A stretch of 64,000 nt of DNA, taken from the NCBI GenBank assembly GCA_947504725.1, contig CANNHN010000005.1:37704-101703 (forward strand). Reading direction: 5' to 3'. This document shows, one piece after another, positions 1-64,000 of the stretch (position 1 is the first letter of the stretch; each line of letters opens with the position of its first letter). The notes under the pieces are model-generated. The model saw only the letters and a program-made list of their open reading frames with translations, had not been told where the DNA came from and made no database searches. The position numbers were made by a program, and so were the translations under genes. The stretch is from Bacteroidota bacterium. GTDB lineage: Bacteria > Bacteroidota > Bacteroidia > 2-12-FULL-35-15.

Positions 1-104
1 AATATGATCGTCAAGACAGAATCGTTAAAGTCATTTCCAATGCTGTAAATTCTCCATCTGAATTGCGTTTTAAAGGTGTGGTGCTGAAACCCAAGAAAAA
101 ATAA
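1..104 (+). CDS. 3' end of a DUF1573-like protein (partial, runs off window start)
   Basis: Frame from nt 3 reads YDRQDRIVKVISNAVNSPSELRFKGVVLKPKKK* (TAA 102-104), resembling the 'V.SNA.NSP..L..KG.V' C-terminus of DUF1573 proteins. Confidence 0.55.
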   Translation, partial: YDRQDRIVKVISNAVNSPSELRFKGVVLKPKKK

Positions 105-174
105 ACCTGTCCGTCTGTCGGTTTATGTAATAATTAAAATACTAACTTTGGGCACTTTTTAAAACAAACTAAAA

Positions 175-1374
175 ATGCCAAAAGTATCTTCCAAAGGCAA
201 TTCAATGCCTTCGTCACCCATTCGTAAATTAGTTCCATTTGCAGAAGCAGCAAAAAAACGCGGGACAAAAATATATCATTTGAATATCGGTCAGCCCGAT
301 ATTGAAACGCCTGAGGCAATGCTCAACGCGATTAAGAATGCTGATATTAAAGTGTTGGAATATTCTCATTCTGCAGGAATCGAATCGTACAGAAAAAAAT
401 TAGCAGGATATTACGGAACCTTCAATATAAATATTGATGAAAATGATATTATTATTACAACAGGTGGTTCTGAAGCAATCTCCATTGCAATGATGGCTTG
501 CTTTAATGATGGAGATGAAATTATTATTCCAGAACCTTTTTATGCAAACTACAATGGATTTTCTTGTGCTGCTGATGTAAAAGTAGTTCCGGTAAAATCA
601 TTTATTGAAACAGGTTTTGCATTGCCACCAATTGCTGAATTCGAAAAATTAATTACTCCCAAAACAAAAGGGATTATGATTTGTAACCCCGGAAATCCTA
701 CTGGATACTTGTATTCACGAGAAGAGTTGGAATCATTAAAGCAATTGGTGTTGAAATACGATTTATTTTTATTGAGTGATGAGGTGTACCGCGAATTTTG
801 TTACGATGGAAAAGAATATGTTTCTGTAATGCATCTATCCGGAATTGATAATAATGTGATTTTATTGGATTCAATCTCAAAACGTTATAGTGCTTGTGGT
901 GCTAGAATCGGAGCGCTGATTTCGAAAAACAAAGAAGTGATGTCGACTGCAATGAAATTTGCACAAGCACGATTGAGTCCACCAACATTCGGACAAATAG
1001 GAGCTGAAGCGGCTTTGAATACTCCTAAAGAATATTTTGATAAAGTACAAAAGGAATACGTATCCCGAAGAGATTTTGTTATTGAAGCATTGAATAAAAT
1101 GGAAGGAGTGTTTTGTCCGAATCCTAGTGGAGCTTTTTATTGCATCGCTCGTTTGCCGATTGATAATTCAGATAAATTTTGTCAATGGTTATTAGAATCG
1201 TTTCAACACGATGGTAAAACTGTGATGTTGGCTCCAGCAACAGGCTTTTATTCCACACCTGGCGCAGGAACAAATGAAGTTCGTTTGGCTTATGTATTAA
1301 ATAAAGAAGATTTGAAAAATGCGATGATTTGTCTGCAAGAAGCCTTGAAAGTCTATCCAGGAAAGATAAACTAA
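175..1374 (+). CDS. PLP-dependent class I/II aminotransferase (aspartate aminotransferase-like)
   Basis: NIGQPD, NPGNPTG, SDEVY and DSISKRYSACGARIG (PLP lysine) motifs. Confidence 0.93.
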   Translation: MPKVSSKGNSMPSSPIRKLVPFAEAAKKRGTKIYHLNIGQPDIETPEAMLNAIKNADIKVLEYSHSAGIESYRKKLAGYYGTFNINIDENDIIITTGGSEAISIAMMACFNDGDEIIIPEPFYANYNGFSCAADVKVVPVKSFIETGFALPPIAEFEKLITPKTKGIMICNPGNPTGYLYSREELESLKQLVLKYDLFLLSDEVYREFCYDGKEYVSVMHLSGIDNNVILLDSISKRYSACGARIGALISKNKEVMSTAMKFAQARLSPPTFGQIGAEAALNTPKEYFDKVQKEYVSRRDFVIEALNKMEGVFCPNPSGAFYCIARLPIDNSDKFCQWLLESFQHDGKTVMLAPATGFYSTPGAGTNEVRLAYVLNKEDLKNAMICLQEALKVYPGKIN

Positions 1375-1397
1375 GTCATTTTTCATAACAATACAGC

Positions 1398-1435
1398 ATC
1401 CCATCCGTACAATGTATAGATGGGATTTGCTTTTT
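1398..1435 (+). terminator. Intrinsic terminator after the aminotransferase
   Basis: ATCCCATC...GATGGGAT stem followed by TTGCTTTTT. Confidence 0.7.
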
Positions 1436-1483
1436 AGCTCAAAATGGTTAATTTAGCTATCCCAAAACCTGTGGTAGGGCTAA

Positions 1484-2497
1484 ATGGATATATTAAAAAC
1501 ATATTTCTCTCTCAAAGTAAATGCTATTTTAATTCTTAGCATGTTGCTTTTCTTTGCTACTAAGTTAAGTGCTAAAAACATTGTTGGCGGACCAGAAGAC
1601 AGTGTTTCAACTTCATTAAAACCGAAAAGTTTAATCCAAAATATGAACCGTGAGCAGTTGAGCTCCTTGGTTGATTTCCTATTTGAAATGGATACTATTC
1701 CTAGGGATCTGATGAACGAAATCAATAAAGCAATTGCAACATTTAACAATGAAGACAATAAGAACGAGTCTAAAAACACAGTGACATCCATTTTTCCAGC
1801 ATCCGATATGTATGTTAGTTGGGAGATAAATAATTTATTTCCAGAAAAGGATATGCTGAAATTGAAAGGAGATACTTCTGTTGCTCTTTTGTTGAATGGT
1901 GGTGAACGAGGAGATTATTTTCATCCATTTAATGGGCCAATGACATCTGGTTTTGGCTGGAGAGATAGCGCTCAGCACAATGGTGTAGATATTGATTTAA
2001 ATAAAGGCGATAAAGTATGCGCAGCTTTTGATGGAATGGTCAGGATAGCAAAACGAAATGGTGGTTTTGGAAATGTTGTAATAGTTCGTCATTACAATGG
2101 TTTAGAAACGGTTTATGCACATCTTTCAAAATTAAAAGTAAAACCAGGTCAGGTAATTATTGCTGGGCAGGTTGTTGGATTAGGTGGCAGCACCGGTCAT
2201 TCAACGGGCTCTCATTTACACTTTGAAGTTCGATTTAAAGGTGTACCAATTAATCCTAAGTATTTAATTTCTTTCAAACAGCAACGATTATTATACGATG
2301 CAATTACAATTAAAAAAACAAAATGGGGCTTGGCGGCTTTCCCAACAGGAGGAGCTGAGCATATTGTAGAAAAGGGGGATACTGTTTTTGAACTTGCGAA
2401 AAGATATGCAACTACTACTGTTTCAATTAAAGAAATAAATGGTTTAACAGGTAGAGTAAGACTCAAACCAGGGCAGATAATTTGTATTGCTCAATAA
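1484..2497 (+). CDS. M23 family metallopeptidase with C-terminal LysM domain
   Basis: HNGVD, YAHLS and HLHFEVR zinc motifs; C-terminal HIVEKGDTVFELAKRY LysM; N-terminal signal sequence. Confidence 0.92.
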   Translation: MDILKTYFSLKVNAILILSMLLFFATKLSAKNIVGGPEDSVSTSLKPKSLIQNMNREQLSSLVDFLFEMDTIPRDLMNEINKAIATFNNEDNKNESKNTVTSIFPASDMYVSWEINNLFPEKDMLKLKGDTSVALLLNGGERGDYFHPFNGPMTSGFGWRDSAQHNGVDIDLNKGDKVCAAFDGMVRIAKRNGGFGNVVIVRHYNGLETVYAHLSKLKVKPGQVIIAGQVVGLGGSTGHSTGSHLHFEVRFKGVPINPKYLISFKQQRLLYDAITIKKTKWGLAAFPTGGAEHIVEKGDTVFELAKRYATTTVSIKEINGLTGRVRLKPGQIICIAQ

Positions 2498-2501
2498 GTA
2501 A

Positions 2502-2678
2502 TTATTCTGCATTCTTGTTCAGCTTATTTAGGCATCTCATAAAAGCATCTCTCATTCCCTCATATTGCGTTTCTCTTCCTAAGTTGCTTGTTCGATGTGC
2601 TTCATTGATAACTTCGTTTACGTGTACAATTTGCTGATTCAGCCATTGAACTACTTCTTTTAATTGTTCTGAGTTCAT
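2502..2678 (-). CDS. Small 58-aa hypothetical protein (not in the ORF track)
   Basis: Hand translation MNSEQLKEVVQWLNQQIVHVNEVINEAHRTSNLGRETQYEGMRDAFMRCLNKLNKNAE*; fills the gap convergent with the M23 gene; minus-strand TATTTTTG box at 2786-2793. Confidence 0.7.
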   Translation of the reverse strand: MNSEQLKEVVQWLNQQIVHVNEVINEAHRTSNLGRETQYEGMRDAFMRCLNKLNKNAE

Positions 2679-2793
2679 CGGTTTATAGTTTAGAGTTAAT
2701 GATTAGTACGGCAGTGTTTGTAATATAGTTTCGATAGATTATACTAAAGCCCCTTTTTTATGGATATTTGCAGTGAAATAATACACAAAAATA

Positions 2794-3441
2794 ATGTTTC
2801 GGAGCTTTGTTACACAGCTAGAGAGCCTTTTGAATAAGGAATTACCAGGAGAAAGTGCTCAGTTCTCGATGGCACCAGTTAATCGGATGCGTTTGCAAGA
2901 TATTTCTAAAGATAATTACAAACCAAAGCAAAGCGCAGTGCTCATTTTACTTTTTCCTGAAGCAAATTCAATTAAAACAATCCTCATTCAAAGAGGGAAA
3001 TATGAAGGAGTACATAGCGGTCAAATTGCTTTTCCAGGTGGACAATACGAGGAGGGTGATCTAGATCTAAAACAAACTGCTTTGCGAGAAACATTTGAAG
3101 AAATTGGAATTTCTTCCGAAAACATAAGTGTAGTGGGTTGTTTAACGGATGTGTATATCACACCAAGTAATTTTTTAGTGAAACCTTATGTTGGAATAAT
3201 GAATCAAAAGCCAAATTTCATTTTAGATTCAAATGAAGTTGCGCTTGTTATTCCAGTTGATTTATTGAGATTGAATAGCAAAGATATTCGGAAAGAAAAA
3301 TCGATTTTGCAGAGTGGTGGTTTCAAAATAAAAACCCCCTATTATGAAATAGAGGGTTTAACAGTATGGGGTGCAACAGCAATGATGATAAGTGAACTAA
3401 ATGCTGTTGTTGCTCAAATAAAAATTACTTCTTCTTATTAA
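2794..3441 (+). CDS. NUDIX CoA pyrophosphatase (NudL-like)
   Basis: HSGQIAFPGG...ALRETFEEIG Nudix box and C-terminal VWGATA. Confidence 0.9.
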   Translation: MFRSFVTQLESLLNKELPGESAQFSMAPVNRMRLQDISKDNYKPKQSAVLILLFPEANSIKTILIQRGKYEGVHSGQIAFPGGQYEEGDLDLKQTALRETFEEIGISSENISVVGCLTDVYITPSNFLVKPYVGIMNQKPNFILDSNEVALVIPVDLLRLNSKDIRKEKSILQSGGFKIKTPYYEIEGLTVWGATAMMISELNAVVAQIKITSSY

Positions 3442-4216
3442 AATCGGTCATGATATTATCATAACACAAATAATAACTTCCTTTCGAAAGGTTTGAGATG
3501 TCTAGTTTGTTTCCAAAACCACGCTTGATTACATTTCCGTAAGAATCAAAAACTTCATACATTGTTTCAGCTGAAAAATCAATAGCATCTGAAGTTTTGG
3601 TCATAGCATAAGTAGGTTGACCCGTAGCTGAAACAAAAAGCACATTCGTTGACGATTTTGCTAAATCTCCGTAACCAATTTGTTTAACTCTGAATTTGTT
3701 TTCACCAGAGTGAGCAGTTGTTTGAAAGGTATACGCATTGCTTACTAAAGAGCCTCCGCCTTTTACTTCACCAACTGGAATCCATTTGTTCCATCGGAAT
3801 TGCTCAACAACATAAGGCAATGAACCCATTTCGTTTTTAGTTGACCAATTCAAAACACCATTCTTATCTATATTAATATTGATTACTTCAAACGTAGCTT
3901 TTGGTTTTAATGCTTCAGGGTTTAATACTTTCGGGCTGCAATCATCTTTGTGACGAATTTCAACAATAACAGGTGTTCCGGGTATGATAGAAAATGCGGG
4001 AAAATCAATTTCAAACGCTGAGGAGTTTACTTCATCGGTTGATACTTTACCATTTATTGTAACTTCATATGTGCAAAATCCAACACCATTGCCAGCATAT
4101 CCATTTTGGATATATAAATTTTTGTCTTGATATTTACCTTCCACTACAATGATTCCAGAGAATCCATTGATAAATGAAATTAAAAATAAGGATGATAAAA
4201 GGAGTGTTTTTTTCAT
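3425..4216 (-). CDS. Secreted hypothetical protein with a T9SS CTD-like C-terminus
   Basis: Start at MKKTLLLSS (4216), because a -7 box lies at 4246-4253; C-terminus YEVFDSYGNVIKRG...LDISNLSKGSYYL resembles a type A CTD. Confidence 0.65.
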   Translation of the reverse strand: MKKTLLLSSLFLISFINGFSGIIVVEGKYQDKNLYIQNGYAGNGVGFCTYEVTINGKVSTDEVNSSAFEIDFPAFSIIPGTPVIVEIRHKDDCSPKVLNPEALKPKATFEVININIDKNGVLNWSTKNEMGSLPYVVEQFRWNKWIPVGEVKGGGSLVSNAYTFQTTAHSGENKFRVKQIGYGDLAKSSTNVLFVSATGQPTYAMTKTSDAIDFSAETMYEVFDSYGNVIKRGFGNKLDISNLSKGSYYLCYDNIMTDFNKKK

Positions 4217-4245
4217 TTTATGTTTAATGTTCGTCATTTCGTCTA

Positions 4246-4253
4246 CAAATATA
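4246..4253 (-). promoter_or_regulatory. Bacteroidota -7 promoter box TATATTTG
   Basis: Exact TAnnTTTG match on the minus strand, 30 nt upstream of ATG 4216. Confidence 0.65.
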
Positions 4254-4361
4254 TATAATTAATCGAAGACTTATCCTATTTTTTTTTGAAAAATTGCAAA
4301 AGAAAAATTCAATAAAACACTTAATGTGTTGAAAATCAACTATTTGAATTTAATGCGATAA

Positions 4362-4559
4362 TTAAAGAAGTAATAGATGTTTAAGCTTTACTATACCATA
4401 CAAGGCAAAAAATATAAATAATGCAAATAGCAATACTTTGTAGCTGCCTTTAAACAATATTTTATTATTGCCTTTATCTTTTCTATACGCCCAGATTATT
4501 CCGATTAGAAAAGACAGAAAAAAAAGTATTGCAAAAATTAATTGTCCGCGTGAAAACAT
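4362..4559 (-). CDS. Small two-TM membrane protein, conserved hypothetical of Bacteroidota type
   Basis: MFSRGQLIFAILFF...WAYRKD...FKGS pattern with two hydrophobic segments. Confidence 0.75.
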   Translation of the reverse strand: MFSRGQLIFAILFFLSFLIGIIWAYRKDKGNNKILFKGSYKVLLFALFIFFALYGIVKLKHLLLL

Positions 4560-4676
4560 TTTTTCTATAATTATCGACTACAAAAGTACTATTAAAATAG
4601 CATCGTTATTGAAAAAGAAAAAAATAATTAATTGTGTTATTTGGATTAAATTTACAACAAATTGAGTTTTGGAATT

Positions 4677-6800
4677 ATGAATAAGCTTAAAATAGGTGCA
4701 ATGCTAATGCTGTTATTTTTTTCTAGTAATAGTATTGCTGGAAAAATATCTAAAGCCTATGATGCATTAAGAATTTATAATTACTTTGAAGCAAAACGAT
4801 TATTCGAAAAGTCGTTAAAAAAAGAAACATCTCCTGCTGCATTTGGATTAAGCAACATTTATTATAGAACAGATAATCCGTTTTCAAATATTGATAGTGC
4901 TTACCAATACATAATTCTTTCAGAAAAAAAATTTCAATCACTTTCTACTAAAACTAAACTAAACTATCTGCTCTTTGGAGTATCTGAATTGTCAATTGAC
5001 TCTTTGAAAAACAAAATTCATAAAAAAGCTTTTGATTTTTATAAAAGTCAAAATACAATAGTTGCATTTGATAAATACATTTCTAATTATGTAACAGCTC
5101 CCGAATGTTTTGATGCGATAGCGTTAAGAAATGAATTGGCTTTCAATGAAACGAAAACATTAGACACCTATCAAGCATATGAAAGATTTATTGAAACGTA
5201 CCCATTCTCGGTCGAATTAAAAGAAGCAACAGAACGATTTTATCTGACAAAATTCAAATCACTCACAAAAAACAATACGATTGAAGCCTTTGAGCAATTT
5301 CTTGTTCAGGACCCTCAAAGTCCGTTTGCAGATGAAGCAAAAAATAAAATATTTTTTTTAGCTACAAAAAACGGAACAGTTGAAGAATATTATCAATTTA
5401 TTCAAAAATATCCGGATAATCCGAACGTTGATTATGCTTGGTTGACATTATATTCATTGTATACCGCGTCTTATGATCTTGCTTCTTTGTTGGATTTTAA
5501 AACTGAGTTTACAGATTTTCCTTTTAAGGATATTTTAAAAGAAGACATTGAATTGTGCAACAAAACTCTTTTACCTATTCGCGAAAATGGTAAGTGGGGA
5601 TTTGTTGATAGTTCAGGTTACACTGTTATTCCTTGTATATATGAGTGGGTCGAAAATTTTTCAGAAGGGCTAGCTGAGTGTGGATTAAATAATAAATCAG
5701 GATTTATTAATAAAGCTGGAAAACTAATTATTCCATTTTTGTATGAGCAGGTAGACGCTTTCAATAAAGGTTTTTCTGTAGTTAAGATAAATGAAAAGTA
5801 TGGTTTAATAAACAAGTTGGGTAAACGTATTTTGCAGTTTAGTTACGATGAAATTTCAGAATTTTCGGAAGGGTTTGCCACGGTTTCCATTGGTGATAAG
5901 TTTGGTTACATAAATGAGCAAGTAGAAATTGTAATCCCAATTAATTATACAAAAGCGTTTGATTTTAAGGAAGAATTAGCCGCTGTTGAAATTGGTGGAC
6001 AATCTGGTTATATCAATAAGTTTGGAGAAGTAATAATTGGATTTAAGTTTGATTGGGTTGATAATTTTAAAAACGGTTTGGCGAAGGTGAAGTCACTAAA
6101 AAAATTAGGCATCATTAATAAAAAAGGAGAATTTGTTTTGCCTTGTGAATACGATTTAATTGGTGATTATAAAAATGATTTAGTGATGGTGATGAAGGAT
6201 CAAAAATACGGCTTTGCAAATCGAGAAGGAAAACTAATTGTTCCACTTGAATTTGATTACAGTGGAAATTTTTCGCTGCCACTCGAATATAAAAATGGTT
6301 TTGCCGTTGCAGAAAAAAATGGCAAACAAGGCTTGATAGATATAACGGGAAAATATGTTACTGCTAAAGATTTTGATCGCATAGAGCCTTTTAGTGAAGG
6401 TTTTGCGCCCGTTATGAAAAAGGATAAATGGGGATTTATAGATGAGAAAATGAAATTAGTTGTTTCTTATACTTATCATTCTGTTCAACAATTTGAGGAT
6501 TGTATTTCTTCCGTTACAAAAAATAATAAAATCGGTTTTATTAATAAGTCTGGAAAAGTAGTAATCGATTTTCTATACGATGAATCAGACGATTTTGCAC
6601 ACTTTAATAATGGATTATGTGTCGTGATGTTAGATGAGAAAATGGGACTGGTTGATTTATCAGGAAAGTTAGTCGTTCCATGTGAAGTAGATCTAATTAC
6701 AAAAGAAAAAGAAACTGTTTTTAAATTTGAGAAAAATTCAAAGATTGCATATTACAATAGTGCAACTAGAAGTTATATTTGGAAGGAAGTTGGATATTAG
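4677..6800 (+). CDS. WG-repeat (KWG) protein with N-terminal helical repeats
   Basis: Many 'GKWGFVD / KYGLIN / F.EG.A.V' repeats from about residue 310; signal peptide; ATG 4677 preferred over TTG 4662. Confidence 0.9.
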   Translation: MNKLKIGAMLMLLFFSSNSIAGKISKAYDALRIYNYFEAKRLFEKSLKKETSPAAFGLSNIYYRTDNPFSNIDSAYQYIILSEKKFQSLSTKTKLNYLLFGVSELSIDSLKNKIHKKAFDFYKSQNTIVAFDKYISNYVTAPECFDAIALRNELAFNETKTLDTYQAYERFIETYPFSVELKEATERFYLTKFKSLTKNNTIEAFEQFLVQDPQSPFADEAKNKIFFLATKNGTVEEYYQFIQKYPDNPNVDYAWLTLYSLYTASYDLASLLDFKTEFTDFPFKDILKEDIELCNKTLLPIRENGKWGFVDSSGYTVIPCIYEWVENFSEGLAECGLNNKSGFINKAGKLIIPFLYEQVDAFNKGFSVVKINEKYGLINKLGKRILQFSYDEISEFSEGFATVSIGDKFGYINEQVEIVIPINYTKAFDFKEELAAVEIGGQSGYINKFGEVIIGFKFDWVDNFKNGLAKVKSLKKLGIINKKGEFVLPCEYDLIGDYKNDLVMVMKDQKYGFANREGKLIVPLEFDYSGNFSLPLEYKNGFAVAEKNGKQGLIDITGKYVTAKDFDRIEPFSEGFAPVMKKDKWGFIDEKMKLVVSYTYHSVQQFEDCISSVTKNNKIGFINKSGKVVIDFLYDESDDFAHFNNGLCVVMLDEKMGLVDLSGKLVVPCEVDLITKEKETVFKFEKNSKIAYYNSATRSYIWKEVGY

Positions 6801-6802
6801 AA

Positions 6803-7675
6803 TTAAAGTTTTATTTTTTGTCCAAGCCTCAAAGTGCTAGTCGCTTTAATTCCATTCTTTTTACACAAAACTTTTGTAGTCGTTCCGTATCGCCTTGCTA
6901 TTCCTGAAAGTGTGTCTCCTTTTTTTACAGTATGTACTTTTTTTCCTTTTGAACTAGCATAATTTTTTGCTGCAGCTTTTTTCGCTTCTGATACATAATC
7001 AAATGTTGCCATGTCGATGCACAGCATGTTGGAGACTAATTTTTTATCATCAAAAGAAATTATTTCGGTTGGGTTTATCGGATGGCCTAAATAACGAACT
7101 TCAAAATGTAAATGGCTTCCACGTGAACGACCTGTATTTCCTCCTAGTCCAATTACATCACCCGCAAATACCTCTTGTCCTACTACAACATTTATTTTTG
7201 AAAGATGTGCATAATAAGTCTCTAATCCATTGTCGTGACGAACAACAATCACATTTCCATAACTTTTACTTTTTTTAGCGATTCTGATTTTACCATCAAA
7301 AGCCACATTTACTGAGTCGCCTGTTTCTAAATCGATATCTACTCCGTAATGGTAACGTTTTTTTCTAGGGCCAAATTTGGATGTTACTCTTCCTGAAAAT
7401 GGGTGAACATATCCACAGTTGTGTTCGCTATACAATGCAAATTCTCGTACACTATCATTCAACGATTTCATATCTGCTTTTGCCGTGTGAATGTTTGTAG
7501 TATCCCAACCAGAATATAAACCATTAGCTGGAAAAAAAATTACAGAATCAGTATGATCCATCATCTCGTCTTCGTCCATCGTAAATGGAATAGTGTCGAT
7601 AGTTGTTTGGGCACAAAGGAAATTAGTTGAAAAATGTATTGTGAAAAGAAAAAATATTAAAATAAATCGTTTCAT
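6803..7675 (-). CDS. M23 family metallopeptidase with C-terminal LysM (paralog of 1484-2497)
   Basis: HYGVD, YAHLS and HLHFEVR motifs; HTVKKGDTLSGIARRYG LysM. Confidence 0.92.
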   Translation of the reverse strand: MKRFILIFFLFTIHFSTNFLCAQTTIDTIPFTMDEDEMMDHTDSVIFFPANGLYSGWDTTNIHTAKADMKSLNDSVREFALYSEHNCGYVHPFSGRVTSKFGPRKKRYHYGVDIDLETGDSVNVAFDGKIRIAKKSKSYGNVIVVRHDNGLETYYAHLSKINVVVGQEVFAGDVIGLGGNTGRSRGSHLHFEVRYLGHPINPTEIISFDDKKLVSNMLCIDMATFDYVSEAKKAAAKNYASSKGKKVHTVKKGDTLSGIARRYGTTTKVLCKKNGIKATSTLRLGQKIKL

Positions 7676-7907
7676 ATAATATTAATTACCACTTCCGAAG
7701 CTCTTAAAGAGGTAATTCTATTATATAAATGTATTTATATAAGAATCACATTCGGTGTGTTCATTTGTAAATCAGCAAAATTGGTACAATCAGTATCCAT
7801 GTTTTTTACTTTCCAATAAAGTATCGGAATTACAAATATGTGCATTTTTTTGAGTTATGCAAGTGTTAATTATTGTTAAGCAGAAGTATTTTATACACAA
7901 ACAAATG

Positions 7908-8873
7908 TTAATGTTTAACAATAGCTTTGAAACGGTCGTCTGTAAGAGTTTCTAGAAATTCAAGTAAATCCGTTTTTTCTATTTTAGATAATGCAATAGG
8001 TTTTAAAAGTAATGTGTCTGAATTTATACTTCCTTTTACAAAATCTGATGGTGCATTGTAATAATCTATTACCTCTGAAAGTGTTTTAAACATTCCATTG
8101 TGCATATAAGGTGCTGTAACAGAAATGTTTCTTAACCCAGGCACTTTAAATTTTCCAATATCTGCGCTGTCTTTAGTCGCATCAAATCTTCCCATGTCCT
8201 TTAATTCTTTTGCATTATACAAACCAATGTTTCTGAATTGATCTCCCGTGAAGTCAGGGCCAAAATGGCAATCAAAACATTTCCCTTTTTCATTAAATAT
8301 TTTTTGTCCGCGTTTTGCAGATTCGCTGATTGCATTTGTGTCGTCTTTCATAAATCGATCAAATGGTGTGTCTCCCGTTTCAAGTGTCCGTTCGAAAGAT
8401 GCAATTGCATCTAGTAAATTAGTTCTGTTGGGTGATTCGTTGTATATTTTTTTAAAATATTTTTGATAATATTTGTTTGCAATTAATTTTTTTATTGCTT
8501 CTGCAATCGGTAAATTCATTTCTACTGGATTTTCTATTGGTCCAGCAGCTTGTTCTTCCAATGAAGTTGCTCTTCCATCGTGAAAAAAGAAATTTCTGGA
8601 ACTTTGGTTCATTGCACTTGGAGTGTTACGATTACCTGTTTTCCCGTTTACTCCTTTGCTGAAAGCAATAGTGTCTGAAAATGCATAACTTGGAATATGG
8701 CATGATGCGCAGCTAATTTCATTATTCTGCGAAAGTATTGGATCTGAAAAAAGTAGTTCACCTAATTCCTCTTTTTTAGCAGGTTCTCGTTTTAGTTCTT
8801 CTGGTGCACTTGAACTACATGCATTTATAAATAGTATACCTAGCGCGGCTATAAAAAGGAATATAGATTTCAT
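7908..8873 (-). CDS. Di-haem cytochrome c peroxidase (MauG/CcpA family) lipoprotein
   Basis: CASCH and CFDCH haem motifs, RNTPS, FKVPGLRN, PYMHNG; lipobox INAC; ATG 8873 because a -7 box overlaps the track's TTG. Confidence 0.92.
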   Translation of the reverse strand: MKSIFLFIAALGILFINACSSSAPEELKREPAKKEELGELLFSDPILSQNNEISCASCHIPSYAFSDTIAFSKGVNGKTGNRNTPSAMNQSSRNFFFHDGRATSLEEQAAGPIENPVEMNLPIAEAIKKLIANKYYQKYFKKIYNESPNRTNLLDAIASFERTLETGDTPFDRFMKDDTNAISESAKRGQKIFNEKGKCFDCHFGPDFTGDQFRNIGLYNAKELKDMGRFDATKDSADIGKFKVPGLRNISVTAPYMHNGMFKTLSEVIDYYNAPSDFVKGSINSDTLLLKPIALSKIEKTDLLEFLETLTDDRFKAIVKH

Positions 8874-8888
8874 TCGTTCATTTTTTGA

Positions 8889-8969
8889 CAAATGTAAACG
8901 ACAATTTCGTAATAAAAAACCTTGTTCTGCAATTTATAGTGATTACAAATAATCTTAATGTTATATTTG
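8889..8969. promoter_or_regulatory. Divergent -7 boxes (TACATTTG minus at 8889-8896; TATATTTG plus at 8962-8969)
   Basis: Two exact TAnnTTTG matches facing the peroxidase and cyclophilin genes. Confidence 0.65.
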
Positions 8970-9003
8970 TAAAAAACAATTTTAATTTAGAAAATATAAG
9001 CGT

Positions 9004-9441
9004 ATGAAAACAGCAGAAATAGTTACAGCAAAAGGAACAATGAAGGTTGAGTTTTATGAAAAAGATGCACCAGGAACGGTGAAAAATTTTTGTGATTTAG
9101 CCCAAAAAGGATTTTATGATGGATTAACATTCCATAGAGTTATTCCTGGATTTGTTATTCAAGGAGGATGTCCAAATGGAACTGGAGCAGGCGGACCAGG
9201 ATATAACATTAAATGTGAGTTGGATGGCGATAATCAATTTCATGATAAAGGAGTTTTATCGATGGCACATGCTGGAAGAGATACAGGTGGTTCTCAGTTT
9301 TTTGTTGTTATTAGTAGAGCACAAACGGCTCACTTGGATAGAAAACATACCTGTTTTGGTAAGGTAGTTGAAGGATTAGATGTAATTGAGCAAATTCGAG
9401 GCGGTGATGTAATTTCGAAAATCGTTATTCACGAAAACTAA
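9004..9441 (+). CDS. Cyclophilin-type peptidyl-prolyl isomerase
   Basis: FYDGLTFHRVIPGFVIQGG, MAHAGRDTGGSQFF, HTCFGKV. Confidence 0.95.
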   Translation: MKTAEIVTAKGTMKVEFYEKDAPGTVKNFCDLAQKGFYDGLTFHRVIPGFVIQGGCPNGTGAGGPGYNIKCELDGDNQFHDKGVLSMAHAGRDTGGSQFFVVISRAQTAHLDRKHTCFGKVVEGLDVIEQIRGGDVISKIVIHEN

Positions 9442-9510
9442 GACAAAAGTCCGTTAGAAATTGAATTATACCTTTCGTGTATTTATTTAAACAAATAATA
9501 GTTTCTAACG

Positions 9511-9518
9511 TAAATTTG
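9511..9518 (+). promoter_or_regulatory. -7 box TAAATTTG upstream of the M61 peptidase operon
   Basis: Exact consensus match about 110 nt before ATG 9627. Confidence 0.5.
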
Positions 9519-9563
9519 TAAAGAATTAATCTGAAATTGATTTTTTGTACAGGTTATTCAAAA

Positions 9564-9600
9564 AAGGGAATGGTATCGTAGCAGCCATTCCCTTATTACT
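9564..9600 (+). terminator. Stem-loop with T-rich tail between the cyclophilin and M61 genes
   Basis: AAGGGAATGG...CCATTCCCTT 10-bp stem followed by ATTACTTTTT. Confidence 0.55.
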
Positions 9601-9626
9601 TTTTATCTTTAATATAAAATGTTAAA

Positions 9627-11474
9627 ATGAAACGCTTCATACTCTCTTTCATATTCTTTTTTGTCTCGACTCTTTTTTTATACTCAGAAAACAGATATGA
9701 ATTTTCTGTTGACTTAACAAAGTGTGTGAAAGATAAATTACTTGTTGAGTTAATGACACCTAATTTGAATAGCAATGAAGTAATTTACCGACTCCCTAAA
9801 ATTGTTCCAGGCACTTATGAGATATTGAATTTTGGTCGATTTGTATCTAATTTTAAAGTATATGATAGCTTGGGAACTGAAATGGAATTTGAGAAATTGG
9901 ATGTAAATAGTTGGAAAATAATTAATGCAAAAAAAATAAAAAAACTTTCTTATGAAGTGGAAGATACTTGGGATACAGAGATTAAAGAACCGTATGTTTT
10001 TGAGCCAGGTGGAAGTAATTTTGAAGCAGGAAAAAACTTTGTTTTAAACCCTCATTGTTTATTTGGATTTTTCGAAGGTATGAAGGGCGTTCCTTATCAA
10101 ATAAATATAATACGTCCTTCTGATTTTTTTGGTGCATGTAGTTTAACAGATGTTGTATCGAAGGGGAATGTGGATACATATTCAATTGTTGATTATAAGG
10201 AACTTCAAGATGCACCTATGATGTATAATGTTCCTGATACAACAGTTTTGAACATTGGAGAAACTCAGGTTTTAATTTCAGTGTATTCGCTAAATAAAAT
10301 TTCTTCCTCAAAATTTATTTCCGAACAAATTTCAGAAATATTATTTGCTCAGGAGGAATATCTAGGAGGCGTTTTGCCAATTAAAAAATATGTGTACTTG
10401 ATTTATTTAACTTCAACAGGAGGCATTTCTGGGTCAAGTGGAGCTTTGGAGCATAGTTATTCTTCGATGTATTTTTTACCTGAGATGGATCAGAAATATT
10501 TATCTCAAACGATTCGTGATGTTTCAGCACATGAATTTTTTCACATTGTAACTCCATTGAATATTCACGCTGAACAAATCGGTGATTTTAATTTCAATGA
10601 TCCGCAGATGTCGAAACATCTTTGGTTGTATGAAGGTACTACTGAGTATGCGTCTGGTTTGGTTCAGATAAAATATGGTAACATGTCTTTGTCAGATTAT
10701 TTAAAAGTAATTGAGTCGAAAGTTTCGGGTAGTAAAGGATTTAACGATTCCATTTCTTTTACATTAATGAGTGAAGGGTGTTTAAAGCAATATAAAGATC
10801 AATATTCCAATGTTTATCAAAAAGGAGCATTGATTGGGATGTGCTTGGATATTCAATTAAGATATTTATCAAAAGGAAAATACGGATTGCAAGAATTGAT
10901 GGTTGATTTATCTAAGACATATGGTAAAAATAAATCATTTAAAGACGATGAATTGTTTGATCAAATTGTAAAATTGACTTATCCTGAGATTGGCGATTTT
11001 TTTCACAATTATGTTGAAGGCAACAAGCCTTTGCCTGTTAAAGAAATGTTAGAGTTGGTAGGAATTGGGGTTGCAGATGCTAGCGGAAACAAACAAATAT
11101 CAATCGGAGGAATTAGTATAGGATTAAACACAGCCACTAATAGATTAATGATTGTAAATACCGAAGCAATGGATGATTTTGGAAAAGCAATTGGTTATCA
11201 AGAATATGATGAGTTAATAAAATTCAATGGTAAAAAGTTGACTGTTAATAATTCTCAAGAAGTAATTGGTGGTTTTGTTCAAAATGCAAAAGAGGGGGAC
11301 GAATTGCTAGTAGTTGTAGGTAGAAGGAAGTCAGATACTTCTAAAACTAAAAAAATTAAGTTAAAAGCAAAATTATTTCCTGTTCTTCCTGCTGCTAGTA
11401 ATAATTTAATCCCATTTACAAATGCTACAGATGAACAATTGAAATTGCGTACCGACTGGATAGGAAAACATTAA
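9627..11474 (+). CDS. M61 glycyl aminopeptidase-family zinc peptidase with PDZ-like C-terminus
   Basis: GALEHSYS, SAHEFFH (HExxH), WLYEGTTEY, YQKG motifs; signal peptide. Confidence 0.9.
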   Translation: MKRFILSFIFFFVSTLFLYSENRYEFSVDLTKCVKDKLLVELMTPNLNSNEVIYRLPKIVPGTYEILNFGRFVSNFKVYDSLGTEMEFEKLDVNSWKIINAKKIKKLSYEVEDTWDTEIKEPYVFEPGGSNFEAGKNFVLNPHCLFGFFEGMKGVPYQINIIRPSDFFGACSLTDVVSKGNVDTYSIVDYKELQDAPMMYNVPDTTVLNIGETQVLISVYSLNKISSSKFISEQISEILFAQEEYLGGVLPIKKYVYLIYLTSTGGISGSSGALEHSYSSMYFLPEMDQKYLSQTIRDVSAHEFFHIVTPLNIHAEQIGDFNFNDPQMSKHLWLYEGTTEYASGLVQIKYGNMSLSDYLKVIESKVSGSKGFNDSISFTLMSEGCLKQYKDQYSNVYQKGALIGMCLDIQLRYLSKGKYGLQELMVDLSKTYGKNKSFKDDELFDQIVKLTYPEIGDFFHNYVEGNKPLPVKEMLELVGIGVADASGNKQISIGGISIGLNTATNRLMIVNTEAMDDFGKAIGYQEYDELIKFNGKKLTVNNSQEVIGGFVQNAKEGDELLVVVGRRKSDTSKTKKIKLKAKLFPVLPAASNNLIPFTNATDEQLKLRTDWIGKH

Positions 11475-11483
11475 AATAGTGTA

Positions 11484-12542
11484 ATGAGCAAGAAAGCACT
11501 TTATTGGATATGTCAGGTTGGTGGTTGGCTGTTTTTAGTCTTAGCACAAAGTTTGTATCTTAAATTAAGTGATGCATTGACTCTAGAAACTGCCACCAGC
11601 CAGTTTTTGCTCTTGTTTTTTGGAATAGTATTGTCTCATCTTTATCGTAATTTAATTGTTTCATATGGATGGTTGAAAACAAAGATTATTCTTCTTATTC
11701 CTAGAGTTGTTCTAGCAAGTATTTTGCTAGCTATTTTAGGAGATTATTTCCAATATGGAGTTGAATTATTACTTGGAATTGCAGGTGATAAACATCAAAA
11801 TACAATTACGATTGTTGCTAATATTTTGAATTTAATTCCTTTCTTTTTTTCATGGTCGCTAATTTATTTTTTATTTCACTTTATAGAAAATTATAAAAAA
11901 GCTGAAATAGAAAATTTAAAATGGGAAGCTTCTATAAATGAAATCGAGTTAAATAAATTGAAATCTCAATTGAATCCTCATTTTATGTTTAATGCTATGA
12001 ATAGTATTCGAGCGCTCGTTGATGAGAACCCAAGCAAATCAAAAGATGCAATCACTCAGCTCTCAAATATTTTGAGAAACACTTTGCAAATGGGTAAAAA
12101 GAAAGTGATTCCTTTTGATGAAGAATTTAAAATTGTAAATGACTATTTAGCACTTGAGTCGATTCGTTATGAAGAACGATTAAAAACAAGTGTACGTATT
12201 GATCCTGAAAGTAAAACGTTTAGTATTCCTCCTTTGATGATTCAAACGTTAGTGGAGAATGGTATTAAACACGGTGTTTCAAAATTAATTAATGGTGGTG
12301 TTTTGGAAATTGAAACTGTTGTTAAGAATGATGCGCTGGTTGTTAAAATTTTCAATAGTGGTCAACTGTTAAGTGAAATATCTGATAGCGGGTTTGGAAT
12401 TAAAAATACGAAACAGAGGTTACATTTGTTGTATGGGAAAGCAGCATCACTGACGATTTCAAATGTCGATTCTTCTAATGTTTTAACGGAGTTAATTATT
12501 CCTAAAAATGTAATTAGTTATGAAACTTCAGAGTACATTTAA
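11484..12542 (+). CDS. LytS-type membrane sensor histidine kinase
   Basis: Several TM helices, LKSQLNPHFMFNAMN H-box, QTLVENGIKHG, GFGIKN. Confidence 0.93.
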   Translation: MSKKALYWICQVGGWLFLVLAQSLYLKLSDALTLETATSQFLLLFFGIVLSHLYRNLIVSYGWLKTKIILLIPRVVLASILLAILGDYFQYGVELLLGIAGDKHQNTITIVANILNLIPFFFSWSLIYFLFHFIENYKKAEIENLKWEASINEIELNKLKSQLNPHFMFNAMNSIRALVDENPSKSKDAITQLSNILRNTLQMGKKKVIPFDEEFKIVNDYLALESIRYEERLKTSVRIDPESKTFSIPPLMIQTLVENGIKHGVSKLINGGVLEIETVVKNDALVVKIFNSGQLLSEISDSGFGIKNTKQRLHLLYGKAASLTISNVDSSNVLTELIIPKNVISYETSEYI

Positions 12543-12592
12543 ATTAATTTAAAACATAGTTTGATTTTATTTAGCAACCTAAATTAGAACCA

Positions 12593-13315
12593 ATGAAGGC
12601 AGTACTTATTGATGATGAGCGATTGGCACGACAAGAACTAAAAAGTTTACTATCTGCTTATCCAGAAATAGAGATCGTTGGAGAAGCCAACAATTCAGAA
12701 ACGGCAATTGAAAGTATCAAATTGTTGAAACCAGATGTTATTTTTTTAGATATTCAAATGCCAGGAAAAAATGGGTTTGAGTTGTTAGAAGAAATTAGCG
12801 GGGTGCCAGAAGTTGTTTTTGTTACAGCTTACGATGAATATGCAATTCGAGCATTTGAAGTTAATGCTTTGGATTATCTTTTAAAACCAGTTCAATCCAA
12901 TCGTTTGGCTGAAACAGTTAAAAAAATATTAAATAAAGAAAACAGTGATAAGCAAGAGTCAAAAGAGTTGTCACTTCCTTTAAATGACAATGATCAAGTT
13001 TTTGTTAAGGATGGCGAGAAATGTTGGTTTGTCAAATTGAGTGATGTTCGTTTGTTTGAATCTGAAGGTAATTATGTAAGAATTTATTTTGATAAAAATA
13101 GGCCATTGATCCTACGTTCTTTGAATAATTTAGATGAGCGTTTGAATAATCGGACCTTTTTTAGAGCGAGTAGAAAACATATCATTAATTTAAAGTGGGT
13201 AGAAAGTATCGAAAGTTGGTTCAATGGTGGATTGATGGTTAAACTTAGGGGTGGAGAACAAATAGAGATTTCGCGCAGACAAGCAGCAAAATTGAAGGAT
13301 ATGATGAGTTTGTAG
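12593..13315 (+). CDS. LytTR-family response regulator
   Basis: IDDE, FLDIQMP, FVTAY receiver motifs; C-terminal FFRASRKHIINL LytTR domain. Confidence 0.95.
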   Translation: MKAVLIDDERLARQELKSLLSAYPEIEIVGEANNSETAIESIKLLKPDVIFLDIQMPGKNGFELLEEISGVPEVVFVTAYDEYAIRAFEVNALDYLLKPVQSNRLAETVKKILNKENSDKQESKELSLPLNDNDQVFVKDGEKCWFVKLSDVRLFESEGNYVRIYFDKNRPLILRSLNNLDERLNNRTFFRASRKHIINLKWVESIESWFNGGLMVKLRGGEQIEISRRQAAKLKDMMSL

Positions 13316-13351
13316 TTTTGTGCTTTACAATAAATTTTTACATTTAGTAAA

Positions 13352-13966
13352 ATGAAAAATGCTTGGCAACTTTATTTTTCTAGACCAAACAAGCGAACGG
13401 AATTTCTGTTTACCATCGGAATTCTGACTCTTACGCTAATCTCATTTGTATATTTTCTTACATTCAATGAAAACAGATTTGGCTATGTTTTTAAAGATCC
13501 AATTTTAAATTTATTTGAGCCGGTTGCTATTTCGGAGGTTACTTTTTTTATTACATACTTTTTTGCTATATATGGAATAATCATTTCCTTTCGTGAGCCA
13601 GCTTTGTTTGTTACTTTACTACAGGCATATACTATTATGACTTTATTTCGTATAACTTGTTTATATGTTATTCCATTAGAAGCTCCAGATAAAATCATTC
13701 CGTTGAAAGATACCTTTTTGCAATCTACTTTTTATTCGGGAAGAGAGAATTTAAAGGATTTATTTTTTTCTGGACATACAGCAACTATTTTTTTGTTTGC
13801 TTTTGCATTTAGAAAAATAGGAATAAAAATAATGTTTCTTTTCGGTGCAAGCCTTGTTGGAATATTGGTTATAGTGCAGCACGTACATTATAGCATAGAT
13901 GTTCTTGCAGCTCCCATTTTTGCTTTTCTTTCAATAAAAATTCAGATGAAATTAAAATTGAATTAA
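13352..13966 (+). CDS. PAP2-superfamily membrane protein of sphingomyelin-synthase (PAP2_C) type
   Basis: DLFFSGHT and HVHYSIDV motifs match the SMS catalytic signature; multi-TM. Confidence 0.8.
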   Translation: MKNAWQLYFSRPNKRTEFLFTIGILTLTLISFVYFLTFNENRFGYVFKDPILNLFEPVAISEVTFFITYFFAIYGIIISFREPALFVTLLQAYTIMTLFRITCLYVIPLEAPDKIIPLKDTFLQSTFYSGRENLKDLFFSGHTATIFLFAFAFRKIGIKIMFLFGASLVGILVIVQHVHYSIDVLAAPIFAFLSIKIQMKLKLN

Positions 13967-13970
13967 TCTC

Positions 13971-14090
13971 TTATTCTTCTTTTTCATCAAAATGTATTTC
14001 GTATGGTGATACTAAAAAACCTATTACTGCAATAAATGCAACAATTGCTATGGTTGCTGGATTGAATAAAATTGAGATGAAAGTTTCCAT
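13971..14090 (-). CDS. Small 39-aa single-TM protein (not in the ORF track)
   Basis: METFISILFNPATIAIVAFIAVIGFLVSPYEIHFDEKEE*; A-rich start context aataaaaaacATG. Confidence 0.6.
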   Translation of the reverse strand: METFISILFNPATIAIVAFIAVIGFLVSPYEIHFDEKEE

Positions 14091-14151
14091 GTTTTTTATT
14101 GCAAAGTACCGCAATCCGAATTATGGAATTATAAAGGCAGTATTATCAAAT

Positions 14152-14727
14152 CTACATTTGAGTGTAAACAAATTTCTGAAGTTCAGGAAAGAACTCTTTA
14201 AATTCTTTTTCAAACAAAGGATAGTGCTCTTTTAAATCCTGAATAGCATATTCCATGTTAGAAACAAAACTGGCTCTTCTCGACATTCCATTTAACACTT
14301 TTTCTATTCCTTCGAAATTTGCATAGGCAGATAGGATATTGTATTCCAACATGTATTTAGTAAACAGCTGAGACTTTATCGGAAATGTATGCTTGTGTTT
14401 ATCGATGAGTAAATAAATATTTTTTGTGTATTGGTCTAACGATTTATTCGAATAGTTTTCCCAATTAATAGCCAAGTAATGATCATAATAAATATCCACA
14501 ATCACACTTGCATACTTTTTGTATTTAGGTCGTAATCGTGTTTTGCTAATTTCAACAATAGGATGTATGTCTGTAAACGCATCTATTTTTCGGTGTAGGA
14601 TAATTCCTTTTTGAATTTCCTCAGGAAACGAATTGAATGCACTTCCTTTTATTGAATCCGCAATGAAATTGCCGATGATTAAACCTTCCGATTCTCCTGA
14701 TAAATATAGGTGAGATAAGAAATTCAT
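14152..14727 (-). CDS. acpH: Acyl carrier protein phosphodiesterase (DUF479)
   Basis: MNFLSHLYLSG, GNFIAD..KG, LHRKIDAFTD.HP, DIYYDHYLA. Confidence 0.92.
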   Translation of the reverse strand: MNFLSHLYLSGESEGLIIGNFIADSIKGSAFNSFPEEIQKGIILHRKIDAFTDIHPIVEISKTRLRPKYKKYASVIVDIYYDHYLAINWENYSNKSLDQYTKNIYLLIDKHKHTFPIKSQLFTKYMLEYNILSAYANFEGIEKVLNGMSRRASFVSNMEYAIQDLKEHYPLFEKEFKEFFPELQKFVYTQM

Positions 14728-15510
14728 TTATAATTCTTTTGCTTTGTTCCAATAAACATCCATTTCAGCTAATGTCATTTCACTTAATGGTTTTCCTATT
14801 TTACCCGCTTCTGCTTCAAGGTATTGAAATCGTTTAATGAATTTCTTATTTGTTCGTTCTAAAGCATCTTCAGCATTTATATCTATAAAACGTGCATAGT
14901 TGATTAATGAAAATAATACATCGCCAAATTCACCTTCTATTTTTTCTTTCGATGCTTTTGTATCTATTTCATGTTTTAGTTCATTAATTTCTTCTTGAAC
15001 TTTTCCCCATACTTGTTCTGGCTTATCCCAGTCGAAACCAACGGCACGCGCTTTTTCTTGAATACGAGATGCTTTAATTAATGATGGTAAAGAATTCGGA
15101 ACACCACCTAAAACAGATTTGTTTCCTTCTTTCAACTTTAATTTTTCCCAATTTTCTTTTACTTCTTGTTCATTTTGAACTATTACGTCACCGTATATGT
15201 GTGGATGTCGACTAATCAATTTCTCGCATAAGGAGTTTATTACATCAGCAATATCAAATTCGTTTGTTTCAGATGCAATTCGCGCATAAAAAACAATATG
15301 TAATAAAACATCGCCCAATTCTTTCTTGATATTCGGCAGATCATTATCTAAAATGGCATCTGCAAGCTCATACGTTTCTTCAATTGTTAAATGACGCAAC
15401 GATTCAATTGTTTGCTTTTTATCCCAAGGACATTTCTCGCGCAATTCGTCCATAATTATCAATAAACGCTCAAATGCCTTTAATTTTTCTTCCATTTTCT
15501 TATTTATCAT
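14728..15510 (-). CDS. mazG: Nucleoside triphosphate pyrophosphohydrolase MazG
   Basis: LREKCPWDKKQT, EETYEL.DA, ELGDVL, RHPHIYG, EFGDVLF; start 15510 or 15495. Confidence 0.95.
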   Translation of the reverse strand: MINKKMEEKLKAFERLLIIMDELREKCPWDKKQTIESLRHLTIEETYELADAILDNDLPNIKKELGDVLLHIVFYARIASETNEFDIADVINSLCEKLISRHPHIYGDVIVQNEQEVKENWEKLKLKEGNKSVLGGVPNSLPSLIKASRIQEKARAVGFDWDKPEQVWGKVQEEINELKHEIDTKASKEKIEGEFGDVLFSLINYARFIDINAEDALERTNKKFIKRFQYLEAEAGKIGKPLSEMTLAEMDVYWNKAKEL

Positions 15511-15602
15511 GATATTCCCTAATATGTTAGCTAAAATAAGCATTATTCAGTTGAAATTTGGCTGTGTTTTAGCCAATATTTTTAATAATTTTGTATGATA
15601 CA

Positions 15603-16718
15603 ATGTTTTCACAAAAATTATATAAAGTCGGAAGAATCATCTGCATTTTTATTTTGCTTATGCAAGAGTCTGCCATTGCTCAACATGCTTGTAAAAAAGA
15701 TTTTGTAGTGGTTGCTGATGCACATTTTGGTTATATTATTAGCCAGCGGCAAAGTATTGTCCATTTGATTAAAGGACAAATTGGTGGTGGGGAATTAACC
15801 TACATATTTAGAACTTCTGGAAAAAGATCGTGGCAAACACTACATGCGTATCCTGAATTTGGGTTTAGCTACATGCATTTGTATTTGGCGAATCCTTCCC
15901 AAATTGGAAATTTGGATGCGCTTTACCCTTATATGAACCTTAGGTTAAATAAGCAAAAAAGAAATTTTAAAATGTATTTAAGATTAGGTATGGGTGTTGC
16001 CTACCTCTCGAAGCCATTTGATCCCGAAACAAATCATAAAAATAATGCGATTGGTTCACATATAAACGGTTATGTAAATATTAGATTCAGCTCTTCCTTT
16101 AAGTTAGGTCGCTCTTGGCGTATAGATTCTGGTATAGGATTAACACATGCATCAAATGGCGCAGTTCAAACACCTAATTTGGGGCTAAATATGGCTACTG
16201 TTAATTTAGGGGTTGGTTATGTGTTTGGCAATAAAAAATTAGAAATGTGTAAAGACTCTGTTTTGCCTAAACTATCCAAAAGATGGCATCCTTCAGTTTT
16301 AGGGATTTTTGGTTTCAAAGAAATGGAAAACCCATTGGGAAATAAATACATGGCATATAATTTAAGTGCTAATTTGTATTATTCGGCCAGTTATAAAACA
16401 AAATTTGGGACTGGATTAGAGTTTGTTTATAGTAATGCTACTCGTAAAAATTTGGAGCACGATTCGATTTCTACTGAAAGAATAAGAGATGTTTTGAAAA
16501 TAGGAATAAAAGCAGGTTATGCTTTTCATGTAGATAGAATCTCTATTCCGATAGATTTTGGATACTATGTATATCAAAATGATAATTTAAAAGAAAAATT
16601 TTTTCACCGAATTGGTGTTAGATATATGCTTACAAAACATGTGATTGCAAATGTGACATTATACACACATTGGGCAAAAGCGGATTATTTTGAATGGGGT
16701 TTAGGATATGAATTTTAA
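15603..16718 (+). CDS. Acyloxyacyl hydrolase / PagL-like lipid A deacylase outer-membrane beta-barrel
   Basis: NNAIGSHIN, GLTHASNG..QTPNLGLN motifs; terminal aromatic GYEF; -7 box TAATTTTG at 15586-15593 supports ATG 15603. Confidence 0.8.
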   Translation: MFSQKLYKVGRIICIFILLMQESAIAQHACKKDFVVVADAHFGYIISQRQSIVHLIKGQIGGGELTYIFRTSGKRSWQTLHAYPEFGFSYMHLYLANPSQIGNLDALYPYMNLRLNKQKRNFKMYLRLGMGVAYLSKPFDPETNHKNNAIGSHINGYVNIRFSSSFKLGRSWRIDSGIGLTHASNGAVQTPNLGLNMATVNLGVGYVFGNKKLEMCKDSVLPKLSKRWHPSVLGIFGFKEMENPLGNKYMAYNLSANLYYSASYKTKFGTGLEFVYSNATRKNLEHDSISTERIRDVLKIGIKAGYAFHVDRISIPIDFGYYVYQNDNLKEKFFHRIGVRYMLTKHVIANVTLYTHWAKADYFEWGLGYEF

Positions 16719-16730
16719 AAAAAATTATTA

Positions 16731-17459
16731 ATGAAAATTTTAAAATTTATTACGATTATAATGATTCTGTTTTCTTCATGTAAAAAAGAAAATAGATGTG
16801 ATTGTATTAAACGAACTGGTAGTATTGTTACAGAAATAAGAACCGTTCCAGCATTTGACAGGATTTTTACCGAGCAGGACGTAGATGTGTATATTACGGA
16901 AGATACTTACTCTGAAGTGAAAGTGGAAGCGGGTGAAAATATTATTCCATTAGTTGAAACCGTAGTTGAAAACGGGCAATTGATTATTAGAAATAAAAAC
17001 AAATGTAATTGGGCGAGAAGTTATAAGAAACCATTGAATGTTTATATCAAAACTCCTGGTTTAAATTATATTCATTCCAATGGAAGTGGAAATATTAAAT
17101 CGTTAAACACCATAACCGTTGATTCTTTTGATGTGAGAACAGAAGGAGCAGGAAACATAGAGTTGAAAATTAATAACAGAGTAATAGTATCACATATTTA
17201 TGGAATTGGAGATTTAATATTAACTGGTTTTTCTGACCAGCACTATGTAAGTATTGGTGGCGCTTCCTTTTTATACACATCTGGATTAAATACAAATTTT
17301 ACATGGATACAGTCATATACAAGTGGAACGTGTTATATTAGAACCGCTGGATTATTAATGTATAGGATTGATGCCCAAGGTGACGTATATTGTTCTGGAA
17401 ATCCTGCATCAGTTCAACAGGTTGCAAACGAAGGAACTGGGAAATTATATTTTCAATAA
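16731..17459 (+). CDS. DUF2807 (head GIN domain) lipoprotein
   Basis: Lipobox FSSC; VEAGENIIPLVETVVENG.L and repeated G.G.I beta-solenoid pattern. Confidence 0.85.
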   Translation: MKILKFITIIMILFSSCKKENRCDCIKRTGSIVTEIRTVPAFDRIFTEQDVDVYITEDTYSEVKVEAGENIIPLVETVVENGQLIIRNKNKCNWARSYKKPLNVYIKTPGLNYIHSNGSGNIKSLNTITVDSFDVRTEGAGNIELKINNRVIVSHIYGIGDLILTGFSDQHYVSIGGASFLYTSGLNTNFTWIQSYTSGTCYIRTAGLLMYRIDAQGDVYCSGNPASVQQVANEGTGKLYFQ

Positions 17460-17476
17460 ATTTATACAAACTAATA

Positions 17477-18205
17477 ATGTTTAAGTGGAATAAAATAAAA
17501 ATTCATTATTTATTAAGGCTAACGGTCTTTTGGTTTTTGTTTTTTGCATTGTTTAGAGTGATTTTCATTGTGTATCACCATGCAAAAATTCCTGATGGAG
17601 AGCATTCAGAAACAAGTTTGAGCTTTTTATACGCTTTACGTTTAGATTTAGCTACAATTTGTATGTTGCTCATTTTCCCTTTTGTGTTGTGGTCGTTTCA
17701 ACAATTTTATAAAAGTAAGTTCATTCATCAAATTAATTTATCTTACAATATTCTTCTCATTTCTATCGTTTCAGTTTTAAGCATTTTCAATATTAAAATT
17801 TATGGTGAATATGGATCTTTGCTAAATACTGAAGATTTAGTTTATCTGGTTTATCCTAAAGAAGCAATTACATTCTTATCAGTTTGGTCGTTATTGCTTT
17901 TGTTAGCTTCAGCAGCCTTTTTTGCATTCATTGGAATTCGGTTTTATCGTAGAAATATTACAAATTTTTCTTTGCCTTTTGAAAATAAAAAAATAAAAAT
18001 TGGTCAAATAGTTTTATTCCCGATTTGTTTGTTTCTTGGCATAAGTATTGGCTCAAAAGCCGTTCCTGAAAATGAAATGAATATACATTATTCGTACATA
18101 AAAATAAACAATGATATTGCAACAAATAATATCTGGTATTTAGGGAACAGTATTTGCAATAGAAACGATACACTTTATATAAATAGTCATTTGAATGCGG
18201 AATAA
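17477..18205 (+). CDS. LTA-synthase-family N-terminal membrane domain only (no sulfatase domain)
   Basis: FRVIF...ALRLDL..I..., IYGEYGSLLN and NDIATNNIWY resemble the LtaS-family membrane region; ATG 17477; ends 242 aa later, overlapping the next ATG. Confidence 0.65.
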   Translation: MFKWNKIKIHYLLRLTVFWFLFFALFRVIFIVYHHAKIPDGEHSETSLSFLYALRLDLATICMLLIFPFVLWSFQQFYKSKFIHQINLSYNILLISIVSVLSIFNIKIYGEYGSLLNTEDLVYLVYPKEAITFLSVWSLLLLLASAAFFAFIGIRFYRRNITNFSLPFENKKIKIGQIVLFPICLFLGISIGSKAVPENEMNIHYSYIKINNDIATNNIWYLGNSICNRNDTLYINSHLNAE

Positions 18206-19565
18206 TTATTTTTTATCTTCCTTTTTTATTCTCCTTATTTCTTTTTCAACAGTATCTTTTGTGTTTGGACAAAAAGAAAAAAAAGTTGGTTTGTGGAAGT
18301 CTCTAAATACACCTACTGCGAAAGATACTTCAGCGGATGATTATTATGGCGATAATAGCATTCGTTACGAAGATTATATTTATAAAAAAAGTATTAAAAC
18401 TGTAGAGTTGCGAGATGAAAGCTTTATTTTGAGTAAAGCCATTTTAAATTTAGGCTCCGAAGAAAAATTAAAACTGAGTTTTGATGATTTGGATGCTGAT
18501 TTAAAGAATTACTCTTATACCCTCATACATTGCAATTCAAACTGGCAACCATCCGATTTAATGCCTAACGAATATATTGATGGTTTTTTAGATAACTCCA
18601 TTAATGATTTTAGATACTCTTTTAATACACTTCAAAAGTATACCCATTACAATGTTACTTTTCCAAATAGCTCATTGCGGATTACAAAATCTGGAAATTA
18701 TATTTTGAAGGTTTATCAAGATGGTAATCCAGAAAATATTGTGCTTACTAGAAGATTTTTAGTTTTTCAAAACAAGATAATTATTGAATCTAATGTTACA
18801 GCAGCAAGTGTTATTGAATATCGTTCATTTAAACACGAAATTGATTTTAAAATTAATTTTACAGGCTATCAAGTAAATAATCCTTATAGCGATTTAAAAG
18901 TAGTGTTAACTCAAAATGGGCGTTGGGATAATGCTAAAACAGATCTAAAACCAATCTTTGTAAAAGACAATGAATTGGTATATGATTATGATGAACAAAA
19001 TGTGTTTGATGGAGGAAATGAGTTTCGATTTTTTGATATTAAAAGTATTCGTTATCATTCCGAACGAATTTATAAAGTTAGGAAAGACAGCTTAGGGAAT
19101 CATGTTGAGCTTTATACAGATGAAAAGCGGACTTTCAAACGTTATTATTCTCAGCCAGATATGAATGGTGATTTCCTAATTAGAATTCAAGAAGGAAATA
19201 ATAGTGAGGTAGAAGCTGATTATTGCTTTGTTAAATTTTTTCTGCCCTATGATGTTCCTTTTACGGACGGCAATTTGTATGTTTTTGGTGGTTTTAATGG
19301 CTGGAAATGCACAACAGAGAATTTGTTACATTTTAATAATACTCGTTTTGGTTATGAATGTATTTTATACTTAAAACAAGGGTACTATAATTATGAATAT
19401 GTTTTTTTAAAAGATGGGGAGGTAGCAGCAGATGAAACAGTAATTGAAGGAATGCATTATGATACTGAAAATGACTACAGTATCTATGTTTACCACCGTC
19501 AACCTGGCACTTTTTACGACCAATTAATTGGGGTAAAGCGTTTGAATTCAATGAAGCAGTATTAG
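18195..19565 (+). CDS. DUF5103 protein (T9SS SprA plug-type)
   Basis: L.LSFDDL, HCN.NW.PS.L...EY..GF, SGNYILKVY, F.GGNEFRFFD, LKQGYYNYEY, TENDY motifs. Confidence 0.85.
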   Translation: MRNNYFLSSFFILLISFSTVSFVFGQKEKKVGLWKSLNTPTAKDTSADDYYGDNSIRYEDYIYKKSIKTVELRDESFILSKAILNLGSEEKLKLSFDDLDADLKNYSYTLIHCNSNWQPSDLMPNEYIDGFLDNSINDFRYSFNTLQKYTHYNVTFPNSSLRITKSGNYILKVYQDGNPENIVLTRRFLVFQNKIIIESNVTAASVIEYRSFKHEIDFKINFTGYQVNNPYSDLKVVLTQNGRWDNAKTDLKPIFVKDNELVYDYDEQNVFDGGNEFRFFDIKSIRYHSERIYKVRKDSLGNHVELYTDEKRTFKRYYSQPDMNGDFLIRIQEGNNSEVEADYCFVKFFLPYDVPFTDGNLYVFGGFNGWKCTTENLLHFNNTRFGYECILYLKQGYYNYEYVFLKDGEVAADETVIEGMHYDTENDYSIYVYHRQPGTFYDQLIGVKRLNSMKQY

Positions 19566-19784
19566 TTCTTAAATAGTAGGTTTAAATTAAGATTTCACCT
19601 CCAAAAAATTGAAAATCACCTATTCTTTGTTAGATATATTTTTTGAAAAGCAACCTTCTGCCTAGAAAAGCGTCTTAATATCAAAGGTTATGATGCTACA
19701 AATGTTGAAAACCTTTTGGCTTAATACTTGTTGTCTAGTATAAGAATTGTTTATCATTGTAATAGTCAAACCAAGCATTATAAA

Positions 19785-20189
19785 ATGTATGTTATGGGAA
19801 ATCAATCTACTCAAGTTACCCACGGAATAAAAATCAGCGTTGAAACAAAGTTTCAAGCTGAACATTCAGTTGCTGAACATCGTCATTTCCTTTTTTCTTA
19901 CCGAATTACTATTGAAAACAAAAGCGAATATACTGTTCAATTAATTTCACGTCATTGGGATATTTACGATTCTAGCAGCGAGCATAGTGAAGTGGATGGA
20001 GAAGGAGTTGTTGGCGAACAACCTGTGTTAGAACCTGGAGAAGTATTTGAATATGAATCGGCATGCAGCTTAACTACAGATATGGGAAGAATGAGTGGGA
20101 AATATCTGATGGAGAGAAAAATTGATAAAGCTCGTTTTTATGTGACAATTCCTGAATTTGAATTGATTGTACCGCAAAGATTGAATTAG
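19785..20189 (+). CDS. apaG: ApaG
   Basis: FSYRITIEN, QLISRHW.I, V.GEGVVGEQP.L.PGE.F.Y.S; start 19785 or 19794. Confidence 0.95.
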   Translation: MYVMGNQSTQVTHGIKISVETKFQAEHSVAEHRHFLFSYRITIENKSEYTVQLISRHWDIYDSSSEHSEVDGEGVVGEQPVLEPGEVFEYESACSLTTDMGRMSGKYLMERKIDKARFYVTIPEFELIVPQRLN

Positions 20190-20206
20190 TTCCTCCGCTT
20201 CGGTCG
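20190..20206. repeat. Degenerate REP-like half site
   Basis: TTCCTCCGCTTCGGTCGGAATGACA; its reverse complement starts GTCATTCCGACCGAAGCG, related to the GTCATTTCGAGCGAAG repeats at 52930 and 53717. Confidence 0.5.
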
Positions 20207-20233
20207 GAATGACAAAAATATTCATCCCCAATT

Positions 20234-20270
20234 AATCCCTCTGCTTTTTATAAGGAGAGGGATTTTTTTT
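20234..20270 (+). terminator. Terminator for apaG overlapping the 3' end of the convergent NUDIX gene
   Basis: AATCCCTCT...AGAGGGATT stem plus T8. Confidence 0.65.
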
Positions 20271-20706
20271 GAAGCATTCCTCCAACTATTTTATCAATCG
20301 CAAGCGTAAAGTCATTTTCGGAGATTGATTTTAAGTCTATCCATCTGAATGTTTGTTCGTGTTCTTTTCCTCCTTCAAAATCAAACACTTTTTCTGTGGT
20401 CTTTATTTCAAAAGTTGAGCAGGGCTTTACTAAATAATAAATGCTTATGATTTGATGTTCGGAGTTGTATGCAGATATTTGCATGTAGTCAGTTGTGTAA
20501 AAATGTTCAATTACTTCTATTTGATTATTAGTTTCTTCCATGAACTCCCTAATAATACAATCAATAGTCCCTTCACCAAATTCCAAACCACCACCTGGAA
20601 ATTTTGTGATTTTAAATCCTTTAATAAGTTCATCTGACAAAAGAACTTGATTTAGCTCGTTTATGAGAATTCCATAAACACGGATGTTGAATTTGTTGAT
20701 TGGCAT
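20248..20706 (-). CDS. NUDIX hydrolase
   Basis: KFPGGGLEFGEG...CIIREFMEET Nudix box. Confidence 0.9.
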   Translation of the reverse strand: MPINKFNIRVYGILINELNQVLLSDELIKGFKITKFPGGGLEFGEGTIDCIIREFMEETNNQIEVIEHFYTTDYMQISAYNSEHQIISIYYLVKPCSTFEIKTTEKVFDFEGGKEHEQTFRWIDLKSISENDFTLAIDKIVGGMLQKKSLSL

Positions 20707-20718
20707 TGTGTGATTTTT

Positions 20719-21408
20719 TTAATTTTTTGTCGCTCTTACCATTTCTCTTTTTCTAGGTGGACCAGGAAGTGTTTCAACTATAAATCCTACTTTTTTTAAT
20801 GTTCGCTTCACTTCTCCTTTGGCGCAATAGGTAACTAAACATCCTTTGGGATTTGTTGCAACGTAAATTTTCGAAAACAATTCTTCTGTCCACATATCAG
20901 GTTGTACTCTTGGTCCGAATGCATCAAAAAATATTAAATCAAAAGAGGAGGAGAAGGTGATTTCTTGTAAAGTATTTTTAATTTTTTGCAAGCTGAAATT
21001 GTTCGATAATTCAATTTTCTTTTCCCATTCTGCTTTGTGTATATCTAGGAATGCTTTTTCTAATTTCGATTCATTTTTATTTTCAATTTTTGAAATCAAT
21101 TTCACATAGTTTAACTGACTTACAATCATAGTATCGAGAGGGAAAGCTTCTAGAGATGTATAATCCAATTTTACATTTAATTTTTCTGCTTCCAAAAAAG
21201 AAAGCAACGCATTTAATCCTGTTCCAAATCCGATTTCTAAAATGGAGATAGTGGAGTAATTTTGTGATACTAAATATTGAATGCCAGTCTTAATAAAAAC
21301 ATGCTGTGCTTCCTGAATGGCTCCATGAATTGAGTGGTAATGCTCATCTAAGTCTTTCACATACAATGAATGTGATCCGTCAGCGGTTGTAATCAGTTCT
21401 CTGTTCAT
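20719..21408 (-). CDS. mnmD: tRNA mnm5s2U34 methyltransferase, stand-alone MnmC methyltransferase domain
   Basis: EHYHS..GAIQEA.HVF, ILEIGFGTGLN, FFDAFGP, W..E.F, TYCAKG.V.R.L...GF, GPPRKREM. Confidence 0.9.
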   Translation of the reverse strand: MNRELITTADGSHSLYVKDLDEHYHSIHGAIQEAQHVFIKTGIQYLVSQNYSTISILEIGFGTGLNALLSFLEAEKLNVKLDYTSLEAFPLDTMIVSQLNYVKLISKIENKNESKLEKAFLDIHKAEWEKKIELSNNFSLQKIKNTLQEITFSSSFDLIFFDAFGPRVQPDMWTEELFSKIYVATNPKGCLVTYCAKGEVKRTLKKVGFIVETLPGPPRKREMVRATKN

Positions 21409-21415
21409 AGTAGAT

Positions 21416-21454
21416 AAAAAAAGAACGCAAAGAAATTTTCTTTGCGTTCTTTTT
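21416..21454 (-). terminator. Intrinsic terminator after the OmpA-family gene
   Basis: GAACGCAAAGAA-ATT-TTCTTTGCGTTC 12-bp stem flanked by A and T tracts. Confidence 0.8.
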
Positions 21455-21469
21455 AATTTATAAAGAAAT

Positions 21470-23533
21470 TTATTTACTTAAAATCTTAAACTCCGTTCTT
21501 CTGTTTAACTGTCGACCTTCGTCTGTGTCGTTCGTTGCAATTGCTTGCTCCTCGCCAAACCCAACTGATGTCAATCTTCCTGCAGAAATTCCAGCTTTTA
21601 CAAGGTAATCAAGAACTGCTTTTGCACGATTGTTAGATAATGTTTTGTTATACTCGTCTGCACCTTTTGAATCTGTGTGACCAGAGATTTCAATTTTTAA
21701 AGTAGGAACGTCATTTAATAATTTTGTTAAACGCTCTAATTCATTTGTTGACTCAGGACGTAATGTTGCTTTGTCGAAATCAAAGAAAATGTTTTTCAAA
21801 ATAATTTTACTTCCAACAGCAATGTTTTTCAATGCAACATCTTTTACAACTTCTTGATAAGCTGCTGTGTTTGGAATGTCAAAGTTCTCAGAGTGGAATA
21901 AATAATTGTCCTTCTTCACTGCAATACCATAATTTCTTCCAGCAGGTAACGAAACTAAATATTTACCAGTTGCGCTATTTGAAGTAAAACTTGCAATTAC
22001 TTGATTTTTTAAGTTGTCTACTATTTCAATAGTTGCTTCTAAAGGTTGTTTTGTTAAATAATCAGTAATTACACCTTTTAATATCGTTAACTGAGCTTCT
22101 TTAATTGCAAGTACAGGAGCAATAACTGTTTCTTTAACAGGTGCAGCTTGACTAGCCAATAAATTATCTTCGTTGTTTAATACCATAGGTTTTTCTAAAC
22201 CAAGGAAAGTGATGACATAAATGTCCTTCTCACCATAACCATTTGCGTTGAAAGATGCATAATAACCATGTTTGCCACTTGCAGATGTAACAAAAAATAC
22301 GTCATCATCTGGTGTGTTTACAGGGTAGCCAATGTTTTCTGGGGTTGTCCATGTTTTTGTTTCGCTGTTGTACACAGTTTTAAAAATATCATAACCACCC
22401 ATACTCTTATGTCCTTGAGAACTAAAATAAAGGGTTTTACCGTCTGGGTGAAGGAATACTCCTTCTTCACCATATTGTGTGTTAATTGTTGGTCCCAGGT
22501 TTACTGCTTTCCCCCATTTCCCTTTTTCGTCTTTTGTAGAGATATAGATATCTCTATCTCCTAATCCGCCATCTGGTTTGTCTGTAACAAAATAAACTGA
22601 TTTTCCATCTGGGGTGTAACATGCAGATGATTCATGATAAGATGTGTTGATGTTTTTATTCATCTGATCTGGCTTACTCCATTTGTCACCTTTTAGTTCT
22701 GACTCATATAAATCGCCATTATTTTTACCAATATAAATTAAAAATTTCTGTCCATCAGCTGATAAACCTGAATTCGCATCATGGTTATCTGTATTAATAG
22801 GAGATCCCATATTTACTGCTTTTGTCCATTTACCGTTTACTCGAGTTGACATATAGATGTCTTCAAAATATTCGTTGATTCCTGGATCTATTAATTCTCC
22901 TGTGCTTCCAGTTCTTCTAGAAGTAAATAACATTACTGATTCATCTGCAGAAATTACCGGTCCATAATCTGGGAATTGTGAATTTACATCTGGACCAACG
23001 TTATCAATGAATACACGAATCGGATTTTTTACCATTTCTTTTCCGTTTAAACATTGACTGATGTGAACATTTACATCTCCCATCAATAAAACTAATTCTT
23101 CACCTTTTAAAGTTTGTTGAAATGTTTGAAACTCTTTTATTGCTTTGTCCCATTCCATATTTAAATGGTATGCTTTCCCTAGTAAAAAGTGTACTTGTGG
23201 GTCAACAGCAGGGTTTAATTGTATCGCTTTTTCTAAAAAAGGAATTGATTTTAATTTGTAATTTGAATACAAATAACATTTACCAATTTTATAGTTTAGC
23301 AGTGCATTGTTTGGGTTAAATTTTTGTGCAGCCAAATAGAATGGATCTAATGCTTGTTTGTAAAAAACAGTTGCCATTGAAAAAAATTCATCGCCTTTTT
23401 CGATGTTATTTTTTGCTTCTTTCAAACCATCTTTATTGTCTTTGAAATTGTCTTTAGTAAATTCTACATTTTGAGCAGAAATGTTTGAAACAAAAAGTAG
23501 AGAGAGTATGTATATTAATTTTTTCATTTTCAT
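21470..23533 (-). CDS. TPR / PD40 beta-propeller / OmpA_C protein (PorE-like architecture, SPI signal)
   Basis: TPR N-terminus, repeated 'N.G..INT...D/E..P.I..DG' PD40 units, C-terminal IFFDFDKA...ISGHTD...LS..RA...NRRTEF. Confidence 0.92.
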   Translation of the reverse strand: MKMKKLIYILSLLFVSNISAQNVEFTKDNFKDNKDGLKEAKNNIEKGDEFFSMATVFYKQALDPFYLAAQKFNPNNALLNYKIGKCYLYSNYKLKSIPFLEKAIQLNPAVDPQVHFLLGKAYHLNMEWDKAIKEFQTFQQTLKGEELVLLMGDVNVHISQCLNGKEMVKNPIRVFIDNVGPDVNSQFPDYGPVISADESVMLFTSRRTGSTGELIDPGINEYFEDIYMSTRVNGKWTKAVNMGSPINTDNHDANSGLSADGQKFLIYIGKNNGDLYESELKGDKWSKPDQMNKNINTSYHESSACYTPDGKSVYFVTDKPDGGLGDRDIYISTKDEKGKWGKAVNLGPTINTQYGEEGVFLHPDGKTLYFSSQGHKSMGGYDIFKTVYNSETKTWTTPENIGYPVNTPDDDVFFVTSASGKHGYYASFNANGYGEKDIYVITFLGLEKPMVLNNEDNLLASQAAPVKETVIAPVLAIKEAQLTILKGVITDYLTKQPLEATIEIVDNLKNQVIASFTSNSATGKYLVSLPAGRNYGIAVKKDNYLFHSENFDIPNTAAYQEVVKDVALKNIAVGSKIILKNIFFDFDKATLRPESTNELERLTKLLNDVPTLKIEISGHTDSKGADEYNKTLSNNRAKAVLDYLVKAGISAGRLTSVGFGEEQAIATNDTDEGRQLNRRTEFKILSK

Positions 23534-23568
23534 TATTATTTTAAAATCGACTAGTTTATAATTTAAAA

Positions 23569-24630
23569 TTATTTACAATCTCCAGTATAATTTCTAGCTG
23601 ATTCAATTCCTAATTCAGCTGCTTTTTTCCAATCAGCGCAGGCACCTGCGTTGTCTCTCAACATTTCTTTAGCAATTCCTCTGTTTAAGTATGCGTAACC
23701 ATAAGATGCATTTAATTGAATTGCTTTTGTGCAATCTTCAACGCTTCCTTTGTAATCTTTTAATTTGTATTTAGCGGATGCTCGATTGTTAAAAGCAAAT
23801 GAATAATCAGCTTTAATCTGAATCGCTTTTGAAAAATCATCAATAGCACCTTGGAAATCTCCATTGTCTAGTTTAGCACTTCCACGATTGTTGTAAGCAA
23901 CATAATAATCTTTTTTCTGATTGATTGCTTCTGTGTAGTCACTAATAGCACCTTTAAAATCTCCTTGTTTGCGCTTAGCACTAGCAAGATTATTATGTGT
24001 AAATGCCATCTCTGAATTAGCAACTAATGCTTTGTTGTAATCTGAAATGGCCCCTTTTAAATCATCTAGTTGACGTTTAGCACTCCCTCTATCGTTGTAA
24101 GCATAGGCGTAATCTGGTTTTACAGTTATTGCTTTTGTGAAATCTTCAATTGCTCCTTTGTAATCAGTGTTTTCAAATTTAATTCCACCTCTATAATAAT
24201 ATGCTTGAGCATAATCCGCTTTCATTTCAACTGTTTTTGTATAGTCTGCAATAGCACCATCTTTGCTTCCAAGTGCATATTTAGATTGGCCTCTGCTAAA
24301 ATAGCTATCGGCAGTTTGATTGATTGTAAGTGCTTTGTCGAAATCGGCAATTGCTCCGTTATAATCTTTCATTTCAAACTTAGTTGTTCCTCTATTATAA
24401 TAGGCTCTCTCGAAATCGGCCTTTAAAGCTATGGCTTGATTAAAATCGTTTAATGCGCCACTGAAATTTTTATTTGCGAAGTTGGCGATTCCACTATTGT
24501 AGAATTTTTCTGCGTCTTGTGAACCATCATCAAGTATTTTTGCTTTTATAATACTATCCGTTTGGGCAGTTGTCAGGTTTTGCAAAGCAATAGAGCAAAA
24601 TACGACTAGTAGTAATTTCGTAACCTTCAT
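23569..24630 (-). CDS. Secreted TPR-repeat protein (about 9 repeats)
   Basis: 34-aa periodic AY.NRG..K..L.DY.GAI.D(F/Y).KAI repeats; signal peptide ending AQ. Confidence 0.93.
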   Translation of the reverse strand: MKVTKLLLVVFCSIALQNLTTAQTDSIIKAKILDDGSQDAEKFYNSGIANFANKNFSGALNDFNQAIALKADFERAYYNRGTTKFEMKDYNGAIADFDKALTINQTADSYFSRGQSKYALGSKDGAIADYTKTVEMKADYAQAYYYRGGIKFENTDYKGAIEDFTKAITVKPDYAYAYNDRGSAKRQLDDLKGAISDYNKALVANSEMAFTHNNLASAKRKQGDFKGAISDYTEAINQKKDYYVAYNNRGSAKLDNGDFQGAIDDFSKAIQIKADYSFAFNNRASAKYKLKDYKGSVEDCTKAIQLNASYGYAYLNRGIAKEMLRDNAGACADWKKAAELGIESARNYTGDCK

Positions 24631-24849
24631 AATTTTATCGTTTTAGATACGATAAATATAGCAAGATTTTTTTAAAGTAAAAAAGGCTGATGTTTTTGCC
24701 AGAAATTAGAGAATCTAGTACTTATTATTAGAGAAAAGTGTAAGAGATGGGGTTAATTAACTCAAATTCAGTAGAATATAACTTTATGTTGTTTTCTCTG
24801 TTTTAAAATAGTTCTATTTAAAGTTGGATAATTTTAATATCATTGTAAT

Positions 24850-26685
24850 ATGAAAAAAATATTTTTAAGTTCCATTATTGTATCAAGTTTGTTTTCAGCT
24901 TGTACTAGTTCAACAGAAGAGAAAACTAATAAAGAATATACTGCTGAACAAATTGCAGAAGAAAGCAAAAAGGTAAGTGCTTTTTTTGATCGTGCTTTCG
25001 ATGCAAAAATTGACAGAGATCCTATGCAGCAATCCATTTTTGGAATTAAAAAGGATTATGATAAATGGCAAAACATTAGTGAGAGCAATGCTCAAAAAGA
25101 AGTGGAAATTTCGAAAGGATATTTAGATTCTTTACATGCAAATTTTAAAATAGAAGCATTAGATGAGCAATCTAAAATTAGCTACCGATTATTTGAAAAA
25201 GCGTGTGAAGACGTAATAGCGAATTATAATTGGCATTTATTTGATTATCCTATAAATCAAATGGGTGGCTTGCATACAGAGATTCCTGCATTTTTAATTA
25301 ATGTGCATAAAATTGAAAATGTTAAAGACGCTGAAGCATATGTTTCAAGATTAAATGGTATAAGTGTTTTATTTGATCAGTTACTTGAGAATTTGAAATT
25401 GCGAGAAGCAAGAAACATTATTCCTCCAAAGTTTGTTTTTCCATATGTTTTAAATGATTGCAAAAATATAACAAGTGGTAAGCCTTTTGATCAATCAGGG
25501 ACTGTTAATCCTCTTATGGAAGATTTTATGAAAAAGGTTAATGAATTGAAAGATTGTAAAGGAGAAGAAAAACAAGCGTTAATTGAAAAAGCAAGTATTG
25601 CACTGAAGTCTTCAGTTAAACCAGCTTACGATAAATTATCCGTATATTTTTTAGAGCTGGAGAAAAAAGCCACGACAGATGATGGAATTTGGAAAGTTAA
25701 AGATGGAGATGCTTATTATGATTTTGCTTTAAAACAAACAACTACTACTGCATTAACTGCAGATGAAATTCATGAAATTGGATTAAAGGAGGTTGCTCGT
25801 ATTCATGATGAAATGAGGGTGATTATGAAAAAAGTAAATTTCAAAAGTGATAATCTCCAAGAATTTTTTGATTTTATGAGAGAAGACAAACAGTTTTACT
25901 ATGCAAATGATGAAGCAGGAAAAGAAGCATACCGTGTAAAGGCTGTAAAAATCATTGATGATATGAAAAAGGAGTTGGATAAATTATTTTTAACAAAACC
26001 CAAAGCTGATATAGTTGTTAAGCCAGTTGAAGCATTTCGTGAAAAATCTGCTGGTGGTGCTTTTTATGAAGATCCTGCTATTGATGGTTCTCGTCCAGGA
26101 AGATATTATATAAATCTTTACAATATGGCAGATCAAGCAATTTATCAAATGGAAGCATTGGCTTATCATGAAGGAATTCCTGGTCACCACATGCAAATTG
26201 CGATTGCTCAGGAGTTGAAAGGTATTCCCAAGTTTAGAATGTATGGTGGCAATACTGCTTATATAGAAGGTTGGGCTTTGTATTCGGAATTGGTGCCAAA
26301 AGAAATTGGTTTTTATCAAGATCCGTATTCTGATTTTGGTAGATTAGCTATGGAATTATTTAGAGCAGCTCGATTGGTAGTTGATACTGGAATTCATCGT
26401 AAAAAATGGTCGCGAGAAAAAGCGTTGGCGTATTTTAAAGAGAATACTCCCAATCCTGAGGGCGATAATAAGAAAGAGATAGAACGTTATATTGTTTGGC
26501 CTTCTCAGGCAACAGGATATAAAATAGGAATGAACAAAATTATCGAACTTCGAGAAAATGCTAAGAAAAAATTAGGAGATAAGTTTGACATTCGCCAATT
26601 TCACGATGTTATTTTAACTTCTGGTCCAGTTCCAATGGATATTTTAGAAGAAATGGTGGATAGTTGGGTAGCGAAAAAGAAATAG
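24850..26685 (+). CDS. DUF885 family lipoprotein (metallopeptidase-like)
   Basis: Lipobox FSAC; HEGIPGHHMQ, AYIEGWALYSE, RAARLVVDTGIH, P.QA.GYKIG. Confidence 0.92.
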   Translation: MKKIFLSSIIVSSLFSACTSSTEEKTNKEYTAEQIAEESKKVSAFFDRAFDAKIDRDPMQQSIFGIKKDYDKWQNISESNAQKEVEISKGYLDSLHANFKIEALDEQSKISYRLFEKACEDVIANYNWHLFDYPINQMGGLHTEIPAFLINVHKIENVKDAEAYVSRLNGISVLFDQLLENLKLREARNIIPPKFVFPYVLNDCKNITSGKPFDQSGTVNPLMEDFMKKVNELKDCKGEEKQALIEKASIALKSSVKPAYDKLSVYFLELEKKATTDDGIWKVKDGDAYYDFALKQTTTTALTADEIHEIGLKEVARIHDEMRVIMKKVNFKSDNLQEFFDFMREDKQFYYANDEAGKEAYRVKAVKIIDDMKKELDKLFLTKPKADIVVKPVEAFREKSAGGAFYEDPAIDGSRPGRYYINLYNMADQAIYQMEALAYHEGIPGHHMQIAIAQELKGIPKFRMYGGNTAYIEGWALYSELVPKEIGFYQDPYSDFGRLAMELFRAARLVVDTGIHRKKWSREKALAYFKENTPNPEGDNKKEIERYIVWPSQATGYKIGMNKIIELRENAKKKLGDKFDIRQFHDVILTSGPVPMDILEEMVDSWVAKKK

Positions 26686-26770
26686 TTCAAAGTTTGAAAG
26701 TTAAAAGAAAAAAATATTAAATAGTGTAAAGTTCTCAAACTTTAAATTTTGAACTTTATAACTTTAAACT
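26684..26770. repeat. Inverted degenerate heptamer arrays
   Basis: AGTTCAA AGTTTGAA AGTTAAA AG ... AAACTTT AAATTTT GAACTTT ATAACTTT AAACT. Confidence 0.55.
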
Positions 26771-26777
26771 AAATAAA

Positions 26778-27896
26778 ATGGCAAAAAAATCTACCCCGAA
26801 ATCAAAAGCATCTAAGTCCATTCTTAATGCTAAATCACATGATTTTTTAAAAACATATTTAAATAATGCTTCTCCAACTGGTTTTGAAAGTGAAGGTCAA
26901 AAGCTTTGGTTAGATTATATTAAACCGTATACGGATGATTATTTTACTGATAATTATGGAACTGCTGTTGCTGTTATAAATCCAAAAGCTGCATATAGAG
27001 TAGTGATTGAAGCGCATGCGGATGAGATTTCTTGGTTTGTACATTATATTACAAATGACGGTTTTATTTATTTAAGAAGAAATGGTGGTAGTGATCATAT
27101 GATTGCTCCTTCTAAAAGAGTAAACATCCATACGGATAAAGGAATTGTAAAAGCTGTTTTTGGATGGCCAGCAATTCACGTTCGTGATGCAGCTCGTGAT
27201 GAACCGCCAACATTAAAAAATATTTTTTTGGATTGTGGTTGTGCTACTAAAAAGGAAGTAGAGGCATTGGGCGTTCATGTAGGTTGTGTTATTACCTATG
27301 AAGATGAATTTATGGTTTTAAATAATCGTTATTATGTAGGGCGAGCATTGGACAATAGAGTAGGTGGTTTTATGATTGCAGAAGTTGCTCGTTTGTTAAA
27401 GGAAAGCAAAACAAAATTGCCATTTGGATTGTACTTTACAAACTCTGTTCAAGAAGAAGTAGGATTGCGTGGAGCAGAAATGATTTCTCAAACAATACGA
27501 CCAAATGTTGCCATCATTACTGATGTTTGTCACGATACACAATCGCCAATGATGAACAAAGTTTCTAGCGGTGATTTAGCTTGTGGAAAAGGACCTGTTT
27601 TAACCTATGGGCCAGCAGTTCAAAATAATCTGCTAAAATTGATAATTGATGCGGCAAATAAAAAGAAAATTCCATTTCAACGAGCAGCAGCTTCAAGAGC
27701 TACTGGAACGGACACGGATGCTTTTGCCTATTCAGTTGGAGGCGTTCCTTCGGCATTGATTTCATTGCCGCTCCGTTACATGCATACTACTGTTGAAAGT
27801 GTACATAAAGATGATGTTGAAAATGTAATTAAGTTGATTTTTGAGACTTTAAAGACTATAAAAAACAATCATGATTTCAAATACATTAAAAAATAA
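26778..27896 (+). CDS. M42 family metallopeptidase
   Basis: SPTGFE, AHADEI, ALDNR.G, VQEEVGLRGA, GTDTD, PLRYMHT. Confidence 0.93.
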   Translation: MAKKSTPKSKASKSILNAKSHDFLKTYLNNASPTGFESEGQKLWLDYIKPYTDDYFTDNYGTAVAVINPKAAYRVVIEAHADEISWFVHYITNDGFIYLRRNGGSDHMIAPSKRVNIHTDKGIVKAVFGWPAIHVRDAARDEPPTLKNIFLDCGCATKKEVEALGVHVGCVITYEDEFMVLNNRYYVGRALDNRVGGFMIAEVARLLKESKTKLPFGLYFTNSVQEEVGLRGAEMISQTIRPNVAIITDVCHDTQSPMMNKVSSGDLACGKGPVLTYGPAVQNNLLKLIIDAANKKKIPFQRAAASRATGTDTDAFAYSVGGVPSALISLPLRYMHTTVESVHKDDVENVIKLIFETLKTIKNNHDFKYIKK

Positions 27897-27977
27897 TAAT
27901 AAAAAGGATGAGTGTTTCTTATTATTGTAAAACTTTCTAGATTAGTTCTCGTATGAAAACATAATAAAATACCCTAG

Positions 27978-28853
27978 ATGAATAATAAAACTACTTTGTA
28001 TTTATACTTATTGCCTTCTCTGCTTCTTTTGAGTTCATGCAGTGATAATTCAAATATTCCGCTAGGGATAACCTCTAACTCTATTGATTCTGTTGCTTTG
28101 CAACAAACAAAATCAACTTCAGTTCTTGCATCGAATTATGAAATGGTAATTAGTGATATTCCATTCCCATTCGAAATTATCGACAATTTATATTCTAAAA
28201 ATATTCCGTTTAATCAAAAGGCAATGAATGAAGTTGCAAATGTTGAGAATTGTAATTTGTATAATTCAAAAGCAATGAATTTAGGCATTTTTGGAGCAGA
28301 TTTGTCTTATGCTGTTACGTATGAAGAGTTTCAGTCGATTGGATCCCGCGTTAAAACTACGAAGCGTTTAGCTGATGAATTAAATATTCCTTATGCTTTT
28401 GATCAAGCAATGATGGATAAATATTCTAAGTACAAAGACAATAAAGATTCATTAACTAAAATTGTGTACGATTCTTATAATCAGGTTGACAAATCCTTAA
28501 AGAACGATGAACGTTTTGGAGTGGCGGCTTTGGTTGTTACAGGAAGTTGGCTGGAAGGTTTGTATATTTCTACAAAAACTTTTATAGATGCTCCTAAAAC
28601 GCCTGATAATAGTTCTTTGTACAAAGTTATCTATGAACAAAAGCAGAGTTTAAAAATTGTGGTGAACTTGCTTGACGAGTATAAAAAAGATGCTTATGTC
28701 TCTAAAGTTATAGAAGAGTTGAATTTGATCATTTCTGAATACAATAACATTTCTTCTGATGTTGCGATGAATGAAAAGCAGTTGATTGCGCTTCATGCTA
28801 AGATTGAGTCGTTTCGTGCAAAAATTGTAGAAGGGGTCGTGATTACTTTTTAA
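27978..28853 (+). CDS. Uncharacterised helical lipoprotein, paralog of 48470-49366
   Basis: Lipobox LSSC; SKAMNLGIFGADLSY, LADEL, G.WLEGL, EQK.SL motifs shared with 48470-49366. Confidence 0.8.
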   Translation: MNNKTTLYLYLLPSLLLLSSCSDNSNIPLGITSNSIDSVALQQTKSTSVLASNYEMVISDIPFPFEIIDNLYSKNIPFNQKAMNEVANVENCNLYNSKAMNLGIFGADLSYAVTYEEFQSIGSRVKTTKRLADELNIPYAFDQAMMDKYSKYKDNKDSLTKIVYDSYNQVDKSLKNDERFGVAALVVTGSWLEGLYISTKTFIDAPKTPDNSSLYKVIYEQKQSLKIVVNLLDEYKKDAYVSKVIEELNLIISEYNNISSDVAMNEKQLIALHAKIESFRAKIVEGVVITF

Positions 28854-29640
28854 ATTTCATTAAAAAAGAATTCAGTTTTTTTAATTCGTCTGTATTTATC
28901 AGATCCACTCCACAGTCCAGAAGAGTTTTCCAAACAATTATATTTTCGGGAGAAGCCCATAAACGAACTTTCTTTCCTTGTTGATGAGCTTGATTCACAA
29001 GTGTTATCAATTTTTCTTTTTCTGTTGTTGGAATTTCTCCTTTCCCTTTCCAAGTTAATACGTTTGAATATTTTGTACTAGCCATAAAACAAAATGAGGA
29101 ATCAAGAGATTTGTCTAAACTCATTAAGCTTTGGTCAGCAAAGGCATAACGTGTAGTTTCTTTTTGAAGAGCATCGTAAGGCTTGTTTCCTGTTATGACA
29201 ATTGTAACAGCATTCACAATTACTTTTCCGTTTTCGAATTTGCTAAGGATGGATTTGTATTTTTCTAAATATTTTTTTAATATTTTGTAGGTTTCTTGAC
29301 CATCTGTTTTGAAATCAATTAAAAGAATAATTGATTCGTTACATTTTTTATAAACAAATCCATTGTTTTTGTTGCAGCTGTCTAGTAGCGGTTTTAAATA
29401 TAAATTTTCTAATGTTTTTTCTTTTTTGAAAACTGGATGAGTATGAGATACAATCAATTCGTTTTTTATTAGGAATATATCTACTTCAATACTTGCAAAT
29501 TTATTTAGTAATGCATCTGATAAAGGATGTTTCTGTTTGTAATCATTATGTGCATGTGCGTTTTTGAAAATACAATCTTGTGAACTTAATGTATTGCATA
29601 AGAGGAAAACAGAAACTGCGACAACTAATTTTATGTACAT
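28843..29640 (-). CDS. Secreted PI-PLC/GDPD-like phosphodiesterase (Aim6-like)
   Basis: NAHAHNDY, SIEVDI, LLIDFK, RLWASP, INTD..L; ATG 29640 with signal peptide ending SSQ. Confidence 0.85.
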   Translation of the reverse strand: MYIKLVVAVSVFLLCNTLSSQDCIFKNAHAHNDYKQKHPLSDALLNKFASIEVDIFLIKNELIVSHTHPVFKKEKTLENLYLKPLLDSCNKNNGFVYKKCNESIILLIDFKTDGQETYKILKKYLEKYKSILSKFENGKVIVNAVTIVITGNKPYDALQKETTRYAFADQSLMSLDKSLDSSFCFMASTKYSNVLTWKGKGEIPTTEKEKLITLVNQAHQQGKKVRLWASPENIIVWKTLLDCGVDLINTDELKKLNSFLMKFKK

Positions 29641-29653
29641 GCTGGGTGTTTTT

Positions 29654-29889
29654 TTAAACACATAGACACATAGTTTTTATTGTTTTCTTTTTTGAATAAC
29701 ATAAATTTGAATAATTTGATTTGAGTAATTGACAAGGAACAAAAGTTGTAGCTGTATTGCATAGAATTGAAGCAAGCTTCAATCAATAGAGATCTGTTTC
29801 TATGTTAAAAATTTATTTTTCTATGTAACCCTTTACTTCATTAATTGGGATTTAATAGAATTTTTTTCTCTATGTGTCTATGTGTTTAA
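29654..29889. mobile_element. 236-bp non-coding element with perfect 20-bp terminal inverted repeats (MITE-like)
   Basis: TTAAACACATAGACACATAG (29654-29673) is the exact reverse complement of CTATGTGTCTATGTGTTTAA (29870-29889). Confidence 0.55.
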
Positions 29890-29982
29890 TTTTTTTTTGT
29901 TAGCGGTGTGTTTTAATCATAAAAATGAGGAAATTTTGTTTTAAATTGCTATTTTAGTGAAAAATTATTCAAATTATCTAGA

Positions 29983-31518
29983 ATGGCAATCATTGGTTCG
30001 GTAATAAAGCGATCGTTTGAATTAAGAGAAAGATTACCCAAAATTCGTAAGAAAGACGGGTATAAACAACAAACGAAAGTATTAAAGAAATTGTTAGCTA
30101 AAGCTGAGTTTACAGCATTTGGAGAACATTATAATTTTTCGAAAATATTAGGGGAATATGATGTGATTACTGCTTTTCAACAAACAGTGAAAACGCATGA
30201 TTACAACTCAATTTTCAAAGAATGGTGGCATCGAGCAAAAGATGGAGAAGCCAATGTTTGTTGGCCCAAAAAAATAAAATACTTCGCTTTAAGCTCGGGC
30301 ACATCTGAGTCGTCAAGCAAATACATTCCAGTTACAGCCGACATGCTGAAAGTGATTCAGAAAGTAGGTTTACGTCAAATGATTTCGCAAGTACATTATG
30401 GTTTACCTAAAGAACATTTTGAAAGAGGCGTTTTGATGGTAGGAGGAACAACTAATTTAAAATTCAACGGCAGCTATTATGAAGGTGATTTAAGTGGAAT
30501 TACTACTGGCACGCTACCATTTTACGTGCAAGGATATAATAAACCAGGAAGAGTCATAACAAAAGAACGCAATTGGGAAGATCGGCTTGAAGAAATTACC
30601 AAAAAAGCTAAAGAGTGGGATATAGGTATTATTGCTGGTGTTCCTGCTTGGATACAAATTTTATTTGAAAAAATAATTGCGTTTTATAAGGTAGAGACCA
30701 TTCATGATATTTGGCCCAATTTGAATGTATACATTCATGGAGGCGTTTCATTTGCACCCTACAAAAAAGGTTTTGAAAAATTACTTGAGAGGCCAATTAT
30801 TTACATCGATACTTATTTAGCATCTGAAGGATATATCGCATTTCAAAACAGACAAGAATCCGATTCGATGAAAATCATGTTGGACAATGGTTTGTTTTAT
30901 GAATTTGTTCCCTTTAACGAAAAGAATTTTGACGAAGATGGAAATATGGTTGCAAACCCATTAATCTATCACATTGATCAAGTAAAAGAAGGAGAAGAGT
31001 ATGCGTTGCTATTAAGCACCTGTTCAGGAGCTTGGCGTTATTTGATTGGTGACGTTATTAAATTTACTTCTTTGGAAAAAGATGAAATTGTAATTACTGG
31101 AAGAACAAAACATTTTTTGAGTTTGTGTGGAGAACATCTTTCTTTAGATAATATGAATCGTGCCATTGAACTTGTTTCTGCTGAATTGAATATTGACATT
31201 AAAGAATTTGCTGTTGCAGGGATAAACTACAATACGATGTTTGCGCATCATTGGTTTATAGGTACAGACGATGCTGTTGATCCAAAAGTTTTACGTAAAA
31301 GGATTGATGAGACGTTGATGGAGCTGAATGATGATTACAAAGTGGAAAGAATTTCGGCTTTAAAAGATGTAATTGTTGATATTTTTCCATCACATGTTTT
31401 TTACGATTATATGAAAATCAAAGGCAAAGTAGGATCATCGCATAAATTCCCTCGAGTTTTAAAAAAGAATCAGTTGCTTGAGTGGGAGTCGTATTTGAAA
31501 ATGAAAAACAAAGGATGA
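29983..31518 (+). CDS. GH3 family acyl-acid amido synthetase-like protein
   Basis: LSSGTSESSSKYIP, YLASEG, WRYLIGD, TGRTK.FLSLCGE motifs. Confidence 0.92.
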   Translation: MAIIGSVIKRSFELRERLPKIRKKDGYKQQTKVLKKLLAKAEFTAFGEHYNFSKILGEYDVITAFQQTVKTHDYNSIFKEWWHRAKDGEANVCWPKKIKYFALSSGTSESSSKYIPVTADMLKVIQKVGLRQMISQVHYGLPKEHFERGVLMVGGTTNLKFNGSYYEGDLSGITTGTLPFYVQGYNKPGRVITKERNWEDRLEEITKKAKEWDIGIIAGVPAWIQILFEKIIAFYKVETIHDIWPNLNVYIHGGVSFAPYKKGFEKLLERPIIYIDTYLASEGYIAFQNRQESDSMKIMLDNGLFYEFVPFNEKNFDEDGNMVANPLIYHIDQVKEGEEYALLLSTCSGAWRYLIGDVIKFTSLEKDEIVITGRTKHFLSLCGEHLSLDNMNRAIELVSAELNIDIKEFAVAGINYNTMFAHHWFIGTDDAVDPKVLRKRIDETLMELNDDYKVERISALKDVIVDIFPSHVFYDYMKIKGKVGSSHKFPRVLKKNQLLEWESYLKMKNKG

Positions 31519-32132
31519 TTTTAAAAGCCATTTTATCGGGATTGACACTCGGATTAGCACTTGCTTTGTCCTTGGGGCCCTCGTTTTTTGCGCTTATTCA
31601 AACAAGTACTAAGCGTGGATTTCGTCCTGCATTTTGGTTGGCCTTCGGTATTTTTTTAAGTGATATTCTTTGTGTGTTTTTAGCCTATTTCGGAGTTGCT
31701 CAGTTTTTAGATAGTCCTCAAAATAAAATTTATGTTGGATTGATAGGAGGGACAGTTCTTGTTATGTTTGGATTTTTTAGTGTGTTCCAGCGCAAGAAAG
31801 TTGAATCAGCTAACTTGGAAGTGAAAGCTGTAAGTATGCCAGTTTACGTTACAAAAGGTTTTTTTCTTAATTTATTAAACCCTGTAGTTATTGGTTTGTG
31901 GATGGCTTGTGTAGTTACGGTAAGTTCAAATAAGGATTATACTTTTATTCATATCCTTTTGTTTTTCATCGTTTCATTAACTACCGTTTTTTTTACAGAT
32001 GTGCTGAAAGCATATTCAGCAAACAAAATAAGTAAATTTTTAAGTGAAAAAGTATTGAGAATTATTAGCATCATTGCCGGAATAATTTTAATGCTTTCCG
32101 GAGTAATAATGATTTATAAAGTATTTGCTTAG
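31515..32132 (+). CDS. LysE family translocator
   Basis: L..SLGPSFFALIQTS.KRGF, GIFLSD, KGFFLNLLNP; ATG overlaps the GH3 stop (ATGA). Confidence 0.88.
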   Translation: MILKAILSGLTLGLALALSLGPSFFALIQTSTKRGFRPAFWLAFGIFLSDILCVFLAYFGVAQFLDSPQNKIYVGLIGGTVLVMFGFFSVFQRKKVESANLEVKAVSMPVYVTKGFFLNLLNPVVIGLWMACVVTVSSNKDYTFIHILLFFIVSLTTVFFTDVLKAYSANKISKFLSEKVLRIISIIAGIILMLSGVIMIYKVFA

Positions 32133-32181
32133 CCTCATCCGACCTTTGTTTGCCTTGTCTTAAGTGGAAAAGGACTATTCG

Positions 32182-32595
32182 TTATTTCTCTAAAATAGTT
32201 TTTATATTCGGTTTGAAATATAAATTGCTTTTTAATATTTTTCCATCTTCTCTAAAAATAGGTTCTCCATTTTCATCCAATTTACTCATGTTACTTCGTT
32301 GGATTTCGTCAAACACTTCTTCTATTTTATGTTGCAATCCATGACGCAAAATGGTTCCAAATAAAATGTATAATTGATCTCCCAAAGCATCGGCAATCTC
32401 TACCAAATCATTGTTTTTGCATGCTTCTAAATACTCTTCGTTTTCTTCTTTGATAAGATTATAACGCAATGTGTATTCATTTTCACCAACTTCAGCAGTG
32501 GGAGTATATCTATTTCCGATTTTAAAAGTATCGTGAAATATTTCAACATATCTGATTTTATGAATAAGAGTTCCTGTTGTTTCTTTGGTTTCCAT
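32182..32595 (-). CDS. MazG-like/all-alpha NTP pyrophosphohydrolase (dUTPase-like)
   Basis: LRYNLIKEE.EEY, EIADALGD.LY, V..SNMSKL, DGKILK...Y.KP. Confidence 0.88.
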   Translation of the reverse strand: METKETTGTLIHKIRYVEIFHDTFKIGNRYTPTAEVGENEYTLRYNLIKEENEEYLEACKNNDLVEIADALGDQLYILFGTILRHGLQHKIEEVFDEIQRSNMSKLDENGEPIFREDGKILKSNLYFKPNIKTILEK

Positions 32596-32609
32596 TGTTT
32601 ATTTTTTTT

Positions 32610-32649
32610 TAAATCTGCACATCAGTAAATTGGTAAATCTGCACATTAA
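32610..32649. repeat. Degenerate octamer tandem array
   Basis: TAAATCTG CACATCAG TAAATTGG TAAATCTG CACATTAA; contains a 13-bp direct repeat at 24-bp period. Confidence 0.55.
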
Positions 32650-32650
32650 T

Positions 32651-33289
32651 TTACTTCTTTTTCTTCGCTCTATACTGCGAATTAATTCCATCTAAAATGT
32701 CAGCGGTAATATCCAAACTTGGGTCAGCCAGTAAAACCGGACTTAATGGTCCTTCACTATAAGTTAATACATAATTGTAGTTCCCAACTTTATTGTATTC
32801 AATAATATAATCGGATAAGTTTTTACGAGCTTCTTCTGTTCTTGCTTGGATTTTTTCACCCAATGCTTCTGATTTCATTTGCAGCTGATCTAATTCCTCT
32901 TTTCTTTTTGCAAATTTTTCTTGTTCTCCTTGAATTTGATTGTCGGACAATAATCCACCTTGTGCTTTTTGTTCAAATGCCATATAATCTTGTTGCAATT
33001 TTTCGCCTTTCGATTGATATTGTGTTTGTAACGAATTTTGTTCTGCTTGAGCAGATGCACTTACGTCTTTCAAAAAGTCGTAGCCTTCACTCAAAACGTC
33101 CAAGTTCACAAATACAATTTTCGAAGCTTTAATATCAGTAGGGGCTTTCACTATAGGTTTTTCTACTGCTGTAGAATCATTTACAACAGCCAGTTCGGCA
33201 CTTGATGGATTCGAAAAATGTAAAAAATACAAGATGGCTACTGCTATCACTAATATGATATTTAGAACGCCAGAAAAAGTTTGATTCAT
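32651..33289 (-). CDS. ompH: OmpH/Skp family periplasmic chaperone
   Basis: N-terminal TM, KIVFVNLDVL...Y, long coiled coil, YNYVL, DIT..IL.G.N; -7 box TATCTTTG at 33312-33319. Confidence 0.85.
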   Translation of the reverse strand: MNQTFSGVLNIILVIAVAILYFLHFSNPSSAELAVVNDSTAVEKPIVKAPTDIKASKIVFVNLDVLSEGYDFLKDVSASAQAEQNSLQTQYQSKGEKLQQDYMAFEQKAQGGLLSDNQIQGEQEKFAKRKEELDQLQMKSEALGEKIQARTEEARKNLSDYIIEYNKVGNYNYVLTYSEGPLSPVLLADPSLDITADILDGINSQYRAKKKK

Positions 33290-33323
33290 AGTGTTTGATT
33301 TAATTTGTATTCAAAGATAAAAT

Positions 33324-33354
33324 AAAAAACGTCCTCCAGTACTGAAGGACGTTT
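33324..33354 (-). terminator. Terminator after ahpC
   Basis: AAACGTCCTCCAG/CTGAAGGACGTTT stem with an A-tract on the plus strand (U-tract on minus). Confidence 0.75.
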
Positions 33355-33380
33355 CTGTTCTTATTAAAAAATGTTAACAA

Positions 33381-34010
33381 CTATTTTTTAGACAAATAGC
33401 TAGCAACACCATCGTGTGTCGCTTTCATAGCTGTTTCACCTTTCACCCAGTTAGCTGGACAAACTTCTCCGTTTTCTTCGTTGAATTGTAATGCATCTAC
33501 CATACGAATTGCTTCATCTACATTACGTCCAAGAGGCAAATCGTTTATCAATTGATGACGAACAACTCCTTTTTTATCGATTAAATACAAACCACGGAAA
33601 GCAATCATTGGTCCAGTTGCAATCAATGCATTGTTTTCATCTACTTCATATTCTCCAAATAAAACATCAAAGTTCATAGAGATTGTTTTTGTAGTATCTG
33701 CAACAATAGGGTATTTTACTCCTTGGATTCCGCCTTGTGCTTTTGGCATTTGCAACCAACCCCAGTGTGATTGTTCTGTATCCGTAGAGCACGCTACAAC
33801 TGCAACATTTCGCGATTCGAATTCAGCAATTTTTTCTTGAAAAGCGTGTAATTCTGTTGGACAAACAAATGTGAAATCTTTTGGATAGAAAAAGAAAATC
33901 ACGTGTTTTTTGCCGATATATTGTTCTAATGAGAAGTCTGCTACAATTTCTCCTCCATTAATTACCGCTTTCGCTTTAAATAAAGGCGCCTTTTTTCCTA
34001 CTAATGCCAT
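33381..34010 (-). CDS. ahpC: Typical 2-Cys peroxiredoxin
   Basis: FYPKDFTFVCPTE, GRNVDE..R...ALQ, GEVCPANW. Confidence 0.95.
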   Translation of the reverse strand: MALVGKKAPLFKAKAVINGGEIVADFSLEQYIGKKHVIFFFYPKDFTFVCPTELHAFQEKIAEFESRNVAVVACSTDTEQSHWGWLQMPKAQGGIQGVKYPIVADTTKTISMNFDVLFGEYEVDENNALIATGPMIAFRGLYLIDKKGVVRHQLINDLPLGRNVDEAIRMVDALQFNEENGEVCPANWVKGETAMKATHDGVASYLSKK

Positions 34011-34062
34011 TTTTTATATATTTTTTAGGTTTAACAAAATTTTTCGCCACGAATTTACGAAA

Positions 34063-34105
34063 ATAGGTGCTTCAAATTTCATTTATAGGAGAAACAATTT
34101 ACTAT
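34063..34105. promoter_or_regulatory. Possible OxyR-like site between the divergent peroxiredoxin genes
   Basis: ATAG at 34063 and 34085 (22-bp spacing as in the OxyR consensus); intervening CTAT positions only partly matched. Confidence 0.3.
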
Positions 34106-34136
34106 CTTTATTGTTCATCTAAAAATACAACTAATT

Positions 34137-34601
34137 ATAAAAATTGAAGTAGGACAAAAAGCACCAGCGTTTACACTCTTGGATAGTGATAAAAATGAAG
34201 TTTCATTGGAACAATATAAAGGAAAGAATGTATTGTTATTGTTTTTTCCATTTGCATTTACGGGAACGTGCACAGCAGAGTTGTGTTCAACTCGAGACGA
34301 TATCGCTTCTTATAACAACTCGAATGCACAAGTATTCGGTATTTCTATTGATACACGTTTTACTTTGGGTAAATTCAAAGCAGAGCAAAATCTGAACTTC
34401 CCTTTGCTTTCTGATTTCAATAAAGGCGTTTCAACTGCTTATGGCTGTTTGTACGAAACGTTTTTAGGAATGAATGGAGTTTCAAAACGCTCTGCATTTG
34501 TAATTGATAAAGACGGGATTGTACGTTACGCTGAGATTTTAGATAATGCTTCTGACCTTCCAAATTTTGTTGCTGTTAAGGAAGTATTAGCAGGATTGTA
34601 G
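34137..34601 (+). CDS. 1-Cys/AhpE-like peroxiredoxin, apparently starting at ATA
   Basis: FFPFAFTGTCTAELC; frame extends upstream as ATA-KIEVGQKAPAFTL from 34137, with in-frame TAG at 34086 and no ATG/GTG/TTG before 34179. Confidence 0.85.
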   Translation: MKIEVGQKAPAFTLLDSDKNEVSLEQYKGKNVLLLFFPFAFTGTCTAELCSTRDDIASYNNSNAQVFGISIDTRFTLGKFKAEQNLNFPLLSDFNKGVSTAYGCLYETFLGMNGVSKRSAFVIDKDGIVRYAEILDNASDLPNFVAVKEVLAGL

Positions 34602-34635
34602 ACCTCACCCCTAACCCCTCTCCAAAGGAGAGGGG
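34601..34635. repeat. REP-like palindrome, CCCTCTCC/GGAGAGGG class
   Basis: GACCTCACCCCTAACCCCTCTCCAAAGGAGAGGGG; near-identical inverted copy at 54726-54757. Confidence 0.8.
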
Positions 34636-34769
34636 TATTTCTCCTTAATTGTGATTTGTTTTTATAATCATGATAATAACTTCTAACTTCTGATTAGTAG
34701 TCACAAAAGTTGTGAAACGGACAACATAAATATTACTTTCAATTTTATTGCGAAGGGAATTCTTCACCA

Positions 34770-34806
34770 GAGGGGTAGGTGTCCGCCCAGGCGGACGGAT
34801 GGGGTA
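34770..34806. repeat. GC-rich REP-like hairpin
   Basis: GAGGGGTAGGT-GTCCGCC-CA-GGCGGAC-GGATGGGGTA in otherwise AT-rich DNA. Confidence 0.55.
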
Positions 34807-34807
34807 A

Positions 34808-35524
34808 TTACATCAACATAATCGCTGTACCAGCACCCAATAAAATCATCACAAATTTTATGAGGTTGAAACGGTGATTTTCACTTGATTCGAAAAGGAT
34901 GGTGGTGGAGATGTGTAAGAAAATACCTACTACCACCGCCATTATTTTATCGAAGTAAATTGATAAATCCAAAATCATGTTTTGTCCGATGGCGTAACTG
35001 ATGAATGTTCCCAAAGGAGTAACCAGCGCAAAAACGACAAGCCATATTACTGCATTTCTTTTGCTAATATGAGATGCCAATAACATCGTCATTAATGCCA
35101 CTGCAATTGGAATGTTGTGCATTACAATGCCAATTAGTAAAGAGTTGTGTGAGTTGGCTTCTGTAGCTGCCAAAGGCATGCCTTCTAAAAACGAGTGAAT
35201 GGAAAGACCAATCATCATCGCGAAAGGAAATGCATTCTGATGATGATCGTGTTTGTGCACATGAATATGTCCGTGCTCAATTCCCTCTGAGAAAAACTCC
35301 AACAAAATCTGAGCAAAAAATCCAATTAAAATGTAGATGCCGACATTCTCTGTTCCAGACGAATAGATTTCGGGAATAAGATGCAAAACGCTTATCGCGA
35401 AAAGGAATGCTCCACTAAAAGAAAGTAAAAGTTTTAAATTTTTACTACTAATGTTAATGAATAGCACACTCACTCCGCTAATGATAACAGATAAAAAAAG
35501 AATGATGTACATTAAATAATTCAT
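34808..35524 (-). CDS. ZIP family metal transporter
   Basis: LHLIPE, His-rich loop HGHIHVHKHDHH, HSFLEGMP, HNIP, GIFLHI. Confidence 0.92.
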   Translation of the reverse strand: MNYLMYIILFLSVIISGVSVLFINISSKNLKLLLSFSGAFLFAISVLHLIPEIYSSGTENVGIYILIGFFAQILLEFFSEGIEHGHIHVHKHDHHQNAFPFAMMIGLSIHSFLEGMPLAATEANSHNSLLIGIVMHNIPIAVALMTMLLASHISKRNAVIWLVVFALVTPLGTFISYAIGQNMILDLSIYFDKIMAVVVGIFLHISTTILFESSENHRFNLIKFVMILLGAGTAIMLM

Positions 35525-35530
35525 AGTGTT

Positions 35531-36274
35531 TTAATCTTTTCTAGCAATTATAATCAACCTCTCCGAACTCTTCTCATCAAACTCCTCCAGCTTATAATTT
35601 CCCCGCAAATGTACTATTTTAAGTTTATTTGCTTCAAAGTATTTCTCAAAATCATTCAGTATTAGTGCTTTTACGCACTCTTCAAATTGATATGCTTTCC
35701 CTTTATCTTTAAACTGAATTTTTTTTACGATAAAATTATCTTCAACCGTTTTGCTGATTTTAAATTCAATTCCATCAATAATTTTTTCTTCCTGGTAAGC
35801 AAGATTTGAAATCGCCTTTTTCGAATTCATAAAGTCGAGCACAAAAAATCCTCCTGGCTTCAATGCTTTGCATGCTGCATTTACAACTGCTTGGTCATCT
35901 CGTTCTTGCTCAAAATATCCGAAGCTTGTAAACAGATTTACAACCATATCAAAATAATTTGTGCGAAATAGTTTTCGCATATCGTGTGTGTAAAAATGTA
36001 GTGTTTCGTTTTCTGAAGTCTTTGCAGAAGTAATGCTTTTTTCGGAAAGATCAATTCCTGTTACATCAAATCCTTTTTTGTTGAGGTAAATCGAATGTCG
36101 ACCTTTTCCACAACCTAAATCTAAAAAACGGTTTGTTTTTTCTGGTTTCAGCAATTGAATTAGATTATCAATAAATAATTCAGCTTCCGAAAAATCTCTG
36201 TTTTTATACAAAATATGATAGTAAGGCGAGTCGAACCAGCATTCAAACCATTCAGGATGTTTATTTTTCGACAT
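35531..36274 (-). CDS. Class I SAM-dependent methyltransferase
   Basis: WFDSPYYHILY, LDLGCGKGRH, NLFTSFGYF. Confidence 0.92.
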   Translation of the reverse strand: MSKNKHPEWFECWFDSPYYHILYKNRDFSEAELFIDNLIQLLKPEKTNRFLDLGCGKGRHSIYLNKKGFDVTGIDLSEKSITSAKTSENETLHFYTHDMRKLFRTNYFDMVVNLFTSFGYFEQERDDQAVVNAACKALKPGGFFVLDFMNSKKAISNLAYQEEKIIDGIEFKISKTVEDNFIVKKIQFKDKGKAYQFEECVKALILNDFEKYFEANKLKIVHLRGNYKLEEFDEKSSERLIIIARKD

Positions 36275-36347
36275 TTTAGGAATATTTGTACAAAAATAGA
36301 AATTATTAGTCCCAATTGATTAAATTTGGCAATAGTAACTAAACATT

Positions 36348-37751
36348 ATGGCAAAAATCAATCAAATTACTTCCGTTGATTGGCAAACCGAACTAAGAGC
36401 TGCAGCTTTAAAGTATCATTTACTTATTGCTTGGGTGGCTGTAGGCTTGAATCCTATTTGGGCGATTGGTGACTATTTCAACAGCCCTTTTCATTTTATC
36501 GATTTCCTGATTTTTAGATTAGTAGTATCCTTCGTCACGCTAGTTGTTGTATTGTCTAAAGAAAAGCTTAGGAATCATACTGAATACATTGCTTTTATTC
36601 CTTTTGTTGGAATTTCTATTCAAAACGCATACATGTTTAGCGTTATGAATGTGGATGAATTACAAAAACATACATTCGCATATATAGCATTGTTTATTGG
36701 AGCTGGAATGTTTGTATTGTGGCGCCCGATATACTCAATAATGATCGTTGTTATATCTCTTTTAGCAAATGTTGTTTGTTTTTGGTTATTTGGACATTTA
36801 GCAATAGGGGATGTTTTGATTAATGGTGGTATGCTAACTTTATCAGTTGCATTGTTTACCATTTTGCTAATTTATACACGTACGAATCTTACCAAAAAAG
36901 AAATTATTGCCCGTCTGGCTTTGGCCGAATCCAATAATCTATTGGAGATTAAAAACGAAATTATTGAAGAAAAAAATAAAGACATCCGAGATAGTATTAA
37001 CTATGCGCAACGGATACAACAAGCAATTCTTCCTGCTGCCGAAAAAATAGATGCGGTTTTAAAAGATTATTTTATTTTATTTAAACCGAAGGATATTGTG
37101 AGTGGCGATTTTTATTGGCATACAGTTATAAATACAACTCCCCAAGATGGAACTCCATCGGAAAATATTGTAGTGATGGCAGCCGTAGATTGTACTGGAC
37201 ATGGTGTTCCTGGGGCGTTGATGAGTATTATTGGAAGTACCATCTTAAACCAAACGACTACTGCTGCAGCCGTAAATTCTCCTGCTGATGCACTTGGATT
37301 TTTGAATAAAGAAATCACCAAAACATTAAATTCGATAAAAGATGGAATGGACATGGCTTTGTGTGCAATCAATTTTGAAAAATTAGAATTGCAATACGCT
37401 GGTGCAAATAATCCATTATACATTGTGCGTCAAAAGCAATTTATAGAAGTAAAACCAGATAAGCTAGCGATTGGTGCAGATACAGAGGATTCTGCTGTGA
37501 AAGTGTTCACCAACCATTTAATCAAATTAGAAAAAGGAGATTCTGTCTATTTATTTACGGATGGTTATGCTGATCAGTTTGGTGGTCCGAATGGAAAAAA
37601 ATTCAAGTACAAAAAATTCCAAGAGTTATTAATTGAGATGCAAGATAATACGATGGAAGAACAAAAACACATTTTAAATTACCACCACGAATTGTGGAGA
37701 GGGACATTGGAACAAGTGGATGATATACTTGTAATTGGGATAAGAATTTGA
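36348..37751 (+). CDS. Membrane-bound PP2C (SpoIIE-type) Ser/Thr phosphatase
   Basis: About 6 TM helices, then SINYAQRIQ, KPKDIVSGDFYW, DCTGHGVPGA, DGMD, FTDGYADQFGG, DDILVIG; -7 box TAAATTTG at 36321-36328. Confidence 0.93.
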   Translation: MAKINQITSVDWQTELRAAALKYHLLIAWVAVGLNPIWAIGDYFNSPFHFIDFLIFRLVVSFVTLVVVLSKEKLRNHTEYIAFIPFVGISIQNAYMFSVMNVDELQKHTFAYIALFIGAGMFVLWRPIYSIMIVVISLLANVVCFWLFGHLAIGDVLINGGMLTLSVALFTILLIYTRTNLTKKEIIARLALAESNNLLEIKNEIIEEKNKDIRDSINYAQRIQQAILPAAEKIDAVLKDYFILFKPKDIVSGDFYWHTVINTTPQDGTPSENIVVMAAVDCTGHGVPGALMSIIGSTILNQTTTAAAVNSPADALGFLNKEITKTLNSIKDGMDMALCAINFEKLELQYAGANNPLYIVRQKQFIEVKPDKLAIGADTEDSAVKVFTNHLIKLEKGDSVYLFTDGYADQFGGPNGKKFKYKKFQELLIEMQDNTMEEQKHILNYHHELWRGTLEQVDDILVIGIRI

Positions 37752-37916
37752 CAGGTTATAAAGTATTTAGAGTAAAAAGAAAGAGAAGCGTTTTATTTAA
37801 TATAGATACTACCTCACATCTAATCACTCGTTTCCCAATCGCATGTCTATCCATACTACTCAATCTCGTAGTTGCTTTTCCCAAAATTTTATATCTTTAC
37901 TTCCAAATAATCGGTT

Positions 37917-40900
37917 TTGAATAAATTTTACTCTAAATATTTATATTCCTTATTCGTTATAACACTTTTTTTTGGTGTTGTAAATTCTGTACATTCCCAA
38001 GAATTTAAATTCACTCACATCACTTCAGAGCAAGGCCTTTCTATGGGTGTTGTTAATTGTGTTTTGCAAGATAGTAGAGGTTTTATGTGGTTTGGTACTC
38101 AAGATGGATTGAATAAATATGATGGTTATAACATCACTGTATATAAGAATAACCAAATTGATTCCAATTCTCTTTCCAATAATTTTATCAATACTTTATA
38201 CGAAACTAAAAACGGTGAACTTATTATTGGAACCAATGGTGGTGGATTTGATGTTTACAATTTAAGTTCGGGAAAGTTTACACATCACATCGGTTTACAA
38301 AGCAATAAAAATAGTCTCAGCAATAACAATGTAAAATCCATTTTAGAAGATAAAGAAGGGTTGTTGTGGATTGGTACAGATGATGGATTGAATTCGTATA
38401 ATCAAAAAACAAAAAGATTCACCCGTTATCTTAATGACAATAAAAATGCAAATTCTATTTCTAATAACAATGCCTGGTGTTTGTTGGAAGCAACTGATGG
38501 TAAGTTGTGGATTGGTACGTATGGCGGAGGATTAAATTCTTTTGATAAGCGAACAGGGAAGTTTGAACATTTTAATCAGTTTAACAATTCAGGTAGTTTA
38601 TTGTATGAAAACATTAATCTAATTAGAACGATTTATGAAGATAAAGAAGGAATGTTTTGGATTGGAACTTTCGGTGAAGGCGTTCAGATTTTTGATCCGC
38701 ATTCAGGAAAATTTATCAAAAATATTAGAAATTCAGAATCGGATCCCAATTCATTAAGCAACGATAGAGTCTTGAGCATTAATGAAGATATGAATGGAAT
38801 CTTGTGGATTGCAACATATGGTGATGGAATAAATTTATACAATAAAAAAACGGGTAGATTCAGAAGCATTTTACATGATGAAAAAATTCTTACAGGTTTA
38901 AGTAGTAATCAGATAAAATGTATTTACCATGATAAAGTAGGTTCGGTTTGGATTGGAACAGAAGGTGGCGGAGTAAATGCTCATTTTAGAGCATCTAGCA
39001 AGTTTAAGTTTTTTACGAATCATTCAGGATCAGCAGAAGGCTTAAAAAGTAATATCGTTTATGCATTACTAGAAGACAGGGATGGTCTTTTGTGGATTGG
39101 AACAGGTAGGGGGGGCTTGTCAACCCTCGACAGAGAGACGAATACCTATCAACATTATCCTCAATTATCCAAAGGTGCAAATGAATCAATTCTTTCTTTG
39201 TGCGAAGATTCAGATGGGATTATATGGGTTGGGACATGGGGGAATGGCTTGTACTCATATAATAAAAAAACAAAAGAAATTATTTCTTATCCCGAATTTA
39301 AAGAAGTAAATGCTGGGACTATCGTTTCTGTTTTTGAAGATGCAAATGGTAACATTTGGGTAGGAACATATGGAGCAGGGGTGTTTTTTTACAATAAAGC
39401 GAGTACCAATTTCACTAAGTATGATAGTAGTAATGGGCTAAGCATTAATAATATTTATAATATATATCAGGATAGTAAAAAAAATATTTGGATTGCTACT
39501 GATGGTGGAGGAGTTGTTAAATATAATTCTGAATCAAATGTTTTTAAAACGTATAATCGAGATGAAATGCTCAATAGTATTAGTTCAAATTCCGTTAATT
39601 GTTCTTATGAAGACAAAGAAGGAAATATGTGGTTTGGGACAACGAATGGGTTGAATAAGCTAGATGTGAAAACTGGAAAATTCGAAGCGTATTTTGAAAA
39701 AGATGGTTTGCCGAATGATTTTATTTATTCATTGCTTCCTGATAGCAAAGGTAATTTATGGATGAGCACTAACAAAGGTGTTTCAAAGTATAATCCTAAA
39801 ATAAAAAATGAAAACGGTGCTGCTTTTAGAAATTATGATGTGAATGATGGTTTGCAAGGATTAGAGTTTAATCAAGGGGCTTATCATCAATGTGAAGATG
39901 GGGAAATATTTTTAGGAGGAGTAAATGGATTCAATGTTTTTTACCCAGATAAAATCCAAGACAATCCCAATGTTCCTCAAATACATATTATTTCCTATAA
40001 ACGTTTTGGTAAAGAAGTGCTTTTGGATACTTTAATTTATGATAAACAATATTTAGAACTAACGTATAAACAGAATTTTTTCTCATTTGATTTTGTTGCA
40101 TTGGATTATCAAATGCCTGGAAAAAACAAATACTCCTACATGTTGGTAGGCGTTGATGAAGATTGGTCGCCACCAAGTACACAGCGTTACGCAAGTTACA
40201 CTGAATTGAGTGGAGGTGATTACATTTTGCGAGTACGTGGAGCAAATAATGATGGGACATGGAACAATGAAGGAGTCACACTTCACATTCGTATTAATCC
40301 CCCATTTTGGAAAACGAAATGGTTTTACACACTTTGTGTTGTTTTAGTCATTGGTGGATTTTGGGGTTTCTTGAAATACAGAACAAGTTCGATTAAGCGC
40401 GAAAATAAAATTCTTGAAGAAAAAGTTGAAGAACGAACGCAAGAATTAGCTCAAAAAAACAAGGATATTACCAGCAGTATTCAGTACGCTAAACGAATTC
40501 AATTGGCTATTTTGCCTCCTTTGGAACAGATTTTCAAACATTTCCCAGAATCGTTTGTGTTATATAAACCTAAGGATATTGTGAGTGGAGACTTTTATTG
40601 GTTTGGAGTGAAAGATGGTAAGAAGATAATTGCAGCGGTTGATTGCACTGGTCACGGTGTTCCAGGTGCATTTATGAGTATGATCGGGCATAACTTGTTG
40701 AATCAAATTATTAGCGAAAATGGCATTACTCAGCCCGATGAAATTTTGAATGCCTTGCACCGAGGGGTTCAAGCAGCCTTAAAACAAGGAACAAATGTGG
40801 TGGATACGAGTGATGGAATGGATGTAGCGATTTGTTGTATTGATACCGCAAACAATGAATTGAAGTATGCAGGTGCTTATCGACCTTTATTTATTGTAAA

Positions 40901-41219
40901 TGGGGTAAAATTCGACAAAGTAGAAGCAGATAAAAACCCAATAGGTGGTTCTCAATTGGATGCGGATCGTAAGTTTACCGCTCATAGCATTAAAATTAAC
41001 AAAGGTGACACATTCTATATGGCATCGGATGGTTATGCCGACCAATTTGGTGGTGAAAAAGGTAAAAAATTCATGGTTAAACGATTCAATGAATTGATGT
41101 TAGAAATGCAGTCACAGAGCATGGAAGAGCAATGTATAACGTTGGATGAAAAGTTTGAAAACTGGCGAGGCTCTTACCAGCAAATTGATGATATTTTGGT
41201 AATCGGAATAAGATTTTAA
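37917..41219 (+). CDS. Periplasmic beta-propeller (Reg_prop) + Y_Y_Y + TM + PP2C phosphatase
   Basis: About 14 'ED..G.LWIGT..GG' repeats, YTELSGGDYILRVRG, one TM, PP2C motifs as in 36348-37751. Confidence 0.93.
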   Translation: MNKFYSKYLYSLFVITLFFGVVNSVHSQEFKFTHITSEQGLSMGVVNCVLQDSRGFMWFGTQDGLNKYDGYNITVYKNNQIDSNSLSNNFINTLYETKNGELIIGTNGGGFDVYNLSSGKFTHHIGLQSNKNSLSNNNVKSILEDKEGLLWIGTDDGLNSYNQKTKRFTRYLNDNKNANSISNNNAWCLLEATDGKLWIGTYGGGLNSFDKRTGKFEHFNQFNNSGSLLYENINLIRTIYEDKEGMFWIGTFGEGVQIFDPHSGKFIKNIRNSESDPNSLSNDRVLSINEDMNGILWIATYGDGINLYNKKTGRFRSILHDEKILTGLSSNQIKCIYHDKVGSVWIGTEGGGVNAHFRASSKFKFFTNHSGSAEGLKSNIVYALLEDRDGLLWIGTGRGGLSTLDRETNTYQHYPQLSKGANESILSLCEDSDGIIWVGTWGNGLYSYNKKTKEIISYPEFKEVNAGTIVSVFEDANGNIWVGTYGAGVFFYNKASTNFTKYDSSNGLSINNIYNIYQDSKKNIWIATDGGGVVKYNSESNVFKTYNRDEMLNSISSNSVNCSYEDKEGNMWFGTTNGLNKLDVKTGKFEAYFEKDGLPNDFIYSLLPDSKGNLWMSTNKGVSKYNPKIKNENGAAFRNYDVNDGLQGLEFNQGAYHQCEDGEIFLGGVNGFNVFYPDKIQDNPNVPQIHIISYKRFGKEVLLDTLIYDKQYLELTYKQNFFSFDFVALDYQMPGKNKYSYMLVGVDEDWSPPSTQRYASYTELSGGDYILRVRGANNDGTWNNEGVTLHIRINPPFWKTKWFYTLCVVLVIGGFWGFLKYRTSSIKRENKILEEKVEERTQELAQKNKDITSSIQYAKRIQLAILPPLEQIFKHFPESFVLYKPKDIVSGDFYWFGVKDGKKIIAAVDCTGHGVPGAFMSMIGHNLLNQIISENGITQPDEILNALHRGVQAALKQGTNVVDTSDGMDVAICCIDTANNELKYAGAYRPLFIVNGVKFDKVEADKNPIGGSQLDADRKFTAHSIKINKGDTFYMASDGYADQFGGEKGKKFMVKRFNELMLEMQSQSMEEQCITLDEKFENWRGSYQQIDDILVIGIRF

Positions 41220-41318
41220 ACTATATCGCTCCATTTTCGACATATTTTTGAGAAATTGCAAAAAATACCTATATTTGATGTTAGGATAAAACATTGAGAA
41301 ACTAAAAAAACCAATAAC

Positions 41319-42143
41319 ATGAAACGTATTCTATATTCATCACTTTTATTTGTTTCTGCAGTTACTGCATTAACTCTTAGTTCTTGTAAAAAAGAAGATC
41401 CAGATACGGAAACGCAATCAGCTATTGATAATAGTGTTTGCGAAGGAGAATTTACTGGAAGATTGGGAATAATCAATAGTATAGCTATCAAAGAACAAGG
41501 AGTAAAATCAATGAGAGCAATAGGTCAACCGATTATTTCATTTGTTGCCGCTGATACTCTAGATGGTTTTCCAATCACAATGTATCTTGATTATGGAACA
41601 GGAACAACAGATCCTGTTGATGGAAAAACACGAAAAGGACAAGTAACGGCAAAATTTAGTAATTCTTGGGATGCTTTAGGAACAAATGTAACGGTTAAGT
41701 TAATCAACTATTACGTTAAAACGGCTACTGGTGCTAATTTCGTTCAATATGCATGCGATAGTATAATGATTGGTCACCCTACTGCAGCAACGTTCACTAA
41801 TGATATTATTGGTGGAAAATGTGTTGCTGCTACTTGGAACCTAGAATGGTCTTGTAATAGAACTTTAACGCAAACAGCTGGTTTGGGTGATACGCTTTTA
41901 ACGAACGATGTTTATCAGTTTACAGGTAATGCAGTAGGAAAGACTCGCGAGGGTAAAGGATATACTGTAAACGTGGTTTCTCCAGTTACTAAGAGCATGT
42001 CTTGTACTTGGATTCAATCTGGTAGAATTGATTTAACGCCAGAAGGAAAAGCTACTCGTACCGTAGATTACGGAACTGGTCTTTGTGATGATCAGGCAAC
42101 GCTTACTATCAATGGTAATTCTTTTGCTTTTACCATGAATTGA
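41319..42143 (+). CDS. Uncharacterised lipoprotein, probably surface exposed
   Basis: Lipobox LSSC followed by KKED (acidic export-signal-like); DYGTG..D motifs; own -7 box TATATTTG at 41270-41277. Confidence 0.8.
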   Translation: MKRILYSSLLFVSAVTALTLSSCKKEDPDTETQSAIDNSVCEGEFTGRLGIINSIAIKEQGVKSMRAIGQPIISFVAADTLDGFPITMYLDYGTGTTDPVDGKTRKGQVTAKFSNSWDALGTNVTVKLINYYVKTATGANFVQYACDSIMIGHPTAATFTNDIIGGKCVAATWNLEWSCNRTLTQTAGLGDTLLTNDVYQFTGNAVGKTREGKGYTVNVVSPVTKSMSCTWIQSGRIDLTPEGKATRTVDYGTGLCDDQATLTINGNSFAFTMN

Positions 42144-42230
42144 TGAATCCATGAAAATCCTTATTTATTAAGGTTTTTCGAAAGATTGCAAGGATAAATT
42201 AATAAGGAGTAAATAATTAGTGTTTGCTGT

Positions 42231-42259
42231 TTGATTAATAAAACTTATTTATATATTTG
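42231..42259 (+). promoter_or_regulatory. siaBC promoter: TTG-N18-TATATTTG
   Basis: TTG 42231-42233 and exact -7 box 42252-42259. Confidence 0.65.
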
Positions 42260-42310
42260 CTTTAATTAACTAAACAGAATTGTCAGCTTTATCGATTTAA
42301 CTTAGTGTTT

Positions 42311-42856
42311 ATGATGTTAGATATTTACGATTTTTATGATAAAATGGAGCGTAATAATATTATGCTCTCTTTTAAAGGTGATATCACTTCTGAATTACTT
42401 ACCTCCATATTGCAAATAATGGAATCCAAATTGGATAATTTGCAAGAAGAACCTAAAATTAAAAAGAAAGTTTACAACGTATTGGTTGAGTGTCTTCAAA
42501 ACCTGTATCATCATATGGATGAAGTTGCTCCTGAAGAAAATGATGCTATTCGATCTGCAATCTTCATGATTGGCAAGTTGGATAATCAATACAACATTGT
42601 AACAGGAAATTATATTAAAAAAGAAAACGTAGAAGGATTAAAGAAACGTTTAGAGGATATAAATTTATTATCGAAAGAAGAATTAAAGGAATATTACAAA
42701 GCTGTTTTAAATAATGGTGAAATGTCAATGAAAGGTGGAGGTGGATTAGGAATGATTGATATCGCGCGTAAAACAGGAGAGAAATTGAATTTTAACTTTT
42801 CTCCAGTAGACGATAAATTTTCATTTTTCAGTTTAAATATTAAAATATCACAATAA
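42311..42856 (+). CDS. siaB: SiaB family protein kinase (DUF6272)
   Basis: FKGDIT.ELL, LVECLQNLYHH, TGNYI, ELKEYYK, GGGLGMIDIARKTG. Confidence 0.88.
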   Translation: MMLDIYDFYDKMERNNIMLSFKGDITSELLTSILQIMESKLDNLQEEPKIKKKVYNVLVECLQNLYHHMDEVAPEENDAIRSAIFMIGKLDNQYNIVTGNYIKKENVEGLKKRLEDINLLSKEELKEYYKAVLNNGEMSMKGGGGLGMIDIARKTGEKLNFNFSPVDDKFSFFSLNIKISQ

Positions 42857-42866
42857 AAATAAGATT

Positions 42867-43247
42867 ATGGAAACAATTTCAATTGAAGGAACACCAAAAA
42901 CACCAACAATCATTTTTGATACTGGAAAAGGCTTTTTGGAAATTAAGGGACGCTCTATACCTGAAAACTCTATTGAGTTTTACAAGCCATTAGTGGATTG
43001 GTTAGAAAAATATGCTGCGAAACCTCAGGCTGCTACAAACGTAAATGTTCAATTAGAATATTTTAATACAAGTTCATCTAAATGTATTTTAGATGTATTT
43101 AAGAAATTGGAAGCTATTAACAAAGGTGGAAGTACAGTTGTTATTAACTGGTACTATGAAGAAGATGATGAGGATATGTTAGAAGCGGGTGAAGATTATC
43201 AAGCAATCATCAATGTGCCTTTTAAAATGGTTCAAGTAGCTGAATAA
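42867..43247 (+). CDS. siaC: SiaC family phosphoprotein (DUF1987)
   Basis: T.KTP.I.FD, GRSIPEN, LEYFNTSSSK (Thr68), WYYEEDDEDM.E.GED. Confidence 0.92.
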   Translation: METISIEGTPKTPTIIFDTGKGFLEIKGRSIPENSIEFYKPLVDWLEKYAAKPQAATNVNVQLEYFNTSSSKCILDVFKKLEAINKGGSTVVINWYYEEDDEDMLEAGEDYQAIINVPFKMVQVAE

Positions 43248-43268
43248 TTTTTCTTTAAATTAATATTT

Positions 43269-43312
43269 AAAGCGAGATGAAGTGCATTGCATTTTGTCTC
43301 GCTTTGTCTTTT
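43269..43312 (+). terminator. Terminator after siaC
   Basis: AAAGCGAGA...TCTCGCTTT stem plus GTCTTTTT. Confidence 0.65.
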
Positions 43313-43315
43313 TAT

Positions 43316-43362
43316 TTCGACTCCGCACACTTTTATAATAGAGTCCAGTGTCTGGAGTTGAA
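43316..43362. repeat. Degenerate REP-like hairpin (TTCGACTCC...GGAGTTGAA)
   Basis: Imperfect long inverted repeat between the convergent siaC and anti-sigma genes. Confidence 0.45.
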
Positions 43363-43421
43363 GTATTTACGTATAGATTTTTTTGAATTGTAGTTTTAGC
43401 TATTTGTAGGAAAGCATAAGG

Positions 43422-44195
43422 TTATACATTCCCCATCAAATACATTGCACTCATTGTTGGAGACGAGCTACCACCTTTCTTTTCCAATGTTACTGCAAAA
43501 GCCTGCGCCCCTACAATTGTTTTCATTTTTTGAAGAGAAGCTGAATCGCTCTTCATGTCAAATACTCCAGCATCAACAGCTTTGCCGTCAACTATAGCCC
43601 AAAGTTGATATTGTTTATCGTCTGACGGCATTGGTAAAGAATTTACATTAATGTATACGTCCTTTGTATTTTGATTCCAATATAAAGCTGCCAGTGAGGT
43701 AGGTGACATTTCCATTCCCTTTAGCATAATTTTTTTGTTTTCAGGGTGCATTAAAACAGCCATTTCTTGTGCCATTTCTCCATATGATTTTGATTGTGAT
43801 TCAAAATCGGTAGCATATTGTTCATTTTTTAAAACTATTGAAGCAATTTGTTCTTCATTGTCTTTTATATTGTTAAGTAATATAACATTGTAAATAGAGC
43901 TCCCTATTAATAATGCAATAGATGCGGCTAAGAGCCATGATCTATTTTTGTTCGGCTGGAGAGTTAAAACTGTGTTTTTAGTGAAATCTATTTCACTTTG
44001 TATTTTTTGTTTTAATGCCGAAGGAGGATTTTTAGAAGCATGACTCATTAGTGTTCCTTCAATAAGTTCAATCTCCGCTAACACTTCAGCGTGTTTTCTT
44101 GACATTGCTTCAACTTCCGCTCGTTCTTTTTCAGAAAGGAGCCCAAGTACGTAGCTTTCAATAATACCTGATGATATGTAATCTTGAATATTCAA
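43422..44195 (-). CDS. Anti-sigma factor (RskA/anti-sigma-K type)
   Basis: YISSGIIESYVLG.LS..ER.EVE, TM, P.DKQYQLWAI..GK.VDAG, FAVTLEK.GGS..PT. Confidence 0.92.
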   Translation of the reverse strand: MNIQDYISSGIIESYVLGLLSEKERAEVEAMSRKHAEVLAEIELIEGTLMSHASKNPPSALKQKIQSEIDFTKNTVLTLQPNKNRSWLLAASIALLIGSSIYNVILLNNIKDNEEQIASIVLKNEQYATDFESQSKSYGEMAQEMAVLMHPENKKIMLKGMEMSPTSLAALYWNQNTKDVYINVNSLPMPSDDKQYQLWAIVDGKAVDAGVFDMKSDSASLQKMKTIVGAQAFAVTLEKKGGSSSPTMSAMYLMGNV

Positions 44196-44196
44196 T

Positions 44197-44739
44197 TTAG
44201 TTCATTTTTTTTCTTAATTCGATTATGGCAGCCCTAACTCTTGTTTTTACAGTGCCTAAAGGTATATTCAATTCTTTTGATGTTTCTTCTTGAGTGAATC
44301 CCTTAAAGTAAATAAAATCAATTAATTTTCGATATTCTTCTTTTAATTTATGGACCTCTTCTTTTATTCCAATTGTGTCTGAATTGAATGAGACAATATT
44401 CTGTTCGTTGACTTCATAAACGGAATTATCGATGTCATGGATTTTGTTTTCTAACTTGAATTGTTTCGATCGGGAATAGTCAATTGCCGAATTTCGTGCA
44501 ATATTGAGCATCCAAGTGAATAATCTACCTTTGCTCGTGTCGTACTTTTCGATGTTTTTCCAAATTTTAATAAAAACATCTTGTAAAAGATCTTGAGCAA
44601 TTTCTTCTGCAGGTATTATTCGACTTACGATACCGTATAAAGCAGAAGAATAATTGTCGTATAAAACATTGTATGCATTTGCATCCTTGTTTTTTAATAA
44701 GGAAACTAATTCTTCTTCTGTAAAGGGGTTCTTTTTCAA
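44197..44739 (-). CDS. ECF RNA polymerase sigma-70 factor (TTG start)
   Basis: LYDNYSSALYG, DLLQDVF..IW, FTWMLNIARN.AID, LNIPLGTVKTR. Confidence 0.93.
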   Translation of the reverse strand: MKKNPFTEEELVSLLKNKDANAYNVLYDNYSSALYGIVSRIIPAEEIAQDLLQDVFIKIWKNIEKYDTSKGRLFTWMLNIARNSAIDYSRSKQFKLENKIHDIDNSVYEVNEQNIVSFNSDTIGIKEEVHKLKEEYRKLIDFIYFKGFTQEETSKELNIPLGTVKTRVRAAIIELRKKMN

Positions 44740-44751
44740 TTATTTTCTTGC

Positions 44752-44781
44752 AAAAAAGCTTCTCTCTTTCGAAAGAAGCTT
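44752..44781 (-). terminator. Terminator after the TerB-ABC gene
   Basis: AAGCTTCT...AGAAGCTT stem with A6 on the plus strand. Confidence 0.6.
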
Positions 44782-44806
44782 CTGTTGAATTTTAAATATC
44801 TATTAT

Positions 44807-47800
44807 TTATCGTCCTTTTTTTCTGCTTAATTTACTAAACAAAATTTCTAAACCTGTGATTAATTTTTTAAGCATGTCGAAATAAAGTGTTATTGCTAAT
44901 ACTAGCGACATTCCCCAGATTACAAGAATATTTACATTATATGTATCGTAATATTTGCCAAAGAATTTTTTACGTGGCGCAAAAAAGTGCGCTCTTCCCA
45001 TATCAGAATCTACTGGATCTAAATAAATAGGGTCAATTTTTTGAACATAAGCTCCATCTAAATCCAAAATACGATAAGGCGTATTTCTATTTGTTACCAA
45101 GTCTTGTAAACTTTCATTTTCATATTCGTTTTTGTCTTTAATATATTGTAAACGAGAAACGCTATCCTTATTCATTAAGCTAACTTCTTTTTCTCTTAAA
45201 GTAGTAGCTCGTTTGAAATTGTTCAAATACACATTTCTGAGTGTGTTGTTTGTGAAGTCTCGCACCTGATTTGCAACAGTGGGGCTAAATGAGACAATAT
45301 TCAAGTTGTCAAATCCACCACATTTTAATTTCTCGTTTCCTGGTACATTTATTTCTTTGCGTATTTCATTTTGAATCATCTTTAAAGCATCTTCTACTTC
45401 TTTTCTGCTTTCTGCTTTTTTGTAATTCGATTCACAAAAATCAATTTTTTTAGCAATCTCAGTTAACCAATAATCTTTTTTGTAAGTAGCAACGTGAATT
45501 GCTTTGTCGAATTTGTATGTTTTTTTGGTGAATTTGTTGTCTTTAAATTGCTTTACTGCCAATGCTTCAAATGCCCATCTAGAAGCCATCATATCGCCAA
45601 CCAACGGCACAACACTTTGTGAGGTAATGATTGGGTTTAATTTATCGAATTTCACCATTACACCACTAAACAATAATTGTGGAATAATTAAAATAGGAAT
45701 TAATATATATATTGTAACTGCTGAATTGAAACTTGAAGAAATGTTTAATCCTAACATATTAGCAAAACAGAATGTGCTAAATAATAAAATCCAATATTGG
45801 AAAGTCATTCCTTGAATTTCTAAAACGTAATTTCCAACTAATACAAACAAAATGGCTTGTATTGATGATAAAGAAAACATGATAATTATTTTTGACCACA
45901 AGTAGCTTCCCTTACTTAAGTTTAAAAAAGATTCGCGTTTTTGAATTTTTCTGTCTCTAATAATCTCTTCTGCACTCACTGTTAGTCCAATAAATAAAGA
46001 AACTACCACAGACATAAACATATAGATAATAATGTTTTCGTTTTCACGGAATGTGTACCCTACTTTATTTGATAAATCTAGATTTACAAATTTAATGAAG
46101 TATGCAAGGATGAAAGCAAGTAAAGGTGCTTCTAAAAAATTGATAGAAATGTACTGTGTGTTTGTCATTTTCGACAAGACATCACGTGTGATAAATACTT
46201 TGAATTGTTTGAATTTATTTGGAATTCTAAATGTGCTTTCTGGAATTTCAGTAATGTTTTCAACTTCCTCAATCGATTTCTCAATCTTCTCTCTGTAATG
46301 AACGTTCCATTCTGATGGAGAAACTTTTCTGTTACGAGTTATGTTACCGTACTCGTCCAATACTTTTGATTCAATAATATTGAATACTTGTTCGGGATTT
46401 ACGTTACCACATTCTATACATTCACTTTCGTTACTGTTTACATGATTAACAACAGTTTTAAAATAGATAACAGAATCTACAGGATTGCCATAATAAATTG
46501 GATATCCACCAACATCGAGAATCATCAACTTGTCGAACATTTTAAAAATGTCTGACGATGGCTGATGGATAACTACAAAAACCAACTTGCCTTTTAAAGC
46601 AAGTTCTTTAAGTAAGTCCATAATGTTTTCTGAGTCACGAGATGACAAACCAGAAGTTGGCTCATCAACAAATAAAACAGATGGTTCACGTATTAACTCT
46701 AAAGCAATATTCAGTCGCTTACGTTGTCCCCCTGAAATTGTTTTTTCTAATGGGCTACCTACTTTTAAATCTCTTGTTTCAATTAATCCAATGCTTGTTA
46801 AAACATCAGTTACCATTTGAGTAACAACTGCGTCTGTTTTATTTCCGAAACAAAGTTTAGCATTGTAAAATAAATTTTGGAAAACGCTCAACTCCTCAAT
46901 TAATAAATCGTCCTGTGATACGTGACCAATTACTCCTTCAACTTTTGACTTTTCGGAATGTATGTTGATTCCATTGATTTTTACCGAACCACCACTCGGA
47001 ATTTCCATTCCGTTCAAAACGTTTAGTAGGGTAGATTTTCCGGCCCCTGAGCCTCCCATTATTCCTATAAGTTTTCCGGAATCTTCACTGAAATTGATAT
47101 CGCGTAAACCTAATTTCCCACCTTTAAATTTAAATTCTAAGTTTTTTACAGCAAATGATACTTTTGCTTTTGAAGTATCACTCATAAAAGAACTTAAAAT
47201 ATCACTATAATAAACAGGTTTTACTTTTGAACTTCTAAGAGATGATCCAGGAGTTAAGATGAAAACTTTTCCTTGAGTTAGTAATTGTCCATTTAGTAAA
47301 ATATCGCTTTTGCCATAATATAATAAGGCATACATATTCACACTTTGAATCCACAAAATGCGTGCTTGTCCAGTTACACCTTCAGCGTAAATATGTTTTG
47401 TTTCTTTTAAGTTGTGTGATGTTTTGTTGTCGATGATAAGAATTTGTGGTGATTCTGGAATATTCTCTATACCAGCTCTCACAAATTGCATAGAACGTTT
47501 AAACTCTTCATCATCAATGTTAAATGTTTCCGCAACCGTAGTTACGAATTCCATTTCTTGTTCAGCGATTTCAGTGTTGGAATTAATAAATTCAATTAAA
47601 CGAAGTAATACAACAACTTTTTGAACTTGCGTAAGCTCTCCATTTATTTGGGTACAAATCTTTAAAATTTTAACAGAATTAAGGGAAGTGCGTTTTGCTG
47701 TTCCATCTTTCTTTTTTGTAACTTGGTGGTGAGCTTCAAGAAATTCATCAAAAATTGCCAAGTATTGTTCAACAAGCTCTTGATTTAATTGTTGTTTTAA

Positions 47801-47899
47801 AAATGATTGTACAATTAAACGTCCATTGTCATCAATGCCATCAACTCTTGCAATAATTGCAAACATTTGCATGAGGGCCTTTAATATTCTTTCACTCAT
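44807..47899 (-). CDS. TerB-like domain + ABC ATPase + ABC-2/ABCG permease fusion with a large extracytoplasmic domain
   Basis: N-terminal helical TerB-like region; GGSGAGKS, ISGGQRKRL, FVDEPTSGL, VIHQPS (White/ABCG-like); TM block with EEIIRDR.I..RE, PQLLFSG, SRWAFEAL. Confidence 0.88.
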   Translation of the reverse strand: MSERILKALMQMFAIIARVDGIDDNGRLIVQSFLKQQLNQELVEQYLAIFDEFLEAHHQVTKKKDGTAKRTSLNSVKILKICTQINGELTQVQKVVVLLRLIEFINSNTEIAEQEMEFVTTVAETFNIDDEEFKRSMQFVRAGIENIPESPQILIIDNKTSHNLKETKHIYAEGVTGQARILWIQSVNMYALLYYGKSDILLNGQLLTQGKVFILTPGSSLRSSKVKPVYYSDILSSFMSDTSKAKVSFAVKNLEFKFKGGKLGLRDINFSEDSGKLIGIMGGSGAGKSTLLNVLNGMEIPSGGSVKINGINIHSEKSKVEGVIGHVSQDDLLIEELSVFQNLFYNAKLCFGNKTDAVVTQMVTDVLTSIGLIETRDLKVGSPLEKTISGGQRKRLNIALELIREPSVLFVDEPTSGLSSRDSENIMDLLKELALKGKLVFVVIHQPSSDIFKMFDKLMILDVGGYPIYYGNPVDSVIYFKTVVNHVNSNESECIECGNVNPEQVFNIIESKVLDEYGNITRNRKVSPSEWNVHYREKIEKSIEEVENITEIPESTFRIPNKFKQFKVFITRDVLSKMTNTQYISINFLEAPLLAFILAYFIKFVNLDLSNKVGYTFRENENIIIYMFMSVVVSLFIGLTVSAEEIIRDRKIQKRESFLNLSKGSYLWSKIIIMFSLSSIQAILFVLVGNYVLEIQGMTFQYWILLFSTFCFANMLGLNISSSFNSAVTIYILIPILIIPQLLFSGVMVKFDKLNPIITSQSVVPLVGDMMASRWAFEALAVKQFKDNKFTKKTYKFDKAIHVATYKKDYWLTEIAKKIDFCESNYKKAESRKEVEDALKMIQNEIRKEINVPGNEKLKCGGFDNLNIVSFSPTVANQVRDFTNNTLRNVYLNNFKRATTLREKEVSLMNKDSVSRLQYIKDKNEYENESLQDLVTNRNTPYRILDLDGAYVQKIDPIYLDPVDSDMGRAHFFAPRKKFFGKYYDTYNVNILVIWGMSLVLAITLYFDMLKKLITGLEILFSKLSRKKGR

Positions 47900-47925
47900 T
47901 TTGCTTTGTGATTAAGTAGTTTTAG

Positions 47926-47963
47926 AAAAAAAAGGCATTAATACCGCAGTAATTAATGCCTTT
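47926..47963 (-). terminator. Stem-loop with U-tract between the 144-aa gene and the ABC gene
   Basis: AAAGGCATTAAT...ATTAATGCCTTT 12-bp stem next to an A-tract. Confidence 0.7.
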
Positions 47964-47982
47964 CAAATAAACAGTTTGAAAA

Positions 47983-48417
47983 TTATTTTTGTTGTCTGAA
48001 GCCAATTAATAAAACGGCTCTTCCAGAGCCTTGAGCTCCACCACTTAATTTTGCTTCAACAACACAATCAAGTGTGTTAGATATGTTGAAATCCCAATAT
48101 GGAGCATTCTTAAATTCGCTATTTGTAAATAATAAATTTCTTTCTGTGTCATAAACTGAGAAAATTAAATTTCCATCTGACAAACCGCTACAAGCAGCAA
48201 TACGATATAATGTTCCACCGTAAAGTGTTGTATGGAATTCTGCAGTTTCATCTGTGTTCATTAATAAAGCTCTGTATTGTTGACCATCAGAAATAAACTT
48301 ACTTTCTAAGTGTCTTGCACATTGATTAGCAATTGTATCCGCAATTTGAGCTGATGCGCTGTTTATAGTAATGAATCCACTAACAACTAATACTATTTTT
48401 AAAATTCCTTTTTTCAT
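47983..48417 (-). CDS. Secreted hypothetical protein (144 aa)
   Basis: Signal peptide ending ASAQ; C...L...FISDGQ.YRA, YRIAAC, WDF motifs. Confidence 0.8.
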   Translation of the reverse strand: MKKGILKIVLVVSGFITINSASAQIADTIANQCARHLESKFISDGQQYRALLMNTDETAEFHTTLYGGTLYRIAACSGLSDGNLIFSVYDTERNLLFTNSEFKNAPYWDFNISNTLDCVVEAKLSGGAQGSGRAVLLIGFRQQK

Positions 48418-48469
48418 TTCTGTTATAAATTTTTATTTAACGATTGAGTAGTGTATAACTGAACCGAAA

Positions 48470-49366
48470 TTATCCTACAATTTGACTTCTAATAGATTTT
48501 ACCTTTTGAGTAATTGACTCAATTTGCTCAGGAGTGATGTTTACTTCTGATTTACTTGTGATGGTTGTTGTTTTCTTTTCAGCATCAGTAGTAGGTTTTA
48601 CATATGTATATTTAAATTCTACACCATCAAAAACGGATGATAAGTCATTTAAATTATCAATAAACTCTGTGTATTCAGGTTGACTGTAGAATTGAGTCAA
48701 TAATTTGATTAAACTTTGTAAAGAAGTTTTTTGCTCAGCGATTCTGCGCTTTACATCTTCGTTCGGCTTAGTTTTATAAACATTTGTTGCAAAGTGTAAA
48801 CTTTCTAACCATCCACCTGCAAGCACTAATCCACTTACATCGCTACGGTCGTTGTTTTTTAAATAAGCATCACTTGAGCGATAAGCAACTCCAACCAATA
48901 CCAACATTGAATCTTTATTTCCTAAATTTTTAGCAAAACGTTCAATTGTATTCGCATCAAATGCGCCTGAAACACCTAATTCATCAGCTAGTTTTTTAGC
49001 GGAATTTAAATATCCAATCGCATCCTGGTTTTGATCATAAATTGTAACATAACCTAAATCTGCGCCATAAATACCCAAGTTCAACGCTTTTGAAAAGTTG
49101 GTTGAATAATCAGAGGCTTTATTTGATGGATTCAGAATCTCTTTGCTGTATGCGGCACCGCTTCCTTTAATCAAGAATGCTGTTTGAATTGGTGAAGGGA
49201 TACTGAAAATTTCTCCATTAACATTCAAAATTGTTGTTTGCGTGCTGTCAACTGGAGGTAAAGCGTCTGGATCTTTTGCGCCATCGCTTCCACAGCCAAC
49301 TGCAAATAGTGCAGAAACCGATAGTAATAAAAAGGTTCCTCTAAATGTGATAAATTTCAATCTCAT
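48470..49366 (-). CDS. Uncharacterised helical lipoprotein (paralog of 27978-28853)
   Basis: Lipobox AVGC; IPSP, SKALNLGIYGADLGY, GGWLESL, EQK.SL; -7 box TATTTTTG at 49407-49414. Confidence 0.82.
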   Translation of the reverse strand: MRLKFITFRGTFLLLSVSALFAVGCGSDGAKDPDALPPVDSTQTTILNVNGEIFSIPSPIQTAFLIKGSGAAYSKEILNPSNKASDYSTNFSKALNLGIYGADLGYVTIYDQNQDAIGYLNSAKKLADELGVSGAFDANTIERFAKNLGNKDSMLVLVGVAYRSSDAYLKNNDRSDVSGLVLAGGWLESLHFATNVYKTKPNEDVKRRIAEQKTSLQSLIKLLTQFYSQPEYTEFIDNLNDLSSVFDGVEFKYTYVKPTTDAEKKTTTITSKSEVNITPEQIESITQKVKSIRSQIVG

Positions 49367-49611
49367 TTCAATTATGGGTTTTATTGAGTGTTTTATAATT
49401 AATGGTCAAAAATAATACTTTATCTATTAAATCAAACAATTCATCAGCATATTTTTAATATTTTACAAACCAAACACGTCTCTCGCATTTGCAGAGTGCT
49501 CTTATTCATTGAGTTACTTAAATTTCGCAAAATCAAATGCTTTTAAACTGCCTGATTATGAGGTTGTTTTGAGTTTTTTTTTAAAATTGTAAATTTAATA
49601 TGTGTAAATAA

Positions 49612-49684
49612 AAAAGCATCCTGAAATTTCAGAATGCTTTTCTCTCTCTAAAACACACCTGGTTAGACTTCTTAACCAGGTGTG
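49612..49684 (-). terminator. Tandem hairpins downstream of the T9SS cargo gene
   Basis: CACACCTGGTTA-N7-TAACCAGGTGTG (49654-49684) and AAAAGCAT...ATGCTTTT with an A-tract. Confidence 0.65.
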
Positions 49685-49698
49685 AGTAACAAAACAAA

Positions 49699-50592
49699 CT
49701 ATTGAATTATGAATTTTCCTTTAGATAGTATGCTGTTGAAGCTATTTACTTGATAGATGTAATTGCCTTTTGATAGAGTGCCTTCCTCTATTATTACTTT
49801 GTTGCTAGTCAGATTCCCGATTTCTATCACTTTTTTACCCGACATATCAAATATGCTTACAATTGCCGACTCTAACTGCTCAAAATTAGTATCTATTACT
49901 AAAGTTGCAGAACCTGTAAATGGATTTGGGAAAACGGTGGATGATAACAATGAGTTTGCATTTTCTATAATCGACATAGGTGTTTCAGGTATGTTGATTC
50001 TGTCGATATACAAAGTTGGTAGCTCCCAAGTAGAGTCGTTCCACATATAATATTTGCTAGAATTGAACATAATAATGATAGAATCAGGCGTTACTCCTGG
50101 CATTAAGTCGTTGATGTTTACTGTAAACGAAGTATAGCTTGCTGTTGCAGGCAAAGTTTTTACCGAATAAGCAACAGTATCGCGCGACATCGTCAAGGTA
50201 TTGTAACGTTTTAAAACAACTGTAACTTCTGCAGAATCTCCTGTGCCCTGATCGTTGTATTTATAAAACCCTGAAAATGTAGTAGGTTTTGAAGTAAAAG
50301 GTGTTCCTGATTCCATAAAACTGCCATAATCCAAAGGAGGTTGACCATTTACCATAACTCCTGGAGCAATTCCGCAGGCAAACCATCCTTGAATTTTTGT
50401 TGCGTATGTACCTTGGAAAGCATCTGTAGTTTGTTTTACAGTATTGCAATAAAATGGCCACCAGTTAGTAGGAACAGTATCTGGCGAATAAGAACTTGTA
50501 GTAGTCCAACTTTCAAACCCCGGGTTCGATAGTGTTTGTCAATTCATACTTAAGCCTGCTAAAAGTAAGAATGCAATTAGTGATTTTCTCAT
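49699..50592 (-). pseudogene. T9SS type A cargo protein (PCMD-like domain + CTD) interrupted by an in-frame TGA
   Basis: MRKSLIAFLLLAGLSMN*(TGA 50541-50539)QTLSNPGFESW... continues in frame into the track ORF 50355; CTD VFPNPF...IFDMSGK...LSKGNYIY...GKFIIQ; -7 box TACATTTG at 50622-50629. Confidence 0.8.
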
Positions 50593-50708
50593 TATATCTG
50601 TTTTTAAGAATTAATATGATACAAATGTAAATCCAACCATTTGATAAGCGTTTGTACAAAAAAAGGTGATAATGGTACTTTTTATGGCAATTGGCTATCT
50701 TTGCACAA

Positions 50709-51908
50709 ATGAAGGACGAAAACGACATAAAGATGATTGCCAAAACCAATTTTGGTTTGGAGGAATTATTATCACAAGAATTACAACGACTAGGTGCAAA
50801 AAATGTAGAAATACACAATCGTGCCGTTAGTTTTACGGGCGACAAAGGTTTTATGTATAAAGCCAATTTATGTTGTAGAGTGGCTCTAAGAATTTTAGTT
50901 CCGTTTAAATCGTTTAAAGTAAGTGACGAAAAATCATTGTATGTAGGAATGCAATCTATCAACTGGGAAGATTACATGGAAGTAACAGATACAATTGCAA
51001 TCGATACAGTTTTAAGTTCAGAATTATTTACACACTCGCAATACATTTCGCAAAAAGCAAAAGATGCAATTGTGGATCAGTTTAGAGCAAAACATGGCGA
51101 ACGTCCTTCCGTGGATTTGGATAGACCAACGTTGAGAATTAATCTTCACATAGTTGGTGATACATGCACAGTTGCTTTGGATAGCTCAGGAGAATCCTTA
51201 CACAAACGTGGTTATAGAGATAAAACAAATTTAGCTCCTATCAATGAGGTGCTCGCTGCTGGATTGGTTTTGCTAACGGGTTGGGACAAGCGCACAAATT
51301 TTATTGATCCGATGTGTGGCTCTGGAACTATTTTAATTGAAGCGGCATTGATTGCAAATAATATTCCCGCAGGATACTTTCGTGAAGAGTTTGGATTTCA
51401 ACGTTGGAATAAATTTATGCCTTATGAGGAAGAATTATGGAACACCATTTTTGATTCCGCAGTAAATAAAATTACGAATCACGAACAAAAAATTTTAGGT
51501 GGTGAACTTTCTCCTAACGTTGCAAAAAAGGCAAAAGAAAATATCAAGTTCGCAAAGGTAGATGATATTGTTTCTATCAAAAATGTAGACATGAAAGATT
51601 TTGAAGTTCCTGCTGGAAGAGGTGTTGTTATTATTAATCCACCATACGGTGAACGTATGGATAAGGATAATATTGATGAGCTTTATAAAATGATGGGCGA
51701 TACGTTCAAGAAAAATTTTGCAGGTTACGATTGTTGGATACTAAGTTCAAACATGGAAGCATTCAAACATGTTGGATTGCGTCCTTCACGAAAAATCCAA
51801 TTGTATAACGGACCATTAGAATGTCGTTTTATGAAATTTGAAATGTATCAAGGGACGAAAAAGATTCATAAGATGGAAGGAAGAGAACAGAATAATAATA
51901 AAGAATAA
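50709..51908 (+). CDS. THUMP-domain RNA methyltransferase (RlmL/Trm14-like)
   Basis: GLEELL..EL, DSSGESLHKRGYR, AP.NEVLAAG, DPMCGSGTI.IEAA, NPPYGER; -7 box TATCTTTG at 50696-50703 supports ATG 50709. Confidence 0.92.
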   Translation: MKDENDIKMIAKTNFGLEELLSQELQRLGAKNVEIHNRAVSFTGDKGFMYKANLCCRVALRILVPFKSFKVSDEKSLYVGMQSINWEDYMEVTDTIAIDTVLSSELFTHSQYISQKAKDAIVDQFRAKHGERPSVDLDRPTLRINLHIVGDTCTVALDSSGESLHKRGYRDKTNLAPINEVLAAGLVLLTGWDKRTNFIDPMCGSGTILIEAALIANNIPAGYFREEFGFQRWNKFMPYEEELWNTIFDSAVNKITNHEQKILGGELSPNVAKKAKENIKFAKVDDIVSIKNVDMKDFEVPAGRGVVIINPPYGERMDKDNIDELYKMMGDTFKKNFAGYDCWILSSNMEAFKHVGLRPSRKIQLYNGPLECRFMKFEMYQGTKKIHKMEGREQNNNKE

Positions 51909-51918
51909 ATAAATACGA

Positions 51919-52887
51919 ATGAAAAAAATTGCTGTATTTACTTCAGGAGGCGATTCGCCAGGAATGAATGCTTGTTTGCGTGCCGTTGTTCGTACTGCTG
52001 TATATCATAACATTCAAGTTGTTGGAATTAAACATGGTTATGATGGAATGATAAACAATGAATTTGTTGAAATGGATTCTAAATCTGTTGCAAACATTAT
52101 TCATCATGGCGGAACGATTTTAAAAACAGCAAGAAGTAAAGAATTCATGACTGTTGAAGGACAGAAGAAAGCGTTAGATAATTTAAAGAAACACGGAATA
52201 GAAGGAGTAGTTGTAATCGGTGGAGATGGTTCATTTAAAGGTGCTTTGGAATTTAGTAAGATGTGCAACATTCCTTTTGTTGGTTGTCCAGGTACAATTG
52301 ATAACGATTTGGTTGGAACAGATTTTACAATTGGTTACGATACGGCAATCAATACAGTTGTAGATGCCGTAGATAAAATTAGAGATACAGCAGAAAGTCA
52401 TGACCGATTATTTTTTGTAGAGGTGATGGGTAGAGATGCCGGATTGATTGCTTTAAGAGCTGGAATTGGAGCAGGAGCAGAAAGTATTATTATGCCGGAA
52501 ACAAAAACAGATATTGAAGATTTGATAAAACGTTTAGAAAACGGAAGAAAAAATAAATCTTCAAAAATTATTATTGTTGCAGAAGGCGATGAAGCTGGTG
52601 GAGCATTTGCAATTGCAGAAAAAGTAAAAAAACGTTTACCAGAATATGATACTCGTGTAACGGTACTTGGACATATTCAACGCGGAGGAAATCCAACTGC
52701 TATGGATCGAGTAAATAGTAGTAGAATGGGCTTTGCTTCTGTGGAAGCCTTGATGAAAGGTGAAAAAAATATTATGATTGGAATTGTAGATAAAAATATT
52801 CAATACACTCCTTTTGAAAATGCTGTAAAACACATTCAGGAATTAAATCCCGATTTAATGCGGATGGTTGGGATCCTTTCTTTGTAA
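51919..52887 (+). CDS. pfkA: ATP-dependent 6-phosphofructokinase
   Basis: TSGGDSPGMNA, IGGDGS, PGTIDND, EVMGR..G, LGHIQRGG. Confidence 0.97.
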   Translation: MKKIAVFTSGGDSPGMNACLRAVVRTAVYHNIQVVGIKHGYDGMINNEFVEMDSKSVANIIHHGGTILKTARSKEFMTVEGQKKALDNLKKHGIEGVVVIGGDGSFKGALEFSKMCNIPFVGCPGTIDNDLVGTDFTIGYDTAINTVVDAVDKIRDTAESHDRLFFVEVMGRDAGLIALRAGIGAGAESIIMPETKTDIEDLIKRLENGRKNKSSKIIIVAEGDEAGGAFAIAEKVKKRLPEYDTRVTVLGHIQRGGNPTAMDRVNSSRMGFASVEALMKGEKNIMIGIVDKNIQYTPFENAVKHIQELNPDLMRMVGILSL

Positions 52888-52892
52888 AATCA

Positions 52893-52972
52893 CATGTCGT
52901 TTCTAGTGATGTTGTTTTCAAATACGCATGTCATTTCGAGTGATTTTGCAGCGCAAAATTGTATCGAGAAAT
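52893..52972 (+). repeat. REP-like repeat plus a degenerate tandem copy
   Basis: GTCATTTCGAGTGATTTTGCAGCGCAAAATTGTATCGAGAAAT (52930-52972); CATGTCGTTTCTAGTGAT (52893-52910) matches 52927-52944 at 16/18. Confidence 0.7.
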
Positions 52973-53011
52973 AGTTAGTAAACAATTTCTATTATCCATT
53001 GTTACACATCC

Positions 53012-53665
53012 ATGCTAAAGTCAAAACACTTTTTCTTTTTATTCTTTCTTACACTTACAACCAGTAGTTGTGTGTTTTTTCGGCCTTCTCCCAAAAAGCT
53101 TTACAAGCGTGCTTTAAACGAAAAACCATATGATGTCATAATCGTTCCTGGTTGTCCGTATGATGGCAACGATTGGACAACAGCAATGAAAGGACGAGTG
53201 ATTTGGGCGGATTACCTTATTAAACAAGGAATAGCAAAAAATGTTATTTTTTCGGGTGGCGCCATTTATACGCCTTATGTTGAGGCAAAAGTGATGGCCA
53301 AATTTGCAGAAGAATTAGGAACACCAAAGGAAAAAATATTTATTGAAGACAAAGCAGAACATAGCACCGAAAATATTTATTACTCCTATCACTTTGCAAA
53401 AAAAATGGGATTCACTAAAATAGCTGTGGCTTCCGATCCATTTCAATCCAACTTATTAATGCGTTTTTCTCGAATACGATTTAAGCTGCCAATTGCTCAC
53501 ATTCCTTTTATAATAGATACGCTGTCGAAAATTGATGATGTTTATCCAAAGATTGATGCTAGTGATTGTAAGGTTGAAAATTTCCAGCCCATTACCGAAA
53601 CTCAAACAAAGCGCCAGCGAAGAAGAGGAACATTTGGGAAGAATATTAAGTTTGAGAAGGAGTAG
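53012..53665 (+). CDS. YdcF/DUF218 family lipoprotein
   Basis: IIVPG, R...A..L.KQG, IFSGGA, EA..M, E..AEHSTENIYYS; lipobox TSSC. Confidence 0.88.
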   Translation: MLKSKHFFFLFFLTLTTSSCVFFRPSPKKLYKRALNEKPYDVIIVPGCPYDGNDWTTAMKGRVIWADYLIKQGIAKNVIFSGGAIYTPYVEAKVMAKFAEELGTPKEKIFIEDKAEHSTENIYYSYHFAKKMGFTKIAVASDPFQSNLLMRFSRIRFKLPIAHIPFIIDTLSKIDDVYPKIDASDCKVENFQPITETQTKRQRRRGTFGKNIKFEKE

Positions 53666-53716
53666 CCATTTTATGTCATAATCAAGCTCAAAATACTTTT
53701 CCACACAACCAATTTT

Positions 53717-53741
53717 GTCATTTCGAGCGAAGTCGAGAAAC
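53717..53741 (+). repeat. REP-like repeat
   Basis: GTCATTTCGAGCGAAGTCGAGAAAC, same class as 52930. Confidence 0.7.
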
Positions 53742-53761
53742 TTTGTATGTATATTTGTTCA

Positions 53762-56326
53762 ATGAGTCGCACCACCTATTTTGTTGATGTTATATTGCCA
53801 CTTTCGGTTCCCAATTTGTACACCTATCGTGTGCCTTTTGAATGGAACGAGTCGATTGCAATTGGTAAAAGAGTGGTGGTGCAATTTGGCCGAGGGAAAT
53901 TATATTCTGCACTTATCCGAAGAATTCACGAAAATCCCCCAAAGCAATACGTTGCCAAATACATTGATTCTATTTTAGATGATACTCCAATCGTCAATCA
54001 AAAACAATTTGAATTGTGGGATTGGATGAGCAGTTATTATATGTGCACCATTGGTGAAGTGATGATTGCGGCTTTGCCGGGCGGATTGCGTTTATCGAGC
54101 GAAACAAAAATTTTACTGAACCAAAATTATAAAGAACAATCCGCTAGTATTGAATTAAGCGATAAAGAATATTTAATTGTTGATGCTCTCGAAATTCGAC
54201 AAGTTTTAACACTCACGGATATTTCTGGAATCATCGAACAAAAAATTGTTTATCCGATTATCAAATCACTCATCGAAAAAGGTGTTGTTGTTTTACAAGA
54301 AGAGCTGAAAGAAAAATTCAAGCCTAAGATTGAGAGCTACGTTCGGATAACAGACTTTGCCGACAATGAAGAAAATCTAAAAACCATTTTTGATGCATTG
54401 GAACGAAAAGCTCCAAAGCAATTGGATGTCGTGATGGCATACATCACATTGTCGAAGCGTTATTCCCAAGAACGTGTTGAAGTCAGGAAATCAGATATTC
54501 TGAAAATGGTGGATGGAGCTGAAGCTGCTTTGAAATCATTAGTGAAAAAAAATACGTTTGAAATGTATGAACGTGAAGTTGGACGATTGGCAAGTTTTGA
54601 AAATGAAAACAAAATTTCAAATCTGAATGAAGAACAACAAAAGGTCTTGGAGTCAATCAATCTTCAGTTTTCTGGAAAGGCAAATCTTGATGGAGAATCT
54701 AAAAAAATAGTAAGCAACGAAAACTCCCTCTCCTTAGGAGAGGGCAGGGGTGAGGTCGATGTAGTATTGTTACACGGAGTTACCTCCTCGGGCAAAACAG
54801 AAATTTACGTAAAACTAATTGAACAAGCCATTGCAGAAGGAAAGCAAGTTTTGTATTTGCTTCCTGAAATTGCATTGACAACACAAATTATAAATCGTTT
54901 AAGAAAATATTTTGGCGAAGCTGTGGGTGTTTATCATAGTAAGTTCAATGAGAACGAAAGAGTAGAAGTATGGAATAATGTACTTAATCTGAAGTCGGAT
55001 ATTTCAAATTTTAAATTGGTAATTGGAGCGCGCTCCGCATTATTTTTGCCTTTCAGCAATTTAGGATTAGTTATTGTTGACGAAGAACACGATACTTCCT
55101 TTAAACAATATGATCCCGCTCCTCGTTACAATGCGCGCGATGCAGCCATTTATTTGGCGCACATTCACAAAGCAAAAACGTTGTTAGGTTCTGCAACTCC
55201 AAGTTTGGAAAGTTATTTCAACGCTCAGGAAGGTAAATATGGTTTTGCTGAAATGACCAAACGTTTTGGTGGAATTCAAATGCCTGAAATATTAATTGCC
55301 GATGTGAAAGAAGCGACTCGAAAAAAAATGATGAAGTCGCATTTTTCGCCATTGCTTTTAGATACCGTTACTTTAGCATTAGAAAAAAAGGAACAAGTTA
55401 TATTGTTTCAAAATAGAAGAGGTTTTGCTCCTCAATTAGAATGCAATATGTGTGCTTGGGTGCCACAATGTGCGAATTGTGATGTGAGTTTAACGTATCA
55501 CAAATTAAGCAATCAGTTGCGTTGTCACTATTGTGGTTATTCGATAAAACCACCAACCAAATGTGCTGCTTGTGGTGATACCGATTTAAAGATGAAAGGT
55601 TTTGGTACCGAAAAAATTGAAGAAGAATTATCTATTTTTTATCCGAAAGCCAGAATTGCACGTATGGATTTGGATACAACTAGAAGTAAATTTGCGCATC
55701 AACACATCATCCAAGATTTTGAAGAAGGGAATATCGATATTTTGGTAGGAACACAAATGGTGACCAAAGGATTGGATTTTGATAATGTAAGCATGGTTGG
55801 CATTTTGAATGCCGACAGCATGTTGAACTTCCCTGATTTTAGATCATTTGAACGTAGCTATCAATTGATGGCCCAAGTATCGGGGAGAGCAGGACGAAAA
55901 AACAAACGCGGAAAGGTAATTATTCAATCGCAAAATCCTGAACACAGTATTATTCAAGAAGTAATTGCCAATGATTTTTTATCGATGTATACGAATCAAT
56001 TACTGGATAGAAAAAATTTCAATTACCCTCCTTACTTTAGATTGATAGAAATTACGGTGATTCATAAAGATGTAGATATGGTAAATGCGTCTGCTAAATT
56101 TTTGGCAGATGCACTAAAAAAACATTTTGCTAAACGTGTGCTCGGACCAGAGTTTCCATTGGTTTCTCGTATCCGTAATTTGTTTCATAAAAATATATTA
56201 TTAAAAGTAGAAAGAGATGCTTCGGTTGGACAAGTAAAAAAAATAGTAAGTGAATTGCTTGTGAAATTTAAATCGACCAGTGATTATAAGTCGGTGAGAG
56301 TAAATATTGATGTGGATCCAATGTAA
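53762..56326 (+). CDS. priA: Primosomal protein N' (replication restart helicase)
   Basis: HGVTSSGKTE, DEEHD.SFKQ, GSATPSLE, two CxxC zinc pairs, QVSGRAGR; -7 box TATATTTG at 53750-53757. Confidence 0.97.
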   Translation: MSRTTYFVDVILPLSVPNLYTYRVPFEWNESIAIGKRVVVQFGRGKLYSALIRRIHENPPKQYVAKYIDSILDDTPIVNQKQFELWDWMSSYYMCTIGEVMIAALPGGLRLSSETKILLNQNYKEQSASIELSDKEYLIVDALEIRQVLTLTDISGIIEQKIVYPIIKSLIEKGVVVLQEELKEKFKPKIESYVRITDFADNEENLKTIFDALERKAPKQLDVVMAYITLSKRYSQERVEVRKSDILKMVDGAEAALKSLVKKNTFEMYEREVGRLASFENENKISNLNEEQQKVLESINLQFSGKANLDGESKKIVSNENSLSLGEGRGEVDVVLLHGVTSSGKTEIYVKLIEQAIAEGKQVLYLLPEIALTTQIINRLRKYFGEAVGVYHSKFNENERVEVWNNVLNLKSDISNFKLVIGARSALFLPFSNLGLVIVDEEHDTSFKQYDPAPRYNARDAAIYLAHIHKAKTLLGSATPSLESYFNAQEGKYGFAEMTKRFGGIQMPEILIADVKEATRKKMMKSHFSPLLLDTVTLALEKKEQVILFQNRRGFAPQLECNMCAWVPQCANCDVSLTYHKLSNQLRCHYCGYSIKPPTKCAACGDTDLKMKGFGTEKIEEELSIFYPKARIARMDLDTTRSKFAHQHIIQDFEEGNIDILVGTQMVTKGLDFDNVSMVGILNADSMLNFPDFRSFERSYQLMAQVSGRAGRKNKRGKVIIQSQNPEHSIIQEVIANDFLSMYTNQLLDRKNFNYPPYFRLIEITVIHKDVDMVNASAKFLADALKKHFAKRVLGPEFPLVSRIRNLFHKNILLKVERDASVGQVKKIVSELLVKFKSTSDYKSVRVNIDVDPM
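54724..54757. repeat. REP-like palindrome inside the priA reading frame
   Basis: CTCCCTCTCCTTAGGAGAGGGCAGGGGTGAGGTC, read as SLSLGEGRGEV; inverted homolog of 34601-34635. Confidence 0.8.
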
Positions 56327-56338
56327 AATGTATTTGTT

Positions 56339-56920
56339 ATGAAATTTAGTTGTATTTATTTCTTTGGTCTTTTAGTATTGATAAGCTCTTGCGGACCAGA
56401 AAAAATAGGAGAGGTTAAAAATGGAGTTGCTATTGTTGATACAGTTGCCTCACAAGAGCCTGCTGTTTCTGAAACCTACAGATTGGAAACTTTCCAGAAC
56501 ATGGAGATGATAGAATATTGTTTGTTGCTTCCTTTAAGTGAATACACATTGGTTGACGAAAAAAGTGAAAAGGCGGCTCATTCGTTTATTCATAAAACGA
56601 AAAAAGACAATACAATTGCTATTCAAGGCTTGTTGAGAGCCAATTCGGAAGTTTCAATTGAAGAGTATTTTAAAAATTCATTGGAAGATGCTGAATTGGA
56701 AGGAAAAATTATTGAGAAAAAAGAATTGAAAAAAGACAAGAATTGTTTTTATGCAAAAGGCTATTGGAACAATTCAATTCATGAATCTCGTTTTATAGAA
56801 GTATGTTGGTTGCGGAGCGATGAGGTAGTGAAATATTATTCCTCTTTTGATATTGCAGATACTACATTGTGGAATAAACGATTGGAAGAAATTTTGAAAT
56901 CCGGCAGCGTTTGTAAATAA
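56339..56920 (+). CDS. Hypothetical lipoprotein
   Basis: Lipobox ISSC; no family recognised. Confidence 0.7.
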   Translation: MKFSCIYFFGLLVLISSCGPEKIGEVKNGVAIVDTVASQEPAVSETYRLETFQNMEMIEYCLLLPLSEYTLVDEKSEKAAHSFIHKTKKDNTIAIQGLLRANSEVSIEEYFKNSLEDAELEGKIIEKKELKKDKNCFYAKGYWNNSIHESRFIEVCWLRSDEVVKYYSSFDIADTTLWNKRLEEILKSGSVCK

Positions 56921-56947
56921 CGAAGCCCCGATTTCTCGGGGGCTTCG
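56921..56947. terminator. GC-rich hairpin between convergent genes
   Basis: CGAAGCCCCGA-TTTC-TCGGGGGCTTCG. Confidence 0.6.
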
Positions 56948-56968
56948 TCTCCAACCCTACCACCCCAA

Positions 56969-58564
56969 CTATTTTACTTTTATTATCATTGGACTCATTG
57001 CTACAACAATTCCATCTGGTCCCATTCCTTTTATTTCTTCAAAAAAGATTCGTTCATTCTTTTTTACTTTTTGTAAGCGTGTTATCATTGCAGATGTAAG
57101 CATGTTAGATGTTGAAAAATAATCTTCTGCAATTCCTCCGCTTATAAAACTCATTGTGAATGAAGTTACAACAGGTTTTGATTCGTATTCAAAAGAAGGA
57201 TAAAATGCGATTAATCCTTTTTGAACAGTAATCGTTCCTTTGTTCACACTTCCGCTTTCAGTCATTTCAGCAAATTTTGCACTTGGTTTTGGAATTCTTC
57301 TTACTCTGAATTCTTGAACACCCATATTTCTTTTTTCGCCATTCTCTAAATTTGCGATTACAGAAACATTTACAACTCCGTCAGTGATTGGTTTTATTAT
57401 ATACTTTCCATTTCCTTGGCTTATCATTATGGCATTTGATGCCGATACTGTGAGTTTTTCATTTGGAACACCAGGGACAGAAACCGAAATTGGATTTTCT
57501 AATCCTCGATATACTAGATTCATGTTTTCAGCTGCAACAGTTAATGATGGCTTTGCAACAATGTATTCCGATTTGAAAGGATAAATCATTTCTTTTCCTT
57601 TTGGAGAAATTACTTTCACCGTTCCAGAATAGGTCATGATTCCTTCTTTGTTGGTACTTGCTACATATTTTCCTAATCCTCGTTCAACTGGAATTGCATT
57701 TGGTGTTCCATTAAACGATTTGCTTGCTTCATTGTAATCTCCCACCATAACTTCAGGATTTCTAGTTTTATTGAATGCTGCAAGAAAAACTTGTGCTTTG
57801 TATTCTTCACCCAACATTACATAATTACTTTCCGGAATTACTTTTGCTGCAATCGTATCAAACTTCATCGTTTCTACATCCATCTCTTTTAATAAATAAT
57901 CAACAGTAGTTGCTTCTGCATTTTTTACATCGTTTTTTAGTTTTGATAAAATCGTAAGACTAGCTACTAATGGACGGTCATAAAAATTATACAACTCCCA
58001 ATTCTCATTTTCTTCACTGAATTTCGGGTCATCTGTATTGATGTCTAATTTTACTTTTGACTTATCTTTCGGTAAAATATAACTGCTTAATTGTGTTCTG
58101 TATGCATTCAATCTGTTTTTTAAATCGCGTGAAGCACCAGCAGAACCATCTTCCGAATTGCCAATTAAAATATTAGTTGGAATATTGTAGTCATCTTTGT
58201 TTTCGATGCTTGCCATTTGAATGGTGTCTGCAACACTTTGCTCCAATCCTTCTGTTTTTGCAATCAACTCTTTTTGAAGTTTATCAATAAAATCATTTAA
58301 TTCTTGAGAACGCTTTTTTACATCCTGTGCTTTTTTCCAGTTGGGTGTTACTTTTACTGGATCTACACTCTTCGCTAAATCGAACATCGAGTAAAGCGTT
58401 TCGTTATTGTCAGTAAAATTGATGTTTGTGTTTTCCAATCCTTTATTTACAATTACAAAAGCATCTAAAATGTCTTTGGAAACATTCAATGCTAAAAGAC
58501 AGGTAAGTACTAAGTACATCATACCAATCATTTTTTGTCGTGGGGTGTCTTTTGCTGAAGCCAT
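56969..58564 (-). CDS. gldM: GldM/PorM T9SS-gliding motor rotor protein (no gldK/L/N adjacent)
   Basis: TPRQKMIGMMYLVL..LLALNVSK.ILDAF N-terminus with R9 and Y17; F...PLVA.LT.LSKL.NDVKNAE; NLVYRGLENPISVSVPG; FRVRRIPKP. Confidence 0.92.
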   Translation of the reverse strand: MASAKDTPRQKMIGMMYLVLTCLLALNVSKDILDAFVIVNKGLENTNINFTDNNETLYSMFDLAKSVDPVKVTPNWKKAQDVKKRSQELNDFIDKLQKELIAKTEGLEQSVADTIQMASIENKDDYNIPTNILIGNSEDGSAGASRDLKNRLNAYRTQLSSYILPKDKSKVKLDINTDDPKFSEENENWELYNFYDRPLVASLTILSKLKNDVKNAEATTVDYLLKEMDVETMKFDTIAAKVIPESNYVMLGEEYKAQVFLAAFNKTRNPEVMVGDYNEASKSFNGTPNAIPVERGLGKYVASTNKEGIMTYSGTVKVISPKGKEMIYPFKSEYIVAKPSLTVAAENMNLVYRGLENPISVSVPGVPNEKLTVSASNAIMISQGNGKYIIKPITDGVVNVSVIANLENGEKRNMGVQEFRVRRIPKPSAKFAEMTESGSVNKGTITVQKGLIAFYPSFEYESKPVVTSFTMSFISGGIAEDYFSTSNMLTSAMITRLQKVKKNERIFFEEIKGMGPDGIVVAMSPMIIKVK

Positions 58565-58640
58565 GATTTCTGAGTTTTTTTAAGTTTATATTAAACTTGA
58601 ATTTTGCCTCATAATGCTAGCTAAGAAAAAAAGATACAAT

Positions 58641-58669
58641 AAAAAACGCCACAAGATGTGCATGTGGCG
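58641..58669 (-). terminator. Intrinsic terminator 77 nt upstream of gldM
   Basis: Minus strand CGCCACA-TGCACATCT-TGTGGCG-TTTTTT. Confidence 0.75.
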
Positions 58670-58726
58670 CTATGAGGGAGTAGCCTCATGAAAAAACAAT
58701 AAAATTGGACACTAATTTAAGTGACA

Positions 58727-58797
58727 CAAAGGAAACTATTTTTCTTTCGAGATAATATCCGTAGAGAAGGGTAAATTTTTCTACGTACTAGCACGGA
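58727..58797 (-). promoter_or_regulatory. Operator-like element (copy 2) with a -7-like box TTCCTTTG at 58727-58734
   Basis: ATCCGTAGAGAAGGGTAAATTTTTCTACGTACTAGCACGGA (58757-58797), 33/41 identical to 62978-63018. Confidence 0.7.
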
Positions 58798-58843
58798 GGA
58801 GTAAAATAGGAAGTAAGAAGATAGATTTTTTTCTTTTTATGTT

Positions 58844-61144
58844 TTAAATACGAATTCCAATAACACAGATGTCGTCCACTTGTTCTAAATGGGATTTCCA
58901 TTTATTTATAGCTGACTTAAGCAAGTCTCCTTGTTCGACCAAGGGTAATTTGGCTATGCTTAACAATAATTCTTTTAATTGTTTATACATGAATTTTTTA
59001 CCATTCGGACCTCCGAATTGATCAGCCATTCCATCTGTGAAAGTGTAAACTACATCCTCTTTTTGTAACTGAATGGTATGTTGAGTAAAAGAAACAGAGT
59101 CTTTGTCATGTTTCCCAACCGGCATTTTGTCTGGTAAAAAAGCAAGGATTTCATTTCCTCTTGCAATCCAAACGGGATTGTTGGCAGAAGAGTATGTTAG
59201 TTGCTTCTTTGAAAAATCAAAACTGATCAGACTACAATCCATACCGTCTTTTCCACCTTCTTCACTTCCATCATTCGATAAATGATGAATGATTCTTGCA
59301 CGTGTATAGTTTAAGATTTCATTTGGTGCAGTTAATTGTTGTCCATTCACTGCTTCGTTCAAGCATGAAATATTTAGCATGCTCATGATGGCGCCTGGTA
59401 CTCCATGTCCCGTGCTATCTGCCGTTACCAATGCAAATTGGCCGTTTTTTAATTCACTAGCCCAATAGAAATCTCCACTAACAATATCTTTTGGTTGGAA
59501 AAAAATAAAATGATCTGGTAAATTAGTATTTAAGAATTGTTTACTAGCTAGAAGCGAATGTTGAATCCGTTTCGCGTAATTAATACTGTCGGTGATTTCG
59601 CGGTTCTTTTCCTCAACCAATATTTTTTGTTTTTCAATGTATATGTTTTTTTCTTCCAACAAGCTGTTTGCTTTCTGTTTTTGACGATAGCTGCGATAAG
59701 CAAAAACAGCAAAACATAAAATTAAAAATCCTACAAAACCAACAAAGTATAATATAATGGTTTGTTTTCTTCGTTCTGCAATGTTTAATGCATCCTTTTT
59801 TTCCTGCTCTGCCTTTACAATAGATTCTTTTTTGTCGAATTCATATTGCATTTGTGATTCAACAAGTTTTTTTGAGGTCTCCTGATTTACTAGGCTATCT
59901 CTGTATAGAATAGCCATTTTATGATGTTCGAAAGCTTGTTTCCAAAATTTTCCAGGACCGCTGTTTGGTGTTTGAAATCCTGCTGCCTGTGCACTGTCTA
60001 ATTCAGCTAAACCGCTGTATGTATCTTTAATATAATCTTTGGCTCCAATTTCTTTTGATAGTGTTAATCCTTTGTCAAGATATTCTAACGCTTCTTTGAA
60101 TTTCTTTTGCTTTGTGAAAATTACTCCAATGTTAGTGTAGCAATTAGCGATGCCATTTTTATCTTCAAGTTCCTCTGCAAGTTTTAAAGAAGCGAGTTGA
60201 TTTTTTAAAGCATCTTCATAATTTCCTTTGTTTTTATAAATAATTCCAATGTTATTATACGACATAGCGATTCCTCTTTTGTCGCCTATCTCTTCCATTA
60301 TCTTTAATGAAGCCAGTTGATTTGCAAGTGCTTCGGTGTAGTTGCCTTGCAAGTAATGTATGATTCCAATGTTGTTGTAGGAAGACCCGATTCCATTTTT
60401 ATCACCGATTTCTAATCTGATTTTCAAAGAAGCCAATTGATTTTTTAATGCTTCTTTATAGATATTTTGTGAATAATAGATGTTGCCAATATTGTTGTAA
60501 CAATTAGCAATTCCTTGTTTGTCGCCTAATTCTTCTCTGATTTTTAAGGATGAAAATTGATTTTTTAAAGCATCTGAATAATTTCCTTGTAAGTGGTATA
60601 CGTTGCCAATATTCATGAAACAAATTGCCATTCCATTTTTGTCATTTATTTCTGTTCTGGTTTTTAGAGAAGACAGGTGATTCTTTAATGCTTCGGAGTA
60701 GTTGCCTTGAGCATAATAGATATTTCCTATGTTGTTATAAGATCCTGCTATTCCTTCTTTATCGCTAATTTCTTCCCTAATTTTTAATGAGATTGAATAA
60801 TTTTTTAAAGCATTTTTGTAATCTCCTTGATTGTCGAAAATAATTCCAATATTATTATACGCTTTGCCTTCGCCTTTTTTGAACCCTATTTTTTTTGAAA
60901 CAGCCAATGCGTCATTGGCATATTGATTTGCGCTTGAGTAATCTCCTGTATTCCTTATTTCTCTGCAAAGATTATTGAGGGTGTTGACTTTTGTAGTGTC
61001 TTCTTTGCTAACTTTTATAAAGGATTTAAGTGAGTCGATAGTTTGATTTTGTGCAGAAAAATTTGAATTAAAAAAAATGAATAACATAATCAAAAGAAAG
61101 TTTTTCAAATCTATCTTTCTGTATATATAACTATGGTAATTCAT
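58844..61144 (-). CDS. Periplasmic TPR sensor + TM + PP2C phosphatase
   Basis: Signal ending SAQ; 40-aa repeats DK.GIA.SYNNIG.IY..QGNY..AL...L.SLKI.EE.G; TM; SINYAKRIQ, DIVSGDFYW, DSTGHGVPGA, DDICVIG. Confidence 0.93.
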   Translation of the reverse strand: MNYHSYIYRKIDLKNFLLIMLFIFFNSNFSAQNQTIDSLKSFIKVSKEDTTKVNTLNNLCREIRNTGDYSSANQYANDALAVSKKIGFKKGEGKAYNNIGIIFDNQGDYKNALKNYSISLKIREEISDKEGIAGSYNNIGNIYYAQGNYSEALKNHLSSLKTRTEINDKNGMAICFMNIGNVYHLQGNYSDALKNQFSSLKIREELGDKQGIANCYNNIGNIYYSQNIYKEALKNQLASLKIRLEIGDKNGIGSSYNNIGIIHYLQGNYTEALANQLASLKIMEEIGDKRGIAMSYNNIGIIYKNKGNYEDALKNQLASLKLAEELEDKNGIANCYTNIGVIFTKQKKFKEALEYLDKGLTLSKEIGAKDYIKDTYSGLAELDSAQAAGFQTPNSGPGKFWKQAFEHHKMAILYRDSLVNQETSKKLVESQMQYEFDKKESIVKAEQEKKDALNIAERRKQTIILYFVGFVGFLILCFAVFAYRSYRQKQKANSLLEEKNIYIEKQKILVEEKNREITDSINYAKRIQHSLLASKQFLNTNLPDHFIFFQPKDIVSGDFYWASELKNGQFALVTADSTGHGVPGAIMSMLNISCLNEAVNGQQLTAPNEILNYTRARIIHHLSNDGSEEGGKDGMDCSLISFDFSKKQLTYSSANNPVWIARGNEILAFLPDKMPVGKHDKDSVSFTQHTIQLQKEDVVYTFTDGMADQFGGPNGKKFMYKQLKELLLSIAKLPLVEQGDLLKSAINKWKSHLEQVDDICVIGIRI

Positions 61145-61223
61145 TTTGATTGTATGATTTTTGAAAAAATTAATTAATTCACATTTTTTAGTTTGTTAAA
61201 TATAGAAATAAGTAAGATGTCTC

Positions 61224-61261
61224 AAAAAAAATGGCTGCCAAAATCAGAAGGCAGCCATTTT
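61224..61261 (-). terminator. Terminator after the lipoprotein gene
   Basis: AAATGGCTGCC...GGCAGCCATTT stem with A8 on the plus strand. Confidence 0.8.
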
Positions 61262-61280
61262 AATTTAACTAAACAAAAAC

Positions 61281-62105
61281 TTATTCGCTCATTAAAGCGC
61301 CATCAATACTATACTCAACACCTGTAACTACATCTTCTACTTTTGCATCACTAGCCATTTCAAAAGAAGTTTCTGTAACATTTACATGTCCATCAGATGC
61401 ATAATAGTATTTTGCATGATCCATGCTTGCCAAGGTTGGTGTAGCAAGATCACTAAAGTCAAGTAATTGACCAATTGCAATAGTTCCTGATGCACCATCG
61501 TCAAAAAAGCCAAATTCAAAACTACCTTCTCCAGCTGTACCAACTACAAGAAAAATAGCTAAGTTGTTAATCATAAAATCTGTTCCATCTATTTCTCCAT
61601 CAATTGCTACAATTGCTCTTAATTCAGCACTTCCAGCAATACTGCCCCAGTCAGGATCCGCAGATGTTACTTTGATACCTAATACATAATTGTAGTCAAA
61701 ACTTTTTCCGTTGTAAGATAATTGACCTAAGCCACCACCTGTTGATTCAGAAAAAGTATAGGAAGTTGTAGGTGTTGTTGGATCACTCCATGAATAAACA
61801 GTTCTAGCAGGATCTGAATAGGTTGTTCTGCCGAATGTAACGTTTGAGTATATGTTTGTTCCGGATCCAGCACTTGTAAAACTTTGTTGACTTGAACCAC
61901 CTGCCTGAGCTGTAACAAAACCGCGAAGAATCCTTTGGATGTTCTGACGCATTTGTTTGTTTGCAGGCGAGGTAGTATTGTTTGATTTAGCGATGCTCAG
62001 TTGTTTTTCCTTTTGACAAGAAGCTACACTAAGCAAAATCATCAACAAAGCTGGATAAACAAACATTTTCCCCAACATGTTTGATAAAAACGAAAATTGT
62101 TTCAT
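61281..62105 (-). CDS. Hypothetical Ser/Thr/Gly-rich lipoprotein
   Basis: Lipobox VASC-QKEK; beta-rich composition; start could be further downstream. Confidence 0.75.
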   Translation of the reverse strand: MKQFSFLSNMLGKMFVYPALLMILLSVASCQKEKQLSIAKSNNTTSPANKQMRQNIQRILRGFVTAQAGGSSQQSFTSAGSGTNIYSNVTFGRTTYSDPARTVYSWSDPTTPTTSYTFSESTGGGLGQLSYNGKSFDYNYVLGIKVTSADPDWGSIAGSAELRAIVAIDGEIDGTDFMINNLAIFLVVGTAGEGSFEFGFFDDGASGTIAIGQLLDFSDLATPTLASMDHAKYYYASDGHVNVTETSFEMASDAKVEDVVTGVEYSIDGALMSE

Positions 62106-62133
62106 GTTATTTATATTTTAAGAGGTTAAATAA

Positions 62134-62153
62134 GAGGGAGTATTAACTCCCTC
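62134..62153 (-). terminator. Intergenic hairpin between the OMP and lipoprotein genes
   Basis: GAGGGAGT-ATTA-ACTCCCTC 8-bp stem, weak U-tail. Confidence 0.5.
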
Positions 62154-62174
62154 ATTAAAGATAAACAATATTCT

Positions 62175-62921
62175 CTAGAAAATATATCCCAAACGAATTG
62201 CGCTATTAAAATTTGGTCCAAAATTAACTTCTCTTCCTTGGCTGCTTGGATCAGGATTTCCTGGATCTACTGCTGGAGGTGTAACAGCTGGGTAAGTAGA
62301 AGGATAAGTTGTAGTCATTTTGTGGTCACTGTATTTTACCATTTGGAAACCAAAACCAAATTCAGTTCCTAAATACAAATGCTTTGTAATGTAACAATCA
62401 AAACCTGCTACAACGTTAGCTCCAACTCTGAAAAAACCACCTTTGTTTTTGTTTTTGTCAGTTTGAATTACAAATTGGTCTGTTGTTCCGCCTGCATCAA
62501 GTCCTGTTGGAGTAACTTCTTTTGAAGATTGTCCGGCTAAATCTAATTCAGCTCCAATATATGGGCTCAAGCGATTTGTTCCAGCAAAGTGTTTTTCATA
62601 ACCTGGTCTGATATTCCAACCAAATTGTCTTTTTTTGTAATCCTCAGATACTGTAGTTCCCGCTGTTAAGTTTGAATTAAAAACAGAGTCTGCTTTGGTA
62701 GATGAATAGCTTAATCCAATTCCTAAACGGAATGCAGTGCTTTCGCTTAAAAATCTTCTGTAGCGAATGTATGTTAATTGAATTGGTTTACCATTTAATG
62801 GAACAAAATTCAATTCTAAATTATTTGCTTTTGCAGCAGGTTTAAAGTCTGATGCATCTTGTGCCATTGTTAAAGTGCACACAGATAAAAAAAGTGCTGA
62901 TGTAGTAATAGTTTTTTTCAT
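62175..62921 (-). CDS. Outer-membrane beta-barrel protein
   Basis: ATG 62921 MKKTITTSALFLSVCTLTMAQ signal; amphipathic strands; terminal RLGYIF. Confidence 0.82.
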   Translation of the reverse strand: MKKTITTSALFLSVCTLTMAQDASDFKPAAKANNLELNFVPLNGKPIQLTYIRYRRFLSESTAFRLGIGLSYSSTKADSVFNSNLTAGTTVSEDYKKRQFGWNIRPGYEKHFAGTNRLSPYIGAELDLAGQSSKEVTPTGLDAGGTTDQFVIQTDKNKNKGGFFRVGANVVAGFDCYITKHLYLGTEFGFGFQMVKYSDHKMTTTYPSTYPAVTPPAVDPGNPDPSSQGREVNFGPNFNSAIRLGYIF

Positions 62922-62947
62922 GATAGGATTTATTTGGTTTATATGCA

Positions 62948-63019
62948 CAAAAGTATATATGCTTTTGTGTGCACACAATCCGTATGGGTGGGTAAATTTG
63001 TATCCGTACTAGTACGGAT
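62948..63019 (-). promoter_or_regulatory. Operator-like element (copy 1) with promoter TTG-N20-TACTTTTG
   Basis: Perfect 18-bp palindrome ATCCGTACTAGTACGGAT (63002-63019) within the 41-bp element from 62978; -7 box 62948-62955. Confidence 0.75.
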
Positions 63020-63050
63020 GTGGGCTGTTTGCTCTCTAAATAATGGGGAT

Positions 63051-63698
63051 TTAGTCGATCAGCTTGTTTTCAATCGCAAACTTTATTAGCCCTACAGCGC
63101 TTTTGGTATTCGCTTTTCTGAAGATGTTTTTTCGATGTGTTTCTACAGTACGCTCGCTAATAAATAGGGCTTCACCAATTTGAGCATTACTATATTCTTT
63201 TGCAATAAGTTGAATGATCTCTTTTTCTCGCTCCGTAAAATAAATTTTGTTCTCGCCTTCTTTTTTTTGTCCCCGCTCGCTAAGTGTTTTCATCATCTCA
63301 GCAGAAATCTCATCACTAAAAAACATGCCTCCTGCAGCAATTTTTGTTAATGCATTTATTAGTTCTGTTTTTCCTGTGTTTTTTAAAATATAACCAGATG
63401 CACCAGCATCTAGCATTTCGGAGATGGTACTTCTTTCACCAAACATGGAAAGCACAAGCACTTTTATTTCAGGATGATTTTTTTTAAGCAAACGAGTAAA
63501 TTCAATCCCATTCATTTCAGGCATATTGATATCGCTTAAAACAATATCAGGAGTGTTTTTTTTTATTAATTCAATAGCGATGCTTGCTTTTGTAGCTTCT
63601 CCCACAATAGTAAACGCATTTTCATTATGTAATAAAGCTTTTATACCGTCAACCAGCATTTGATGGTCATCCAAAATAAAAAGTTTGATTTTGCTCAT
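63051..63698 (-). CDS. NarL/FixJ-family (LuxR HTH) response regulator
   Basis: ILDDH, LSDINMPEMNG, LSM, GASGYILK; TEREKEII.LIA..YSN.QI...LFISERTVETHRKNI; ATG 63698. Confidence 0.95.
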   Translation of the reverse strand: MSKIKLFILDDHQMLVDGIKALLHNENAFTIVGEATKASIAIELIKKNTPDIVLSDINMPEMNGIEFTRLLKKNHPEIKVLVLSMFGERSTISEMLDAGASGYILKNTGKTELINALTKIAAGGMFFSDEISAEMMKTLSERGQKKEGENKIYFTEREKEIIQLIAKEYSNAQIGEALFISERTVETHRKNIFRKANTKSAVGLIKFAIENKLID

Positions 63699-63714
63699 AT
63701 TGTAAAAATACGAA

Positions 63715-64000
63715 TTATTTGATAGGAACTTCAATGCTTACTGTGGTTCCTTTTTCAGGGCGTGAATCAAAATTAACATTGCCGTTGAGGTATTCGATTC
63801 TAGATTGAATGTTTTTTAATCCGATACCTTTTTCCATCACTTTGTTTAGGTCAAATCCAATTCCATTGTCCTCAATCATCAAGGTTAACTCATCGTTATG
63901 ACGTATGATTTGGATATTAACAACAGTTGCCTGAGAATGCTTGATAATGTTGTTTACTAATTCTTGAAGCACTCTAAACAAAACTGTTTCCATAGTGCTT
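63715..64000 (-). CDS. C-terminal HATPase domain of a NarX/UhpB-type histidine kinase (partial)
   Basis: LFRVLQELVNNIIKHS, IEDNGIGF, GIGLKNI, G..GT.V; frame stays open past the window end. Confidence 0.92.
   Translation of the reverse strand, partial: STMETVLFRVLQELVNNIIKHSQATVVNIQIIRHNDELTLMIEDNGIGFDLNKVMEKGIGLKNIQSRIEYLNGNVNFDSRPEKGTTVSIEVPIK

Follow-up and report, generated by a model that had tools for sequence, protein, structure and literature searches.

A solitary, conserved gldM paralog as a candidate alternative rotor of the GldL motor

Background

What does a complete gldM gene do where no gldK, gldL or gldN lies beside it? GldM/PorM is the shaft protein of the secretion and gliding motor of Bacteroidota. 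Few rotary motors driven by ions are known; GldLM/PorLM is among them and is treated as a fixed unit encoded in one operon. The gene that raises the question was found in a 64-kb stretch of Bacteroidota DNA (the whole stretch analysed, hereafter the window), and an earlier note, made from the sequence alone, had read it as an extra rotor under apparent two-component control. The gene is termed solo gldM below, and its product solo GldM. The gene and the neighbours that bear on its interpretation are as follows.

56969..58564, minus strand: solo gldM CDS, 531 aa; one TM helix at the N-terminus, carrying R9 and Y17, followed by periplasmic domains D1-D4
56339-56920, convergent with gldM: putative lipoprotein of 193 aa, downstream (ORF list)
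58844-61144, minus strand, the same as gldM: TPR-TM-SpoIIE/PP2C gene, the upstream neighbour (Pfam)
63051-63734, same strand as gldM: LuxR-type response regulator, 4.5 kb upstream of gldM
63715-63993, same strand as gldM: histidine-kinase fragment, beyond the LuxR-type response regulator

Three genes lie between the response regulator/kinase pair and gldM, and all six genes from the kinase through gldM are on the same strand. The upstream PP2C gene and the downstream convergent lipoprotein gene were both present as the earlier note had described them; the putative lipoprotein was without any family match in the Pfam and NCBIfam profile searches. In Pfam scans of the remaining ORFs, FGE-sulfatase (GldK), GldL_N, and GldN were absent from the whole 64-kb window, so that the reported lack of gldK, gldL and gldN nearby extends to the entire stretch.

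Results and discussion

Identity of the gene product

The ORF was assigned to full-length GldM/PorM using the ORF list and profile searches. All four Pfam models (PF12081, PF21601, PF21602, and PF12080) were matched by the window protein, with GldM_1st at residues 31-226 (E 1e-39), GldM_2nd at 230-338, GldM_3rd at 341-422, and GldM_4th at 425-531 (E 4.5e-9). The NCBIfam equivalog TIGR03517 (PorM/GldM), which has a curated cut-off of 180 bits, was passed with 320.9 bits. The top sequence matches in the PDB were P. gingivalis PorM (7cmg, 1.4e-50) and F. johnsoniae GldM (6ys8, 2.5e-33). In an AF2 model of the protein (pLDDT 70.7 overall and above 85 in D3-D4), residues 30-227 were helical and residues 240-530 formed strands, which corresponds to the shaft fold of a helical D1 followed by beta-rich D2-D4. 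A Foldseek search with this model returned PorM and GldM first (7cmg, 6ey4, 6ey6), with a TM-score of 0.79 on D3-D4. The description of the gene as a full-length GldM of 531 aa was thus confirmed by domain, equivalog, PDB, and structural matches.

The protein begins with MASAKDTPRQKMIGMMYLVLT and has a single N-terminal TM helix; the sequence there is PRQKMIGMMYLVLT, with R9 and Y17, the residues that face GldL, at their F. johnsoniae positions. Both residues were invariant across 33 members of the clade. The weight that the earlier note had given to them agrees with the literature, in which Y17 of GldM is invariant, R9 is highly conserved, and both are important for motor function (bioRxiv 10.1101/2020.05.11.089193).

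In its TM helix with R9/Y17, its four-domain shaft, and its TIGR03517 match, solo GldM resembles canonical GldM/PorM (6ys8, 6ey4, 7cmg). It differs from the canonical proteins in that its gene stands alone and has an upstream element and terminator-like hairpins to itself, whereas the canonical orthologs are encoded between gldL and gldN of a gldK-gldL-gldM-gldN cluster; the protein also belongs to a separate clade, in which the constraint is inverted, D1 being tighter and D4 much looser.

A second gldM rather than a split operon

The simplest account of such a gene would be a split operon, in which solo gldM is the only gldM of its genome, has become separated from gldK-gldL-gldN, and retains the usual function; the lack of these three genes from the 64-kb window speaks for it. 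Phylogeny and synteny of the orphan copies, the checks that the earlier note had proposed, place them in a clade of their own. In a neighbour-joining tree of 219 GldMs, the split between solo and canonical proteins had a bootstrap of 176/200, and the window protein was outside the clade of operon-encoded GldMs. Among 90 loci, the copies flanked by gldK-gldL and gldN were all on one side of this split and the solitary copies all on the other, and a solitary arrangement like that in the window was seen at about 20 related loci.

Both kinds of gldM were found together in four related genomes that have solo gldM in addition to a complete porP-gldK-gldL-gldM-gldN operon, one of them a single contig and three of them binned MAGs. 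On the JGI contig Ga0395908_0000001 (4,962,732 bp), porP-porP-gldK-gldL-gldM-gldN x3 and solo gldM are about 122 kb apart. Both kinds are carried by the MAGs palsa_969 (PLXK01, loci L017 and L046) and X1_MaxBin.021 (VBWE01, loci L029 and L103), and by MAG_38 (JAJNQB01), which belongs to the window's own subclade and has the solo copy at L013 and the canonical operon at L098. The L013 protein is 64% identical to that of the window, and the tetranucleotide profiles of the two MAG_38 contigs correlate at 0.986. Solo and canonical copies within the same genome are 35-42% identical, and solo-solo and canonical-canonical identities run in parallel across the genomes in which the two coexist. P0139 and P0211 derive from samples and assemblies that are unrelated.

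A canonical gldK-gldL-gldM scaffold matching the window's subgroup was found in the lake metagenome series to which the window's gene also belongs. Its GldL keeps the stretches LYGFG, MFKI, MHW, and STEAV, which we take to hold the equivalents of F. johnsoniae Y13, K27, H30, and E49. A solo gldM of the window clade is also present on a 4.52-Mb contig (P0094), and this contig was not among the canonical-query matches listed. There were not enough homologous flanking genes to establish where the canonical loci stand with respect to the lineage of the window.

A further point for the split operon came from a genome scan for gldM loci with the patterns QKMI[GS]MM and KFDT[IV]AAK, in which the seven species of the window's subclade had no canonical locus among the best 80 of at least 567 matches; because only those 80 were kept, the missing canonical loci say little. 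Against it stand the two copies in JAJNQB01 from the window's subclade, in the single 4.96-Mb contig, and in two further MAGs, the position of the solo copies in a separate clade and not nested among canonical ones, and a D4, the PorN-binding domain, that is under much weaker constraint than its canonical counterpart. The split operon is accordingly very improbable. The earlier proposal of an extra gldM paralog outside the gldKLMN operon was upheld by the coexistence of the two copies in related genomes. Solo GldM belongs to a distinct, old paralog clade, its gene is neither a degenerate copy nor a mere split operon, and solo gldM is a conserved second gldM, with the canonical operon elsewhere in related genomes.

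Selection and domain constraint

Comparison of solo gldM in the window with its 88%-identical ortholog in L005 gave a dN/dS of 0.088 at a dS of 0.79; by part, the ratio for the same pair was 0.028 in TM and D1 and 0.19 in D4. The earlier note had counted a ratio near 1, together with a lack of expression, against its own reading; a value of 0.09 indicates strong purifying selection.

The constraint was compared by domain in pairs of similar overall identity. In pairs at 55-65% overall identity, D1 was 66% and D4 40% identical among solo proteins, versus 50% and 63% among canonical ones, and in pairs at 65-80% overall identity, D4 was 50% identical in solo versus 81% in canonical proteins. As judged from these pairs, the pattern is reversed relative to canonical GldM, with a tighter D1 and a much looser D4 in the solo proteins. 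D1-D3 of solo GldM are conserved at least as much as canonical D1-D3. The match to PF12080 (D4) is lost in several solo proteins and kept in the window protein. In canonical proteins, D4 is the tip that binds PorN/PorK. D4 of PorM alone suffices for PorN binding (PMC5790014). Since D4 of solo GldM is confidently folded in the model, matches GldM_4th, and has a dN/dS of 0.19, it may yet bind GldN. At the opposite end of the protein, the N-terminus and TM helix are about 85% identical even between the solo and canonical paralogs of related genomes, and 21 near-invariant N-terminal/TM positions, R9 and Y17 included, are common to both kinds of GldM.

Transcription unit and regulation

Three features around the gene bear on its expression.

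58611..58638, minus strand: bipartite element TGTATCTTTT-N13-CATTAT(G), promoter-like, possibly for an ECF-type sigma factor; ends 47 nt before the ATG
58639..58689, minus strand: a pair of hairpins plus a U6 run, situated between the TPR-SpoIIE stop and the gldM element; intrinsic-terminator-like
56919..56949, minus strand: terminator-like hairpin just past the gldM stop, between the convergent genes

The TGTATCTTTT 10-mer has a single occurrence in the 64-kb window and is invariant in 13 distinct solo-gldM loci with differing upstream genes; together with CATTATG, it may form a pair of -35 and -10 boxes. RNA folding of 58639..58689 gave -20 kcal/mol (z = -4.27), with 0 of 200 shuffles as stable, and this hairpin was missed by a simple terminator scan because its loop is 9 nt. 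The downstream hairpin was matched by the consensus scan at 56941-56926 and folds at -21.7 kcal/mol (z = -2.8). The element and the terminator-like hairpins suggest that solo gldM is its own predicted transcription unit. The standard Bacteroidetes -7 box TAnnTTTG was not found upstream of solo gldM, and a sigma-70 scan gave no excess of sites over shuffled sequence. A conserved 5' leader RNA (TGAGG...CCTCA) was considered and rejected, as RNAalifold returned no conserved pair and Rfam no credible match.

In L012 and L014, an ECF sigma gene that adjoins solo gldM is also preceded by TGTATCTTTT-N13-CATTATG, at a distance of 44-67 nt, and the same element precedes the sigma ORF of L015, the start of which is uncertain. 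Because the element precedes an adjacent ECF sigma gene in these three relatives, an alternative sigma factor probably controls solo gldM; the window itself has no cognate ECF sigma gene. An ECF sigma factor drives T9SS component genes in the PorXY-SigP system of P. gingivalis (PMC4800418, PMC8265659). The likeness lies in the upstream element that solo gldM has in common with the ECF sigma gene of its relatives, and the difference in that no PorX-like regulator is near solo gldM. The ECF sigma gene beside solo gldM matched the generic TIGR02937 and no specific equivalog, so that it is not identifiable as SigP. Some genomes have a variant of this 10-mer at the head of canonical clusters, and the two gldM copies may therefore be co-expressed rather than alternate.

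The earlier note had looked for the switch elsewhere, in the adjacent PP2C and two-component genes, and this part of it was not supported. Such control has in its favour that the six genes from kinase to gldM are co-oriented, and that 4 of about 20 solo-gldM loci (the window, L004, L011, and L016) have SpoIIE-type sensor genes at most three genes upstream, with none among the listed families of genes farther away. The upstream neighbour varies, however: the gene directly upstream is Amidase_3 in the closest relative, with the 88%-identical protein, and in others, and the window's TPR-SpoIIE gene is missing from the otherwise similar arrangement in L016. The PP2C gene is parted from gldM by the terminator-like hairpin with z = -4.27, and the conserved element travels with gldM rather than with the neighbour. 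PP2C sensors are abundant, numbering three in the 64-kb window, one of which adjoins a SiaB/SiaC-like pair. The PP2C protein upstream of gldM does not itself belong to a two-component system, and the response regulator, at a distance of 4.5 kb, lacks conserved linkage to gldM. Solo gldM is probably not controlled by the neighbouring PP2C and two-component genes, and an extra rotor switched on by them is extremely improbable.

Proposed role and rival readings

The best explanation of the locus as a whole, which we regard as about equally likely to hold and to fail, is that solo GldM serves as an alternative rotor, which uses the GldL stator of canonical GldM but a different partner at its distal end, and that its promoter is probably read by an alternative sigma factor. 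The GldL pentamer that takes up canonical GldM would also accept a solo GldM dimer, and the proton-motive force would turn this dimer. The tip of solo GldM near the outer membrane would not engage the conserved GldK/GldN ring and would be coupled to another partner, which would vary between lineages; the cell would then have motor units of two kinds that differ in output. Expression would be from the gene's own promoter with the invariant TGTATCTTTT-N13-CATTATG element, probably through an alternative sigma factor. Use of the GldL stator by solo GldM is plausible because the GldL-docking TM helix is conserved, and the fast-evolving outer tip suggests that the same motor drives a second output. 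The wider claim of a 'second rotor' family that is widespread in uncultured Bacteroidia and combines the same GldL ring with a different, fast-evolving outer partner and a dedicated ECF sigma is offered tentatively, as a possibility that is less likely than not.

Among the solo-gldM loci, no conserved neighbour gene pointed to the distal partner. At L012, L018, and L093, solo gldM is accompanied by T9SS cargo, type-B CTD, or PorP modules. A general association of this kind was also considered and rejected for want of enrichment; cargo genes numbered 9/96 within three genes of solo gldM versus 7/88 four to seven genes away.

Two other roles were weighed against the alternative rotor. Solo GldM could be a modulator that competes for GldL rings or heterodimerises with canonical GldM and so tunes or brakes one machine. 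Its TM helix differs very little from that of canonical GldM, dedicated GldL, GldK, or GldN paralogs were found beside solo gldM in no locus, D4 is loosely constrained, and the variant 10-mer before canonical clusters suggests co-expression, all of which would suit a modulator. We nevertheless consider it unlikely, as all four periplasmic domains are retained in full despite deep divergence, the conservation of D1-D3 equals or exceeds that in canonical GldM, which is beyond the need of a simple competitor, and even D4 is under purifying selection.

The second possibility is a separate machine, in which solo GldM would be paired with another stator of the inner membrane, for example a GldL paralog encoded at a different locus. 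Solo gldM is apart from gldL at every locus, and D1, the domain of GldM that sits on the periplasmic loops of GldL, is conserved in a solo-specific manner. The 21 common N-terminal/TM positions count against a separate machine, being expected if both kinds of GldM dock in the same GldL ring, and a second GldL_N gene was present in none of the loci read. A separate machine is thus quite improbable.

Relation to known systems

Duplicated core T9SS components in one genome have a precedent in GldN/GldO of F. johnsoniae (PMC9127263). There, gldO adjoins gldN, with which it is partially redundant; solo gldM, in contrast, is about 122 kb from the operon in the one contiguous genome, and its product is an old clade with its own constraint pattern. 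GldJ, a lipoprotein that resembles GldK but is encoded separately from gldK, has its own function. Like solo GldM, it is a paralog of an operon-encoded T9SS/gliding core protein at a separate locus; unlike solo GldM, it is an FGE-sulfatase-like lipoprotein on the outer-membrane side and not a motor shaft. In flagella, stators are exchangeable by condition (MotAB with PomAB or MotCD) around one rotor. Flagellar stator sets and the proposed role of solo GldM have in common that paralogous motor parts would alternate in one rotary machine, but flagella exchange the ion-conducting stator, whereas here the central GldM would be exchanged within the same GldL ring. Literature searches for GldM paralogs found no published description of a stand-alone one; 'extra orthologues of porM' in F. 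johnsoniae are mentioned in passing and without detail by Leone et al. 2018.

A conserved second GldM in which the GldL-docking helix is kept and the PorN-binding tip is freed means that the motor may be modular, and one stator may then power more than one periplasmic or outer-membrane device. If the alternative-rotor reading is true, one stator would have two mechanically distinct outputs, which raises the question of what the distal end of GldM must bind and whether motor output can be re-targeted. For annotation, both paralogs are above the TIGR03517 cut-off, so that pipelines name both 'GldM', and T9SS predictors based on presence or absence can mistake the solo copy for the core gldM.

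Identity of the window protein

The solo gldM gene of the window (56969-58564, minus strand), which is encoded apart from gldKLMN, is an uninterrupted 531-codon ORF, in agreement with the full-length GldM described in an earlier note. All four Pfam GldM domains were matched, in order:

GldM_1st, residues 31-226
GldM_2nd, residues 230-338
GldM_3rd, residues 341-422
GldM_4th, residues 425-531

The protein scored 320.9 bits against the NCBIfam equivalog TIGR03517 (type IX secretion system motor protein PorM/GldM), for which the cut-off is 180 bits. The nearest solved structures by sequence were P. gingivalis PorM (7cmg, E 1.4e-50) and F. johnsoniae GldM (6ys8, E 2.5e-33), and Schleiferia thermophila GldM (7sau) was also matched over the N-terminal third. 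An AlphaFold2 model had a mean pLDDT of 70.7 (above 85 in D3-D4 of the periplasmic domains D1-D4), and the top PDB matches obtained with Foldseek were PorM and GldM, with a TM-score of 0.79 on PorM D3-D4. The N-terminus is MASAKDTPRQKMIGMMYLVLT, which places Arg9 and Tyr17 at their F. johnsoniae positions, as the earlier note had read them; its statement on the importance of these residues is accurate.

By sequence and by fold, solo GldM qualifies as GldM/PorM, and it is best treated as a new subfamily inside the known family. It differs from operon-encoded GldM orthologs in gldKLMN position, in clade membership, and in lacking a conserved D4. Current annotation cannot tell solo from canonical (operon-encoded) copies because both paralogs exceed the TIGR03517 cut-off. 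Duplicated T9SS core components are known, e.g. GldN/GldO (PMC9127263); no account of a GldM paralog turned up in full-text literature searches.

Genes around solo gldM

The PP2C gene upstream and the convergent lipoprotein gene downstream were both found as previously noted:

58844-61144, minus strand, upstream of solo gldM: TPR-TM-SpoIIE (PP2C-type) protein of 766 aa, identified by Pfam
Downstream, convergent with solo gldM: putative lipoprotein of 193 aa with no family match

On the downstream side, priA comes after the lipoprotein gene. GldK (FGE-sulfatase), GldL_N, and GldN were not found by Pfam scan among the other ORFs of the 64 kb, which bears out the claim that gldK, gldL, and gldN are absent nearby. 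A T9SS plug protein (T9SS_plug_1st, E 7e-43; 18195-19565, plus strand) and a small cargo protein with Por_Secre_tail (49699-50355, minus strand) are encoded in the window, which indicates that the organism has a functional requirement for a T9SS.

Outer-membrane beta-barrel and unassigned lipoprotein genes precede solo gldM in the window (61281-62978, minus strand) and at the solo locus L016 (8267-9869); the beta-barrel protein has weak, sub-threshold matches to PorG and OMP_b-brl. The TPR-SpoIIE gene separates this pair from gldM in the window, and the pair is absent from the other loci seen. A 1030-aa protein (44807-47899, minus strand) in which a TerB-like N-terminal domain is fused to an ABC ATPase and an ABC-2 permease keeps its position close to priA and gldM in every close relative. 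The window also encodes an acyl acid amido synthetase-like protein of the GH3 family, complete in its three GH3 domains (29983-31518, plus strand); the family is best known from plants.

Solo and operon-encoded copies

A protein-collection search with the window protein yielded over 120 clusters, which were 55-88% identical to it and came without exception from uncultured Bacteroidia. Solo gldM stands alone and convergent with priA-DUF218-pfk-rlmL in every one of several relatives' neighbourhoods read, including the 88%-identical relative, a 1.35-Mb contig, and a 4.52-Mb contig. A genome scan was then made with one genome per GTDB species; the best 80 of 567 matches were taken as loci, and their ORFs were called and clustered. 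These loci split into two kinds by the neighbours of gldM. The canonical kind, 33-40% identical to the window protein, has the order topA-arginase-porP-gldK-gldL-gldM-gldN (gene-cluster names confirmed through Pfam labels). The solitary kind (L010-L020, L023, L025, L060; 35-78% identical) is without canonical-operon neighbours. A neighbour-joining tree built from 219 sequences had one branch that parted solitary from operon-encoded GldM (bootstrap 176/200).

Four genomes were found to hold both copies. JGI contig 3300037313|Ga0395908_0000001 (4,962,732 bp) carries porP-porP-gldK-gldL-gldM-gldN-gldN-gldN and a solitary gldM about 122 kb away, and since both lie on one contig, binning is no issue. 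In MAG palsa_969 (PLXK01), the solo locus L017 and the canonical locus L046 have GC contents of 44.8% and 45.4% and a tetranucleotide correlation of 0.96. MAG X1_MaxBin.021 (VBWE01) has canonical L029 and solo L103. MAG_38 (JAJNQB01, GCA_021155045.1) has a solo copy (L013) in the window's own subclade, which shares 64% identity with the window protein, and porP-gldK-gldL-gldM-gldN-gldN on contig 1 (L098), with a tetranucleotide correlation of 0.986 between the two contigs. Coexistence in these genomes and the separate clade support the orphan paralog proposed in the earlier note, the companion operon being shown in relatives only; they also speak against a split operon, in which solo gldM would be the sole gldM of its genome, and this explanation is very improbable.

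Identities between solo copies and those between canonical copies keep pace with each other across dual-copy genomes (64/74, 47/48, 44/50, 47/50, 45/50, and 49/47%), and the branching orders of the two subtrees agree, which fits joint vertical inheritance of both paralogs. A canonical GldM of the subgroup partnering the window's subclade (P0191) lies on a gldK-gldL-gldM scaffold from the lake metagenome series 'GROS21-1', where the window's own gene also occurs; this bears on a companion operon only circumstantially. The solo clade is diverse: by profile comparison, approximate for deep branches, about 26 of the best 150 representatives (at 50% identity) favour the solo over the canonical profile.

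In canonical operons of the sister subclade (L095:11653-14866, L029, L053), gldM is followed by two to four gldN genes in tandem.

Selection, domain constraint, and proposed role

Against the 88%-identical ortholog, solo gldM has a dN/dS of 0.088 at a dS of 0.79, not the value near 1 that the earlier note had named as counting against its reading. By region, dN/dS was 0.028 in TM+D1, 0.057 in D2, 0.18 in D3, and 0.19 in D4. Judged from these substitution rates, solo gldM is not decaying. Solo and canonical proteins share about 85% identity over the N-terminus and TM helix, where they have the same residue at 21 near-invariant positions, R9 and Y17 included. Domain constraint was compared between sequence pairs at equal overall divergence. 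At 55-65% overall identity, solo pairs were 66% identical in D1 and 40% in D4, whereas canonical pairs were 50% and 63% identical, respectively; at 65-80%, D4 identity was 50% (solo) versus 81% (canonical). Solo GldM thus shows, in these alignments, a periplasmic constraint pattern inverse to the canonical one, and some solo proteins are no longer reached by Pfam GldM_4th.

In PorM, D4 alone suffices for PorN binding, and PorK needs D2-D4 (PMC5790014). With a conserved TM helix and a loose D4, solo GldM would therefore keep what is needed for a seat in the GldL ring, and its tip would be freed from the constraint of the GldK/GldN ring. GldL of the operon partnering the window's subclade conserves LYGFG, MFKI, MHW, and STEAV stretches, which we read as holding the equivalents of F. 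johnsoniae Y13, K27, H30, and E49.

The swappable rotor of the earlier note is plausible, and the idea gains definition from a TM helix common to both copies and a divergent D4. Solo GldM would form GldL5-(solo GldM)2 units that rotate like canonical ones and pass movement to another partner, variable between lineages. No neighbour conserved across the solo clade hints at this distal partner, and T9SS cargo genes beside solo gldM showed no enrichment relative to farther genes. It is possible, though unlikely, that solo GldM instead acts as a modulator of canonical GldM, by competing or heterodimerising with it; that it serves as rotor for a second, different stator is more doubtful still.

Transcription unit and neighbouring regulators

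Two hairpins and a U6 run lie between the SpoIIE stop and gldM (fold -20 kcal/mol, z = -4.27), and terminator scan and folding placed another hairpin after the gldM stop, so that solo gldM looks monocistronic. The gene directly upstream differs from locus to locus:

Window: TPR-SpoIIE
Closest relative and two others: Amidase_3
L004 and L011: Reg_prop/Y_Y_Y-SpoIIE sensor
L016: lipoprotein
Other loci: unrelated housekeeping genes

SpoIIE-type sensors are common in this genome, with three in the 64 kb, one of which adjoins a DUF6272/SiaC pair in a SiaABC-like partner-switch module (38043-43247, plus strand):

36348-37751: third SpoIIE protein
38043-41219, plus strand: Reg_prop/Y_Y_Y-SpoIIE sensor phosphatase of the module
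41319-42143, plus strand: unassigned lipoprotein of the module
42311-42856, plus strand: DUF6272 protein of the module, which we take to be the SiaB-like kinase
42867-43247, plus strand: SiaC-family phosphoprotein of the module

Switching of solo gldM by the adjacent PP2C and two-component genes would, as a control-only explanation, agree with a slight over-representation of SpoIIE-type sensors, which make up 4 of 96 genes within three genes of solo gldM and none of the farther-gene families listed. Three of the four are orthologous to each other, so that at most two independent events are represented. The variable upstream gene, the intervening hairpins and U6 run, and an upstream element that travels with solo gldM as no neighbour gene does argue against it. 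This explanation is extremely improbable, and the two-component control proposed earlier is unsupported.

Upstream element and sigma factor

The element consists of an invariant TGTATCTTTT, 13 nt, and (C/T)ATTATG, with its end 40-61 nt from the start codon in 13 of 13 distinct loci (the window's and the sister subclade), whatever gene lies upstream; TGTATCTTTT occurs once in the 64-kb window. The same bipartite element lies 44-67 nt ahead of an ECF-type sigma gene adjoining solo gldM at L012 and L014, and ahead of a sigma ORF at L015 for which the true start is uncertain. Genes for ECF sigma factors typically have upstream a promoter that the factor itself recognises. Since the element is common to both genes, solo gldM is probably a member of this sigma factor's regulon; a sigma gene of the L012/L014 type was not found in the 64-kb window. 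In P. gingivalis, the ECF sigma factor SigP, under PorXY, controls T9SS genes (PMC4800418); the sigma factor of L012 and L014 is at most a candidate counterpart of SigP.

A variant, TGTATCTTTT-N12-GTTATA, lies 46-64 nt upstream of the arginase gene or porP heading canonical porP-gldKLMN clusters at seven loci (L029:5008, L036:4790, L049:4873, L053:5189, L058:5076, L090:3035, L095:5182), and the two copies may thus share part of their control.

A block of ACP phosphodiesterase, PAP2, LytTR response regulator, histidine kinase, M61 peptidase, cyclophilin, M23 peptidase, and WG-repeat protein genes (window 3425-14727) is 42 kb from gldM in the window and directly adjoins solo gldM in the sister subclade (L017:11799-21595, L103:7755-13605), which indicates that solo gldM changed place between subclades with its upstream element kept.

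An ECF-promoter-like motif, GTAACCTTAA-N12-CGT(T/A)(T/A)A, which differs from the solo gldM element, is conserved in both subclades ahead of canonical gldK, at a distance of 40-90 nt (L098:2500-2545, L101:105-140, L024:7520-7550, L095:7390-7425).

Follow-up and report, generated by a model that had tools for sequence, protein, structure and literature searches.

Probable mosaic of independent sensing units ahead of an orphan gldM gene in a Bacteroidota genome

Genes and regulatory features of the locus

The window, i.e., the whole 64,000-nucleotide stretch that was analyzed, ends with six genes on the minus strand, whose identities were assigned by Pfam and NCBIfam profile matches. These identities agreed with a sequence-only reading that had interpreted the six genes as one sensing module, and the two terminators and two operators that it had reported were recovered as well. 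The shared orientation of the genes is unremarkable per se. The features of the region are the following:

56969–58564, minus strand: GldM, 531 aa, TIGR03517 321 bits (cut-off 180), all four GldM domains
58607–58638, minus strand: orphan-gldM promoter motif, TGTATC-T7-N8-GCATTATGAGG, conserved in the orphan-gldM clade
58641–58670, minus strand: intrinsic terminator, last of three hairpins, 9-bp stem and T6 run, -13.4 kcal/mol
58641–58724, minus strand: structured stretch from operator 2 to the gldM promoter, three hairpins, -26.7 kcal/mol, z = -5.4
58725–58797, minus strand: operator 2, a further copy of operator 1 seen in this strain only
58844–61144, minus strand: TPR-PP2C sensor phosphatase, 766 aa, TPR, transmembrane (TM) helix and SpoIIE/PP2C (Pfam)
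61224–61261, minus strand: terminator of the barrel-lipoprotein unit, 12-bp stem and T8 run, -21.7 kcal/mol, z = -4.6
61281–62105, minus strand: lipoprotein, 274 aa, lipobox LSVASC, no Pfam or NCBIfam match
62134–62153, minus strand: barrel-lipoprotein intergenic hairpin, 8-bp stem and weak run of T, -14.3 kcal/mol, z = -4.65
62175–62921, minus strand: small outer membrane beta-barrel, 248 aa with signal peptide, weak OMP_b-brl, DUF3575 and PorG matches
62946–63018, minus strand: operator 1 and promoter of the barrel-lipoprotein operon, invariant columns conserved in an alignment of relatives
63051–63698, minus strand: response regulator of the NarL/LuxR class, REC and GerE HTH, 215 aa (Pfam)
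63715–64000, minus strand, running beyond the window end: 3' end of a histidine kinase, HATPase_c (Pfam)

The complete kinase gene could be read on contig L001 (2440–4380) and encodes 646 aa, with a signal peptide, TPR_12 repeats that are predicted to be periplasmic, a TM helix (399–417), HisKA_3 and HATPase_c. The suggestion that the kinase might also carry a TPR sensor was thus borne out past position 64000, at the level of predicted topology, but a small secreted-peptide gene beside it was not found, the intergenic gaps of only 4 and 16 nt leaving no room for one. The kinase and regulator genes lie directly downstream of an Amidase_3 gene, with which they are probably co-transcribed, and the regulator begins 16 nt after the kinase stop. 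The regulator matched Response_reg (97.9 bits) and GerE (65.4 bits) in Pfam, its top NCBIfam matches (MctR, NarL and UvrY-type) were all under cut-off, and an identical copy is present on three further contigs.

The two-component system and the barrel-lipoprotein operon

Operator 1 consists of a 7-2-7 palindrome, TCCGTAC-TA-GTACGGA (TCCGTACTAGTACGGA, 63003–63018), followed by ATTTACC-N6-TACGGAT (62978–62997). The third half-site, TACGGAT, overlaps the -33 TTG of the barrel-operon promoter (ATTTACC to TTG: 62971–62997), whose -7 box, TACTTTTG, lies at 62946–62955. The same order was observed in operator 2, with the palindrome TCCGTGCTAGTACGTA at 58782–58797 and ATTTACC-N6-TACGGAT at 58757–58776. 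There are no other such sites in the 64 kb (two palindromes vs 0.03 expected by chance, and two of the second element vs 0.00).

The invariant columns of operator 1 were common to four relatives (L088, L009, L085, and L089; alignment A1), and the site was found in L001, L003, L009, L085, L086, L088, L089, and L090. It was kept in all loci (7/7) with the kinase/regulator pair ahead of the barrel gene and, in addition, in L009, where the pair was not within the 10 kb fetched; it was absent from distant barrel-lipoprotein pairs (L091 and L092), which have other regulators or none. The surface pair is thus a credible output, and its control by the two-component system is well supported by comparative sequence analysis, since no relative with the kinase/regulator pair lacks the operator. 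An envelope or periplasmic cue would lead the kinase to phosphorylate the regulator, which would bind as a dimer to the palindrome and to the third half-site overlapping the -33 element, activating a two-gene operon that ends at the strong terminator.

Inverted heptamers in a 7-2-7 spacing are the classic arrangement of NarL-family sites. The palindrome could instead belong to another DNA-binding protein, or be a scar that recombination or insertion left in the variable island described below, as might be suggested by the site of L009 without a nearby kinase/regulator pair and by the second copy close to the right-hand end of this island. However, the geometry suits NarL-class dimers, the distance to the -33/-7 boxes of the barrel gene is constant in all relatives aligned, the site follows the regulator as described above, and the left boundary of the island is devoid of it, so that we consider this explanation very improbable.

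The barrel protein had a precomputed OmpA_like match besides the weak ones listed above, and the lipoprotein gene always came next after the barrel gene in the loci compared. The lipoprotein belongs to a very small, lineage-restricted family: only 49 relatives were found among 5.8 billion proteins, and 24 by profile search among 1.84 billion cluster representatives. Its AF2 model is beta-rich (pLDDT 79.5, pTM 0.76) and matched no solved structure (best PDB E = 0.1, TM < 0.25). The terminator hairpin of the unit is also present in L084.

A variable island ahead of an orphan gldM

In the closest relatives by GldM identity (L095/L096, 88%; L098, 79%; L004, 63%), the gene order is that of the window (RF-1, Amidase_3, gldM, a 194-aa gene, PriA, DUF218, PFK, and RlmL), and the five sensing genes are all missing at the amidase-gldM site. 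Synteny thus spoke against a conserved six-gene module. Because these relatives share the backbone in all other respects but have the amidase gene directly next to gldM, the five sensing genes correspond to an indel of ~7 kb between the amidase gene and the gldM promoter, present in some strains only. Other gene contents were observed at this site in L085/L089 and in L005, L009, L094, and L097, and the slot of the phosphatase is filled by other genes in other relatives. The insertion site is a hotspot, with at least three other gene sets elsewhere, and the kinase/regulator, surface pair and phosphatase units would together form the variable island ahead of the gldM promoter.

Conservation among relatives starts exactly at TGTATC, regardless of upstream content (consensus TGTATC…GCATTAT). 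A regular expression for this motif gave 11 matches in 1.55 Mb, nine of them upstream of an orphan gldM (eight loci and the window's own copy) and the other two upstream of an ECF sigma gene adjoining an orphan gldM in two relatives. We confirmed that an ECF sigma gene and its anti-sigma partner adjoin orphan gldM in relatives, and found no cognate ECF sigma factor in the window. The motif is probably recognized by an ECF-type sigma factor, and gldM would be transcribed from this promoter of its own, downstream of the terminator. The outputs of the circuit had been proposed to be the surface pair and the motor subunit; the first stands, with its conserved operator, but the second is not supported, as a terminator and then a clade-conserved promoter motif, present irrespective of the upstream genes, precede gldM.

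Operator 2 has all of the invariant operator columns, along with a TTTGT -7-like box at unchanged spacing, so that a link between the regulator and gldM is possible in this strain, but it has lost the -33 TTG. It was absent at the equivalent position in L005, L009, L085, L089, L094, L095, L097, and L098, and is therefore peculiar to this strain among the relatives compared. Operator 2 may provide a weak extra regulator input, by way of a short RNA or of transcription that runs on into gldM, or else be a relic of rearrangement. The structured stretch that follows could likewise be a regulated RNA of ~85 nt, a leader, or a relic; it matched no Rfam family, and its terminator hairpin is common to the right end of the L085/L089 island. 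A trans-acting RNA driven by operator 2 and ending at this terminator would account for the succession of an operator, a -7-like box and a strongly structured stretch with a terminator, and a conserved TATGAGG in the gldM leader, complementary over 7 nt to CCTCATA in the RNA, would be a possible target. We find this quite unlikely, however, because the RNA is conserved in no relative, the -33 element and any Rfam match are missing, seven-nt complementarity easily arises by chance, and the terminator also occurs in islands without operator 2.

Domains D1–D4 are all present in the GldM protein. Its N-terminal GldL-docking TM helix is essentially invariant, including Arg9 (conserved segment PRQKMIGMMYLVLT..LALNVSK), and D4, the domain in contact with the outer ring, has diverged most. 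No gldK, gldL, or gldN was found within 10 kb of the gene or anywhere in the 64-kb window. In our tree, orphan GldMs from several orders clustered together, apart from all 60-plus operon-embedded GldMs, and gldL adjoined gldM in every canonical locus sampled. The MAG PLXK01, possibly chimeric, was the sole case of an orphan gldM together with a canonical gldKLMN operon. We infer that this orphan gldM encodes a paralogue of the T9SS/gliding motor protein, with the GldL-docking helix retained. The gldKLMN operon could alternatively have been split up in this lineage, with gldM encoding the working T9SS motor subunit; the score well over the GldM equivalog cut-off, the intact GldL-binding helix, the T9SS cargo proteins encoded by the lineage and the restriction of coexistence to one MAG would all be compatible with such a scenario. 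It seems doubtful, however, considering the separate grouping of the orphans, the constant gldL-gldM adjacency in canonical loci, the presence of both types in PLXK01 and the divergence of D4. We found no literature on orphan gldM copies; their clade is under-described, the remaining parts of the locus being ordinary.

In the window, L005, L094, and L097, the gene directly preceding orphan gldM encodes a PP2C, and in L009 the barrel-lipoprotein pair separates the two. With L009 included, the arrangement recurs in five lineages, and a functional PP2C-gldM link is therefore possible. In L097, no terminator is obvious between the two genes.

The sensor phosphatase and comparison with known systems

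The phosphatase has a signal peptide, a TPR array predicted to be periplasmic, a coiled coil, a TM helix (463–481) and a cytoplasmic SpoIIE/PP2C domain. Besides SpoIIE (77.6 bits), it had many TPR matches in Pfam, and its top NCBIfam match was SiaA (158 bits, under cut-off). Its TPR part is 33% identical to that of the kinase over about 400 aa. The C-terminal 300 aa share 64–69% identity with the propeller-type PP2Cs that precede gldM in L005/L009 and 38–41% with two further PP2Cs in the window. The latter adjoin genes of the partner-switch type:

36348–41219, plus strand: two more SiaA-like sensor PP2Cs adjoining siaB/siaC, one a 467-aa membrane form, the other an 1100-aa Reg_prop/Y_Y_Y form
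42305–42856, plus strand: SiaB-family protein kinase, NF038262 172 bits (cut-off 85)
42867–43247, plus strand: SiaC-family phosphoprotein, PF09345 154 bits

The SiaC homologue could be aligned to Pseudomonas aeruginosa SiaC (PDB 6kko, E = 1.7e-21), and the phospho-threonine is kept in NTSS. The TPR-PP2C gene would have its own promoter and encode an input phosphatase of the SiaA/RsbU type that probably acts on the SiaC-like phosphoprotein, the gene of which is 16 kb distant, in opposition to the SiaB-like kinase. It is family membership only that suggests this pairing, because siaB/siaC are distant. The sequence-only reading had combined the phosphatase with the His-Asp relay, but a SiaA-type enzyme with an opposing SiaB-like kinase, both SiaB and SiaC being encoded at 42.3–43.2 kb, would rather represent a third sensor into the partner switch and no branch of the relay. 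The TPR phosphatase thus most likely feeds the SiaB/SiaC pair.

In the integrated contact- or ligand-sensing circuit first proposed, the TPR kinase/regulator and the TPR phosphatase would jointly control the surface pair through operator 1 and gldM through operator 2. The invariant positions and equally spaced TTTGT box of operator 2, the paralogy of the two TPR sensors, the recurrent PP2C-gldM adjacency and the barrel-lipoprotein pair directly upstream of gldM in L009 are in line with it. We nevertheless regard it as unlikely: operator 2 is found in this strain alone, lacks the -33 TTG and has an intrinsic terminator no more than about 85 nt downstream, the gldM promoter is conserved in relatives lacking all five genes, and this phosphatase family acts via SiaB/SiaC-type switches, such a pair being encoded elsewhere in the window. 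We thus favor a mosaic of independent units over one six-gene module, with a probability of about 0.6.

Several known systems resemble parts of this mosaic. RRNPP receptors (Rap, NprR, PlcR, and PrgX) act in the cytoplasm of Firmicutes, where they bind peptides that are encoded alongside and re-imported. The analogy drawn with them is limited to TPR repeats serving as a ligand-binding surface, since both TPR arrays here belong to membrane sensors and are predicted to lie in the periplasm, and there is no adjacent peptide gene. The Porphyromonas gingivalis FimS/FimR system, with a periplasmic sensor of about eight TPR motifs, a surface-structure output and an unknown ligand (PMC11053733), is closer: FimS shares with the kinase a signal peptide or TM1, a periplasmic TPR array, a further TM helix and a kinase portion in the cytoplasm, as well as the surface output, and the N-terminal 250 aa of the kinase align to the FimS model. 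The score (95 bits) is however far under the FimS cut-off (600), the kinase core is HisKA_3, the partner is a NarL/LuxR-type regulator instead of FimR, and the target is the barrel-lipoprotein pair and not fimbriae. NarL/NarP-class regulators have the same REC and GerE architecture, and operator 1, a perfect inverted heptamer pair with a 2-bp spacer and an extra half-site near the core promoter, resembles their sites; every equivalog score (NarL, NarP, and UvrY) is nevertheless under cut-off, the heptamer is GTACGGA vs TACYYMT, and the promoter belongs to the Bacteroidota -33/-7 class.

The SiaABC partner-switch mechanism is known from P. aeruginosa (PMC7647112). As in SiaABCD, the window encodes a SiaA-like membrane PP2C, a SiaB-family kinase and a SiaC with the conserved threonine. 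We saw no SiaD-type diguanylate cyclase adjoining siaB/siaC, and there are three distinct sensor phosphatases (TPR, beta-propeller/Y_Y_Y, and multi-TM) vs one, the TPR form lying 16 kb from siaB/siaC. In the PorXY-SigP system of P. gingivalis, an ECF sigma fed by a two-component system drives porL, porM, and other T9SS genes (PMC12152298). The ECF sigma/anti-sigma pair beside orphan gldM in relatives similarly shares the gldM promoter motif, but this sigma is no SigP or PG0214 equivalog and was not found in the window, and the two-component system here is of the NarL type with DNA-binding output, unlike PorX. Finally, the orphan GldM retains the full four-domain architecture of the GldL-GldM (PorL-PorM) motor and its near-invariant N-terminal TM helix with Arg9, but differs by a stand-alone gene, a separate clade, a dedicated promoter and a D4 domain that has diverged most.

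Gene set and control elements at 56969-64000

Six co-oriented minus-strand ORFs are present at 56969-64000, and the labels proposed for them in the sequence-only reading were upheld by Pfam and NCBIfam. The genes and the two operators are as follows.

Minus-strand genes and operators
56969-58564, minus strand: gldM (TIGR03517, 320.9 bits for a cut-off of 180; GldM_1st, 2nd, 3rd and 4th each above cut-off)
58782-58797: operator 2, palindrome TCCGTGC-TA-GTACGTA, then ATTTACC-N6-TACGGAT
58844-61144, minus strand: TPR + SpoIIE/PP2C phosphatase, 766 aa
61281-62105, minus strand: lipoprotein of 274 aa, no family
62175-62921, minus strand: small outer-membrane beta-barrel
63003-63018: operator 1, palindrome TCCGTAC-TA-GTACGGA (16 bp, 7-2-7), then ATTTACC-N6-TACGGAT
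63051-63698, minus strand: response regulator, REC + GerE (Response_reg 97.9 bits, GerE 65.4 bits)
63715 onward, minus strand: histidine kinase, HATPase end (HATPase_c 60.5 bits in the window part)

The two terminators described between these genes (61224-61261 and 58641-58669) are true hairpins followed by T runs, exactly where they had been placed. The two operators are also real; no other such sites occur in the 64 kb, for chance expectations of 0.03 (palindrome) and 0.00 (downstream motif). A scan with the sigma-70 consensus was uninformative here (30 sites versus 28.6 expected), and Bacteroidota promoters were read by eye (-33 TTG and -7 TAnnTTTG). Transcripts are predicted to begin near 62938 (operator 1 promoter), near 58717 (operator 2) and near 58600 (TGTATC promoter of gldM), and to end at 61224 and 58641. 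Rfam at a permissive threshold gave a chance snoRNA match only, and no tRNAs were detected. The sequence is present in DNA metagenomes from lake, sediment and wastewater; we found no RNA runs carrying it.

The TPR two-component system and its predicted target operon

An exact-match look-up with the regulator retrieved an overlapping 25-kb contig (L001) that reaches 4.4 kb beyond position 64000 and carries the full kinase gene. The TPR sensor that the sequence-only reading had suggested looking for past the end of the window is indeed there: the 646-aa kinase consists of a signal peptide, TPR_12 repeats, one transmembrane (TM) helix (399-417), HisKA_3 and HATPase_c, with the repeats lying between the two hydropathy segments (3-21 and 399-417) and the H-box ELHDGVGQ visible in the translated HisKA_3. 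The regulator has the REC + GerE helix-turn-helix architecture, with an acidic pocket and phospho-Asp (DD10-11 and D56), so that kinase and neighbouring regulator both have the features of a two-component system of the NarL/LuxR class. The N-terminal 250 aa of the kinase align to the model of Porphyromonas gingivalis FimS (NF053520) with 94.9 bits for a cut-off of 600. The layout of the two proteins is alike (signal peptide/TM1, periplasmic TPR array, TM2, cytoplasmic kinase), although the window kinase stays below the equivalog level. The sensor of FimS is also a periplasmic TPR array, whose ligand is unknown (PMC11053733).

The TPR arrays of the kinase and of the phosphatase are 33% identical to each other. 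The sequence-only reading had pointed to TPR arrays as peptide binders in RRNPP-type quorum receptors, and had suggested looking for a secreted-peptide gene beside the kinase. In both proteins, the array is preceded by an N-terminal signal sequence and followed by a single TM helix (in the phosphatase, TM 463-481, then the cytoplasmic PP2C). Both arrays are thus predicted to be periplasmic, which rules out the analogy since RRNPP receptors are cytoplasmic. Furthermore, the kinase gene begins 4 nt past the Amidase_3 gene and the regulator 16 nt past the kinase stop, which leaves no room for a peptide gene. We therefore rejected the RRNPP reading on both topology and neighbourhood. The only small ORF noted is a 22-codon frame with four Cys, MRLLPHSATCTSCGVFYCIFFS (58621-58689, minus strand), which extends from the hairpin after operator 2 through the terminator that it overlaps; it is not conserved in relatives and thus probably not a gene.

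Upstream of the barrel gene, operator 1 is located at a fixed distance from a core promoter of the Bacteroidota type, its third half-site (TACGGAT) overlapping the -33 TTG and the -7 box TACTTTTG following 20 nt further on. The same arrangement, with invariant columns, was recovered in L088, L009, L085 and L089 (alignment A1). All fetched loci in which a TPR kinase and a regulator precede the barrel gene have the operator (L001, L003, L085, L086, L088, L089, and L090), as does L009. It is absent from two more distant barrel-lipoprotein pairs, of which that in L092 is preceded by an ECF sigma gene and that in L091 has no regulator nearby. The barrel and lipoprotein genes are always found as a pair. 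From this comparative evidence (conserved operator and co-occurrence), we conclude that the kinase/regulator pair is the predicted activator of the barrel-lipoprotein operon, in agreement with the earlier suggestion of a surface protein pair as the output. The operator would then offer a clean regulon, open to testing, for a kinase of the FimS-like TPR class, whose signals are, to our knowledge, unknown. The lipoprotein itself belongs to a tiny family, with 49 members among 5.8 billion proteins and 24 recovered by profile search of 1.84 billion representatives; it has no Pfam or NCBIfam match, and its AF2 model, although confident (pLDDT 79.5), has no significant match in the PDB.

The TPR phosphatase and the insertion hotspot upstream of gldM

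The catalytic part of the phosphatase was recognized by SpoIIE (77.6 bits over residues 567-765), and the metal-binding motifs D-x-x-GHG and DG(M/Y)xD are present as ADSTGHGV, GKDGMD, and FTDGMAD. Its best NCBIfam match is SiaA (NF038263), with 157.8 bits for a cut-off of 700 and over the catalytic half only, so that we consider it a relative rather than an orthologue of SiaA. Over its C-terminal 300 aa, it is 64-69% identical to the propeller-type PP2Cs located ahead of gldM in L005 and L009, which indicates one phosphatase module whose sensor has been exchanged. In its TPR region (60126-60910), six units of 120 nt (40 aa) follow each other in a row with 64-76% identity as DNA, which suggests a fairly recent internal repeat expansion.

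Other members of this family are encoded in a plus-strand SiaABC-like cluster of the window (36348-43247).

SiaABC-like cluster
36348-37751, plus strand: SiaA-like sensor PP2C, 467-aa membrane form
37917-41219, plus strand: SiaA-like sensor PP2C, 1100 aa, Reg_prop/Y_Y_Y
42305-42856, plus strand: SiaB-family kinase (172 bits, cut-off 85)
42867-43247, plus strand: SiaC phosphoprotein, keeping the conserved phospho-threonine (Thr68)

The two PP2Cs of the cluster are 38-41% identical to the TPR phosphatase. The cluster also includes a 274-aa protein without assigned identity, and no diguanylate cyclase is encoded next to it. [quoted passage not shown] The partner switch of Pseudomonas works through SiaC, whose phosphorylation state is set by SiaA and SiaB (PMC7647112). 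The most economical reading, based on family membership for genes located 16 kb apart, would thus make the TPR phosphatase a third input to the SiaB/SiaC switch. Its SiaA-like family and the presence of a SiaB/SiaC pair elsewhere in the window speak against the phosphatase being part of a single circuit with its neighbours, as had been proposed.

The comparison of related loci separated the six genes further. The order kinase-regulator-barrel-lipoprotein is kept in L084, L085, L086, L088, and L089 (72-93% protein identity), and the slot after the lipoprotein is variable: it is occupied by the TPR phosphatase in the window and L084, and in L085 and L089 by a pair of small lipoproteins together with a BNR protein that carries a T9SS sorting domain. 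The condition on gene order set by the sequence-only reading for its own refutation thus had a mixed outcome: synteny was recovered for four genes in some relatives, and the six genes do not stay together as one unit. In the closest relatives by GldM identity (L095/L096, 88%; L098, 79%; L004, 63%), the amidase gene lies directly before gldM within an identical backbone (RF-1, Amidase_3, gldM, a 194-aa gene, PriA, DUF218, PFK, and RlmL). At the same site, L005, L094, and L097 have an FGE-sulfatase gene, a PKD/BNR T9SS cargo gene and a Reg_prop/Y_Y_Y-PP2C, to which the barrel-lipoprotein pair is added in L009. Upstream of gldM, sequence conservation starts exactly at TGTATC. This variable content between conserved flanks indicates that the five sensing genes correspond to an insertion of about 7 kb at an amidase/gldM-promoter hotspot, the apparent modules beside gldM in this lineage being alternative cargoes of this hotspot.

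At least four alternative contents were observed at the hotspot (window 58639 onward; L004, L005, L009, L085, L089, L094, L095, L097, and L098): empty; a TPR two-component system with the barrel-lipoprotein pair and the TPR phosphatase; that island with the phosphatase replaced by a BNR cargo and two small lipoproteins; and a sulfatase with a PKD/BNR cargo and a propeller PP2C. On the other side of gldM, a 193-aa lipoprotein without family is encoded between priA and gldM (56339-56920, plus strand), and is found at the same position in L085, L089, L095, L097, and L098.

Operator 2 keeps all invariant operator columns and the TTTGT box at the right spacing, with ATT in place of the -33 TTG found in every copy of operator 1. 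The next 85 nt or so are strongly structured (z = -5.4) and end in the terminator 58641-58670, which is common to the right end of the L085/L089 island, itself devoid of operator 2. None of the relatives has operator 2, and when contigs of four other metagenomes were aligned to 58300-59300, nothing covered it, the only alignments being cross-matches of other organisms at the conserved N-terminus of GldM. By comparison with the order in L009 (PP2C, operator, barrel, lipoprotein, gldM), operator 2 may be the relic of a rearrangement that moved the barrel-lipoprotein pair. Alternatively, it may be a weak promoter, from which a short RNA would be made or transcription would partly run on into gldM.

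A stand-alone GldM clade and its promoter

Scanning GTDB species genomes with the window GldM yielded 80 loci, which fell into two classes when their neighbours were clustered. All matches with at least 41% identity, and a few below, are stand-alone copies (hereafter orphans), and more than 60 matches with at most 40% identity are canonical copies in porP-gldK-gldL-gldM-gldN operons (neighbours verified by NCBIfam). In a neighbour-joining tree, the orphan copies all branched on one side of the midpoint root and the operon-embedded ones all on the other. One metagenome-assembled genome (MAG), PLXK01, has one copy of each class (L010 and L040). The gldK-gldL-gldM-gldN context that all 60-plus canonical loci have is missing around the window gldM, and no homologues of GldK, GldL, or GldN were found within 10 kb of any orphan copy or in the 64-kb window. 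The N-terminal TM helix (PRQKMIGMMYLVLT.LLALNVSK) is at least 90% conserved over 82 orphan and canonical GldMs, and the conserved Arg that pairs with GldL is present in the window protein; the least conserved of the four GldM domains is D4. At 55% identity or higher, the window GldM has more than 120 matches among database proteins, the named ones all being plain "GldM," and we found no paper describing orphan or paralogous copies of GldM, the only paralogues mentioned being GldJ and GldO.

Small proteins with T9SS C-terminal sorting domains are encoded at 49699-50355 (minus strand) and in L001 (73-675). Since T9SS cargo proteins are encoded, the organism should have a working T9SS. An unusual gene order was observed in L043 (10001-12418; MAG GWF2_40_14), where a canonical-clade GldM gene has a GldL homologue after it instead of before it, with gldK and gldN not adjacent.

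Relatives share a motif immediately ahead of orphan gldM, some 70 nt from the ATG: TGTATC-T(5-8)-N(8-10)-GCATTAT(GAGG). As a regular expression, it matched 11 times in 1.55 Mb: nine matches lie upstream of orphan gldM (eight loci and the window's own copy) and two upstream of an ECF sigma gene adjoining orphan gldM in L006 and L008. In these two loci, the ECF sigma gene and a gene for an 89-aa membrane anti-sigma follow orphan gldM, and homologues of the pair are immediately upstream of it in L012. An ECF sigma gene with a short single-TM anti-sigma gene is thus found beside orphan gldM in three separate lineages (L006, 1919-2870; L008, 11714-12648, with the sigma gene at 11785-12327; L012, 2079-2791). 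Since ECF sigma factors commonly drive transcription of their own genes, the motif in common points to orphan gldM as a possible member of the regulon of a sigma factor of this adjoining type. A precedent is the control of porL and porM by SigP in P. gingivalis (PMC12152298). The window was searched for the cognate ECF sigma gene, which was not found; the single ECF sigma that it encodes (44197-44739) resembles the orphan-gldM-linked one only weakly and has no TGTATC motif upstream. This 180-aa protein is encoded together with an RskA-type anti-sigma (257 aa) at 43422-44739 (minus strand), beside siaB/siaC and on the opposite strand. With its own promoter, and kept in relatives that do not have the five genes, gldM is not supported as the motor output of one conserved circuit, as had been proposed.

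The orphan GldMs could represent an undescribed paralogue family in which the GldL-docking helix is kept, the domain contacting the outer ring is the most diverged, and expression depends on a dedicated, probably ECF-dependent promoter. They would serve as another periplasmic rotor arm, by which the motor is re-tooled or throttled on an envelope signal. The site upstream of the gene would gather sensors (TPR two-component system and SiaA-like phosphatases) and T9SS cargo in different strains, a response-regulator operator having been added to it in this strain. We give this reading, taken as a whole, about one chance in four. If the stand-alone clade coexists with canonical motor genes, it raises the question of whether one GldL motor can drive more than one kind of GldM.

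The sequence-only reading was accurate in its observation and right about the TPR kinase and the surface pair, but wrong in assembling phosphatase and gldM into one conserved circuit. As a sensing circuit, this one is ordinary, with a TPR two-component system, a clearly defined operator and two target genes. Its parts are new members of known families, and the stand-alone GldM clade, with the promoter dedicated to it, is the element worth following up.

Follow-up and report, generated by a model that had tools for sequence, protein, structure and literature searches.

The window analysed here is a stretch of 64,000 nucleotides (64 kb) from a Bacteroidota bacterium that is known solely from metagenomes and metagenome-assembled genomes (MAGs). 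Towards its end, the minus strand encodes a two-component system, an outer-membrane protein (OMP) operon, a phosphatase and a GldM/PorM-family protein:

63715..64000, minus strand: 3' part of the partner sensor kinase gene, which continues past the window end
63051..63698, minus strand: 215-aa response regulator (RR) with REC and GerE (LuxR-type HTH) domains (Pfam PF00072 and PF00196), the candidate cognate regulator
62175..62921, minus strand: 248-aa outer-membrane beta-barrel protein (PF16961 OmpA_like / DUF3575-like), the first predicted target gene
61281..62105, minus strand: 274-aa predicted lipoprotein, partner of the OMP; signal ending in LSVASC, no family match
58844..61144, minus strand: 766-aa TPR and SpoIIE (PP2C) phosphatase, located between the two element copies described below
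56969..58564, minus strand: 531-aa GldM/PorM-family protein (TIGR03517, 321 bits against a cutoff of 180)

The sensor kinase is 646 aa long in L001 and is composed of TPR, HisKA_3 and HATPase_c domains. The closest solved relatives of the response regulator are VraR, NarL, DevR and DesR; of these, the first three recognize inverted repeats in dimeric form. An inverted-repeat match (41302-41342 / 62082-62122) pointed to a paralogue of the 274-aa gene, but BLASTP returned signal-peptide similarity only, and the paralogue was rejected.

The preliminary description of this DNA reported a 41-bp element present twice. Our analysis confirmed that 62978-63018 and 58757-58797 align without gaps at 33 of 41 positions, with the sequences quoted there, and that copy 1 contains a perfect 18-bp palindrome, ATCCGTACTAGTACGGAT, at 63002-63019. 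The two copies and their promoters are laid out as follows:

62978..63019, minus strand: element copy 1, type A, (A)TCCGTACTAGTACGGATACAAATTTACCCACCCATACGGAT
62991-62997: ATTTACC box of copy 1 (GGTAAAT on the plus strand)
62978-62984: promoter-proximal TACGGAT heptamer of copy 1
62948..62978, minus strand: predicted core sigma-A-type promoter of the OMP operon, with the -33 TTG at 62978..62976 and the -7 box TACTTTTG at 62955..62948
58757..58797, minus strand: element copy 2, type B, TCCGTGCTAGTACGTAGAAAAATTTACCCTTCTCTACGGAT; its palindrome is imperfect
58727..58734, minus strand: -7 box TTCCTTTG of the predicted copy-2 promoter, whose -33 position reads TAT, not TTG

A third copy, which the preliminary description had not found by eye, is absent from the window according to both a palindrome scan and a position weight matrix (PWM) scan. 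Given the base composition, 0.009 direct pairs of such quality are expected by chance in 64 kb, or 0.017 when inverted pairs are included. A degenerate pattern allowing up to three mismatches recovered just the two window sites and nothing in 100 shuffles, a test that is partly circular because the pattern was derived from the same two copies. The other two SpoIIE genes of the window (36348-41219), scanned for a second regulon cluster, carry no element. We regard the conservation of the sequence in other genomes as the decisive evidence that the element did not arise by chance.

We found 15 element copies across about 10 related uncultured Bacteroidota lineages, with the consensus TCCGTACyAGTACGGATAcAAATtTACC-N6-tACGGAT in gene orientation. 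Conservation forms a sharp island, in which the element is near-invariant and the left flanks are unrelated; the best-conserved part across 13 aligned copies is the palindrome core CCGTAC-NN-GTACGG. Copy 1 has orthologous copies at L017, L007, L008, L013, L025, L021, L022 and L023, and copy 2 differs from its orthologue at L015 at 1 of 41 positions. The palindrome CCGTACNNGTACGG, with up to two mismatches, does not occur outside element copies, either in the 64-kb window or in any of the fetched loci. The scans beyond the window used exact patterns, and the loci examined spanned at most 20 kb. The strict pattern gave two sites over 185,579 species genomes; since it missed diverged copies (L024, L021-L023 and copy 2 of L007), this genome-wide copy number is a lower bound. 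A scan of JGI metagenomes returned eight loci, five with true copies (four distinct sequences) and three with chance matches, and a scan of viral contigs returned no match. Our literature search found no earlier description of the motif or of a corresponding regulon.

These counts bear on the alternative named in the preliminary description, a REP-type repeat dispersed without regard to promoters. The element does resemble REP/BIME or MITE-type repeats in being a short palindromic intergenic sequence after stop codons. However, it lies on the gene strand, 22 nt from a -7 box, and is kept at orthologous promoters across lineages, and the genome, metagenome and viral scans revealed only a handful of copies, one or two per locus, all of them on the gene strand and promoter-linked. 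A dispersed repeat of this type was therefore rejected.

In both window copies the minus-strand -7 box begins 30 bp from the element start, as first described, which leaves 22 nt between element and box. The distance from the element to TnnnTTTG is exactly 22 nt in 14 of the 15 copies, which upholds the original view of an operator-like sequence at a fixed distance from Bacteroidota -7 boxes; it is 21 nt in L015. TTTG is shared without exception by the 13 aligned copies, and in 11 of them a TTG follows the element, 20 nt upstream of the TTTG box. The Bacteroidota sigma-A promoter consensus consists of a -33 TTG and a -7 TAnnTTTG, with the -7 box at -12 to -5 (PMC9723704). Taking as our definition a TAnnTTTG-like box, a TTG about 19-21 nt upstream and a gene close downstream, we found sigma-A promoters, as predicted from the consensus, at the element copies. 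The 22-nt phasing, together with a -7 box at -12 to -5, therefore places the element at about -75 to -35, where it overlaps the -33 TTG (in copy 1, the TTG shares the last base of the element). Transcription of the OMP operon is predicted to start near 62943, giving a 5' UTR of 22 nt, and that from the copy-2 promoter near 58722. A promoter on the plus strand, which would produce antisense RNA, was considered because TAAATTTG in copy 1 fits the -7 consensus, and was rejected because this match is not conserved (TAAATTAT in L007, TAAATCGG in L008).

Two explanations that place the function of the element in the RNA or in the sigma factor can be weighed against this phasing. Both window copies lie 33-47 nt past a stop codon, a hairpin of 7-8 bp could form from the palindrome and a plus-strand terminator-like call covers 62997-63024, which would fit a terminator of the upstream RR or SpoIIE gene, or an RNA switch with alternative ATCCGTA / TACGGAT hairpins. 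However, the hairpin has no U-tract on the gene strand, the second copies of L007 and L022 lie downstream of a separate canonical terminator, and the conserved sequence includes non-pairing positions and keeps its phase with the -7 box rather than with the upstream stop codon, the distance to which varies. Rfam gives no match to the element; the sole match in the search of 56000-64000 was a sub-threshold snoRNA inside the gldM-like gene. We consider a terminator or RNA switch extremely unlikely and have set it aside. Recognition of the element as an extended promoter by an alternative (ECF-type) sigma factor would likewise account for conserved blocks at fixed spacing upstream of envelope and T9SS-related genes, and Bacteroidota do use ECF sigma factors for some T9SS genes (SigP in Porphyromonas gingivalis). 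This possibility is exceedingly improbable, however, as the copies retain, at the usual spacing, a -7 box (TnnnTTTG) of canonical sigma-A type and a -33 TTG, and a perfect dyad with a heptamer occurring three times indicates binding by a dimeric HTH protein rather than sigma -35/-10 recognition. The element is very likely a promoter-linked operator for a transcription factor.

The preliminary description had further connected copy 2 to the leader of the gldM-like gene, and hence to the same regulon as the OMP-lipoprotein pair. The region between copy 2 and that gene contains the following:

58712..58726, minus strand: CHLN* remnant, the last codons of a deleted 72-aa Cys-rich lipoprotein gene
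58639..58671, minus strand: intrinsic terminator, with a GC-rich stem of 9 bp, GCGCCACA...UGUGGCGU, and then U6
58565..58638, minus strand: the gldM-like gene's own leader/promoter region, TGTATCTTTTT...TGCATTATGAGGnCAA, outside the element

This connection was not supported, since a strong terminator separates the copy-2 promoter from the gldM-like ATG and the gldM-like leader is conserved separately. The terminator folds with z = -3.9, better than any of 200 shuffles, and equivalent terminators are present in L015, L008, L019, L025 and L013. Six lineages preserve the leader, whether or not an element lies upstream of it. A 72-aa Cys-rich lipoprotein gene follows the copy-2 promoter in the close relative L015 and is cleanly deleted from the window: alignment of the two reveals a gap of about 222 nt that spans the lipoprotein ORF, with the deletion junction at about 58724-58726, directly after the copy-2 -7 box. 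Homologous 72/73-aa genes occur in L015 and in L025/L013. From this comparison, we conclude that copy 2 is now an orphaned promoter, which ancestrally drove the 72-aa lipoprotein gene, and its annotation as a gldM leader is corrected accordingly. Its transcript is predicted to be at most about 85 nt long and to end at the terminator upstream of the gldM-like gene; the latter, located downstream, is probably not controlled through copy 2.

The position of the element relative to the regulator gene suggests which protein may bind it. In all 10 sampled lineages with the RR neighbourhood, a copy directly follows the RR gene, irrespective of what lies beyond it; this is the OMP gene in most lineages, but L024 has an FGE-sulfatase gene there and L019 a 17-aa remnant. 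Other copies precede genes for an FGE-sulfatase, a 72-aa lipoprotein or a small HTH protein. The HTH protein with such a copy in L022 stands alone and is 56% identical to the RR DNA-binding domain, which speaks for the RR as the binder. The OMP-lipoprotein pair is kept in L007, L008, L009, L010, L021, L022, L023 and L025. The synteny amidase-HK-RR-[element]-OMP-~270aa, checked at the DNA level in L021, L022 and L023, extends to 65% OMP identity, and P0051 has the same order of genes (gene order only) at 57% OMP identity. At similar divergence, the OMP orthologues of L009 and L010, which have no RR nearby as judged at the sampled locus neighbourhoods, keep the core promoter and 5' UTR and lack the element. 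Features of a NarL/LuxR-type operator are thus found together: a REC and GerE regulator with a HisKA_3 kinase nearby, an arrangement conserved in 10 lineages, dyad-symmetric half-sites and a fixed position relative to the predicted core promoter.

The operator could instead serve another factor, either an unlinked dimeric HTH protein or the small GerE protein of L022, with the adjacency of the RR gene being a neighbourhood effect. L022 encodes this additional GerE HTH protein; in L008, three genes (FGE-sulfatase, PKD cargo and Y_Y_Y-SpoIIE) and a distance of about 7 kb separate the OMP copy from the RR gene upstream of it; and the ATTTACC box is unlike the palindrome half-site. However, the additional HTH protein is present in one lineage only, and the alternative is opposed by the constant position after the RR gene, kept even when the downstream gene differs, and by the lack of the element at L009 and L010, where no RR gene lies nearby. 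We therefore consider this alternative unlikely. Autoregulation was also considered and rejected: no palindrome was found upstream of the amidase-HK-RR operon in L001, L007, L021, L024 or L025, and autoregulation therefore gives no support to the assignment.

The copies are also direct repeats around variable gene sets, which raises the question of whether recombination, or the joining of cassettes, is the main function of the element, with its promoter association being secondary. The order of cassettes differs between L007 (RR-element-OMP pair-element-FGE) and L024/L008 (RR-element-FGE-PKD-SpoIIE-element-OMP pair), L007 carries the type A and type B variants the other way round from the window, and L019 lacks the OMP pair, as recombination between copies would give. 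Nevertheless, homologous recombination between any 41-bp repeats yields the same rearrangements and needs no dedicated function, no recombinase or integrase gene was found in any annotated locus, the palindrome lacks the central spacer typical of tyrosine-recombinase core sites, viral contigs are devoid of matches, and the exact phasing to the -7 box and overlap with the -33 TTG are promoter features. A primary role in recombination is thus very unlikely. The linkage to the RR gene could in part be a by-product of rearrangements at element copies. Additionally, the operator-plus-promoter module might constitute a portable regulatory cassette, with the copy-2 promoter exapted for a regulator-controlled small RNA of about 85 nt that ends at the terminator upstream of the gldM-like gene, a proposal that we regard as distinctly unlikely. 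If it were true, T9SS-related genes would be reshuffled, gained and lost by recombination between copies, all under one two-component system, the cargo being the OMP pair, the GldK-like FGE-sulfatase, T9SS cargo, small lipoproteins and a decoy HTH protein.

Our preferred explanation, a composite operator on a sigma-A promoter that is bound by the adjacent NarL/LuxR-type regulator, is probable in its full form, though by no means assured. Three parts make up the element. The first is a palindrome of 16-18 bp, (A)TCCGTAC-yr-GTACGGA(T), with its centre near -67.5; a wTTTACC/AATACC box, also conserved, lies near -51; and a TACGGAT heptamer, the third in the element, occupies -41 to -35 directly next to the -33 TTG. 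The likeliest binder would be the phosphorylated response regulator (63051-63698), acting with the TPR-HisKA_3 kinase. One dimer, we infer, sits on the palindrome; another may bind the weaker promoter-proximal half-sites and contact RNA polymerase, leading to activation, as at ComA sites and NarL heptamers. Because the ATTTACC box does not clearly repeat the half-site, a second protein could be involved. Both the regulator and the sign of regulation are assigned here by reasoning from sequence, and a site overlapping -35 can also repress. The regulon in the window would consist of one live target, the OMP-lipoprotein operon, and the orphaned promoter at copy 2. What is gained is a precise cis-element, with consensus, phasing and predicted transcription start sites, and a small candidate regulon for a TPR-kinase / NarL-type two-component system, so far uncharacterised, that many uncultured Bacteroidota possess. 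Membership of this regulon changes even from one close lineage to the next.

The element is of an ordinary kind: composite response-regulator operators are already well known, and no general principle is changed. ComA promoters of Bacillus subtilis contain an inverted repeat, RE1-RE2, and downstream elements RE3/RE4 (Griffith & Grossman 2008; PMC4797271). ComA likewise belongs to the NarL/LuxR family, and in both cases a conserved palindrome is followed by degenerate promoter-proximal elements and the site abuts the -35 region, a layout that suggests two dimers and activation. In contrast to ComA, the half-site here is TACGGAT, unrelated to TTGCGG, the palindrome lacks the 4-nt spacer, successive heptamers begin at intervals of 14 and 10 bp, and the predicted promoter belongs to the Bacteroidota -33/-7 type.

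NarL of E. coli recognizes TACYYMT heptamers in a 7-2-7 arrangement. The regulator and NarL are homologous (E = 1e-30 against PDB entry 1a04), the heptamers of the element also begin with TAC, the central TACCCnn box resembles TACYYMT, and inverted and single heptamers are mixed upstream of promoters. However, the pair described here is tail-to-tail (ATCCGTA-CTAG-TACGGAT), whereas that of NarL is head-to-head, the kinase is a TPR sensor and not NarX/NarQ, and the targets are envelope rather than respiration genes. VraR/LiaR, the closest solved homologues of the regulator (E = 5e-35), control envelope genes and bind a primary palindrome together with secondary sites once phosphorylation has driven their oligomerisation; they come from Firmicutes and differ in motif, in kinase architecture and in the LiaF-like partner, which is absent here.

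Within the Bacteroidota, PorX/PorY-SigP controls type IX secretion genes in P. gingivalis, where PorX, which is no LuxR-type DNA binder, works via an ECF sigma factor. The system described here is also a Bacteroidota two-component system associated with GldK/GldM-family and T9SS cargo genes, its neighbours being genes for outer-membrane proteins, GldK/GldM-family paralogues, T9SS cargo proteins and PP2C phosphatases; unlike the PorX/PorY targets, the gldM-like gene is apparently outside the control of the element.

The 41-bp element is a genuine, conserved sequence of an ordinary kind, a putative operator of a two-component response regulator, newly defined here for a clade of uncultured Bacteroidota. 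Both repeats of the preliminary description were recovered with the sequences quoted there, and they align without gaps at 33 of 41 positions; the 18-bp palindrome of copy 1 (ATCCGTACTAGTACGGAT, 63002-63019) is perfect. The 30 bp reported between the repeats and the -7 boxes corresponds to 22 nt separating each element from a minus-strand 8-mer downstream. Degenerate pattern, PWM and palindrome scans of the window gave no further match, in agreement with the reported lack of a third copy, and base composition predicts about 0.01-0.02 such pairs by chance in 64 kb. The host is an uncultured Bacteroidota organism, and identical proteins are known on metagenome contigs only. The neighbourhood of the two copies is as follows.

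Starting beyond 63715, minus strand: TPR-HisKA_3 sensor kinase
63051-63698, minus strand: REC+GerE response regulator
62978-63018, minus strand: element copy 1, between the response regulator and outer-membrane protein (OMP) genes
62955..62948, minus strand: -7 box of the copy-1 promoter, 8-mer TACTTTTG
62175-62921, minus strand: 248-aa beta-barrel protein, OmpA_like/DUF3575-type (the OMP)
61281-62105, minus strand: 274-aa lipoprotein
58844-61144, minus strand: 766-aa TPR-SpoIIE phosphatase
58757-58797, minus strand: element copy 2, between the SpoIIE and gldM-like genes
58734..58727, minus strand: -7 box of the copy-2 promoter, 8-mer TTCCTTTG
56969-58564, minus strand: 531-aa GldM/PorM-family protein
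Next after the gldM-like gene, plus strand: priA

Orthologous loci gathered via the OMP and regulator proteins, together with two exact-pattern scans, yielded 15 element copies from about 10 lineages: the window (two) and the related loci L017, L015, L007 (two), L008, L024, L013/L020, L025, L019, L021, L022 (two) and L023. An alignment that included flanking DNA showed left-hand sequences that are unrelated between contexts, and almost no variation within the 41 bp or in the -7 box TTTG. The copies share, in gene orientation, the consensus TCCGTACyAGTACGGATAcAAATtTACC-N6-tACGGAT, then TGT, about 19 nt and tnnnTTTG. Of the 15 copies, 14 have a spacing of exactly 22 nt between element and -7 box, and the copy of L015, a close relative, has 21 nt. 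The flavobacterial sigma-A -7 box lies at -12 to -5 (PMC9723704). Placed from the consensus box on this basis, the element would span about -75 to -35, with the palindrome centred near -67.5, an ATTTACC box at about -54 to -48 and the last TACGGAT heptamer at -41 to -35, its final T being the first base of the -33 TTG; transcription is predicted to start at about 62943 (copy 1) and 58722 (copy 2). The layout thus placed combines a strong palindrome with weaker promoter-proximal heptamers. NarL uses heptamer sites, and the heptamer layout of the element is similar. It also resembles the arrangement of an inverted repeat and a direct repeat recognized by ComA (PMC4797271).

A dispersed repeat was rejected, since pattern scans of genomes, metagenomes and viral contigs gave few matches. 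A strict 20-base pattern matched only twice in 185,579 species genomes, both at known copies, and no element was found in the viral contigs. An 18-base pattern matched eight JGI metagenome loci, five of which are true copies representing four distinct sequences (those of L013 and L020 are identical); the other three, with neither a left half-site nor a -7 box, are chance matches. Moreover, the palindrome core, allowing up to two mismatches, is confined to element copies across the whole window and every fetched locus. Terminator, riboswitch, ECF-promoter and plus-strand-promoter readings of the element were also rejected.

Several observations bear on the protein that binds the element. Where the DNA was checked, the order amidase-kinase-regulator-element-OMP-~270-aa protein persists to OMP identities as low as 65%, and one further locus, judged by its genes, has the identical gene order at 57%. 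A copy trails the regulator gene even where the next gene is a different one. In L024, regulator and element are followed by an FGE-sulfatase gene (GldK/GldJ-type domain), a PKD T9SS cargo gene and a Y_Y_Y-SpoIIE gene, and a second copy lies farther downstream, ahead of the OMP pair; in L019, the copy after the regulator heads merely a 17-aa remnant and a terminator. Conversely, the OMP orthologues of L009 and L010, which are similarly diverged (71-75% identity), have no regulator gene in their vicinity; they retain the core promoter and 5' UTR, with an upstream block that differs from the element and may be an operator replacement. The common core promoter and 5' UTR there (L009 7790-8000, L010 7800-8000) read ..TTTG..ATAAACCAAC, and the shared block standing where the element would be is TTTAGTAAGAnTT..AAAAAAAGCnGT. 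The closest solved relatives of the regulator are VraR, NarL, DevR and DesR, dimeric binders of dyad sites. L022 (3273-3585) has a second copy ahead of the gene for a stand-alone GerE HTH protein of 72 aa; this protein shares 56% identity with the DNA-binding domain of the adjoining regulator and might act as a feedback competitor or as a co-activator. It is possible that another transcription factor binds the element. Taken together, synteny, linkage to the regulator, the L009/L010 loci, the solved relatives and the L022 HTH protein single out the adjacent regulator as the best candidate; we infer its binding and the direction of its effect, and likewise the TSS positions.

The preliminary description had joined the OMP-lipoprotein pair and the gldM-like gene in one regulon. 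The conserved element phased to promoters stands, but the gldM-like gene as a target does not. The copy-2 promoter is separated from the gldM-like ATG by a stable stem-loop ending in a U6 tail (58639-58671, minus strand); a 98-nt region that includes it has a folding energy of -20.1 kcal/mol (z = -3.9). L015 is near-identical around copy 2, and there the corresponding element and promoter lead into a gene for a 72-aa Cys-rich lipoprotein (164-403, MKKSIF...CHLE*) that ends right before the shared terminator. A 73-aa homologue, itself without an element, is found in L025/L013, which indicates that this gene is real. In the pairwise alignment with L015, about 222 nt are cleanly missing from the window, from right behind the -7 box up to the last four codons, still present as CHLN* (58726..58712, minus strand); the copy-2 operator-promoter now runs about 85 nt to the terminator. 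Between terminator and ATG of the lone GldM/PorM-family gene lies a non-coding block that is strongly conserved, TGTATCTTTTT-N7/8-TGCATTATGAGGnCAA (58565-58638, minus strand). Six lineages (L015, L008, L019, L022, L025 and L013) keep terminator and block (TGTATCTTTTT...TGCATTATGAGGnCAA) ahead of the gldM-like gene, irrespective of the sequence farther upstream, which indicates a separate promoter or leader for this gene. The block looks unlike a sigma-A promoter and could be an RNA leader or the promoter of an alternative sigma factor. Therefore, given the terminator, the L015 gene, the deletion and the independent leader, copy 2 is an orphaned operator-promoter in this genome, and the window holds one live target operon and one promoter that has lost its cargo gene.

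The loci also differ in cassette order. L007 (7231, 9047) reads regulator-element-OMP pair-element-FGE-sulfatase-PKD-SpoIIE, whereas L024 (8659) and L008 (7903) read regulator-element-FGE-sulfatase-PKD-SpoIIE-element-OMP pair; type A (ACGGATAC) and type B (ACGTAGAA...CCCTTCT) copies occupy opposite positions in the window and L007. These differences suggest that copies have recombined with, or converted, one another. The element is unlikely to be a dedicated recombination site, as no recombinase was found, the palindrome has no spacer and the element is phased to a promoter; from the cassette orders and swapped variants, the copies probably served as substrates for homologous rearrangement. 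In L019 (1230-1420, minus strand), regulator gene, element, promoter, 17-aa ORF and terminator are followed by the gldM-like leader, and the OMP-lipoprotein pair is missing, as a deletion between two copies would produce.

Between the OMP and lipoprotein genes of the window, an 8-bp GC-rich hairpin (GAGGGAGT-TAAT-ACTCCCTC, 62134-62153, minus strand) without a clear U-tract may be a partial terminator or an intra-operon processing site. Two more SpoIIE/PP2C phosphatase genes lie at 36348-41219 (467 aa, and 1100 aa with Reg_prop/Y_Y_Y sensor domains) and an RskA-type anti-sigma factor gene at 43422-44195; the element was found at none of the three. Sensor phosphatases are abundant in this genome, and their sensor architectures match those of its kinases. 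Finally, the 'Chitinophaga pinensis' label of the closest-relative MAG (L012, CAMCUO010000023.1) looks mis-assigned, because the G+C content of the window is about 33% and sister MAGs are labelled just 'Bacteroidia bacterium'.
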